Origin: an uncultured Alphaproteobacteria bacterium
GTDB taxonomy: Bacteria > Pseudomonadota > Alphaproteobacteria > Rs-D84
Length of the DNA stretch: 32,000 nucleotides
Reading direction: 5' to 3'
Assembly: GCA_963931495.1 (NCBI GenBank)
Contig: OZ007020.1
Span: 540,001-572,000, forward strand
Below the pieces are notes generated by a model. That model saw only the letters and a list, made by a program, of their open reading frames with translations, did no database searches and had not been told where the DNA came from. Made by a program: the position numbers and the translations under genes. Below are positions 1 through 32,000 of this stretch, piece after piece (within the stretch, counting starts at the first letter, position 1; the number at the start of each line of letters is the position of its first letter).

Positions 1-540
1 GTCTGGCAGCAGCGGAAATATAAGCACGGCGACACAGCGACAATTGGGTACATCCCAGGTACCACCAGCGCGTCAATTAACAAGTGGTTCGTCTGGCAGC
101 AGCGGAAATATAAGCACGGCGACCCAGCAACAATTGGGCACATCCCAAGTACCACCAGCGCGTCAATTAACAAGTGGGTCGTCTGGCAGCAGCGGAAATA
201 TAAGCACGGCGACACAGCGACAATTGGGTACATCCCAGGTACCACCAGCGCGTCAATTAACAAGTGGTTCGTCTGGCAGCAGCGGAAATATAAGCACGGC
301 GACCCAGCAACAATTGGGCACATCCCAAGTACCACCAGCGCGTCAATTAACAAGTGGGTCGTCTGGCAGCAGCGGAAATATAAGCACGGCGACACAGCGA
401 CAATTGGGTACATCCCAGGTACCACCAGCGCGTCAATTAACAAGTGGTTCGTCTGGCAGCAGCGGAAATATAAGCACGGCGACCCAGCAACAATTGGGTA
501 CATCCCAGGTACCACCCGCGCGTCAATTAACAAGTGGGTC
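1..540 (+). repeat. In-frame coding tandem repeat: six 90-bp units arranged as three 180-bp higher-order units (A-B-A-B-A-B'). It runs off the 5' edge of the window.
   Basis: gtctggcagcagcggaaatataagcacggc recurs at 1, 91, 181, 271, 361 and 451. Bases 1-180 are identical to 181-360, and 361-480 repeats them again. A and B units differ at 5 positions. The last unit (451-540) is an A/B hybrid with one extra change. Each unit encodes the 30-aa sequence GTSQVPPARQLTSGSSGSSGNISTATQ(Q/R)QL. Confidence 0.97.
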
Positions 541-2596
541 ATCTGGTGGCGGATCTGGTGGTAATACCGGTGGTGGTAAAGTAACAGGTAAGGGCGTAGG
601 AAGTACCGTTGGGAAAGCACTGGGTACCCTGAGTGGTGTTTTGATGGTTGTTGATGGCGCTAACAATCTATCAGAATCTGTTGCTGGTACAGAAAAAGCC
701 ACTTGGAAAGATGTTGGGCGAGGTGCCCTGGGTGGTGCAGAGACGGCAGGTGGGGCGACTGTGATTGCAAATTCATATGTAGGTTTTGGAACCGTTGTAT
801 GGATTGCATCAATTGCCACAGGTGCGGTAATCGGCGCGGCCGGTGCCGGTGCAGAAATGTTTTCTGAAACAGATTGTGAAATGGACCCTGTGTTGGGAAA
901 ATACGCCTGTTGTAATATTTCAAAGTTAAGTAATATTGATGCATATCGCGCCGAAATTGGTGACAGGATGTTTACAGATACTTTCCCATATGTACGTTAT
1001 TGTGTTCAGGGAAAAAAAGAATTCAAAGAAGAACAACCGTGGTTAAAGGGACGTTTTTTGGATGACCATTGGTCTGCAAATGCTGAGGTTGGTTTATGCC
1101 CGGGATATGATATGCCGGTAAATCCAGATATGAACATAACACTGATTGCTGTTGAAGATGCGGATGATTTTGGACACTGTTGGGCGTGGGAATGCGCAGA
1201 CGAAGGTTTTACACGATATAAAGGGACCTGTATTGGTAATGTCGTAGATGACCCTAGTCTGATGGGGCCGTTCTTGCCCGAAGGCTTTGAACGCACTGCG
1301 CCGCATACTGTTGGAACAGATTGTGATACTGCGGATTTGCCACAATATGCAACCGCTGGCGTATGGGTTGACAAGGGAAATAACCAGGTTGCGTGTGCTG
1401 CAACTGCGTGCCAGGATGGAACTTATTTGGTGCTGAATGCATCTGGGGTGTCAATGGGTTGGTGTGTTGCTGCGTCTTATTGTTCAGATGGTACGCATTT
1501 GAATATTATTGATGGGGTAAAAACAGATTTGCAATGTATTGCAGATTCAAGTGAAGCAGGTCAAACAAATGATAATTCGGGTGCGGTGGGCGGCACACCA
1601 TCAACCCCAGAAAGTGTCGCCAATCAATCTGGTAATAATGACTCGTCTGGTGTGGGTAATGAATGTGCACGTGGGGTGCCTGGGTACGTTGTATTTGACG
1701 GTGTATGTATGACAATTTCGCAAATGCAACAGATTCAAAATCAACGGGCTGCGCAACAAAAAAATGACCAGATTGCAGGTCTGGAATCACAAATTAACCG
1801 CTATACAAAAACAATAACAAGCATTGAAGAATCGCATACGGATGACAAGGTTAGTGTATGGAAGAATGCGGAGGGGAAATTTAATACATCACGCTTGCTG
1901 TCAGATTCTATTGCGGGGGTTGCGTTGGGCACTGTTGGTGGTTTTGTGGTTAATAAACTGGTCAAAGACCATCATGTTGAAACAGGGTTTGAAGAAATCG
2001 TATGTGTTATAGATGGGGAACAAATTGCAAGCTATGATGAAGAGTTTGTAATTTCTGGTGCGGTAAATAAGGCAGAGTGCATTGGTAACAATGCGTCATA
2101 CGGTAATACTTATGTTTGGGCATCGCGTACATCAGGTGGGACAAACTATTCAACGATGATAGAAGATGTAAACAATCCAGAAAACAATGCGTGCTGGATA
2201 CGGGTAGATATAGGTACGACGAATAACAAGATAAAGGTATCAGATATTCCGTCGCGATGGTTTATGGTTGGTCAACAGGTTAATTGTGGCAGTTGGGCAG
2301 ACTATGACACTTTGCGTGAACGGGTATTGGATGCGCGCAAGAGTGGCCGAACATGGGCGACGGTTGGTGGTGCGGTTGGCGGTGCTGGTTTAGGTGTTGG
2401 GATAATGGAATTATTTGGTAATCGCTTGATTGGCGGCAAGGTTATGGGTCAAAAGTCGCTAGATGAAGTAGAATTGCTGTATTCGCAGATGACGACAACG
2501 GAACGCGCACAGTACGAAGAAGCGATAACGGAACTGGGGCGTGCGTGTGATGAGCTGCATGTACTTGGTGGTGTTCATTCTGCGTGCGGGGATTAA
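2..2596 (+). CDS. Large exported or membrane-associated repeat protein, 5'-partial, function unknown. Order of regions: S/G/T/Q-rich 30-aa repeats, Gly-rich hydrophobic segments, a Cys-rich region, a Gln-rich coiled-coil-like stretch and two further hydrophobic segments.
   Basis: The frame stays open from the window edge; the listed TTG at 44 is only the first in-window start. Stop at 2594-2596, followed by a rho-independent terminator. Hydrophobic segments include VIANSYVGFGTVVWIASIATGAVIGAAGAGA, IAGVALGTVGGFVVNKLV and WATVGGAVGGAGLGVGIMELF. Many paired cysteines are present, e.g. GHCWAWECADEGFTRYKGTCIG. I recognise no family. Confidence 0.8.
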   Translation, partial: SGSSGNISTATQRQLGTSQVPPARQLTSGSSGSSGNISTATQQQLGTSQVPPARQLTSGSSGSSGNISTATQRQLGTSQVPPARQLTSGSSGSSGNISTATQQQLGTSQVPPARQLTSGSSGSSGNISTATQRQLGTSQVPPARQLTSGSSGSSGNISTATQQQLGTSQVPPARQLTSGSSGGGSGGNTGGGKVTGKGVGSTVGKALGTLSGVLMVVDGANNLSESVAGTEKATWKDVGRGALGGAETAGGATVIANSYVGFGTVVWIASIATGAVIGAAGAGAEMFSETDCEMDPVLGKYACCNISKLSNIDAYRAEIGDRMFTDTFPYVRYCVQGKKEFKEEQPWLKGRFLDDHWSANAEVGLCPGYDMPVNPDMNITLIAVEDADDFGHCWAWECADEGFTRYKGTCIGNVVDDPSLMGPFLPEGFERTAPHTVGTDCDTADLPQYATAGVWVDKGNNQVACAATACQDGTYLVLNASGVSMGWCVAASYCSDGTHLNIIDGVKTDLQCIADSSEAGQTNDNSGAVGGTPSTPESVANQSGNNDSSGVGNECARGVPGYVVFDGVCMTISQMQQIQNQRAAQQKNDQIAGLESQINRYTKTITSIEESHTDDKVSVWKNAEGKFNTSRLLSDSIAGVALGTVGGFVVNKLVKDHHVETGFEEIVCVIDGEQIASYDEEFVISGAVNKAECIGNNASYGNTYVWASRTSGGTNYSTMIEDVNNPENNACWIRVDIGTTNNKIKVSDIPSRWFMVGQQVNCGSWADYDTLRERVLDARKSGRTWATVGGAVGGAGLGVGIMELFGNRLIGGKVMGQKSLDEVELLYSQMTTTERAQYEEAITELGRACDELHVLGGVHSACGD

Positions 2597-2625
2597 GCGA
2601 GAATAAAACAAGATGTAATAAACTA

Positions 2626-2655
2626 ACGGGGCATAATTTAAAAGCCCCGTTTTTA
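2626..2655 (+). terminator. Rho-independent terminator of the giant repeat-protein gene
   Basis: ACGGGGC (2626-2632) pairs with GCCCCGT (2644-2650), with an 11-nt loop and a following TTTT. Confidence 0.8.
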
Positions 2656-2672
2656 TATACCAAGGAAAGACA

Positions 2673-2900
2673 ATGAACAAAATATATTTATTAATCTTTG
2701 TGTTCGGTATCGTAATCGGGGCGTATTTCGCCGGCACGCGCGTCGCAACACAAAAATGTAATGCGCGTGTCGCCACCGTCACAGCCGGTGCACAAAAACA
2801 AATATTTCAAACAATGGGTGATGTTAATGCGGAAACTTTTAGTACTGGGGTGCGTGATATTCGTCGCATCTTGCGCGAAAAATACTCAATTGCCGAATAG
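2673..2900 (+). CDS. Small type-II (N-terminal anchor) membrane protein, 75 aa; candidate i-spanin-like component
   Basis: ATG at 2673 follows AAGGAAAG (2662-2669). The N-terminal transmembrane helix is LLIFVFGIVIGAYFAG and the C-terminal part is polar. The next ORF overlaps it out of frame. Confidence 0.6.
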   Translation: MNKIYLLIFVFGIVIGAYFAGTRVATQKCNARVATVTAGAQKQIFQTMGDVNAETFSTGVRDIRRILREKYSIAE

Positions 2901-3015
2901 TTCATGGGTGCCGTGTATACCAATTTATGGGCGAACAGGGGACTGGGACGTAATCAGTGATGATTTGGCACGTAACATATATCGCCACAATAAAATGTGT
3001 GAAAAACAGTCATAG
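2821..3015 (+). CDS. Small lipoprotein, 64 aa precursor, starting inside the preceding gene in another frame; candidate o-spanin-like component
   Basis: MLMRKLLVLGCVIFVASCAKN has a basic N-terminus, a hydrophobic core and a lipobox-like VASC. The mature part of about 47 aa contains 3 Cys (CAKN..., PCIPIY, NKMCE). The ORF track begins it at 2761, but the signal peptide only makes sense from the ATG at 2821 or 2827. Confidence 0.55.
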   Translation: MLMRKLLVLGCVIFVASCAKNTQLPNSSWVPCIPIYGRTGDWDVISDDLARNIYRHNKMCEKQS

Positions 3016-3033
3016 TTTATGAAAATGGTGGGA

Positions 3034-4089
3034 TTATTTTGCCGCTTCAACCAAACTTTCCAGTGCGGTCTTTAATCGCACCAGCGAAGATTCATACGTT
3101 GCGCAATCGCGCGATATTTCTGAACGATATGCATCACGCAAATTGTTTGACATATATGAACATGCACGTAAATGCTGGGAACAATACGAATGACCAATCG
3201 CAAATGATTGTTGACCACGTACGGAACTTTCCGTGCCCGCCCAATCAATATCTAGGGCAGATTCCAGATTTTCCCACGAATTGTCGCCCGTATATTTGCC
3301 GATGATTTCATCCCAATATTCATTCATTTCGGCGTCTGTCCATATGTTTGTGCCACCGGCTGCGATTAGTTCATATATCAATTTGTCAATTTCTGGTTTG
3401 TATTTTGCGTCAATTTGGGCCAACTTTGAACTGCAATAGCAACGGTTGTATTCGGTGTCTGCGCGTTCACAATAATCATTCATGCAATCAATATAGTCCG
3501 CCATACAACGCGCAGATGATACCGCGTTCCCATTATACACCAATGCAGACGTGTTGCCGGATTTAATGTTCGCATTGGTTGACGCATCACCGCGCGATGA
3601 ACGCGTTGCCCCAGATGCCGCCACCATGTTGGTTGATGCCGTCCCAGAACGTGCAACAACACGGCGTGATGATGTTGTCCCAGGACGTGCCGTGCCAGCA
3701 GATGTCGCCGTCGCCGCGCGTGCATTTGATGTCGTCGTCGCGCGACGCGCAGACACCCCACGCGATGTTGTGCCAGATGTCGTCCCCGCCCGCGCCGCAG
3801 ACGCAGTTGTCCCCGCCCGCGCCGATGTTGTTGGGGTGCGCGAAACAACCCGGCGGGTTGCCGTATTCGGGGCGGTGTTTGTACGGGTCAAAACATTAAT
3901 CTGGGCATTGGATTGTGACGGATTCGTACCCGGATTTAATTGGGTGCGCATAGTATTGTTCATGTACGGATACAAATTATTGTATGTATTTGCACTGATA
4001 TAATCCGATGGCACAGATGTTGCCGCCCAGGCCATTGGGGCGACCGATATGACGGTTGTTATGATAAAAAATTTAATGCGCATTAACAT
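3034..4089 (-). CDS. Secreted protein, function unknown, with a signal peptide, an Arg/Ser/Thr/Ala-rich low-complexity region and a Cys-rich helical C-terminal domain
   Basis: Signal peptide MLMRIKFFIITTVISVAPMAWA|AT. The low-complexity tract is RRVVSRTPTTSARAGTTASAARAGTTSGTTSRGVSARRATTTSNARAATATSAGTARPGTTSSRRVVARSG. The C-terminal domain contains CMADYIDCMNDYCERADTEYNRCYC. The start could be 4119, 4089 or 4083; I chose 4089 because it sits directly before the signal peptide. Confidence 0.75.
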   Translation of the reverse strand: MLMRIKFFIITTVISVAPMAWAATSVPSDYISANTYNNLYPYMNNTMRTQLNPGTNPSQSNAQINVLTRTNTAPNTATRRVVSRTPTTSARAGTTASAARAGTTSGTTSRGVSARRATTTSNARAATATSAGTARPGTTSSRRVVARSGTASTNMVAASGATRSSRGDASTNANIKSGNTSALVYNGNAVSSARCMADYIDCMNDYCERADTEYNRCYCSSKLAQIDAKYKPEIDKLIYELIAAGGTNIWTDAEMNEYWDEIIGKYTGDNSWENLESALDIDWAGTESSVRGQQSFAIGHSYCSQHLRACSYMSNNLRDAYRSEISRDCATYESSLVRLKTALESLVEAAK

Positions 4090-4148
4090 CTGATTACAAT
4101 TGTAAAAATTTTCAAGCATTCATACAAGTATTTATTTTACATAAAAAT

Positions 4149-4176
4149 TTGCAATTTCAGAAAAACTTGATATAAT
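4149..4176 (+). promoter_or_regulatory. Sigma70-type promoter for tRNA-Pro
   Basis: TTGCAA (4149-4154), 16-nt spacer, TATAAT (4171-4176). The -10 element ends 12 nt before the mature tRNA 5' end. Confidence 0.6.
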
Positions 4177-4188
4177 AACCCATCGTTT

Positions 4189-4265
4189 CGGGGCGTAACT
4201 CAGTCTGGTAGAGTGCTTGCTTTGGGAGCAAGATGTCGCATGTTCGAATCATGTCGCCCCGACCA
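4189..4265 (+). tRNA. tRNA-Pro (anticodon UGG)
   Basis: Acceptor stem CGGGGCG/CGCCCCG. D arm CTCA-GTCTGGTA-GAGT. Anticodon stem-loop CTTGC-TTTGGGA-GCAAG. T arm GCATG-TTCGAAT-CATGT. Discriminator A and an encoded CCA. Confidence 0.95.
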
Positions 4266-4302
4266 GAGATAATTAATCATTTTTACTTAGTTTTTATAAA
4301 AC

Positions 4303-4328
4303 CACTCGTAAAAAACGGGTGTTTTTTT
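4303..4328 (+). terminator. Rho-independent terminator downstream of tRNA-Pro
   Basis: CACTCG (4303-4308) pairs with CGGGTG (4316-4321), including one G-U pair. A run of seven T follows. Confidence 0.65.
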
Positions 4329-4529
4329 GCAAAAAGCGTTTTTGTGTATGGGCAAGGTGCAATGTTGCTGTGATTTCCCTGTGAATCGTTAAAAAAGGGG
4401 ATACAGGCATTCGTTTCGTAGCAACTAAATGCTGATCAGAAAATTCACTCCGTTGCATTTGCGACAATAATTAAATAAATAGATTTTTGCGTGTTTTTTT
4501 GTTATCCTTTTGGTGAAGAGTGTTGCTGA

Positions 4530-5105
4530 ATGAATATCTTGCCAGATTATATAAAGGGTGAACGGGTGCAATTGCGCCGTTCTTTGCCGTCGCATGCAGG
4601 TGCTGTGTGGCAATATGTCAAAGATAATCAAGATTTATTTATGAAATGGCAGAACAGTTGTTGGAAAAGTGAAAAAGAAATTTTTGATTATTTTACTGAA
4701 TTAAACAGTGATAAAAACCACAAAGATTTTTATTACACTGTTTTTCTTGGTGACATAATTATCGGTACTGTAAATTGTTGGGATATCAGTACATGGCGAA
4801 TGGCGTGTCAGTTAGGGTATGAGATAAATCCAGAATATGCCGGTCATGGATATGCGACAGAATCTGTTAAACTTTTAGTAAAAGAGCTTATTAAAGCTGG
4901 GTTTGTCCGTATAAAAATAGAATGTGCAACAGAAAATGTCCCAAGTATGAATCTGGCGCAAAAAGCGGGTTTTGTTTGTGAAGGCATAATGAAGAAAGAT
5001 GTGTTTATGAAATCGGCAAATCGTTTCTGTGATACAGCGGTTTTTGCAATTGTTGATGAAGATAATGCAGTAAAATTGGAAATAAGTAGGTCAAATATTT
5101 TGTAA
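4530..5105 (+). CDS. GNAT-family N-acetyltransferase (RimJ/RimL-like)
   Basis: Typical GNAT core: LGYEINPEYAGHGYATESVKLLVKELIKAGFVRIKIECATENVPSMNLAQKAGFVCEG. Size is 191 aa. Confidence 0.75.
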   Translation: MNILPDYIKGERVQLRRSLPSHAGAVWQYVKDNQDLFMKWQNSCWKSEKEIFDYFTELNSDKNHKDFYYTVFLGDIIIGTVNCWDISTWRMACQLGYEINPEYAGHGYATESVKLLVKELIKAGFVRIKIECATENVPSMNLAQKAGFVCEGIMKKDVFMKSANRFCDTAVFAIVDEDNAVKLEISRSNIL

Positions 5106-5129
5106 GAATATGTGTAAAAGTGATTTTGT

Positions 5130-5648
5130 ATGTGCCACAGAGGGGCGTGGTTATCCACGGCTTTAATCGTGTATAGCGCCGAAAACGTGGGATTTTATAT
5201 TCAAAAATGCACGGTATGTGATTTTGCAATAGCCAAATCCGCCAAAATTTCAGTTATGACATTTTATAACAGTCAATTTGAGGTGTATGATGTTTCTGAC
5301 TTGATAAATAAATGTATTTGTAATATTCTTTTTGAAAAAAAGGGTAAAAGTATGGGTTTCACGCAGGAAAAGAAAATAAATACGGATGTTTGCGATTTTT
5401 GCACGGGATGTGAAGAACATTGCAAGTTCGGCTTTGATTTCTATTATAATGAAAATAATAAAAGGGTGGGTTGCCCAACCATAGGTGGTGAACAAATAAA
5501 AGAGTTTTTATGTAAAGATGGTACGTGGAAAATATCTGAAAAAGAAGAAAATTGCGTTTCCACATATGATTTTAACCGATTCCACAGCGAGATGATGCGT
5601 GCAGCACGTCAAATAGCGACGCTTTGTGATAAATATAAAGCGCGGTAA
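5130..5648 (+). CDS. Hypothetical Cys-rich protein with uncertain start; a shorter 98-aa version from the ATG at 5352 is equally plausible
   Basis: Open frame of 172 aa. AAGGG lies upstream of the ATG at 5352 (MGFTQEKK...). Contains CDFCTGCEEHC plus further Cys residues. I recognise no homology. An AT-rich hairpin TCGTAA/TTACGA followed by a T-run lies after the stop. Confidence 0.35.
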   Translation: MCHRGAWLSTALIVYSAENVGFYIQKCTVCDFAIAKSAKISVMTFYNSQFEVYDVSDLINKCICNILFEKKGKSMGFTQEKKINTDVCDFCTGCEEHCKFGFDFYYNENNKRVGCPTIGGEQIKEFLCKDGTWKISEKEENCVSTYDFNRFHSEMMRAARQIATLCDKYKAR

Positions 5649-5791
5649 GATAGGTTTCGTAATTTTTTTGTTTTACGATTTTTATGCTTGGATGAGTTCA
5701 ACTGATTTTGTATGTGGCGTGGGGGCAATCGTTTTAGTGAAGGGTTATATTTGGTGTGCCAAACGCGTGTTCCAAAACGCGGCGTGCATCG

Positions 5792-6538
5792 TCAAAATGT
5801 CCTGCGCCGAAATGCGGCCAGCACACATTTATGAGTGTTTACAGCGTGAAAAATACACTTTATCATATACGGATCGCGTGAATATAAATTTATTTCGGCC
5901 TGCACTTTATTTATCAGGTTGCCCCGCTTATTTGGTTCGTTCCAGTTTGGGTGTTTGGCCAGCATATCGCTGAGATTATCATCTGTGATTTCCAGACCAA
6001 AATTTTGTAAAAAGTATTTTTTGAATTCTGATTCATTCATTGGTTGTGGAAAATCGTTATTCCAGATTTTATGCGTGACATTTTTTATCGCGCGATTAAT
6101 AGAAAATTTTTCATTAAATGTTTTTTTGTAAAGATATGCGTCGGTCAACATAAAAAATGTTTGCATTTTATGGGCATAATCTGGTGACAGCGCGATTAAA
6201 TCAGAAATCCAATCTGTTTTATCTGTATCGGCAAAAACAACGTCTATGCCTGCGCGCATACCAACCAGTGCCGCATATTCCAGTTCATTTTTAGTTTCGA
6301 TTGTACTGGCATCTGGCGTTAATGTGGCTTTGCGGCTGTATTCCGTGACAATGCAATCAATATCAAAATCAGAAAAACATTTGTCCAGCAACTGAAAAGA
6401 TTTATTTGCACTGTGCTTGGTACCACAATAAATTAATTTTTTATTATCAAATTCAAACACCGCCAATGCCGGTGAATGCAAATGCGGTTTACAATCTGAC
6501 CAAGAATCCAGCAAAGTCAAATCTGGCACGTATTTCAT
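5792..6538 (-). CDS. Hypothetical protein, possibly a member of the TraB/PrgY/GumN (TIKI superfamily) fold
   Basis: 248-aa ORF, 18 nt downstream of the preceding minus-strand gene, so a likely operon. LIYCGTKHS resembles the GTxH motif. IDCIVTEYS and NELEYAALVGMRAGIDVVFADTD resemble the TraB pattern (acidic strand, then E-x-x-A-x(3)-A/G-x(3)-G-x-V-x-x-D). The motifs were matched by eye only. Confidence 0.6.
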   Translation of the reverse strand: MKYVPDLTLLDSWSDCKPHLHSPALAVFEFDNKKLIYCGTKHSANKSFQLLDKCFSDFDIDCIVTEYSRKATLTPDASTIETKNELEYAALVGMRAGIDVVFADTDKTDWISDLIALSPDYAHKMQTFFMLTDAYLYKKTFNEKFSINRAIKNVTHKIWNNDFPQPMNESEFKKYFLQNFGLEITDDNLSDMLAKHPNWNEPNKRGNLINKVQAEINLYSRDPYMIKCIFHAVNTHKCVLAAFRRRTF

Positions 6539-6556
6539 TGAGATGCCCCCCCTATG

Positions 6557-7720
6557 TTATTTAATATTCGAATTACTTTTCAGCGCTTCGGATAAAACAG
6601 ATATGTTTTTGCCAGTGGAATCCGGTTTATACAATTCAAAGTTGTTTTTATCTTGGACGATTTTGCCCCATTGAATCCCAGACATATTAGGCGTATTAAA
6701 TTCATCTTTCAACACATATACTTTGATGTTGCCGTTTTTGATTTCTTGCATAACATCAATCTCTATAACCCTGTTTATCCGCTTGTCCGTTAAACAATAA
6801 TAACTGCCATCTACATCTCGGTTGAAACCAGTGGGATCCAGTTCATAAACATACGCCTTGGTCGGAATATTTGGATTTAGTTCTTGAATATATAAAACAT
6901 TTTTTTCACGTGGTGATTTCCAGCCATTGCCAAGCAGTCTCATAATCGCATAATTTTTAGCGTGCACCAAATCAGATGTTGCAAATACAGCGGTAATCGC
7001 TGTTTGCATATGGTCAATATGCGCCGGTTTCGCATGAATAATCCCATCGGTTATTTTTATACCAGAACCATGATAAAGCATTTTTGGGGATATTATATTC
7101 GTCCCTGTTGGCTGATTATTTTGCTTCATTGGCGTTTGTAAAACTTGTTTTTCTATATCCCGGACCAGTTTATTCATACGTTGTGGTGCAATTATCCAAC
7201 TAGGCGTTTGACCCGTCAATTTCATAAGTGTTTTTTCTTGCTGGGTGCGTGTGTCAAAATGACGCCTGCGTGTGTCGGCATCATATCCTGACTGTTCCAG
7301 AAAATATGTGATATCTGCCGGTGGGAAACCAAAGTTTATTCCGTACAGAAAATCTATTTGCGAATTTGGTCGTACCGCGACAGATTGTATTTCGGGATTT
7401 AATTTTTTTATTTTATCAACCAGTTCGGTTAACTGTAATGTGGCGGTGGTACGCGTCAATGCTAACGCTTTTGATTGTGGCACTGGCATACCAAGTTTTT
7501 CATAATTTGTTAAAAAATCCAGCCGCTGCAACATAGTAAAAAAATCTGTTGGATTCATGTTATCCGGCAATGTGTATTTGTGCCAAATTTCAATGGTGGG
7601 TTGGATACCCCGTTGGTTCAGATGTTGTGCAAATTGTTCGGCGGACGAATAATACCTGGAGCCAGTTGCACCGAACTCGCGCGCATATCGACGTGCCAAA
7701 ATATCGATTTTGTCTGACAT
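6557..7720 (-). CDS. Hypothetical two-domain protein whose C-terminal half has an H-Y-E-class ADP-ribosyltransferase-like (PARP/Tpt1-like) motif pattern
   Basis: I chose the start at MSDKIDIL (ATG at 7720) because GGGGG lies 6 nt upstream and an extended -10 element (TGATATAAT) lies further upstream. The C-terminal sequence MLYHGSGIKITDGIIHAKP...AVFATSDLVHAKNYA...AYVYELDP parallels the PARP catalytic motifs LWHGSR...GIYFAD..SKSANYC...YNEYIVYD. Confidence 0.7.
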   Translation of the reverse strand: MSDKIDILARRYAREFGATGSRYYSSAEQFAQHLNQRGIQPTIEIWHKYTLPDNMNPTDFFTMLQRLDFLTNYEKLGMPVPQSKALALTRTTATLQLTELVDKIKKLNPEIQSVAVRPNSQIDFLYGINFGFPPADITYFLEQSGYDADTRRRHFDTRTQQEKTLMKLTGQTPSWIIAPQRMNKLVRDIEKQVLQTPMKQNNQPTGTNIISPKMLYHGSGIKITDGIIHAKPAHIDHMQTAITAVFATSDLVHAKNYAIMRLLGNGWKSPREKNVLYIQELNPNIPTKAYVYELDPTGFNRDVDGSYYCLTDKRINRVIEIDVMQEIKNGNIKVYVLKDEFNTPNMSGIQWGKIVQDKNNFELYKPDSTGKNISVLSEALKSNSNIK

Positions 7721-7742
7721 TTTTGCCCCCATGTTATGGGAT

Positions 7743-7751
7743 ATTATATCA
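7743..7751 (-). promoter_or_regulatory. Extended -10 promoter element (TGnTATAAT) upstream of the 6557-7720 gene
   Basis: The minus strand reads gatgTGATATAATatcccataacatGGGGGcaaaaATG. Confidence 0.4.
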
Positions 7752-7793
7752 CATCTGGCCACCAATTGCTATTTTGGGTGGTGGCCGGTTGTG

Positions 7794-8621
7794 TTATTCC
7801 TGTATCTGGGGCAGGCAGCGGCGCAGGGCGTCGTGCCAATGCGGGATTGTTATGTCGAATGTTTTTACAATTTTGGCTTTATCCAAAACGCTGTAAAATG
7901 GGCGGGTGGCTGCGGTTGGGTATTCCGATGTAGGAATCGCGTTCACATGGCATTTGCGGCCGCCCAATTCCATAATTGCGGTTGCAAAATCATACCATGA
8001 ACACACGCCCAGGTTGGTGTAATGATATATTCCTGCTGTGTCGCGGTTGATTTGTGGCAATATTTTCACGATTGTGTCGGCCAAATCGTCTGCGTATGTC
8101 GGCGTGCCGATTTGGTCGCATACCACATTTATCGTTTCGCGCTGTGCGCCCAGGCGCAACATTGTTTTGACAAAATTGTTCCCATACGGGGAATACAGCC
8201 ATGCTGTGCGAATTATGATTGCGTTGTCATTATTTTGTAATATTGCGCGTTCGCCCGCCAATTTTGTTTTTCCGTATACAGACGTTGGATTTGCTGCATC
8301 GGTCGTTTTGTACGGTGTGTGGGACGTGCCGTCAAATACGTAATCTGTGGAAATATGTACCAGTTTACAGCCCGTGCGCGCCAGATTTTCGGGGCCGTTT
8401 ACATTGACGCGTGTGGCCAAATCGACATCTGATTCGGCGCGATCCACGGCAGTGTATGCGGCGCAATTGATGATAGTATCGATATTGTTTTCGCGCACAA
8501 ATTTCTGTACGGCATCAAAATCCGTTATGTCCAATGTGTCGGAATCTGTCGCGATCGCGTTCGATATGCGCGCGGTTAATTCGCGCCCCAGTTGACCATT
8601 ACAACCCGTTATCAGGTACAT
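7794..8621 (-). CDS. rfbD: dTDP-4-dehydrorhamnose reductase
   Basis: N-terminal Rossmann motif MYLITGCNGQLGREL. Also STDYVFDG and the YGKTK catalytic motif. The 275-aa size is typical of RmlD. It overlaps the rfbC stop by 23 nt. Confidence 0.92.
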   Translation of the reverse strand: MYLITGCNGQLGRELTARISNAIATDSDTLDITDFDAVQKFVRENNIDTIINCAAYTAVDRAESDVDLATRVNVNGPENLARTGCKLVHISTDYVFDGTSHTPYKTTDAANPTSVYGKTKLAGERAILQNNDNAIIIRTAWLYSPYGNNFVKTMLRLGAQRETINVVCDQIGTPTYADDLADTIVKILPQINRDTAGIYHYTNLGVCSWYDFATAIMELGGRKCHVNAIPTSEYPTAATRPFYSVLDKAKIVKTFDITIPHWHDALRRCLPQIQE

Positions 8622-9150
8622 CTTTTAATCCTTTGGCTATTCTGTCTTTGTCCGAAGTAATAATTTTATCCGCCGGGATTCGCCAATCGATGCCGATTTC
8701 AGGGTCGTCGTATCGTATGCCGATTTCTGATTCAGGGTGATAAAAATTATCACATTTATACGCAAATATGGCGGTATCGGTTAACACCGAAAATCCGTGT
8801 AAAAAACCGCGCGGTATAAACAACTGACGTCCGTTTTCAGCGGATAATTCCACCGCCACATGGCGGCCAAACGTTGGCGAGTTTTTGCGAATATCAACAG
8901 CCACGTCCAAAACTGTGCCGTGCAGAACGCGAACCAGTTTTGCCTGGGCATATTCGCCCAATTGACAATGCAGGCCACGTATAACGCCATAGCACGATTT
9001 GGATTGGTTATCCTGGACAAAACGGTTTGGAATGCCGTTTTTGATAAATTCATTTTCATTATAACTTTCGAAAAAGTATCCGCGTGCGTCGGTGAATATT
9101 TTAGGTTCCACGATAACAATGCCGTCAATATCTGTTTTTATAAAGTTCAT
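8599..9150 (-). CDS. rfbC: dTDP-4-dehydrorhamnose 3,5-epimerase
   Basis: The RmlC cupin signature runs from MNFIKTDIDGIVIVEPKIFTDARGYFFESYN through RGLHCQ to FIPRGFLHGF, 183 aa in total. AGGGGA lies 7 nt upstream of the ATG at 9150. Confidence 0.92.
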   Translation of the reverse strand: MNFIKTDIDGIVIVEPKIFTDARGYFFESYNENEFIKNGIPNRFVQDNQSKSCYGVIRGLHCQLGEYAQAKLVRVLHGTVLDVAVDIRKNSPTFGRHVAVELSAENGRQLFIPRGFLHGFSVLTDTAIFAYKCDNFYHPESEIGIRYDDPEIGIDWRIPADKIITSDKDRIAKGLKDVPDNGL

Positions 9151-9283
9151 ATTTAATCCCCTGGTTATCTGTATCAGTAATGTAATCATATTCATAATGA
9201 TTGGGCAAGGGCGGAAAAAAGTTTTATTGAATTTTTTGCAGTAAGTGATTATAATGATTAGGTACATACAAAGGGGGGGATTT

Positions 9284-9931
9284 ATGCCAAAAGCAAAAAA
9301 ATCAAATGCGAAAACAAGTACGCGTGTAAAAGCAACGCGTGCAACGCGTCGTACGTCGGCAAATCCGATTGCGACATCTATTAAACGTTTGTATAACAAA
9401 AGTGCGCCGTTGTTGATATGCGAAGCATTGCTGTTTGGCGTCGTGGCGGTATTGATGGTATTGATGCCGGTTACATTTCTAAAAGCGTTAACAGTTATTG
9501 TTGGCGTTGGTTTAATCTTGTTCGGATTATATCGCACCATTGCCGGATTTGTCGTGTCGCGTGACATGGGTGGCGGATGGTTTGATGTTCTGTTCGGATT
9601 GTTGGGGGTCGTGCTGGGGGTACTGTTCTGTATATATCCGGCGAGTTCGGCAATCAGTTTGGTGTACATATTTGTCGTGCTGTTCTTGTTCCGGTCACTG
9701 TTGTCGTTGATATTCTCGGTCAATATGATACGCGCAAAGTTTGGACATTATTGGGTTGATTTAGTTATGTCAATTATACTGATTGCGCTGGCGGTGTTCT
9801 TGCTGTTTTATCCAATGGCCGGTGCGGTTGTGATGATATACTATTTAGCGGTTACGTTGTTGTTGTATGCAATCGCAGATGTGTACATGTACATTGAAAT
9901 ATTACGATTGAAAAAGTTAGTGAATGATTAG
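9284..9931 (+). CDS. HdeD/DUF308-like multi-pass membrane protein with a Lys/Arg-rich N-terminal tail
   Basis: ATG at 9284 follows AGGGGGGGA. TATAAT is at 9250-9255. Six hydrophobic helices follow the DUF308 pattern, e.g. GGGWFDVLFGLLGVVLGVLFCIYP and HYWVDLVMSIILIALAVFLLFYP. Confidence 0.7.
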   Translation: MPKAKKSNAKTSTRVKATRATRRTSANPIATSIKRLYNKSAPLLICEALLFGVVAVLMVLMPVTFLKALTVIVGVGLILFGLYRTIAGFVVSRDMGGGWFDVLFGLLGVVLGVLFCIYPASSAISLVYIFVVLFLFRSLLSLIFSVNMIRAKFGHYWVDLVMSIILIALAVFLLFYPMAGAVVMIYYLAVTLLLYAIADVYMYIEILRLKKLVND

Positions 9932-9932
9932 C

Positions 9933-9959
9933 AAAAATCGCCCGTTCGGGCGATTTTTT
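9933..9959. terminator. Bidirectional rho-independent terminator between the hdeD-like gene and tRNA-Arg
   Basis: AAAAATCGCCCG-TTC-GGGCGATTTTTT: a GC-rich stem with an A-run on one side and a T-run on the other. Confidence 0.8.
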
Positions 9960-9967
9960 ATTGTTTC

Positions 9968-10044
9968 TGGCGCGCCCTGCAGGATTCGAACCTGCGACCT
10001 GCGGATTAGAAATCCGATGCTCTATCCAGCTGAGCTAAGGGCGC
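9968..10044 (-). tRNA. tRNA-Arg (anticodon UCU)
   Basis: The reverse complement reads GCGCCCT-TA-GCTC-AGCTGGATA-GAGC-A-TCGGA-TTTCTAA-TCCGC-AGGTC-GCAGG-TTCGAAT-CCTGC-AGGGCGC-G-CCA. Confidence 0.93.
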
Positions 10045-10053
10045 GTTGCGCAT

Positions 10054-10082
10054 ATTCTATATTATAAATGCGGTAAATTCAA
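10054..10082 (-). promoter_or_regulatory. Sigma70-type promoter for tRNA-Arg
   Basis: On the minus strand: TTGAAT (10082-10077), 17-nt spacer, TAGAAT (10059-10054). The -10 element ends 9 nt before the tRNA 5' end. Confidence 0.6.
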
Positions 10083-10176
10083 GTCTGGGGATTAATATTA
10101 TTTTAAGAAATCGTTCCTGGGGCGGGGCGGCACATGGCGTGGTATAATAGACGTATACAAAACAAGGGAGTTTTTT

Positions 10177-10647
10177 ATGAAAAAATTTTGGTTGTTTATT
10201 TTGGCCGTCGTTATTTCTTTTGTGCCAGGAATTATCGGAATATTTTTTACACCAACGGGGGCGTCTGATGTTTGGTATAATGCGCTGAACAAGCCGATGT
10301 TGATGCCGGATGGATGGGTGTTTGCGGTTATATGGCCGATACTGTATTTATTACTGGGTATCGCGTTGTATTTGATTATTGTTGATAAAACACGTTTCAG
10401 CAAGACGACATCATATGTCTTGTTTGGGGCCCAGATGGTGTTGAATGCATTATGGACATATTTGTTCTTTGGGTTAAATCTGACAGGTATTGCGTTATTG
10501 ATTATAATTACGCTGATTGGATTCAGTATATGGATGATGATAGAATTTAAGAAAATCAGCCGCCCGGCATTTTATCTGGTGTGGCCGTATATAATATGGT
10601 TGGCGTTCGCGCTGTATTTGAATGGTGTTGTTGTATTTTTGAACTAA
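10177..10647 (+). CDS. tspO: TspO/MBR family tryptophan-rich sensory protein
   Basis: Five-helix protein of 156 aa with WYNALNKPMLMPDGWVFAVIWPILYLLLGIALY and NALWTYLFFGL. AAGGGAG is the ribosome-binding site. TATAAT is at 10143-10148. Confidence 0.88.
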   Translation: MKKFWLFILAVVISFVPGIIGIFFTPTGASDVWYNALNKPMLMPDGWVFAVIWPILYLLLGIALYLIIVDKTRFSKTTSYVLFGAQMVLNALWTYLFFGLNLTGIALLIIITLIGFSIWMMIEFKKISRPAFYLVWPYIIWLAFALYLNGVVVFLN

Positions 10648-10650
10648 ATC

Positions 10651-10678
10651 AACCGGCCACCAGAAATGGTGGCTGGTT
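10651..10678. terminator. Hairpin between the convergent genes tspO and ftsB-like
   Basis: AACCGGCCACC-agaaat-GGTGGCTGGTT: an 11-bp stem with one G-U pair. It overlaps the ftsB-like stop codon. Confidence 0.6.
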
Positions 10679-11012
10679 ATATCTTTAATATTCTGATATC
10701 AGGGTCGCCGATATTCAGATATTTTAATCCCAATTCTTCAACGTAATCTGGGCTGTATCCCTGTAATAATTCAATGTGGCGGTTTATTCGGTTTAATTTT
10801 TCCTGTTCGGTGGCCAATTGGGTCTGTTCATTATCCAGACGCCATATGTTCATGACAAATTGTTGTACGTTTTCTTCGCCCATGAACATACGAACAAACA
10901 TTATTGCCGCGAAAATCACCGCCACAATACCAATCTTGCCACGAATGCCGCCCGTCCATGCGTGACCAATAAAAGTAAAGAATTTTTTGATTTTTTCCTT
11001 CATCGGTGGCAT
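10677..11012 (-). CDS. ftsB: FtsB/DivIC-family septum formation initiator
   Basis: An N-terminal transmembrane helix (IGIVAVIFAAIMFV) is followed by a coiled coil (RLDNEQTQLATEQEKLNRINRHIELL) and the typical tail DYVEELGLKYLNIGDPDIRILKI. An alternative start lies at 11003. Confidence 0.8.
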   Translation of the reverse strand: MPPMKEKIKKFFTFIGHAWTGGIRGKIGIVAVIFAAIMFVRMFMGEENVQQFVMNIWRLDNEQTQLATEQEKLNRINRHIELLQGYSPDYVEELGLKYLNIGDPDIRILKI

Positions 11013-11022
11013 TATATCACAA

Positions 11023-11946
11023 ATGTTTGCGAATAATCAAATTTTTGGTGCACCGTTGGCCGGAATTACAGACAAACCGTTTCGGCGGATCGTGCGTATG
11101 TTTGCGCCAGGGGTTCCACTGTATACAGAAATGATTTCGTGTCATTCGTTGGTCGGTGGACATAAAAACTGTTTGCGCAATTTTGACAGATATGATGACG
11201 AAGGAAATATTGGCGCCCAGATTTTTGGTGCACGTCCTGATTTAATGGCGGATGCGGCAAAAATCTTGCAAGACAGCGGGGCAACATGGATTGATATAAA
11301 TATGGGATGTCCGGTGCCAAAGGTGGCCACGCGCAGTGGGGCCGGGGCAAATCTGATGCGCGATCATAAATTGGCTGAACGGATTATGCGGGCTGTGGTA
11401 CAGTCTGTTCAGATTCCGGTGTCAATAAAAACGCGTTTGGGGTGGGATGATGCGCATCGTGACTGGGCGGATTTAATTCAAATTGCGGCGGATTGCGGGG
11501 TGCGGTTTGCCGCATTACATGGGCGTACGCGGGCACAGTTATATTCAGGGCAATCGGTGTTACCAAAACTGGAAAATATGCCCATACCAATAATTGGCAA
11601 TGGGGATATAAAAGACAGCACAGATGTGGCGCGTGTGCGGGAAATCGGATATTCTGGCGCTATGATTGGGCGTGCGATGCTGGGGCGCCCATGGATTTTG
11701 GGGCAATTGTCTGGCGTTTATGATGTGCCAAAAAATATTGGATTGGTTGTGTTGCGGCATTTGGAATATATGCGTAAATATTATGGCGACGGGGCCGCTG
11801 TGCCGATGTTTCGCAAGCATGTGGCCTGGTATTCGGCGGGACAACCGAATTCATCAGAATTCCGAATTCGTGTTAATTCAATCACAGATGTAAATGAACT
11901 GGTTTCGGAAATTTGTAAATTTTGGGGTTGCGAAGTGGATGTATAG
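11023..11946 (+). CDS. dus: tRNA-dihydrouridine synthase (Dus family, DusB/NifR3-like)
   Basis: FGAPLAGITDKPFRRIVRMF, DINMGCPVPKV and HGRTRAQLYSG are Dus motifs. I chose the start at MFANNQIF (11023) because the upstream extension overlaps ftsB. Confidence 0.88.
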   Translation: MFANNQIFGAPLAGITDKPFRRIVRMFAPGVPLYTEMISCHSLVGGHKNCLRNFDRYDDEGNIGAQIFGARPDLMADAAKILQDSGATWIDINMGCPVPKVATRSGAGANLMRDHKLAERIMRAVVQSVQIPVSIKTRLGWDDAHRDWADLIQIAADCGVRFAALHGRTRAQLYSGQSVLPKLENMPIPIIGNGDIKDSTDVARVREIGYSGAMIGRAMLGRPWILGQLSGVYDVPKNIGLVVLRHLEYMRKYYGDGAAVPMFRKHVAWYSAGQPNSSEFRIRVNSITDVNELVSEICKFWGCEVDV

Positions 11947-11981
11947 ATTCTATGATTGGTAAAACAGCAGGGGATATAATT

Positions 11982-12830
11982 ATGACGGAAAATATTAATA
12001 ATTCAGAAATGTCGGTTGGTGAAATATTGCGTAATGCCCGTACCACAGGGCGCAGAAAACGCGAATTGCAAACAATTGCAAAGCAACTGTGTATTCGTGA
12101 AGAATTTTTGCAGGCATTGGAAGATGGAAATTACAAGGTAATACCAGAAACTGTTTATATATTGGGTTTTGCGCGTAACTATGCGATGGAACTGGGGCTG
12201 GAACCGGATGAAATTGTTGCAAAAATAAAACGCGAAATGGGAATTGCGCCTGAATGTGACGATGATGATGGAAAAAAAGAACCTGGGTGTGAATTACCAG
12301 ATAACACGAATAATACAAATAATGCGAACCATAAGTTTATTGATGGCATAAAAAAGTCAATGAAATATGTTCGGCGTCATTGGATTTGGTTCACAGCGGG
12401 GGCAGTTGTGCTTATTGCGCTGGTCGGGGGGGCAATGTTAGCAGGGGCACCGTCTGGCGAAGTAACGTCTGAAACACCGGTGGTAATTGATATCGCGGAA
12501 ACCGCAACCAATGATGCGGATGTTGAATATACTGTCGCAGTGCGGGAACGTTTCGGTACGGAAAACAGTGAAAATGCCGATGTTATTTTACAGGCAACCC
12601 AAGATTCGTGGGTTGAAATCAAGGATCGGGGTGGTGATACGATATTCGGTCGTGTTTTGGTTCCTGGGGATGTGTATTATGTCCCGTCGGGTAACGGATA
12701 TTCGGCAACATTTGGAAACGCCGGGGGTATTGATGTGTGGGTGAATGGAAAATTGGCACCAAAGCAGGGCGATGAACATGTCCGTAAGTCCGGAATATCA
12801 TTAAACCCGTCTGATTTAGTATCTGAATAG
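11982..12830 (+). CDS. rodZ: RodZ-like cytoskeleton protein (HTH_25 domain, transmembrane helix, DUF4115-like C-terminal domain)
   Basis: HTH region [48 protein letters not shown]. Transmembrane helix [22 protein letters not shown]-terminal region [27 protein letters not shown]. The start at MTENINN follows CAGGGGA. Confidence 0.78.
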
Positions 12831-12841
12831 TAATATATAGG

Positions 12842-12864
12842 TGGGCGAAAAGATTTTTCGCCCA
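12842..12864 (+). terminator. Terminator-like hairpin after rodZ-like
   Basis: TGGGCGAAAA-gat-TTTTCGCCCA is a perfect 10-bp stem. The T-tract after it is weak. Confidence 0.6.
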
Positions 12865-12907
12865 TTATGTTGAAAATTGTAATAATTTCTCTATATTTAC
12901 TTTTGCT

Positions 12908-15754
12908 ATGGCTGGAATTATAAAGATTCGCGGTGCACGCGAAAATAATCTTAAGAATATTGATTTGGACATACCAAAAAATAAGTTGGTGGTCTTGACT
13001 GGTGTGTCTGGGTCGGGTAAATCGTCACTGGCGTTCAATACCATTTATGCCGAAGGCCAGCGCAGATACGTTGAATCACTGTCGTCGTATGCGCGCCAGT
13101 TTTTGGATATGCAAAAAAAGCCAGATGTTGATTTAATAGAAGGATTGTCCCCGGCAATTTCAATTGAACAAAAAACAACGTCAAAAAATCCGCGTTCTAC
13201 GGTCGGGACGGTCACGGAAATTTATGATTATTTACGATTATTGTGGGCGCGAATCGGTGTGCCACATTCGCCCGTAACAGGTTTGCCGATTAAGTCACAA
13301 ACAATCCCAGAAATGGTTGATTGGACAATGAAAATCCCATCTGGGACAAAAATTTTTATCATGGCGCCATTGATACGTGAACGCAAAGGCGAATATCGTA
13401 AAGAATTGGCGTTTTTAGTAAAACAGGGGTATCAGCGCGCAATAATTGATGGTGAATTGTATGATTTGTCGGCGGTGCCACCGTTGGATAAAAATAAAAA
13501 GCACACAATATTTGTCATTGTTGATAGATTACAGATGCCGGCGCCGGATATATCCGAATCTGATATGGAAGAATTTCGGTCGCGCATGTTTGCGTCTTTT
13601 GAAGGTTCGTTGCGTTTGGTCCCAGGTTCTGTGTTGGTGCGTCGTTTGGATACAAATGAAGATATATTATATTCCCAGAATTACGCGTGCCCCGTCAGTG
13701 GATTTACTGTACCGAAGATAGAACCAAGATTGTTTTCTTTTAATGCGCCGATGGGGGCGTGCCAGGCATGCGATGGACTGGGGGTGCAATTAAATATGTC
13801 GCCAGATTTGGTGATTCCTGACCCGTCAAAGTCTATATTGGATGGCGCAATTGCACCGTGGTCGCGTGGCGGAATGCTTAGCCAGTTTGATCACTTGTTG
13901 GACGCGTTACACAAAAAGTATAAAATACCGTTGTCAAAACCGTGGCACACACTGACACAGCAACAGAAAGATATTATATTGTACGGCAGTGGTGATGAAC
14001 CGATAAAGATAAACTGGAACGGATTCGTGTATGAAAAACCGTACGAGGGTGTAATTCCAAACATTGAACGTCGTTGGCGCGAATCGGATTCCGAAGCTGT
14101 ACGTGCAGAATTGGCCAAGTATCAATCGGAAAAACCATGCCCGGTATGTCATGGTAAGCGTTTGAATATCCAGGCATTATGTGTGAAAATTTATGGGTTG
14201 GATATTATGGATGCGTGTGATATGGCGGTGGATCAATCACTGGAATGGTTCACAAATTTGCCCCAGCATTTAACACAAAAAGAAAATGATATTGCCCGGG
14301 TGATATTGCGTGAAATTACCAGTCGTTTGCAATTCTTGAAAAATGTTGGATTAGGTTATTTAACATTGTCGCGCATGTCGGGCACTTTGTCCGGCGGTGA
14401 AGCACAACGTATACGCCTGGCGTCCCAGATTGGCAGTGGGTTGTCAGGCGTCTTGTATGTGTTGGATGAACCATCAATCGGATTACATCAGAGTGATAAT
14501 GATAAATTGCTGGATACGTTGAAAACGCTGCGTGACAAAGATAATACGGTTATTGTCGTTGAACATGACGAAGATGCGATGCGGGCCGCAGATTATTTGG
14601 TTGATATTGGGCCGGGGGCTGGTATTAATGGTGGGCGCGTGGTTGCCGCCGGTACGCCAGAACAAGTTATTAAAAATAAAGATTCGCTGACTGGGCAATA
14701 TTTATCCGGCAAGCGTAAAATTGATGTGCCAAAGAAACGTCGTCCTGGGAATGGCCATGTTATTTCTGTCCAAGGGGCACGTGAAAATAATTTGAAAAAC
14801 ATTAATGTTGATTTTCCGTTGGGGAAATTTATCGCGCTGACTGGTGTGTCTGGGTCGGGTAAATCAACACTGTTATTGGATACGTTATATCCAGCATTGA
14901 TGCGGGCATTGTATAATTCTAAAATGCCAATGGGGGCGCATGATATTATTCGTGGTATGGAATATGTGGATAAAGTGGTTGATATTGATCAATCGCCAAT
15001 TGGGCGAACCCCACGCAGTAACCCAGCCACTTATACAGGTGTGTTTTCAAATATTCGTGACTTTTTTGCCGGATTGCCCGAAGCCAAGGCGCGTGGATAT
15101 GGACCGGGACGCTTTTCTTTTAATGTCAAAGGTGGCCGATGCGAAGCGTGCCAGGGTGATGGCCAGATAAAGATAGAGATGAATTTCTTGGCCGATGTAT
15201 ATGTAGAATGCGATAAATGTCATGGTGCGCGGTATAATGATGAAACGCTGGCGGTGAAGTACAAGGGTAAATCTATTGCCGACGTGCTAAATATGACTGT
15301 TGAAGAAGCGTACAGATTTTTTGCCAATGTTCCAGCAATTGCACGAAAATTAGAATTACTGAAACGCGTCGGATTAGACTATATCAAACTGGGGCAGAGT
15401 TCGTTGGATTTATCCGGGGGGGAAGCCCAGCGTATTAAATTATCTAAAGAACTGGCCGCACGCAGTACAGGTCAGACGATTTATATACTGGATGAACCGA
15501 CAACAGGATTGCATTTTGCAGATATAAAGTTGCTGTTGTCGGTGTTGCACGAACTGGTTGACCAGGGTAACACTGTCATTGTCATAGAACATAATTTAGA
15601 AGTAATTAAAACCGCCGATTGGATTGTTGATTTGGGACCTGCGGGTGGCGCCGGTGGCGGGCGTGTTATTGCAACCGGCACACCAGAACAAGTGGCGGAT
15701 AATCATGAATCTTTAACAGGAAAATATTTGCGAAAGTACCTGGGGATGAATTAA
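12908..15754 (+). CDS. uvrA: Excinuclease ABC subunit A
   Basis: 948 aa. Two Walker A motifs are present ([12 protein letters not shown] and [11 protein letters not shown]), with LSGGEAQR signature motifs and zinc modules CPVCHGKR and CEACQGDG...CDKCHGARY. Confidence 0.98.
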
Positions 15755-15787
15755 AATTAATAAAATTACAGCACAAGGAGAAAACAA

Positions 15788-16318
15788 ATGTTTGGATTTG
15801 GAAAAAAGAAAGAAAAAAAACAGGAAAATGTATTGAATAATACAAATGCTGAAATAAATGAAAAAGATTTAGAAAAACTGGAAGCGAAAATGCCCAGTGG
15901 TATGAAAGAAAGCGCCCAGCGCATGATGTCGGGACAATTTGATATGAATGACATGTTGGCCCAACTGAAACAAATTAAGAAAATGAGCAATTTCAGCGGG
16001 TTGTTGAAAATGGTGCCGGGAATGTCGGGCGCAGTTGCCGCAATGAAAGAAAAAATCAAAGATGGCAGTGTTGATGCGCAAATTAAAATTCTGGAAGCAA
16101 TGACCGTTGCAGAACGTGCCGACCCAGAAAAAATATTTGCAAATGCAAAATCACGAATCGCAGAAACAGCCGGGTGCACTGTGCGCGACGTTGAACATAT
16201 TATCAAACAATATACTAAAATGCGCCAGCAAATGGCCATGGTTCAACGTATGGGCGGAATGGATGCAATCATGGCAAAAATGCAACAACAACCAGGCCCA
16301 GGGGCGAAAAAGTTATAA
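15788..16318 (+). CDS. Stand-alone SRP54/Ffh M-domain-like protein, Met-rich, with no NG GTPase domain
   Basis: FDMNDMLAQLKQIKKMSNFSGLLKMVPGMSG...ILEAMTVAERADPEKIF..AKSRIAETAGCTVRDVEHIIKQYTKMRQQM aligns by eye with the E. coli Ffh M domain (FDLNDFLEQLRQMKNMGGMASLMGKLPGMGQ...[46 protein letters not shown]). AAGGAGAA is the ribosome-binding site. The gene starts 33 nt after the uvrA stop. Confidence 0.8.
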   Translation: MFGFGKKKEKKQENVLNNTNAEINEKDLEKLEAKMPSGMKESAQRMMSGQFDMNDMLAQLKQIKKMSNFSGLLKMVPGMSGAVAAMKEKIKDGSVDAQIKILEAMTVAERADPEKIFANAKSRIAETAGCTVRDVEHIIKQYTKMRQQMAMVQRMGGMDAIMAKMQQQPGPGAKKL

Positions 16319-16321
16319 TAT

Positions 16322-16597
16322 ATGAATTTGCGAAAAATATTTGATTGGACACCCGTCGCAGTCAAGGCACCGCGGCCACGTTATGAAAAGTATGATTCTG
16401 TATCAGAACGTATTGTGGCGGGTTATGTTGTTGAAATAGAATATTTATATCATGGCCATCGTGATGTATTCTTTCCGAATCTGTCGGATATCAAGGATAC
16501 AGTGGATGGTAATCGGCGTTCGTTAAGAAAGGCGATAGTATTCTATAAAAAAACTAGGAACAAAATAAATTCACAACGCAAAGGGGTACAGCGATGA
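16322..16597 (+). CDS. Small hypothetical protein, 91 aa, paralogue 1
   Basis: Starts 3 nt after the previous stop. Its stop overlaps the next start (ATGA). It shares M-N-x-RKIFDW-x(2)-V-x-V-x(2)-P-x-P-x-Y...AGY-x-V...Y-x-HHG/YHG...FF with the next ORF. Confidence 0.7.
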   Translation: MNLRKIFDWTPVAVKAPRPRYEKYDSVSERIVAGYVVEIEYLYHGHRDVFFPNLSDIKDTVDGNRRSLRKAIVFYKKTRNKINSQRKGVQR

Positions 16598-16872
16598 ATA
16601 TAAATGTCCGAAAAATATTTGATTGGAATATTGTTGATGTGTCACAACCTGTGCCGGTGTACAGCGTTATGCCCATGGGTAACAGAAAATTGGCGGGATA
16701 TACGGTGGCTTTGACATATCGGCATCATGGCACGACGTCAAAATTTTTTGATGCAGATTCAGAACGGTTATGGATGTTATATCCAGATGGACCGTTGGGG
16801 GCCGCGCGCGAATATTATGAACAAGTTCTGCAACGCATGATGCTGCAATCATTAAAAGAAAAAACATTATGA
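16594..16872 (+). CDS. Small hypothetical protein, 92 aa, paralogue 2
   Basis: ATGA overlaps occur at both ends, with paralogue 1 and with rlmE. It shares the N-terminal and core motif with 16322-16597. Confidence 0.7.
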   Translation: MNINVRKIFDWNIVDVSQPVPVYSVMPMGNRKLAGYTVALTYRHHGTTSKFFDADSERLWMLYPDGPLGAAREYYEQVLQRMMLQSLKEKTL

Positions 16873-17528
16873 AAATTTTGAATAAAAAAATTGCATCAAA
16901 AAAATCATCGGCGGCATGGATTCAGCGCCAAGCGGCAGACCCGTACGTTGCGCGGGCGCATCGTGACGGGTATCGGGCACGTGCCGCATATAAATTGATT
17001 GAAATAAATGAAAAATATAAATTTTTGAAAAATGGCCAGGTTGTAGTTGACCTGGGGGCGGCACCGGGTTCGTGGTCGCAATATGTTATGCGTGCATTTC
17101 CGCGGTCGCGTGTGTTCGCCATGGATTTATTGGAAATTGCGCCAATACCTGGTGTGGATTTTTATCAGGGCGATTTTACGTCGGATGACGCCTTGGACTG
17201 GTTGGTGCAAAAATTGAATTTGCCGACCGATGGTGTGTCACATGGAACAGTGGATGTTGTGTTGTCTGATATGGCACCGAATACGGTTGGACATAAAAAA
17301 ACAGACCACATTCGGCAAATGGTGTTGCTGGAATATGCGTTTGATTTTGCATGCCGTGCATTAAAGCCCGGCGGTGTGTTTGTCGCAAAGTCTTTTACAG
17401 GCGGAACTACGGGTGATTTATTAAAGCAGATAAAAGAAAGATTTGAAACCGTTCATCATATAAAGCCTCCGGCTTCAAGGAAAGATTCAGTAGAGATGTT
17501 TATAGTGGCCCTTGGTTTTAAGGGATAA
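16869..17528 (+). CDS. rlmE: 23S rRNA (uridine2552-2'-O)-methyltransferase RlmE/FtsJ
   Basis: WIQRQAADPYVARAHRDGYRARAAYKLIEINEKY, the SAM motif VVDLGAAPGSWSQY, and SDMAPNTVGHK...FVAKSFTG. Size is 219 aa. Confidence 0.93.
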   Translation: MKILNKKIASKKSSAAWIQRQAADPYVARAHRDGYRARAAYKLIEINEKYKFLKNGQVVVDLGAAPGSWSQYVMRAFPRSRVFAMDLLEIAPIPGVDFYQGDFTSDDALDWLVQKLNLPTDGVSHGTVDVVLSDMAPNTVGHKKTDHIRQMVLLEYAFDFACRALKPGGVFVAKSFTGGTTGDLLKQIKERFETVHHIKPPASRKDSVEMFIVALGFKG

Positions 17529-17609
17529 TATTTTGATATTTTTATGGCTTGTATATAAATCTAAAATCTGATAAAATTACCATTGTATTAAAAATGGTTA
17601 GAGAGAGAA

Positions 17610-18131
17610 ATGTTAAAAAAGTTACATTTTTTGATAGTGTCATTTAGTATTTTTTGCTTTTTGATACCGTTAAAATCTGCCATTGCCGATATTGCGTCCA
17701 AGGTATATGTGGATGATAGTTTGGCGGTTAAGGTTAATACGGCGGATTTGGCTGGGAAAATCGCAGACGCTGTCACTGGTAAAGAAGATATTGCTAATAA
17801 AGTAGCTAACTTTGACGGGGAATTGGCGGATAACACGAAGTATCCCAGTGCTTTGGCGGTAAAAAACGCATTGGCGTTAAAAGTAAATACGGCGGATTTG
17901 GCGACCCAGATTGCAAGTGCTATAACCGGCAAAGAAGACGTTTCAAATAAAGTTTCAGATTTAAGCGCCAGTTTTACTGATAATACACAATACCCCAGTG
18001 CATTGGCTGTAAAGAATGCATTGGCAAACAAGGTTGATATAACGGCTGGAACGAATCAGACGTTAAGTGGGACTTATACGGTGGCGGGGACATTATCTGT
18101 TAATACGCCGACTTTACCACCAGCGTCGTAA
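17610..18131 (+). CDS. Secreted repeat protein, function unknown; two 50-aa repeats with a tail-fibre/adhesin-like YPSALAVKNAL motif
   Basis: Signal peptide MLKKLHFLIVSFSIFCFLIPLKSAIA|D. The repeats KVNTADLA..IA.A.TGKED..NKV.......DNT.YPSALAVKNALA span aa 41-90 and 91-140 (nt 17730-18029). Confidence 0.7.
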   Translation: MLKKLHFLIVSFSIFCFLIPLKSAIADIASKVYVDDSLAVKVNTADLAGKIADAVTGKEDIANKVANFDGELADNTKYPSALAVKNALALKVNTADLATQIASAITGKEDVSNKVSDLSASFTDNTQYPSALAVKNALANKVDITAGTNQTLSGTYTVAGTLSVNTPTLPPAS

Positions 18132-18257
18132 TAAAGTCGTTTAAATAAATCTATTCGGCGATTCGTTTTTCATATTTTGAAGTTTTCCCTTGCAAGGAAA
18201 AGTTGAAATATATTACAGTTAAGTAATAAGTATTGTTATTTATTGCAGGAAAGAGAA

Positions 18258-21257
18258 ATGAGAATATTAAAAAGCTTAATACTGGGTATATTTTTTCTAT
18301 TTTGTGGTGCAAGCATAAATCCGGCGCAATCTGCGCAAGTTGCGAACGTTGAATACATTCATAAGTTAGTAAATCAGCGATGGGGGATAGAAGTCCCTTA
18401 TTATCCAGAAAACGCAAAACTGGTTGCTAATATGGAATATTTACTGACGGTGGTGGACAGGGCGAATAATTCATTAAATGAAGAGCCTTTGACATCATAC
18501 GGGACAGACCCAGTATACGCGACGAAACAAGCCGTAGATATAATTGCAGTAGGTGACGCGGTAAACAGGTTAATAACATACAAGCCGATGTTTTATGTTA
18601 CAACTACGGGGAATACTAGCAGTTTTAGTTTTGATATAAGTGCAGCGGGCAGTTTTTCTATAAATTGGGGTGACGGAACTGTTGATAATATAAACAAATC
18701 AGACACAACAAACACGACATACAGTCATACTTATGACAAAGCAGGTGAATATACTATCGGCATCGGTGGCGAAGCAACTGCATATAATACCAGCGCATTA
18801 ACAGCCGCAATAAGTTTCAGCAGTAATAAAAATACAGCCGGTATATCAGGCAGTCTTGGTGCGATATTCGGAACTTTACCAAGTGGCACACAACCAAGAT
18901 TTTATCAGACTTTTTATAACAACACTAATTTAACCGGTGAAATCCCTGCAGATTTATTTGCGGGTATATCCGGCACACCGGCAGGTTCTATGTTTGCATA
19001 CACATTTAGTGATTGTTCGGGGCTGACAGGCACCATTCCAGAAAACTTATTTGCGGGGATATCCGGTGCACCGGCAAGTAATATGTTTTCCAGCACATTT
19101 GATGGTTGTTCGGGGCTGACAGGCACCATTCCAGAAAACTTATTTGCGGGTATATCCGGCACACCTGCAATGTCTATGTTTGAAAGAACATTTTATGGTT
19201 GTTCGGGGCTGACAGGCAATATTCCAGAAAACTTATTTGGAAATATATCCGGCACACCTGCAATTTCTATGTTTGACGGCACATTTTATGGTTGTTCTAA
19301 CCTTTCGGGCAATATTCCAGAAAACTTATTTGGAAATATATCCGGCGCACCGGCACAAAGGATGTTTTCCTACACATTTAATGGTTGTTCGGGGCTGACT
19401 GGTTCTATTCCAGAAAACTTATTTGCGGGTATATCCGGCACACCGGCAGGTTATATGTTTAACGGCACATTTAATGGTTGTTCGGGGCTGACAGGCACCA
19501 TTCCAGAAAACTTATTTGCGGGGATATCCGGCGCACCGGCAATTTCTATGTTTGACGGCACATTTTATGGTTGTTCTAACCTTTCGGGCAATATTCCAGA
19601 AAACTTATTTGGAAATATATCCGGCACACCTGCAACTTCTATGTTTAGATACACATTTTATGGTTGTTCGGGGCTGACAGGCACCATTCCAGAAAACTTA
19701 TTTGCGGGTATATCCGGCACACCGGCAGGTTATATGTTTAGATACACATTTTATGGTTGTTCGGGGCTGACAGGCACCATTCCAGAAAACTTATTTGCGG
19801 GTATATCCGGCACACCGGCAGGTTATATGTTTAACGGCACATTTCGGGATTGTTCGGGGCTGACAGGCACCATTCCAGAAAACTTATTTGGAAATATATC
19901 CGGCACACCTGCAATGTCTATGTTTAACGGCACATTTTTTGGTTGTTCGGGGCTGACGGGTGAAATACCACTTGGGTTATTTGGTAATTTAACAAACAGA
20001 CCACAAGTGGCTATGTTTTCCAGCACATTTGAAGGTTGTTCGGGTTTGACTGGTCCGTCTGCCAGAATGCCCGATGGAACATATTTATATGACTTCTTTA
20101 CCGGCGCAACCGAGACGGAAGTGGGATATATGTATCAGGGTGCGACGGGGTTAGAAGATTATCCATATATACCGACAGCTTGGGGTGGTTTGGGACAAGA
20201 AAAACCCGAATCTAAGTTTTTTGTAACAACAACGCCAAACACAAGTAGTTTTGAGTTTTATATAAGCGCGGCAGGTGATTTTACTATTGATTGGGGTGAT
20301 GGTAATGTAGAAAAAGTTACCAAATCAGACACAACAAAAACGACATACAGTCATACTTATGACAAAGCAGGTGAATATACTATCAGCATCGGTGGCGAAG
20401 CAACTGCATATAATACCAGAACATCAACAGCCGCAATAAGTTTCAGAGACAATAAAAATACAGCCGGTATATCGGGCAGTCTTGGTGCGATATTTGGAAC
20501 TTTACCAAGTGGCACACAACCAAGATTTGTTTCTACTTTTTCTTCTAATACTAATTTAACCGGTGAAATCCCTGCAGATTTATTTGCGGGGATATCCGGC
20601 GCACCGGCACAAAGGATGTTTTCCTACACATTTAATGGTTGTTCGGGGCTGACAGGCACCATTCCAGAAAACTTATTTGCGGGTATATCCGGCACACCGG
20701 CAGGTTATATGTTTAACGGCACATTTAATGGTTGTTCGGGGCTGACAGGCACCATTCCAGAAAACTTATTTGCGGGGATATCCGGCGCACCGGAAAGTTA
20801 TATGTTTTACAACACATTTAATGGTTGTTCGGGGCTGACAGGCACCATTCCAGAAAACTTATTTGCGGGTATATCCGGCACACCTGCAATGTCTATGTTT
20901 GAAAGAACATTTTATGGTTGTTCGGGGCTGACAGGCAATATTCCAGAAAACTTATTTGGAAATATATCCGGCACACCTGCAATGTCTATGTTTAACGGCA
21001 CATTTGATGGTTGTTCGGGGCTTACAGGTGAAATACCACTTGGATTATTTGGTAATTTAACAAACAGACCACAAGTGGCTATGTTTTCCAGCACATTTGA
21101 AGGTTGTTCGGGTTTGACTGGTCCGTCTGCCAGAATGCCCGATGGAACATATTTATATGACTTCTTTACCGGCGCAGCCCCGAGTCAAGTTGGTGGTATG
21201 TATCGTGGTGCGACGGGGTTATCAGATTACAGTTCTATACAATTCCCATGGAACTAA
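18258..21257 (+). CDS. Large secreted protein made of two tandem modules. Each module has a PKD-like segment, then an array of 30-aa repeats reminiscent of BspA/DUF285-type leucine-rich repeats, then a conserved C-terminal cap.
   Basis: ATG at 18258 follows AGGAAAGAG. Signal peptide MRILKSLILGIFFLFCGASINPAQSA. WGDGxV...TYSHTYDKAGEYTI is a PKD-like signature. The repeat unit is MFxxTFxGCSGLTGxIPENLF(A/G)(G/N)ISG(T/A)PA. Module 1 has 12 units and module 2 has 6. Confidence 0.85.
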   Translation: MRILKSLILGIFFLFCGASINPAQSAQVANVEYIHKLVNQRWGIEVPYYPENAKLVANMEYLLTVVDRANNSLNEEPLTSYGTDPVYATKQAVDIIAVGDAVNRLITYKPMFYVTTTGNTSSFSFDISAAGSFSINWGDGTVDNINKSDTTNTTYSHTYDKAGEYTIGIGGEATAYNTSALTAAISFSSNKNTAGISGSLGAIFGTLPSGTQPRFYQTFYNNTNLTGEIPADLFAGISGTPAGSMFAYTFSDCSGLTGTIPENLFAGISGAPASNMFSSTFDGCSGLTGTIPENLFAGISGTPAMSMFERTFYGCSGLTGNIPENLFGNISGTPAISMFDGTFYGCSNLSGNIPENLFGNISGAPAQRMFSYTFNGCSGLTGSIPENLFAGISGTPAGYMFNGTFNGCSGLTGTIPENLFAGISGAPAISMFDGTFYGCSNLSGNIPENLFGNISGTPATSMFRYTFYGCSGLTGTIPENLFAGISGTPAGYMFRYTFYGCSGLTGTIPENLFAGISGTPAGYMFNGTFRDCSGLTGTIPENLFGNISGTPAMSMFNGTFFGCSGLTGEIPLGLFGNLTNRPQVAMFSSTFEGCSGLTGPSARMPDGTYLYDFFTGATETEVGYMYQGATGLEDYPYIPTAWGGLGQEKPESKFFVTTTPNTSSFEFYISAAGDFTIDWGDGNVEKVTKSDTTKTTYSHTYDKAGEYTISIGGEATAYNTRTSTAAISFRDNKNTAGISGSLGAIFGTLPSGTQPRFVSTFSSNTNLTGEIPADLFAGISGAPAQRMFSYTFNGCSGLTGTIPENLFAGISGTPAGYMFNGTFNGCSGLTGTIPENLFAGISGAPESYMFYNTFNGCSGLTGTIPENLFAGISGTPAMSMFERTFYGCSGLTGNIPENLFGNISGTPAMSMFNGTFDGCSGLTGEIPLGLFGNLTNRPQVAMFSSTFEGCSGLTGPSARMPDGTYLYDFFTGAAPSQVGGMYRGATGLSDYSSIQFPWN
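18925..20055 (+). repeat. 90-bp in-frame tandem repeat array 1 (about 12 units) inside the 18258-21257 gene
   Basis: ggttgttcggggctgacaggcaccattccagaaaacttatttgcgggtatatccggcacaccggc recurs with 90-bp periodicity. Several units are near-identical at the nucleotide level. Confidence 0.95.
20553..21125 (+). repeat. 90-bp in-frame tandem repeat array 2 (about 6 units) inside the 18258-21257 gene
   Basis: The unit is the same as in array 1. The terminal roughly 130 nt (about 21047-21177) are identical to about 19978-20108. Confidence 0.95.
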
Positions 21258-21300
21258 TCTGATTTGACAACAGAAACCGCCTGAAAAGTGCATCCGCACA

Positions 21301-21330
21301 AAAAAAATCCGCATTCCTGCGGATTTTTTA
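21301..21330. terminator. Bidirectional rho-independent terminator between the repeat-protein gene and rnhA
   Basis: AAAAAAATCCGCA-ttcc-TGCGGATTTTTT: an A-run and a T-run flank a 7-bp stem. Confidence 0.85.
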
Positions 21331-21756
21331 TTTCATTTCCTCTGCGGCGGTTCGGGCAAGCGTGTCGCACCTTTCGTTCATGTCATGACCTGCGTGGCCC
21401 TTTACCCATACCCATTTTATGCGCTTCGTCTGCGCAAGCTGGTCTAGCTGCTGCCAAAGCTCTTTATTCTTTACAGGCTTCCTTTCCGCGTTCTTCCAGT
21501 TGTTGTTCTTCCACTGCTGAACCCATTTTTCCATGCCGTTCTTTACATATTGGCTGTCTGTGTGAAGCTCTAATTCATCGTGTTTCTTTGCAGCCGTCAA
21601 TGCCCTTATTACTGCCGTCAATTCCATGCGGTTGTTCGTAGTGTCTTTTTCACCGCCACTTCTTTCCGCAACGTTCTTGCCGTCTGTCGCAATAAAAGCC
21701 CAGCCCCCTGGGCCAGGGTTTCCTAAACAACTGCCATCTGTCCAAATTTTTAACAT
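21328..21756 (-). CDS. rnhA: Ribonuclease HI
   Basis: IWTDGSCLGNPGPGGWA, TNNRMELTAVIRAL, HTDSQYV and WVKGHAGHDMNERCDTLA are RNase H motifs, including the DEDD residues. Size is 142 aa. Confidence 0.95.
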   Translation of the reverse strand: MLKIWTDGSCLGNPGPGGWAFIATDGKNVAERSGGEKDTTNNRMELTAVIRALTAAKKHDELELHTDSQYVKNGMEKWVQQWKNNNWKNAERKPVKNKELWQQLDQLAQTKRIKWVWVKGHAGHDMNERCDTLARTAAEEMK

Positions 21757-21792
21757 TTTTTATTAACCTGTTTTGTGATATAATATCATAAA

Positions 21793-23583
21793 ATGAGATT
21801 TGATGCCAAAGATTTAAGAGAAATGTCTAATTCCGTGCGTGCGCATGCGTTGAACGCGGTGCGGTGTGCGGGGTCGGGTCATGTTGGAATTGTGTTGGGG
21901 GCGGCCGATATAATTACGGCGATTTATGCGAATTTTCTGCGTGTGGGCGTTGATAGATTTGTCTTGTCGGCTGGTCACGGCAGTGCGCTGTTTTATTCTG
22001 TATTAAAGTTGGCGGGGTATAAAATCGGTGATTTAGAAAGTTTTCGGCAAATTGGTGGATTGCCAGGGCATCCGGAAATCGGAATTGATGGTGTGTGGGC
22101 GACAACGGGGCCATTGGGCCAGGGAATCGGTAATGCGGTTGGGATGGCTTTGGCGGCCAAACTTCGTGGATTGGATACACGGGTGTTCTGTTTGTGCAGT
22201 GATGGTGATTTAATGGAAGGCGTTGCATCCGAAGCAATTGCCTTCGCAGGGCGGTATAAATTAAATAATTTGATACTGGTGTGGGATGATAACGGGCTTA
22301 GTATTGATGGGGCGGCGTTAACGGACATGGATATCCCAATGCGTATGCGGGCCGCCGGATGGGGAATTATGCGCACAGATGGTGACAATTTTAATCAAAT
22401 AAATCGTGTGTTGTCATCGGCAACTGATGATAAAAATTCTGTGCCAGTGTTTGTCCAATGTAAAACAGTTTTGGGGCGTGATTCCAGTTTGTCTGGCCAG
22501 TCCAGCGCGCATGGGTTTGCGTTGGATGATTCAGAAATGATGCGCTTGACAGAACGGTTTATATCGCCGTGTGGTGACGATTTGTGGTCGGAATTGGCGC
22601 ATGATATGACGGGCGTGCAACATGTTGAAATACCAAAGATTAATGCCGATAATATCAGTATCCCACGTAACACAACAGACATGTCAACGCGCGAATTGTC
22701 GGGAATGTTCGTGGAAAAATTGATGGCAAATGGTATCAATGTCGTCGGGGGCAGTGCGGATTTGGGCCACAGTACAAACGTTAAAGTAAAATCCAGTGTG
22801 GATATATTGCCACCGGATTTTGTTGGAAATTATATTAACTATGGGGTGCGCGAACATGCAATGGGCGCAATTATGAACGGTATGGTTGCGGGCGGTGTGC
22901 GCGCATATGGTTCAACGTTTTTGGTGTTCAGTGACTATATGCGGGCCAGTATTCGGATTGCGGCAATGTCTGGATTACCGGCAATTTATGTGTTTACACA
23001 TGACAGTGTTGCTGTTGGGCCAGATGGGCCAACACATCAGCCGATTGAGCAATTGCCGTCGTTAAGACTGATTCCGAACCTGAATGTTTTTCGTCCATGT
23101 AATGCGGATGAAGTGGCATATGCATGGCATGCGGCATTGTCTGATACAGAACATCCGTCGGCAATCATTTTGTCGCGCCAAAAAATTAAACAAATTCAAA
23201 CACACAGTGTGGCCGATATTTCGCGTGGTGCGTATATTATTCGTTCGGCAAAATCACGTCGGGTGCGGGTTACGCTGGTTGCCACCGGTGCCGAAGTGCC
23301 ATTGGCGATATCGGTCGCAGAAAAACTGGGGGACGGGGTCCAGGTTGTCAGTATGCCGAATGTTGGCGCGTTTCGTAACCAAGATGTGCAGTACAAGAAA
23401 AAAATACTGGTCGGGTATGTCGTTGTCATAGAGGCCGCCGCCACAGCGCCTTGGTTTGAATTTGCCGATGCCGTTGTTGGAATTGATTCTTTTGGTGTGT
23501 CGGGTGACGGCGAATCGGTATATAAACATTTTGGGTTTGACACAGACGCGATTGTGCGCGATATTTCAAAAAAAATACGATAG
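21793..23583 (+). CDS. tkt: Transketolase (compact 596-aa form)
   Basis: SGHVG..LG, LSAGHGSALFY, TTGPLGQGIGNAVGMA, the TPP motif SDGDLMEGVASEA...DDNGLSIDG, and GVREHAMGAIMNG...THDSVAVGPDGPTHQPIE. Confidence 0.92.
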   Translation: MRFDAKDLREMSNSVRAHALNAVRCAGSGHVGIVLGAADIITAIYANFLRVGVDRFVLSAGHGSALFYSVLKLAGYKIGDLESFRQIGGLPGHPEIGIDGVWATTGPLGQGIGNAVGMALAAKLRGLDTRVFCLCSDGDLMEGVASEAIAFAGRYKLNNLILVWDDNGLSIDGAALTDMDIPMRMRAAGWGIMRTDGDNFNQINRVLSSATDDKNSVPVFVQCKTVLGRDSSLSGQSSAHGFALDDSEMMRLTERFISPCGDDLWSELAHDMTGVQHVEIPKINADNISIPRNTTDMSTRELSGMFVEKLMANGINVVGGSADLGHSTNVKVKSSVDILPPDFVGNYINYGVREHAMGAIMNGMVAGGVRAYGSTFLVFSDYMRASIRIAAMSGLPAIYVFTHDSVAVGPDGPTHQPIEQLPSLRLIPNLNVFRPCNADEVAYAWHAALSDTEHPSAIILSRQKIKQIQTHSVADISRGAYIIRSAKSRRVRVTLVATGAEVPLAISVAEKLGDGVQVVSMPNVGAFRNQDVQYKKKILVGYVVVIEAAATAPWFEFADAVVGIDSFGVSGDGESVYKHFGFDTDAIVRDISKKIR

Positions 23584-23587
23584 ATTA

Positions 23588-24295
23588 ATGTCAGAATGTG
23601 AATTTGTTTTATCGTCGGGTGAACGTATCCCGATTGTGGTGTCATCGCGTCGTGGTTTACGTAATATCACGTTGCGCCCAAAAACACAGCCAAAACGCGA
23701 ATTACACGTATCAAAGCCGTGGTTGACACCAATGTCTGTGGTTATGCGTTTTGTTGAACAAAAACGTCGCTGGTGTGAACGTATATTTAATAATGCGCCG
23801 CAAAAGCATCATATAATATCGGGTGAAGAAATTGAATTTTTAGGGTGGCATGTGCACGTTGTACATGACCCATCGCGTCGGGCGAATGAATTTATTAAAA
23901 ACGACTTTGGGGTGGCGACGTTGGTTGTTGGTGGAACGTCGGATATGTTTGAACGGCGTATACGTGACTTTATTAAATCTGCATTTTTAACAGAAGTAAA
24001 GCAGATGATACGAACGGTGCCCCGTGAATTTTGGCCAAAACGAATCGCCGTTCGTGATACAACCAGTCGCTGGGGCAGTTGTTCAACCAGTGGTACCATG
24101 TCTTTTTCATGGCGGTTGGCGTTTGCGCCGCGCGATGTTATGCGATATGTTGTAATGCATGAATTGGCGCATCAAAAGCATATGGACCATTCACCTGCGT
24201 TTTGGCAAACTGTGTCCGATTTATATGGGTTCGGTGTAGAACGTGCGAAAAGGTGGCTGAATGTACATGGGGGCGAACTGTACAGATATTTTTAA
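23588..24295 (+). CDS. M48-family/YgjP-like (DUF45) zinc metallopeptidase
   Basis: The start at MSECEF lies 4 nt after the tkt stop. The HEXXH motif is in VVMHELAHQKHMDHSPAFW. RWGSCS is typical of the YgjP family. Confidence 0.8.
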   Translation: MSECEFVLSSGERIPIVVSSRRGLRNITLRPKTQPKRELHVSKPWLTPMSVVMRFVEQKRRWCERIFNNAPQKHHIISGEEIEFLGWHVHVVHDPSRRANEFIKNDFGVATLVVGGTSDMFERRIRDFIKSAFLTEVKQMIRTVPREFWPKRIAVRDTTSRWGSCSTSGTMSFSWRLAFAPRDVMRYVVMHELAHQKHMDHSPAFWQTVSDLYGFGVERAKRWLNVHGGELYRYF

Positions 24296-24527
24296 CTTGT
24301 TTATTTATGGCAATCGGTTATACTGTGAATTGAATCAGTGGGGACATTGGTTCAGGGATTTAGCAATCCCATATCCATGCGGTACGAAAGTGCCGAATAT
24401 CCACCGACAATATAGAACTGTTGTCGGGTTACCTGGCCAATAGGTCGGGTTGTGTCGGCGATACAACAGGTTGCATTACAATCGAAAACCGACAGGTCAT
24501 TTATGGATATGATTTGCTAACTTCCCG

Positions 24528-24553
24528 ACCACCACAGTTTTTGGTGGTTTTTG
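24528..24553 (+). terminator. Rho-independent terminator ending a roughly 230-nt structured intergenic region
   Basis: ACCACCA (24528-24534) pairs with TGGTGGT (24542-24548), with a 7-nt loop and a following TTTTTG. Confidence 0.7.
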
Positions 24554-24583
24554 TTTAACGTTAAAACAAAAAAGGAAGAAGCA

Positions 24584-25324
24584 ATGAAAAAAATATTATG
24601 TGGTTCTGTGTTTGCTTTAATCGCAACCGGTGCAATGGCGGACGGGTTCTATATAAATCCCCAGGTTGCATACAGCATTACATCTGTGTCTGAAAATCGT
24701 GTGGAAAAACAGTCAGAAAATGGCGCGTGGGTCGAATTTGACGGAAATAAACACGAAAGTTGGTCTGACACAGGACATAAATTTTCACCAAAAATTGCGG
24801 TCGGTTATGAATTTGATATGGACAAGGCTGGTATATTGTCAGTCGAGGCTGAATATGGCCACGTTGATAATTTCTTTAACGCGGTTGGGTTTGATGCGGC
24901 TGAAAATGGCGATAAACCAAATGATACCGATGTCAGAAACTTTACATACAATGAAAGCACATTGGGATTGAATGTTAAATACGGATACGAAGTATATAAA
25001 TTCATCCCGTATGTAACGGCCGGTATCGGTTATACCACAATCGAATCGGAAAATAATTTCCGCAGTGGGCGTTATTTCTGGGAAACACCGGCGACAACTG
25101 AAAATATGTCTTGGAATGTTGGTGTTGGTATCGAAGTTCCAGTTACAGACAATGTTGCGTTCAATATCGCGTATAAATATACCGATTTGGGCAGTGTAGA
25201 ATACACAAACGGTATGTTTTATGACAACCACACCGAAGGCCAGGGCGGTATGACACGTGTGTTTGATTCAGATGTTGATTTATACAAACATGAAATCATT
25301 GCCGGTGTAAAGATGTCTTTTTAA
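24584..25324 (+). CDS. Outer-membrane beta-barrel protein (OMP_b-brl/OmpA-like porin family)
   Basis: AAGGAAG is the ribosome-binding site. Signal peptide MKKILCGSVFALIATGAMA|DG. The sequence shows an alternating amphipathic strand pattern and ends in the C-terminal signature AGVKMSF. Confidence 0.85.
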   Translation: MKKILCGSVFALIATGAMADGFYINPQVAYSITSVSENRVEKQSENGAWVEFDGNKHESWSDTGHKFSPKIAVGYEFDMDKAGILSVEAEYGHVDNFFNAVGFDAAENGDKPNDTDVRNFTYNESTLGLNVKYGYEVYKFIPYVTAGIGYTTIESENNFRSGRYFWETPATTENMSWNVGVGIEVPVTDNVAFNIAYKYTDLGSVEYTNGMFYDNHTEGQGGMTRVFDSDVDLYKHEIIAGVKMSF

Positions 25325-25354
25325 CATCATTGTCATTATTGGTTCGGTTATTGT

Positions 25355-25383
25355 ATCCCGCGTTCTGCGCGGGATTTATTTTA
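25355..25383 (+). terminator. Rho-independent terminator after the OMP gene
   Basis: ATCCCGCG-ttctg-CGCGGGAT followed by TTTATTTTAT. Confidence 0.8.
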
Positions 25384-25564
25384 TAAAAAACTTGCAAAGT
25401 GGCGGATTTTGGGTATTATTCGCGTATGATTTATAAAACATTTGTTTTTGTTGCGTTGCATCACGCCCGTCGGGCGGTGTGCTTATAGCGTTTTTCGTAT
25501 ATTTGTGATATAATCAGTTAAATCAAATTGCCAAAGTGTATGGCATTAACCACAGGATTAAAAA

Positions 25565-26860
25565 ATGGAATTAAAACCAACGAAAACTTTATCGGGATTC
25601 ATAGAATTATTACCGGCACAACAGCGGTGTTTTGATGAATGTGCGGCACGTATGCAACGTGTGTTAAAAACGGCCGGGTTTGCACATTTGGATTTGCCGG
25701 CAATTGAACGGGCCGAAGTTTTGACGGATAAAGATAACTGGGATGAAATAGAAACGCAAATGTTCTTGTTTCAAAAGGGTGACACTAAAATGGGGCTGCG
25801 ATATGATGGGACAGTTGGGCTGTCGCGTTATGTCGCCGGGCACATTAATGATTTGAACTTTCCGTTTCGTGCGTATCAGTTTGCGCGTAATTATCGCGGG
25901 GAACGGCCCCAGCGTGGTCGGTATCGTGAATTTTATCAGATGGATCTGGATATTATGGGAATTGATACATTGTCCGAAAATTATGATGCAGAAATTGTCG
26001 CAACCTTGGCGCGGGCATATGAATCAATTGCTGAATTTATTGGGCCGGTGAATGTGCGTATCGGTAATCGCAGGTTCTGGAATGCAATGTTTGCGTATTT
26101 GGGGATGGATGATGCGCAAAGTCGGGCGGCGTTTGTTTTGATTGATAAAAAAGACAAGATGTCTGATTTTTATGACGGATTGGTTGAAACAGTTGGACAG
26201 AAAAATGCAGATGAAATAAATAACGTTTTTTCAAATGGGTATCGGTCATTTGCCGGCGCATCAGATGCATTAGATTCGGCAATCAGTGAAATTGACAGTT
26301 TTGTGCAGATGCTGGATGCGATGGGAATTCGCAATGCACAAATTGATTTGGGAATTATGCGCGGCCATGCGTACTATACCGGCATTGTGTTTGAATTTTT
26401 CTTGGATAATTTCCCAGAATTGGGGGCGATTGGCGGCGGCGGTCGGTATGAAGATTTGACGTCTAAATTTTCCAAGACTAAAATTATCGGGGTGGGGGCC
26501 GCTGTTGGTTTTTCACGTCTGATGGTTGCATTGATGGATGATAACAAAATTGATTTGTCGCAATTCAGTCGCCCGATTCGTGCCGCTGTTTTGGTTATGG
26601 GTAATGAAAATGTTGCATATGCAATGCGGGTGTTGTCAGAACTGCGTGATGCCGGGATAACCACAGTACCGTATCTGGATGCAAATAAAAAATTCAAAAA
26701 TCAGATTGAATTTGCCGACAAGATAAAGGCAGATTACAGCATAATAATTGGTGAAAATGAAGTAAAAACAAATGTGTTGTCGGTTAAAAATATGCAGTCT
26801 GGGGACCAGATGGGTATGGATTTAGCCGATGTAAAAAAACTGTTGTGTACGGTACAATAA
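25565..26860 (+). CDS. hisS: Histidine--tRNA ligase (class IIa, with anticodon-binding domain)
   Basis: LRYDGTVGLSRYV, motif 2 FRAYQFARNYRGERPQRGRYREFYQMDLDIMG, and motif 3 GGGGRYEDL. A C-terminal alpha/beta anticodon-binding domain is present (AAVLVMGNENVAYAMRVLSELRDAGI...ADYSIIIGENE). Confidence 0.88.
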   Translation: MELKPTKTLSGFIELLPAQQRCFDECAARMQRVLKTAGFAHLDLPAIERAEVLTDKDNWDEIETQMFLFQKGDTKMGLRYDGTVGLSRYVAGHINDLNFPFRAYQFARNYRGERPQRGRYREFYQMDLDIMGIDTLSENYDAEIVATLARAYESIAEFIGPVNVRIGNRRFWNAMFAYLGMDDAQSRAAFVLIDKKDKMSDFYDGLVETVGQKNADEINNVFSNGYRSFAGASDALDSAISEIDSFVQMLDAMGIRNAQIDLGIMRGHAYYTGIVFEFFLDNFPELGAIGGGGRYEDLTSKFSKTKIIGVGAAVGFSRLMVALMDDNKIDLSQFSRPIRAAVLVMGNENVAYAMRVLSELRDAGITTVPYLDANKKFKNQIEFADKIKADYSIIIGENEVKTNVLSVKNMQSGDQMGMDLADVKKLLCTVQ

Positions 26861-26861
26861 A

Positions 26862-27926
26862 ATGATTATAGACGATAAATTAAAAGACATTCAGGCGCGT
26901 GCCACAGAAATAGAAACCCAGATGAATTCGGGTACTGTTTCAGGGGCGGAATTAACCAGGTTGTCCAAAGAATATTCGGAACTGACCAATATTTTACCGC
27001 TGGTTTCGGAATATTTCCAGGTAAAGCGCGGTATTGATGATGCAAATGAAATGCTGCACGATGCAGAATTAAAAGCAATTGCGTCAGAACAGTTGGATGA
27101 ATTAAAGCACAAATTACCAGAAATTGAAAAGCAATTGCAAATCGCGCTGTTGCCACGTGACGAAGCCGATGATAACAGTGTTATTATGGAAATTCGTGCC
27201 GGGGTTGGCGGTGAAGAATCGGCACTGTTTGCCGGCGATTTGTATAATCAATATAAATCTTATGCAATGCGACATGGGTGGAAAACCGAAGTAATTGAAG
27301 AAAATGCAACATCTTTGCATGGGTACAAGGAAATTGTGTTCAAAATTGATGGGGTGGGGGCATATGCGCGGTTAAAGTTTGAATCAGGCATTCATCGGGT
27401 TCAGCGCGTCCCAGAAACAGAAGCCAGTGGTCGTATACATACCAGTGCCGCGTCTGTGGCAGTTATGCCCGAAGCAAAAGATATTGACGTTGTCATAGAT
27501 GACAAGGATATTCGCATTGATGTTTTCCGGGCATCTGGTGCCGGGGGCCAGCATGTGAACAAAACAGACAGCGCAGTGCGTATAACGCATTTCCCAACAG
27601 GCATTGTTGTCACATGTCAAAATGAACGCAGCCAATTTCAAAACAAGGCTGCGGCAATGGCGGTTCTGCGGGCTAAATTATATGAAAAACAACGTGAAGA
27701 GCAGGTTAATGCCAGTAATTCTGCACGAAAAACAATGGTCGGTTCGGGTGACCGCAGTGAAAAAATAAGAACTTATAATTTTCCAGAACAACGTGTTACA
27801 GACCATCGTATAAAATTAACGTTGTATAAACTGGATGATATTTTGGCCGGCGGCGCAGCATTGGATGAAATGATAGATGCATTAATTGCTGCGGATCAGT
27901 TAGAACGTTTATCCAGTATGAATTAA
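26862..27926 (+). CDS. prfA: Peptide chain release factor 1
   Basis: The GGQ motif (SGAGGQHVNKTDSAVRITH) and the RF1-type P-x-T tripeptide (RVPETE) are present. Size is 354 aa. The gene starts 1 nt after the hisS stop. Confidence 0.95.
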   Translation: MIIDDKLKDIQARATEIETQMNSGTVSGAELTRLSKEYSELTNILPLVSEYFQVKRGIDDANEMLHDAELKAIASEQLDELKHKLPEIEKQLQIALLPRDEADDNSVIMEIRAGVGGEESALFAGDLYNQYKSYAMRHGWKTEVIEENATSLHGYKEIVFKIDGVGAYARLKFESGIHRVQRVPETEASGRIHTSAASVAVMPEAKDIDVVIDDKDIRIDVFRASGAGGQHVNKTDSAVRITHFPTGIVVTCQNERSQFQNKAAAMAVLRAKLYEKQREEQVNASNSARKTMVGSGDRSEKIRTYNFPEQRVTDHRIKLTLYKLDDILAGGAALDEMIDALIAADQLERLSSMN

Positions 27927-28127
27927 TTTTTTGGTTTTGTTTTGGGCGCGGGCTTTGGTCCATATGATGTGCCAAACAATTTCCGGGAAAACAGACGGTT
28001 GAAATCTGCCAGCAATATATCTGGTCACGACATGCGTTTTCGTATCTTTTATTTTCACGGACGAAACGCGTCCATGAATGGATTTGCGGCTTTATTTCAT
28101 GTGTTACGTGAACGGTATGTGGTGTTA

Positions 28128-29249
28128 TCAGAATATATATTTTATGTTAACGCCACCATTCCAACCAGTGCGCCCGCCATCATGACGATTTAAGTGCAAT
28201 GCGATGTTAAATCGGTCAATTGATTTTTCTATGCCGATGCCGTATTCGGCATAATCATCGGAAAACAATTCAGTATATTTTTCGTTGTTTACAAAAATAT
28301 CGCCATTATAGTCATATCTGAATACATATTGCAGGCCAATGTATCCAAACCATCCGGCACCAATGTGTTTAATCGCACGAATTGATGGCGCAACATCAAA
28401 TATATTAAAGTTAGAATTTGCAATATTGTCGCCAGACGCAGATATATAATCAGCCGACCCAATCCATGTGTATCCGGCATAGATGCCCGGCTGGATTGTA
28501 AATGTATCATCCAATGGTATATTGTATGTCGCATTTAACGCCGCACCAACCCATGGGGTTGAAAAACCGTCGGTGCCAAATTCACTGGATGCATGATTTG
28601 ACACTGCGCCAATGTTTGCAATAAACGACAGGTTGAAATTTTGTATATTATATCCACTGTACAGTCCAAAGTACCCACCGTTTTCGTTTATATCAATGGA
28701 TTCATTGCCTTGCTTGCCACCGAGATATCCACCATAGAATCCCCATTCAGAAATACCGATGCCCCATTGTGCTTCGCCGCCAGCGACACCGAAACTTAAT
28801 AAATCATAATTCGTATCCAGTACGTCATAGTTTGAAAATCCGACGTCTTCATCAAAATGTTGCCAATTGAACCACATGCTGTTCAAGACGGGGCGTGACG
28901 CATCGTCACCACCGCTGCGCCCGGTGTCGGGGGTATTCACAGTTCCGTCGTCACCATATTCGCCGTATAAATGCGGGCGCCCGTACATGGGCAGGGTGCC
29001 GTACATATCACGCGCGTTCCCAGATTCAGATGGCATTACGTCAGAACGGGCCATCTTGGCAATTCCGCCCAGTGTTGCGGCGGCGTTTCCTTCAAATGTG
29101 CGCATGGTATTTGTTGCGATTGAATGTTGAATCGCAGCGATGTTATTTGCCGTAATGTAATTTGCATAAATGTGTGGGGATGACGCCGACGCATCGTATG
29201 CGCACAGAACAAATAATCCAATTGCAATTAATTGTATGTTTTTTTTCAT
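28128..29249 (-). CDS. Autotransporter-type outer-membrane beta-barrel protein with a very short passenger of about 110 aa
   Basis: Signal peptide MKKNIQLIAIGLFVLCAYDASA. An aromatic- and Gly-rich amphipathic strand series follows (GGYFGLYSGYN, WVGAALNATYN, GIYAGYTWIG). The C-terminal signature is WNGGVNIKYIF. Confidence 0.8.
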   Translation of the reverse strand: MKKNIQLIAIGLFVLCAYDASASSPHIYANYITANNIAAIQHSIATNTMRTFEGNAAATLGGIAKMARSDVMPSESGNARDMYGTLPMYGRPHLYGEYGDDGTVNTPDTGRSGGDDASRPVLNSMWFNWQHFDEDVGFSNYDVLDTNYDLLSFGVAGGEAQWGIGISEWGFYGGYLGGKQGNESIDINENGGYFGLYSGYNIQNFNLSFIANIGAVSNHASSEFGTDGFSTPWVGAALNATYNIPLDDTFTIQPGIYAGYTWIGSADYISASGDNIANSNFNIFDVAPSIRAIKHIGAGWFGYIGLQYVFRYDYNGDIFVNNEKYTELFSDDYAEYGIGIEKSIDRFNIALHLNRHDGGRTGWNGGVNIKYIF

Positions 29250-29381
29250 GCAATTCCCCCGTTTTCATTATTTCTGTATAATTATAACATATTTTTTCAT
29301 ATTTCAAAATAATATTGACGCAAAATATATCGGATTTGTTTTTTATTGTATGAATGCCTGGTTTTTATTAATATGTTGGTC

Positions 29382-29954
29382 ATGAATGATAAAATTATAT
29401 TGAACAAGCCAATTGTTATGGTTGGATTGATGGGGGCGGGCAAAACAAGTGTTGGTCGTGCCTTGGCGCGTCGTATCGGAATTCCATTTGTTGATTCAGA
29501 TAAAGAAATTGAGGCGGCGGCCGGATGCAGTGTTGTTGACATATTTGCATTGTACGGCGAAAGTGAATTCAGACGCGTGGAACAACGTGTCATTGCACGT
29601 CTGATGGATACGGAACCAAAGTTAAAAGTTATATCTACGGGCGAAGGGGCGTTCATAACCCCGGCGGTGCGAAAAATGGTGTTGGACGGGGCGGTGTCGG
29701 TTTGGCTGAAAGCGGATTTAGAACTGCTTGTAAAAAGGACAAATTTTCGCAATACACGACCGCAATTGTTGCACGCGGACAGTCGTAAAATTTTGGCGCA
29801 ATTAATAGCGGAACGGTACGATATCTATAAATTGGCGAACATCACCGTGGAAACGCGCGATGAAAGTTTGCGTAAAACGTTGGACAAAGTTATGGATGCG
29901 GTATGTGCATATACTAAACAGGAGAGAGAAAAATGTCAAAATTCAAATGGTTAA
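29382..29954 (+). CDS. aroK: Shikimate kinase
   Basis: Walker A motif VMVGLMGAGKTSVGRALA, then IPFVDSDKEIE and GESEFRRVE. I chose the start at MNDKIILNKP. The 3' end overlaps the mscL start by 22 nt. Confidence 0.88.
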   Translation: MNDKIILNKPIVMVGLMGAGKTSVGRALARRIGIPFVDSDKEIEAAAGCSVVDIFALYGESEFRRVEQRVIARLMDTEPKLKVISTGEGAFITPAVRKMVLDGAVSVWLKADLELLVKRTNFRNTRPQLLHADSRKILAQLIAERYDIYKLANITVETRDESLRKTLDKVMDAVCAYTKQEREKCQNSNG

Positions 29955-30496
29955 AAGAATTCAAAACTTTTATAGATCGTGGTAACGCCATTGATATGGC
30001 GGTTGGTATTATTGTCGGCAGTGTTATGACCGGAATGGTGAATTCATTGGTCAAAGACATTATTATGCCGCCAATCGGATTGATGATTGGGGATGTTGAT
30101 TTTTCTCAATTTTTTGTCGTTTTGGCGGGTGGCGCACCAGGCGAACATTATAACACTGTGGCCGAGGCCCAGGCGGCGGGTGCTACTACTATGAATATAG
30201 GCGTTTTTTTGAATTCTGTGGTCAGTTTTTTAATCACGATGTTCGCGGTGTTTATACTGGTGCGCGCAATCAATAAAGTGCGCTCTAAACAAGCGGTTAC
30301 AACGCGTGTGTGTCCATATTGTAAATCAACGATAAATATCCAGGCAACAAAATGTCCGAACTGTTGTTCCAAATTGGTGGCGGAAGAGATCGTTCCGCCA
30401 CAGCCCAGTGACTTGGAACGCGGAATCAAAAATGCGGCAAAAATAGCCAAGGGTCAGATTAAGAAAATTGCAAAGTTGGGGCGGAAATCGCGGTGA
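29933..30496 (+). CDS. mscL: Large-conductance mechanosensitive channel MscL with a C-terminal zinc-ribbon extension
   Basis: FKTFIDRGNAIDMAVGIIVG...DIIMPPIG...FLNSVVSFLITMFAVF is canonical MscL. An extra C-terminal segment CPYCKSTINIQATKCPNCCSKL and a Lys-rich tail bring the length to 187 aa. AGGAGAGAG is the ribosome-binding site. Confidence 0.9.
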   Translation: MSKFKWLKEFKTFIDRGNAIDMAVGIIVGSVMTGMVNSLVKDIIMPPIGLMIGDVDFSQFFVVLAGGAPGEHYNTVAEAQAAGATTMNIGVFLNSVVSFLITMFAVFILVRAINKVRSKQAVTTRVCPYCKSTINIQATKCPNCCSKLVAEEIVPPQPSDLERGIKNAAKIAKGQIKKIAKLGRKSR

Positions 30497-30518
30497 TTTT
30501 ATTGATACGTACAAACGA

Positions 30519-30546
30519 AACGGCGGGAAATATCGCCGTTTTTTAT
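30519..30546 (+). terminator. Rho-independent terminator after mscL
   Basis: AACGGCG-ggaaatat-CGCCGTT followed by TTTTTAT. Confidence 0.85.
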
Positions 30547-31005
30547 TATGGCGGCCATGGTTTTTGTAAAAAAAGTGAATTTTGGCGCCCACACGGCGTC
30601 GGCGGCGTGCTGTGTGTGTGATGTGTTGCGGCAACGTTTTTTGCGCGTTGTGTGGCGGGCGGGGCGTTGGTTCGTGGTGAAATAGGGCGCCAGCCGCATT
30701 TTTTGTGGTCTGCGCCGGATGGCTGGGCGCGTGGCCGATTGTTTAATGGAAATGTGCGTAGTATGGCGGTTTATTTTATATCACGTGGTGCCGAGGTTGC
30801 GCCAAATTTTGTAAAAATTATTTTGTGTTGTTGGGGTTGCGTCACGTATTCAAGTCGTCTTTTTATTGCATAATGTTTCGTGGATAATTATGACGGTGTG
30901 TTTGGGGCGCCGTTATTCATATTTGTATGAAAGTTTTTGCGTGCGTGGCCCATAAAAATTCGGTTTCCGGGCCCGCAGGGCACACGTAATTGCGGGCATT
31001 CACAA

Positions 31006-31033
31006 AAGGCGCATAATGTATATTATGTATAGT
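31006..31033. other. dif: Candidate chromosome dimer resolution site dif (XerC arm, 6-bp core, XerD arm)
   Basis: The window reads aagGCGCATAATGTATATTATGTatAgT. E. coli dif is GGTGCGCATAATGTATATTATGTTAAAT. That gives 20 contiguous identities covering the inner XerC arm, the whole TGTATA core and the inner XerD arm, and 22 of 28 overall. The site lies in an ORF-free region. Confidence 0.8.
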
Positions 31034-32000
31034 TTTGTGTGTCGGGGGGCAAAATTGTGTATAATGTTTGATTTTATATGTGGATTGCGTAAGCATAAAT
31101 ATAAGGCGTTCCGGTAAGTGCAATATAAGTAGTTTTTGTAGATGTACGGATGTTTGTTTTCTGGTTTGGTGCGTGTTGGCGTGTCAAAGAATTTGGTGGG
31201 GTTTGAAGATTATGCGACGGTCGTGTGCGGATGAAAATATATTTATTTGGATTGGATTTGTTTGATGTGTCACGTTGTTCATGGTGTGTAAAATTTCTTT
31301 GCTGTGTTTTGTATTATTGGCGTCTGTATTATTTTTTGTTTGCTGTGACGCAGACAAGCATATAAATATATGTTGAATAAATTTTATCTGGCTGTTACGC
31401 GAGTGAAATTTATTTTATCATGGGGTTTTGGTCGGTGTTGTTTTTAATCCAATTTGTTGTGTGGTTGTGTTTGTGTTCGGCGGCACTTTTTTTTGCGAAT
31501 AAATTTTATGTGTTATAAACGTGCAAAAGCATTGATGTTATTTATCAGAATAATATATATAACAAATTGTAATTACGGATTATATTAATTATTTGTATTG
31601 TTGGTTTTTTATATGTTTTTTGCTGAAAAATACGGGCTGTTATGGTGAAAAAAATGGTTTTTGTGCCCTGCTTTTTGACCTAAAAAAAACGTAAAAATGG
31701 CGGATTTCTGCGGTTTTGGGGCGTTTTTTGTGGTTTTTGCCCTGCTTTATTGTTGATTTTATGTATAAAATATAAAAAATAATATTTTGATTATTCTGAA
31801 TTTTACACATTGTATAGTTTAGTTGGTTGGACGTGGTTGTGATTTTTGGTGTTAAATGTAGTGATGATTTGCCGGAATGCATAAAAAGGTGATAAATTAA
31901 ATAATATATAAAAATAAATAGATATTTGTGTATGTTAAAGTAAATATTTAATGTTTTTTGTCGTCATTATTTGATAAAAATTTGATTTTGTATGTGGGTT

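Follow-up and report, generated by a model that had tools for sequence, protein, structure and literature searches.

The gene pair and its signals

The window, meaning the whole stretch of DNA that was analysed (32,000 nucleotides), covers bases 540001-572000 of a genome assembled as a single contig of 958,618 bp. Within it lie two short overlapping genes, here called ORF-A and ORF-B, with these features around them:

2626 to 2654, plus strand: terminator-like hairpin and T-run, with a 7-bp G+C-rich stem (2626-2632 pairing with 2644-2650) and an 11-nt loop, ending 18 nt 5' of ORF-A
2662 to 2669, plus strand: Shine-Dalgarno-like AAGGAAAG for ORF-A, read from the sequence
2673 to 2900, plus strand: ORF-A, i-spanin-like, 75 aa, with an N-terminal transmembrane anchor, an invariant Cys29 and the C-terminal motif DIRRILREKY(S/T)IAE
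2816 to 2821, plus strand: Shine-Dalgarno-like GGGTGA for ORF-B, internal to ORF-A, ending 5 nt 5' of the ATG at 2827, read from the sequence
2827 to 3015, plus strand: ORF-B, o-spanin-like lipoprotein, most likely 62 aa, with a V-A-S-C lipobox whose lipidated Cys is residue 16
2827 to 2900, plus strand: dual-coding overlap, most likely 74 nt, with ORF-B in the +1 frame relative to ORF-A

Both reading frames are there as the first-pass annotation described them. ORF-A begins with a hydrophobic anchor, and ORF-B, in the +1 frame relative to ORF-A, carries its lipobox near the N-terminus and ends at 3015, 115 nt past the stop of ORF-A. The mature ORF-B peptide is about 46 aa long and contains two invariant cysteines, C30 and C58. 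Two in-frame ATGs could start it, one at 2821 (64 aa) and one at 2827 (62 aa). The ATG at 2827 is invariant in 80 of 80 distinct related loci and the one at 2821 is unconserved. Because the ATG at 2827 is conserved and GGGTGA ends 5 nt before it, the product is most likely 62 aa long and the overlap 74 nt, rather than the 64 aa and 80 nt given at first from the start at 2821. In the relatives, GGAGG, GGGG or GGTGA stands at an equal distance before ORF-B, and purine-rich GGGG or GGAG motifs occupy the site that corresponds to the one before ORF-A.

One residue of ORF-B sets this genome apart. Residue 26 (window 2902-2904) is Trp here and Cys in most relatives, where the local motif reads N-N-x-C-x-P-C. 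The mature peptide of this genome thus lacks one of its three usual cysteines and keeps the invariant C30 and C58.

Conservation and dual coding

ORF-B was found as a single-copy gene in 130 of the 151 sampled genomes of the Enterousia family. Among the 133 family genomes that are at least 90% complete it is present in 121, and it reaches 14 of 18 genera; ORF-A was found in 23 of the 24 genomes of the genus. Enterousia is a member of the uncultured order Rs-D84, all of whose members have reduced genomes (PMC12306168). The records that bear the pair come from animal and human gut metagenomes. One of them (L062, CAVGNU010000012.1) is an Enterousia spanin pair on a contig deposited as Bacteroides fragilis, which probably means that the bin was given a wrong name or contains foreign DNA.

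All 80 distinct loci have an overlap of exactly 74 nt in the +1 frame, and this recurrence of the pair's geometry far exceeds chance. The first-pass annotation had proposed to look for loss of the overlapping frame in relatives and for homologues of ORF-A that occur without the lipoprotein. The frame is kept in 80 of 80 loci with the constraint expected of dual coding, and ORF-A always comes with ORF-B in the loci examined. Across the 80 loci, the nucleotide entropy in the part that only ORF-B uses is 0.40, 0.32 and 1.16 at codon positions one, two and three, and this freedom at the third position implies purifying selection on the protein. Within the overlap the entropy stays low (0.46-0.65) at each of the three codon positions, the pattern that reading of both frames should leave. 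In pairwise comparisons dN/dS comes to about 0.20 for the ORF-B-only part and about 0.64 for the ORF-A-only part, so that the latter evolves fast.

Both proteins keep particular features. In 22 aligned orthologues of ORF-A the hydrophobic N-terminus is kept, residues G21, C29, D62, I63, R64, L67, Y71 and I73 are invariant, and the C-terminus, D-I-R-R-x-L-R-x-K-Y-T-I-A-E, is nearly so. In the lipobox of ORF-B, V13 and C16 are invariant, S15 is nearly invariant, the position of the A is variable, and Ala follows the Cys in most sequences. The mature part of ORF-B keeps the block P-I-Y-G-R..D-W..I-S-D-D-L-A-R-N-I-Y-R-H-N in addition to C30 and C58.

Relationship to phage spanins

Spanins carry out the last step of phage lysis, and their genes lie beside those for the holin and the endolysin. 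The initial suggestion that ORF-A and ORF-B resemble such a pair is borne out by profile searches. All 25 tested ORF-B orthologues match PHROG 1275, annotated as 'Rz-like spanin', with a best E-value of 1.7e-10 (1.2e-6 for the ORF-B of the window), and 11 of 22 ORF-A orthologues match PHROG 1026, also 'Rz-like spanin', with a best E-value of 3.3e-8; the match of the window's own ORF-A is weak (E=2e-3). The similarity of ORF-B to phage o-spanins lies outside the signal peptide, in the mature C-terminal part (PIYG..DWDV..HN..C). In that part it shares 40% identity over 35 aa with the o-spanin of E. coli phage Fostie (PP925832.1), whose overlapped spanin pair of 89 aa and 65 aa, located through a tblastn match, directly follows holin and endolysin genes.

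The same genome offers a second comparison. A P2-like prophage near 857.8 kb carries a holin-like gene and an endolysin of 134 aa, together with an i-spanin of 71 aa whose gene overlaps that of the o-spanin, and these spanins match PHROGs 1026 and 1275, the same two families as ORF-A and ORF-B. The cassette is located as follows:

G000 858006-859181 (L127 8006-9181), minus strand: lysis cassette of the P2-like prophage, after the gpD gene

It contains two small proteins, one with a weak holin/anti-holin match, and its endolysin belongs to PHROG 873. The first reading had called the i-spanin candidate unusually short. PHROG 1026 is a family of 85 positions, and because the 71-aa i-spanin of the prophage sits in a real cassette, as does the 89-aa one of Fostie, the length of ORF-A is normal for this family.

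Other searches give the relationship its distance. Pfam, NCBIfam and PDB sequence searches returned no match for ORF-A or ORF-B, including none to Pfam Rz or Rz1; BLASTP produced no alignment between ORF-A and the Fostie i-spanin; hhalign of the ORF-A and ORF-B alignments with this genome's prophage spanins gave weak, partial matches; tblastn of ORF-B against GenBank phages reached E ~0.09 at best; and a pattern scan of IMG/VR based on the ORF-B alignment turned up no viral contig. HMMER, run exhaustively over 1.84 billion representatives, yielded only 24 matches. The distant ones are lipoproteins of 60-81 aa that share the mature motif of ORF-B, and one of them follows a Phage_holin_10 gene. 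The lipoprotein was also checked against T4SS and entry-exclusion families, an option raised at the outset, and no such family matched.

Structure prediction fits the same picture. AlphaFold2 models ORF-A as a helix over residues 2-56, a break and a second helix over 60-71 (pLDDT 78), which suggests a protein anchored in the inner membrane and mostly helical in the periplasm. ORF-B is predicted as a signal helix, a disordered linker (residues 20-36) and a C-terminal helical unit (37-61) at pLDDT ~90. When the periplasmic parts (ORF-A 24-75 and ORF-B 17-62) were predicted together with alignments, the score was 0.28 against a mark of 0.32, which counts neither for nor against a complex. LspA and LolA are encoded in the genome, so that lipoprotein processing and sorting are available, and ORF-B would be sorted to the outer membrane.

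Two-component spanins occur in embedded, overlapped or separated gene architectures, with the o-spanin gene placed in the 3' part of its partner's gene or beyond it, and at least one periplasmic cysteine is present in 507 of 528 known systems (PMC6139136). Set beside the features by which such systems were described (Kongari et al. 2018, PMC6139136), the pair has the i-spanin build, an o-spanin with a lipobox, the architecture, the periplasmic cysteines and the family relationship; it does not have a place in a lysis cassette beside holin and endolysin. Judged by their sequences, ORF-A and ORF-B appear to be remote but consistent homologues of phage two-component spanins, and with the conservation described above they are very probably a genuine spanin pair under selection.

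Genomic setting and expression

In the 80 loci with 6-kb flanks the gene order is conserved: ssb on the minus strand, rho on the plus strand, the pair on the plus strand, a convergent gene for a Cys-rich exported protein (76 of 80) and tRNA-Pro. The tRNA neighbours the pair in 38 of 40 loci and lies 1.2 kb downstream of it in the window, with the pair on its 5' side. A search for a holin, endolysin, secretion-system gene or any other phage gene beside the pair found none in the window, which agrees with the first-pass annotation as far as holin and endolysin are concerned. The neighbours here are a 970-aa exported protein, a Cys-rich exported protein, tRNA-Pro and a GNAT gene.

The first-pass annotation also placed the pair between two large Cys-rich exported proteins. 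That is true of this window, but only 6 of the 80 related loci have the upstream 970-aa gene. This gene for a protein with a signal peptide starts 316 nt before the window, ends at 2596 and separates rho from the pair here. It is a lineage-specific insertion at the junction of rho and the spanin genes, with the terminator-like hairpin still directly before ORF-A. Window positions 1-546 within it consist of a 90-bp unit repeated 6.1 times (94% matches), which encodes 30-aa repeats rich in Ser, Gly, Thr and Gln.

The convergent neighbour (window 3034-4119, minus strand; the one present in 76 of 80 loci) encodes a 361-aa exported protein whose middle is rich in Thr, Ser, Ala and Arg and whose C-terminal domain is Cys-rich. 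Pfam, PHROG and NCBIfam gave no match to it. It matches parts of many open frames of 500-1100 aa in related genomes, which suggests a large paralogous family of surface proteins. The two flanking Cys-rich proteins were also compared as possible members of one family, and BLASTP found no similarity between them (E=0.34). Farther along the window (8599-9723, minus strand), a dTDP-4-dehydrorhamnose 3,5-epimerase domain takes up only residues 196-368 of an ORF of 374 aa. The TTG start of that ORF may be placed too far upstream, or else the protein has a long low-complexity N-terminal extension; the ORF overlaps an rmlD-like gene by 23 nt.

Between rho and ORF-A there is little room. In the 57 loci with an adjacent rho, the median distance from the rho stop to the ATG of ORF-A is 59 nt, 43 of them have 120 nt or less, and a G+C-rich hairpin with a T-run takes up essentially all of the gap. 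Among the 80 loci, 63 have a hairpin and T-run of this kind within the 80 nt that precede ORF-A, the median distance to the ATG being 18 nt, against a background of 10.4% of ORFs across the genome. The one in the window was read from the sequence; the automatic terminator scan allows loops of at most 8 nt and hence missed it. A conserved sigma-70-type promoter was sought upstream of ORF-A, and matches were seen in only 16 of 79 loci, at no fixed position. With no promoter detected for the pair alone, and with the rho terminator directly in front of it, the pair is probably transcribed from rho at a low level, by transcription that runs on past that terminator.

A particle cluster elsewhere in the genome

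A domesticated podovirus-like particle cluster lies at 786.5-800.9 kb, 258 kb from the pair. At its head stand a near-consensus promoter and then two hairpin/T-run terminators. Behind these it encodes a signal-less hydrolase of 136 aa (PHROG 938 endolysin, 1e-4; Pfam Hydrolase_2, 1.3e-3) and a holin-like protein of 98 aa as called (orthologues have 65-79 aa), apparently with two membrane segments and with no family match. The rest consists of T7-type scaffold, capsid and tail-tube proteins, a split terminase, a portal and a GH108 fusion. No spanin is encoded in the cluster, here or in five other genomes inspected.

Two observations concern further genes of this kind. Between the scaffold and capsid genes there is a strongly cationic protein built of (A/P/V)-K-K repeats, its length varying over about 60-190 aa (L126, G000 786001-801600), which occurs also at L148 3985-4320, L150 1970-2545, L151 3954-4439 and L152 4590-5054 and could be DNA-condensing or membrane-active. 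At G000:C1:302143-302385, inside a 651-aa frame, a Pfam Phage_lysozyme match of 24 bits, barely above the cut-off, marks a possible extra wall hydrolase.

A single set of 151 genomes was searched for both the capsid and ORF-B, and the discordant genomes were rechecked with the portal, the hydrolase and an ORF-B profile. The counts were:

All 151 genomes: both 128, pair only 2, cluster only 11, neither 10
The 133 genomes at least 90% complete: both 119, pair only 2, cluster only 8, neither 4

Pair and cluster co-occur in the 133 good genomes with a Fisher p of 5e-4, with genomes counted as independent and no correction for phylogeny. They have been lost together four times, in four genera, where 0.54 co-losses would be expected under independence. 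This correlated loss supports a functional link between the pair and the cluster, by a statistic that ignores phylogeny. Discordant genomes run in both directions. Two good genomes (G155 and the single-contig G070) are without capsid, portal and hydrolase, yet their pair is intact, and eight good genomes keep the cluster with the pair absent. A profile search and the orthologous Cys-rich neighbour gave no sign of a diverged or relocated copy in the genomes without the pair, and five cluster-only genomes show no replacement spanin at the head of the cluster.

The two also differ in age. The capsid is found throughout the order (22 of 29 genomes of five other families), but those five families have no equivalent pair behind rho, and the pair is confined to the Enterousia family. 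Because of this difference in range, the pair is a later, family-level addition and not an original part of the ancient phage, and it follows that particles existed, and still exist, without it. The nearest phages to the capsid are Pelagibacter and Vibrio podophages, in which no match to ORF-B was found. Both the pair and the particle cluster stand behind intrinsic terminators; no regulatory motif common to the two was seen.

Proposed function and alternatives

The explanation we prefer is that the pair is a host-fixed two-component spanin of phage origin which completes lysis for the release of the domesticated particles. For this whole chain we give a rough probability of 0.5. By analogy with lambda Rz/Rz1, ORF-A and ORF-B would join by their C-terminal parts in the periplasm, and the resulting bridge, stabilised by disulfides, would reach from the inner to the outer membrane. 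As long as the peptidoglycan mesh encloses it, this bridge would do no harm, as with Rz/Rz1 (Berry et al. 2012; Kongari et al. 2018, PMC6139136); fusion or disruption of the membranes would have to await degradation of the wall. Read-through from rho would supply the pair at a low level, so that the cell is pre-loaded; such constitutive expression would be tolerable because the pair would be inert until wall degradation. The trigger may be the 136-aa hydrolase of the cluster together with its holin-like protein with two transmembrane segments, and the lethal decision would be left to these terminator-gated genes. The pair would then be the missing third step of lysis, the one that lets the particles leave a diderm cell. 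Counting against this chain are the discordant genomes in both directions, the order-wide range of the cluster beside a family-limited pair, the lack of ORF-B matches in the phages nearest to the capsid, the lack of a common regulatory motif and the fast evolution of the ORF-A-only part.

A different possibility is that the pair has nothing to do with the cluster and is a non-lytic, everyday bridge of the envelope, expressed constitutively with rho, which tethers inner and outer membrane, shapes the periplasm or serves vesicle formation. Such a role would suit the pair's location immediately after rho in a housekeeping block, its lack of a separate promoter, its survival in the two genomes that lost the cluster and its restriction to one family when the cluster is order-wide. 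But the pair is dispensable, being absent from 12 of the 133 good genomes across several genera, and its loss is correlated with loss of the cluster. No spanin is known to have a non-lytic role, and a look through the literature turned up none; on balance we consider this bridge unlikely. A bolder form of the idea makes the pair a standing part of the envelope, fed by continuous read-through from rho and coupled to Rho levels. It might then act as a non-lytic tether or a site of controlled fusion and vesiculation, or it might leave cells pre-armed to burst completely at any breach of the wall. This bolder form is improbable.

The pair may instead serve another release that depends on lysis, such as explosive lysis for public goods or DNA, or an export of large proteins like type 10 secretion, with other wall hydrolases. 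Domesticated lysis cassettes that bear spanins do release toxin or enzyme in Serratia and Yersinia (PMC10847048). This genome encodes many large exported Cys-rich proteins, two of them flanking the pair, and the 651-aa frame with the Phage_lysozyme-domain match lies elsewhere in it. Type 10 secretion cassettes are contiguous with their cargo, however, and no holin or hydrolase is adjacent to the pair. The upstream flanking protein occurs in 6 of 80 loci only, and since the flanking proteins have signal peptides, they need no lysis to exit the cytoplasm. Release of this kind is an improbable function for the pair, somewhat more so than the everyday bridge.

It is very unlikely that ORF-A and ORF-B are no spanins at all, and are instead a membrane protein and a lipoprotein of an entry-exclusion, T4SS or anti-phage system whose PHROG matches reflect the composition of signal peptides. 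The silence of Pfam, NCBIfam and PDB, the weak E-value (2e-3) of the window's ORF-A and the failure of BLASTP to align ORF-A with a phage i-spanin speak in its favour. Against it, the similarity of ORF-B is in the mature C-terminal part and not in the signal peptide, both partners match the very PHROGs that pair in real lysis cassettes, and no secretion-system gene is nearby.

That the pair is a decaying, functionless remnant of a prophage once integrated near tRNA-Pro, as its phage origin and the tRNA 1.2 kb downstream might suggest, is hardly credible, because the pair has stayed whole in 130 of the 151 genomes from a family with genomes below 1 Mb, is single-copy and syntenic, keeps its overlap and start codon invariant under purifying selection, stands on the 5' side of a tRNA that belongs to a conserved block, and has no other phage gene nearby. 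An integration scar at tRNA-Pro was considered separately and rejected, the tRNA being part of the conserved block in 38 of 40 loci. Of the three options that the first-pass annotation had offered, a prophage remnant is contradicted by family-wide conservation, single copy, synteny and purifying selection, and a domesticated module is supported.

Comparison with known systems

The closest structural likeness is to the overlapped spanins of phages such as Fostie and of the P2-like prophage. Those too consist of a short type-II membrane protein of 71-89 aa and a lipoprotein of about 62-65 aa, whose gene begins within that of its partner in another frame, with periplasmic cysteines in both partners and the mature o-spanin motif P-I-Y-G .. 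D-W-D-V .. H-N .. C. Unlike phage spanins, which come directly after holin and endolysin, the pair is a solitary one behind rho, with the nearest candidate endolysin 258 kb away, and it is inherited vertically across a bacterial family. With lambda Rz/Rz1 (Berry et al. 2012; Kongari et al. 2018, PMC6139136) it shares an inner-membrane partner, an outer-membrane lipoprotein, periplasmic cysteines, C-termini that would meet and shared coding DNA. It differs in that Rz has 153 aa and fully embeds Rz1, whereas here the i-spanin is half as long and the genes are overlapped.

Domesticated phage functions that are scattered on the chromosome are known from GTAs whose lysis genes lie away from the particle genes: the holin/endolysin of RcGTA, BaGTA (bioRxiv 10.1101/2024.11.20.624540) and LypABC of CcGTA (PMC13236601). 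Alphaproteobacterial GTAs also resemble the present case in release by host lysis and in terminator-gated expression, and the BaGTA loci are integrated by antitermination (bioRxiv 10.1101/2024.11.20.624540). In those GTAs the detached element is holin/endolysin or LypABC, whereas here it is a spanin, and its link to the particles is statistical only. The word 'spanin' is absent from the BaGTA preprint (10.1101/2024.11.20.624540) and appears in the CcGTA paper (PMC13236601) only in the reference list.

Bacteria that keep phage spanins for a release of their own are found with type 10 secretion and other domesticated lysis cassettes, such as ChiWXYZ of Serratia and YenLC of Yersinia entomophaga (PMC10847048). 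There holin, endolysin and spanins form one cassette beside the cargo, whereas this pair is isolated and its neighbours have Sec signal peptides; the contiguous holin, hydrolase and spanins beside signal-less cargo that define type 10 secretion are not found around it. Type 10 secretion cassettes and the lysis modules of tailocins and GTAs are the nearest precedents of host-kept spanins, and in them the spanins stay with holin and endolysin. No publication describing a host-fixed spanin pair was found, and the most detailed Enterousia genome paper, the only Enterousia one searched, mentions neither phage nor spanins.

Significance

The pair is a clean natural case of long-term dual coding, with a 74-nt overlap frozen across 80 distinct sequences. 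It is also a lone spanin pair kept under selection throughout the history of a family whose genomes are below 1 Mb, where little useless DNA survives. If it serves the particles, the Enterousia family would have a clear GTA-like system built from parts of different phages and scattered on the chromosome, and disruption of the outer membrane would be a selectable requirement for particle release. If it does not, the pair would give the first indication that a spanin can have non-lytic work to do.

Follow-up and report, generated by a model that had tools for sequence, protein, structure and literature searches.

A candidate Arr-like ADP-ribosyltransferase-fold fusion and a putative TraB/GumN/TIKI-type hydrolase encoded side by side in a gut alphaproteobacterium

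The locus and its two genes

The window analysed here is a 32,000-nucleotide stretch of contig OZ007020.1 from an uncultured alphaproteobacterium, in which two minus-strand genes, for protein 1 and protein 2, follow rfbC and rfbD (Table 1). The ORF listing bears out the description in an earlier note on this DNA of a 387-aa and a 248-aa reading frame separated by 18 nt (protein 1 stop at 6557-6559, protein 2 ATG at 6538), and the motifs quoted there, MLYHGSG, AVFATSDLVHAKNYA, AYVYELD and CGTKHS, are all found in the sequence. The longest ORF form of the protein 1 gene begins at a TTG (6557..7765, 402 aa), and a start at the ATG at 7720 yields 387 aa. Pfam assignments and inspection of the spacer also agree with the proposal that rfbC and rfbD lie upstream in the same orientation without an intervening terminator, as no terminator-like hairpin was found in the 73 nt between rfbD and protein 1. 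The tRNA-Pro(TGG) gene lies near the pair as described, and the pair occupies variable regions. A GNAT acetyltransferase gene, convergent with protein 2, is part of the same variable stretch, and a copy with 91% nucleotide identity is found near a related gene pair in two other loci, L028 and L029.

Table 1. Positions of genes, domains and other features within the window
Feature	Position	Strand or orientation	Remarks
tRNA-Pro(TGG)	4189..4265		
GNAT acetyltransferase (Acetyltransf_3)	4530..5105	(+)	Pfam E 9e-21
Protein 2 gene	5734..6538	(-)	267 aa once repaired
Protein 2 ORF as read	5792..6538	(-)	248 aa, stop at 5792-5794
Frameshift site in protein 2 gene	5810..5812	(-)	DNA alignment with L008, L009, L028, L006
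Protein 1 gene	6557..7720	(-)	387 aa, ORF listing; intact
C-terminal ART-like domain of protein 1	6557..7084	(-)	residues ~213-387 (beta-rich from ~210)
N-terminal domain of protein 1	7106..7720	(-)	residues 1 to ~205, all-alpha
rfbD-protein 1 spacer	7721..7793	(-)	73 nt
rfbD	7794..8621	upstream of protein 1, co-oriented	Pfam
rfbC	8599..9159	upstream of protein 1, co-oriented	Pfam

Both genes are genuine and conserved. For protein 1, 24 relatives were found, and for the C-terminal domain (C-domain) alone 181; orthologues of the full protein share 79-95% identity, with dN/dS of 0.22-0.24. Protein 2 has 15 relatives (15 clusters), confined to gut Alphaproteobacteria, and a dN/dS of 0.13-0.20.

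The 248-aa frame of protein 2 is present as the earlier note had it, but the native gene encodes 267 aa and is frameshifted here. Homologues measure 266-269 aa, and deleting one T from the TTT at 5810-5812 yields a 267-aa frame that ends at a TAA at 5734-5736 and includes FGAGHFDD. The closest intact relative, in L008, reads GCATTCGGC where the window reads GCATTTCGGC. The extra T (TT to TTT) costs protein 2 its last 24 residues, including the histidine of GAGH, and could be an assembly error. Programmed frameshifting was considered and rejected, since intact relatives use a single frame and the copy in L027 decayed independently.

The two domains of protein 1

The AF2 model of protein 1 has a mean pLDDT of 86.6 and places eight helices in the N-terminal domain (N-domain; pLDDT mostly 85-98). 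The first ~205 aa had been called unrecognisable, and they are: neither profile nor fold relatives were found, sequence and profile searches of Pfam, NCBIfam, PHROG and PDB returned none (the PDB profile search gave chance matches), and relatives were detected solely within the protein's own lineage. There the N-domain also occurs as a stand-alone gene of 214-239 aa (P0015-P0018, loci L049-L053) and, in P0019, joined to a different C-terminus. Relative to L009 and L001, synonymous divergence is about 0.95 in the N-domain and 0.14 in the C-domain.

The C-domain is modelled with greater confidence (pLDDT about 90-97). Its predicted core comprises beta1 YHGS (216-219), beta3 AVFAT (244-248) and a helix, followed by an inserted beta-hairpin (264-281), beta4 AYVYEL (289-294) and the loop GFNRD (298-302). 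Six residues are invariant in 66 family members, namely H217, G218, F246, A254, F299 and D302. The H and G of the HG(T/S) motif are kept in 70 of 71 aligned distant relatives, and the position of F246 is occupied there by F (47), Y (23) or W (2). Asp302, in GFxxD, aligns to D84 of Arr-ms, and Glu293 of YVYELD is less conserved than Asp302.

A Foldseek search of the PDB returned Arr-2 as best match (9iba; E 0.017, probability 0.96, TM(target) 0.42, with the aligned part of the model not reported). It was the sole high-probability match and the sole ART among the PDB matches listed, and structures of PARP, diphtheria toxin and Tpt1 were absent among the best 50 listed. Window protein 1 matched nothing in Pfam or NCBIfam, and no Pfam match reached the gathering score in the family; the two commonest weak matches among 87 individual members were ART-PolyVal (14/87) and Arr-ms (11/87), at E 0.006-0.2 and in register with the start of the C-domain. 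In an exhaustive HMM search, distant relatives matched DUF6886 in 10 of 56 cases (best E 6e-8) and Arr-ms in 3 of 56. Alignment by hhalign of a broad superfamily profile with four Arr sequences gave a probability of 59% and P = 9e-5, where controls with reversed or unrelated sequences gave P = 0.12-0.83, and paired H217, F246 and D302 with H19, Y49 and D84 of Arr-ms; this signal arose only with the profile broadened by exhaustive-search hits and with Arr-ms added, and a narrow C-domain profile against three Arr sequences was negative (probability 0.3%). A PDB sequence search with the C-domain profile gave chance matches only. The good scores in a BFVD fold search (E 1e-5, 2e-4) were solely to uncharacterised viral proteins, so BFVD adds no functional information.

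The support from fold match, Pfam and hhalign is weak but convergent, and the C-domain most probably adopts an ART fold in which a His and an acid are conserved. Together, His217, Phe246 (replaced by Tyr in some relatives) and Asp302 appear to reproduce the H-Y-D pattern of Arr, in which the roles of H19, Y49 and D84 have been described (PMC6092378, PMC8120803), and by analogy Asp302 is a candidate catalytic residue. The ART fold that the earlier note proposed for this half of the protein is made probable by the Arr-2 match, the hhalign result and the conserved His and acid. Its mapping onto the H-Y-E residues of PARP and Tpt1, with the Glu of AYVYELD as the acid, is not supported: Glu293 is less conserved, the invariant acid is Asp302 and the nearest family is Arr. 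A PARP/Tpt1-like identity was likewise rejected, as these proteins are absent from both the best 50 fold matches and the commonest weak Pfam families.

An ART-like fold might nonetheless serve another activity, such as NAD+ glycohydrolase, 2'-phosphotransferase-like chemistry on RNA or nucleotides, or ligand binding, with the adjacency of protein 2 fortuitous. The homology signals are all weak, the classical Tyr is Phe here, the nearest well-scoring Pfam family is a DUF, and relatives are joined to P-loop kinase, HD and NUDIX domains, combinations typical of nucleotide or RNA-end processing. We nevertheless consider such an activity unlikely, because the invariant positions (His-Gly-Ser/Thr, aromatic, Asp) are those of NAD+ chemistry in Arr. 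The catalytic tetrad of Tpt1 is Arg-His-Arg-Arg, and invariant Arg residues of that kind are not among the conserved columns. Nor does Phe argue against transferase activity, since the active ART AcrIF11 has Phe in place of Tyr (PMC8120803). We favor a reading of protein 1 in which a helical N-domain of novel type is joined to an Arr-like C-domain, most probably of ART fold.

Protein 2 and its linkage to protein 1

Protein 2 is most probably a divergent hydrolase of the TraB/GumN/TIKI superfamily, judging from its motifs and model. The family conserves H42 (GTKH), E66 (VTE), E85 (NELEY), R221-D222 (SRDPYM) and H247 (GAGH), of which H42, E66, E85, R221 and H247 are invariant or nearly so, and these motifs align with GSIH, VE, RN and GALH of E. 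coli YbaP. A catalytic set of two His and two Glu with a conserved basic residue is the signature of the TIKI superfamily (PMC6254334); owing to the frameshift, the window copy is without H247, the second His. TraB_PrgY_gumN was the top weak Pfam match in 7 of 14 members, although the gathering score of PF01963 (26.8) was not reached (best 14-17 bits; best member E 0.0065) and the 14.2-bit match of P0025 covers the C-terminal motifs only. Comparison with TraB/GumN by hhalign gave P = 1.3e-3 to 5.3e-3 with all motifs in register. These agreeing lines sustain the TraB/PrgY/GumN/TIKI likeness already proposed for protein 2.

The AF2 model of protein 2 (pLDDT 92.9) alternates beta and alpha elements. 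Its top PDB fold matches, 7w5z_E, 8bqs_DQ and 8b6h_DQ (E 0.0076-0.2, 383-384 residues), are Tetrahymena complex IV chains, and structures of ChaN, Ere and RRSP were not among the top matches listed. From its length alone, the matched chain is probably COXTT5, a 385-aa 'TraB family protein' and the only subunit of that size among the table rows covered. PDB sequence searches with the protein 2 profile gave chance matches only, and searches with E. coli YbaP and the TraB profile reached no chain, so the identity of the Tetrahymena TraB chain is unconfirmed by sequence. Like TraB/PrgY/GumN proteins (PF01963), protein 2 measures about 265 aa and may have an alpha/beta fold with a parallel-sheet core between flanking helices, and it shares GTxH, (V/T)E, R(D/N)xxM and GxGH with YbaP in the same order and spacing. 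It differs in belonging to a tiny family and in having no signal peptide.

The C-domain family comprises about 180 clusters at 90% identity (94 representatives at 50%), largely in uncultured gut Alphaproteobacteria (Ca. Enterousia and relatives), and usually occurs as a stand-alone gene of 160-205 aa without a constant partner. Genes for an ABC-F ATPase, an alpha/beta hydrolase and GNATs adjoin stand-alone members, the GNAT enrichment being modest (5 of 82 neighboring genes), and in distant relatives the domain is joined to GNAT, P-loop kinase, NUDIX, HAD or HD domains. Such surroundings speak for a role in enzyme-like or small-molecule chemistry. In a GTDB scan with a close subset of the family alignment, protein 2 adjoined the C-domain in 3 of 22 loci, one of the three being a pseudogene. 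A metagenome scan for protein 2 found a single locus.

Within one clade, as the earlier note's pairing would suggest, protein 1 and protein 2 do relocate as a unit, lying downstream of rfbD in the window and L008 and between MerR and MarR in L009 and L010. Homology between the two chromosomal sites is confined to the two genes and, relative to L009, begins ~30 nt before the ATG (7751). Together with these two sites, at which protein 2 follows the fused N- and C-domains, L028 and L029 (order His_Phos_1, C-domain, protein 2) make three architectures in which C-domain and protein 2 are adjacent, an arrangement that may point to genuine functional coupling. In L028 and L029, the gene upstream of the C-domain was considered as a split N-domain and rejected, the N-domain HMM being negative and the gene a His_Phos_1 phosphatase.

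The two proteins could also be effectors directed at a host or competitor, protein 1 as a secreted ART toxin targeted or translocated by its N-domain and protein 2 as a TIKI-type protease effector of the RRSP or HopBA1 kind. Modular exchange of N- and C-domains, duplication in tandem and a mosaic pattern of divergence would suit that role, as would confinement of the family to host-associated uncultured Alphaproteobacteria; several TIKI-superfamily proteins are toxin effectors (PMC6254334), and a foreign target would make a self-immunity gene needless. We judge this quite improbable, since on reading the sequences neither protein has a signal peptide-like N-terminus, secretion-system genes were not found in the neighborhoods examined, most C-domain family members are bare proteins of 160-205 aa without a delivery module, and the fusion partners of distant relatives (kinase, NUDIX, HAD, GNAT) are of metabolic rather than toxin-delivery type.

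A toxin-antidote or anti-phage module, in which protein 1 would be an ADP-ribosylating toxin that protein 2 neutralizes or reverses in the manner of DarT-DarG, is very doubtful, despite the tight 18-nt spacing of co-oriented genes, their joint relocation, the adjacency retained in three architectures and their place in variable regions near a tRNA gene. A catalytically dead paralogue also adjoins protein 1 in L001, L009 and L030, and dead paralogues are common in conflict systems. Yet protein 1 is intact where protein 2 is frameshifted (window), truncated (L027, the closest GTDB relative) or absent (L001), and L006, L007, L002-5 and L054-60 carry protein 2 but not protein 1, so each gene is found alone even in close relatives (L001, L006). 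Most of the ~180 C-domain family members stand alone with neighbors that are not conserved, and in the neighborhoods examined the C-domain was never found near the more distant homologues of protein 2. Neither protein had relatives in the phage and plasmid collections searched by tblastn, and a PADLOC-DB search at E up to 10, with the truncated protein 2 lacking its C-terminal motifs as one query, matched 0 families. To our knowledge, no TraB/TIKI enzyme reverses ADP-ribosylation; erasers known so far are of the macrodomain, ARH and NADAR types (PMC8120803). The toxin/antidote, meta-effector or defense module envisaged in the earlier note is not borne out and founders on that note's own refuting condition, as co-occurrence is not obligate, the antidote candidate decays and the defense catalogue is silent on both proteins.

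Interpretation and comparison with known systems

Weighing these alternatives, we give roughly even chances to reading the locus as a small accessory cassette that belongs to a gut alphaproteobacterium resembling Candidatus Enterousia and encodes two independent enzymes, an Arr-like ART fusion and a TraB/GumN/TIKI-type hydrolase. Sequence comparison supports the membership of both proteins in their superfamilies with moderate confidence, and we infer catalysis, substrate and functional independence for each. By analogy with Arr, NAD+ would bind between beta1 (Tyr216-His217-Gly218-Ser219) and beta3 (Phe246), Asp302 in the loop after beta4 would stabilize the oxocarbenium intermediate, and ADP-ribose would then pass to an acceptor, for which a small molecule or a cellular target of non-lethal kind seems likelier than an essential target of the cell itself. 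In protein 2, the His/Glu pair (His42, Glu66, Glu85 and His247, with Arg221) is predicted to hydrolyze an ester or peptide bond, and the window copy is probably inactive because of its frameshift. The two genes are linked, and have moved together, in one narrow clade, but neither would require the other.

A more elaborate scheme, with the C-domain as a new Arr-like branch in gut Alphaproteobacteria acting on a new acceptor class (for instance a dietary, host or microbial small molecule, or a non-rifamycin antibiotic), the helical N-domain as its substrate-binding cap and the TraB-type hydrolase completing, in the window's clade, a two-step or reversible system, seems most improbable, though if true it would give ADP-ribosylation its first system in which the partner has a TIKI fold. 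Under the cassette reading, an active Arr-like C-domain would represent an unannotated ART family, and no Pfam model covers it. The locus is also a cautionary case, in which neighboring ART and hydrolase genes resemble a DarTG-type module and the comparative context speaks against one.

Among known families, Arr (PF12120; PDB 2HW2, 9IBA) is the C-domain's best match both by PDB fold and by profile-profile score. Arr is a minimal ART domain of ~140-180 aa, usually stand-alone and with no immunity partner gene; the C-domain is probably another, and both appear to share the order beta1 (F/Y)HG(T/S), beta3 aromatic, helix, beta4 (YxYxxE/D) and F-x-x-D loop, the last with the catalytic Asp in Arr. 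The C-domain differs from Arr in the change of Tyr49 to Phe, an extra ~20-aa beta-hairpin (264-281), a divergent C-terminal part and, in protein 1, fusion to a ~205-aa helical domain. It also does not have the motifs SN[YF] and DPN[VL], which contact NAD+/rifampin in Arr (PMC6092378), the window reading HAKPAHIDHMQ at the former position and D302-V-D-G at the latter. With these rifamycin-contacting motifs absent, a rifamycin substrate does not follow from the likeness to Arr.

DUF6886 (PF21820) is the sole Pfam family matched with good E-values by distant C-domain relatives; three close family members also match it weakly, and the window protein does not. It is an uncharacterised family for which no mention was found in the literature searched. 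ART-PolyVal (PF18760) and the H-Y-E ARTs share with the C-domain a His-Gly-Ser/Thr on beta1 and an aromatic residue on beta3, but the acid of diphtheria toxin/PARP-type enzymes is Glu, whereas that of the C-domain is Asp in the loop after beta4. The C-domain would thereby found a family not described before, with Arr and DUF6886 as its distant relations.

At the level of gene pairs, DarT-DarG resembles the window in placing an ART-fold gene directly 5' of a hydrolase-like gene. Here, however, the partner belongs to none of the macrodomain, ARH and NADAR types, its co-occurrence is non-obligate, and it decays while the ART gene persists. Arr-type enzymes inactivate drugs, so that remote kin of Arr in a cryptic gut reservoir, next to GNAT and ABC-F genes, would be worth screening biochemically. 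Class 1 integron arrays carry an Arr-type gene directly followed by a TIKI-superfamily esterase gene, as in intI1-arr-2-ere(A)-aadA1-cmlA5 of pR886_3. The window differs from such arrays in having no integron integrase; its proteins are related to Arr and Ere only remotely, and no finding links them to antibiotics. Of known arrangements, the pair nonetheless most resembles the arr-ere adjacency of resistance-gene arrays, in which ART and TIKI-superfamily esterase lie side by side without depending on each other.

Layout of the two-gene cassette

Both reading frames of the cassette, the 18-nt gap between them and the motifs MLYHGSG, AVFATSDLVHAKNYA, AYVYELD and CGTKHS described in the earlier note were all found in the window. 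Its account of the surroundings was likewise borne out: rfbC and rfbD lie co-oriented upstream of protein 1 (the product with an ADP-ribosyltransferase (ART)-like C-domain), no terminator-like hairpin was detected in the 73-nt spacer preceding protein 1, and a tRNA-Pro gene lies near the pair. What did not stand was the length of protein 2, the TraB/TIKI-like product, as its 248-aa frame is a frameshifted 267-aa gene. Homologues are 266-269 aa long with a C-terminus of the form FGAGHFDD...GTPKI, and the T run of the window at 5810-5812 is one T too long (GCATTTCGGC versus GCATTCGGC in the 92%-identical relative L008). Deleting this T restores a frame ending at 5734-5736; as read, the window copy lacks the presumably catalytic GAGH motif. 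The nearest GTDB representative, L027 (94% nucleotide identity to the window), has an independent frameshift and a 3' deletion in protein 2. Because the two copies were broken independently, decay of protein 2 appears to be ongoing in this lineage.

Coordinates of features in the window and in related loci
Locus	Feature	Position	Strand	Remark
Window	850-aa ORF	44-2596	+	
Window	361-aa ORF	3034-4119	-	
Window	tRNA-Pro	4189..4265		
Window	Acetyltransf_3 GNAT	4530..5105	+	
Window	172-aa Cys-rich ORF	5130-5648	+	
Window	Protein 2 ORF as read	6538..5792	-	248 aa; starts 18 nt past protein 1 stop
Window	Protein 2 gene, repaired	5734..6538	-	267 aa
Window	Protein 1 ORF	6557..7765	-	ATG at 7720 gives 387 aa
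Window	rfbD	7794..8621	-	upstream of protein 1, co-oriented
Window	rfbC	8599..9159	-	upstream of protein 1, co-oriented
Window	rfbC, mechanical ORF	8599-9723	-	TTG start at 9723; 374 aa
Window	DUF308 gene	9245-9931		strand opposite to rfbC
L001	Degenerate ART-like paralogue	5315-5881	-	
L009	Degenerate ART-like paralogue	3114-3689	-	
L030	Degenerate ART-like paralogue	5299-5865	-	
L028/L029	His_Phos_1 gene	5233-5862		
L036	His_Phos_1 gene			
L002-L005	His_Phos_1 gene	6823-7539		
L049-L051	His_Phos_1 gene	5765-6319		
L002-L005	450-aa gene and protein 2 homologue region	4652-8050		
L022	Example GNAT/ABC-F cluster	2940-7677		

The mechanical extension of rfbC is probably spurious, because it overlaps the opposite-strand DUF308 gene and the dTDP-sugar isomerase domain begins only at ~9159. 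The 361-aa ORF combines a Cys-rich C-terminal part with a long Ser/Thr/Ala/Arg low-complexity tract, which gives overlapping ORFs in several frames; it has no Pfam match, and homologous DNA (70-73%) adjoins the cassette in L008, L027 and L029. Neither the 850-aa nor the 172-aa ORF matched a Pfam family. In L028, counterparts of the 172-aa gene and of the adjoining GNAT lie near the C-domain/protein 2 pair and share 91-92% nucleotide identity with them. Locus L052 is syntenic with window 9360-13760 and keeps the order Dus, 111-aa gene, TspO, tRNA-Arg, DUF308; it lacks rfbC and rfbD, and a stand-alone N-domain gene sits where the window has rfbCD and the cassette.

Architecture and fold of protein 1

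Homologue alignment and an AF2 model (mean pLDDT 86.6) divide protein 1 into two domains, with a disordered linker (198-208) between them. Helices alone make up the N-domain (residues 1 to about 205), which had been called unrecognisable, in keeping with our searches of Pfam, NCBIfam, PHROG and the PDB, which returned no relative. It also occurs as a separate gene of 214-239 aa (P0015-P0018; L049-L053) and, in P0019, joined to another C-terminus. The C-domain is far more widespread, with 181 clusters in a profile search. For the most part these are free-standing 160-205 aa proteins that fall into two subfamilies, some tandemly duplicated (P0020-P0024), and 94 were recovered from 1.84 billion representatives by an exhaustive HMM search. 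At the MerR/MarR site, a divergently oriented gene upstream of protein 1 encodes a degenerate ART-like paralogue of 188-191 aa (HMM E about 1e-14) whose key residues are gone (YSAN versus YHGS, YVYQ versus YVYE, FEQRR versus FxxD).

Several weak lines agree on an ART fold for the C-domain, none of them decisive singly. A fold search with the predicted model, as the earlier note had proposed, gave Arr-2, a rifampin ADP-ribosyltransferase (9iba; E 0.017, probability 0.96), as the best PDB match and the sole high-probability one. When members were scanned singly, the commonest weak Pfam matches were ART-PolyVal (14/87) and Arr-ms (11/87), both running from the first profile positions onward on the YHGS..VFAT segment, and distant relatives from the exhaustive search matched DUF6886 (10/56, best E 6e-8) and Arr-ms (3/56, best 9e-4). 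Using hhalign, a broad family profile aligned with four Arr sequences at 59% probability and P = 9e-5, compared with 0.12-0.83 for reversed or unrelated control profiles; the narrow C-domain profile alone was negative. Of the Arr sequences, two were translated from plasmid records, Arr-ms came from a PDB alignment, and the Arr-3 sequence matched annotated arr-3 genes at 100% identity. The alignment pairs His217/Phe246/Asp302 with His19/Tyr49/Asp84 of Arr-ms, the Arr H-Y-D triad (PMC6092378, PMC8120803). In 66 family members, His217, Gly218, Phe246, Phe299 and Asp302 do not vary, and distant relatives have Phe or Tyr at position 246. The modelled order of elements (beta1, beta2, beta3, helix, inserted hairpin, beta4, loop, beta, beta, helix) agrees with the aligned Arr segments apart from the one inserted hairpin. 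The C-domain thus probably adopts an ART fold and belongs to the Arr-like H-Y-D type, albeit not an Arr in the strict sense because the rifamycin-contacting motifs are absent. The PARP/Tpt1 mapping advanced earlier had the His and beta3 segment right, but its acid is probably wrong, as Glu293 is less conserved than Asp302.

Both cassette genes are under purifying selection (dN/dS 0.13-0.24). Measured against L009 and L001, the N-domain has a synonymous divergence of about 0.95, the C-domain of 0.14 and protein 2 of 0.56, a pattern that points to recombination where the two domains of protein 1 meet. Homology of L028/L029 with the window begins exactly at the C-domain, and that of L052 stops exactly there. 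From these sequence comparisons, the boundary (window ~7100) looks like a recombination or domain-shuffling point.

Family assignment of protein 2

The TraB/TIKI-like reading of protein 2 gained support from conserved residues, weak Pfam matches, motif register and fold matches. Across the 15 clusters of its family, His42 (GTKH), Glu66 (VTE), Asn84-Glu85, Asp104, Arg221-Asp222 (SRDPYM) and Gly-Ala-Gly-His247 are nearly invariant, in agreement with the 2His/2Glu plus basic residue signature of the TIKI superfamily (PMC6254334) and with the GSIH, VE, RN and GALH motifs of the E. coli TraB family protein YbaP. TraB_PrgY_gumN was the top weak Pfam family (7/14 members, best E 0.0065), and the window copy lacks this match only because the region concerned is cut off by the frameshift. 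Against eight TraB/GumN proteins, hhalign gave an end-to-end alignment of 212 columns in which every motif is in register (P = 1.3e-3; controls 0.25-0.54), and the tool's own run gave P = 5.3e-3 spanning the C-terminal motifs. The AF2 model is confident (pLDDT 92.9), and its best PDB matches are Tetrahymena complex IV chains of 383-384 residues (7w5z_E, 8bqs_DQ, 8b6h_DQ). Judging from length only, these would be COXTT5, a 385-aa 'TraB family protein' of that complex, next to which the supplement table lists no other subunit of that size. Overall, protein 2 is quite likely to be a divergent TraB/GumN/TIKI-type hydrolase.

Pairing, distribution and likely function

Relatives of both proteins were found only among metagenomes and MAGs that carry the label uncultured Alphaproteobacteria or Candidatus Enterousia, from gut samples of human, horse, ruminant and bird, and were absent from the phage and plasmid collections searched. 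In L008, which is syntenic with the window, protein 2 is intact. L009 and L010 carry the same two genes elsewhere, between gyrA-MerR and MarR-OEP, with nucleotide homology to the window limited to a stretch that starts ~30 nt ahead of protein 1 and stops where protein 2 ends; homology so confined at different sites implies that the pair moved as a unit.

The earlier note had likened the pair to toxin/antidote and anti-phage modules; a new toxin/antidote or defence system was not supported. An obligate toxin-antidote pair is contradicted by loci in which protein 1 is intact and protein 2, the putative antidote, has repeatedly been lost or broken; L001, for instance, encodes protein 1 at the MerR/MarR site and has no protein 2. 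Conversely, L006 and L007 have protein 2 and no protein 1. PADLOC returned no match, and a Pfam census of the genes flanking the C-domain (two per side) in 22 GTDB loci revealed no constant partner (GNAT 5/82, His_Phos_1 3, NUDIX 3, RNase_T 3, Fic 2). Protein 2 adjoins the C-domain in 3 of these 22 loci, L027, L028 and L029; in L028 and L029 the C-domain is its own gene, lying between a His_Phos_1 phosphatase upstream and protein 2 downstream. No C-domain was found near protein 2 homologues of 47-56% identity (L002-5, L054-60).

His_Phos_1 genes recur beside the C-domain, protein 2 homologues and stand-alone N-domain genes. In L002-L005, a protein 2 homologue (51% identity) begins 4 nt short of the end of a 450-aa gene with a partial subtilase (S8) and a weak HEPN_Apea match, and a NADAR-domain gene follows ~0.7 kb downstream.

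The neighbours and fusion partners of the C-domain fit small-molecule or nucleotide enzymes better than toxins. Stand-alone C-domain genes are co-directionally clustered with GNATs, an ABC-F ATPase and an alpha/beta hydrolase in L022-24 and L044, resembling a small-molecule-modifying or ribosome-protection gene set, and a GNAT adjoins the stand-alone gene of L025. Distant relatives are fused to GNAT+HAD+NUDIX, P-loop kinase, PAP2+NUDIX+kinase or HD domains. The order in the L022-L024/L044 clusters is alpha/beta hydrolase, 237-aa unknown, one or two GNATs, ART-like gene, ABC-F ATPase and GNAT.

Given this gene company and the Arr-like triad, we favour NAD+-dependent transfer by the C-domain to a small molecule or to some other acceptor whose modification would not be lethal. 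Protein 2 would hydrolyse esters or peptides independently of protein 1, its place beside protein 1 in a small mobile cassette of one clade being happenstance. Each of the two proteins represents a new, unannotated and highly divergent branch of a known superfamily, the ART-like C-domain family being without any Pfam model, and the chief value would lie in testing this cryptic Arr-like family of gut Alphaproteobacteria biochemically. The class 1 integron array intI1-arr-2-ere(A)-aadA1-cmlA5 offers a documented precedent for adjacent ART and esterase genes that are not coupled; Ere enzymes are members of the superfamily that also includes TraB/TIKI (PMC6254334).
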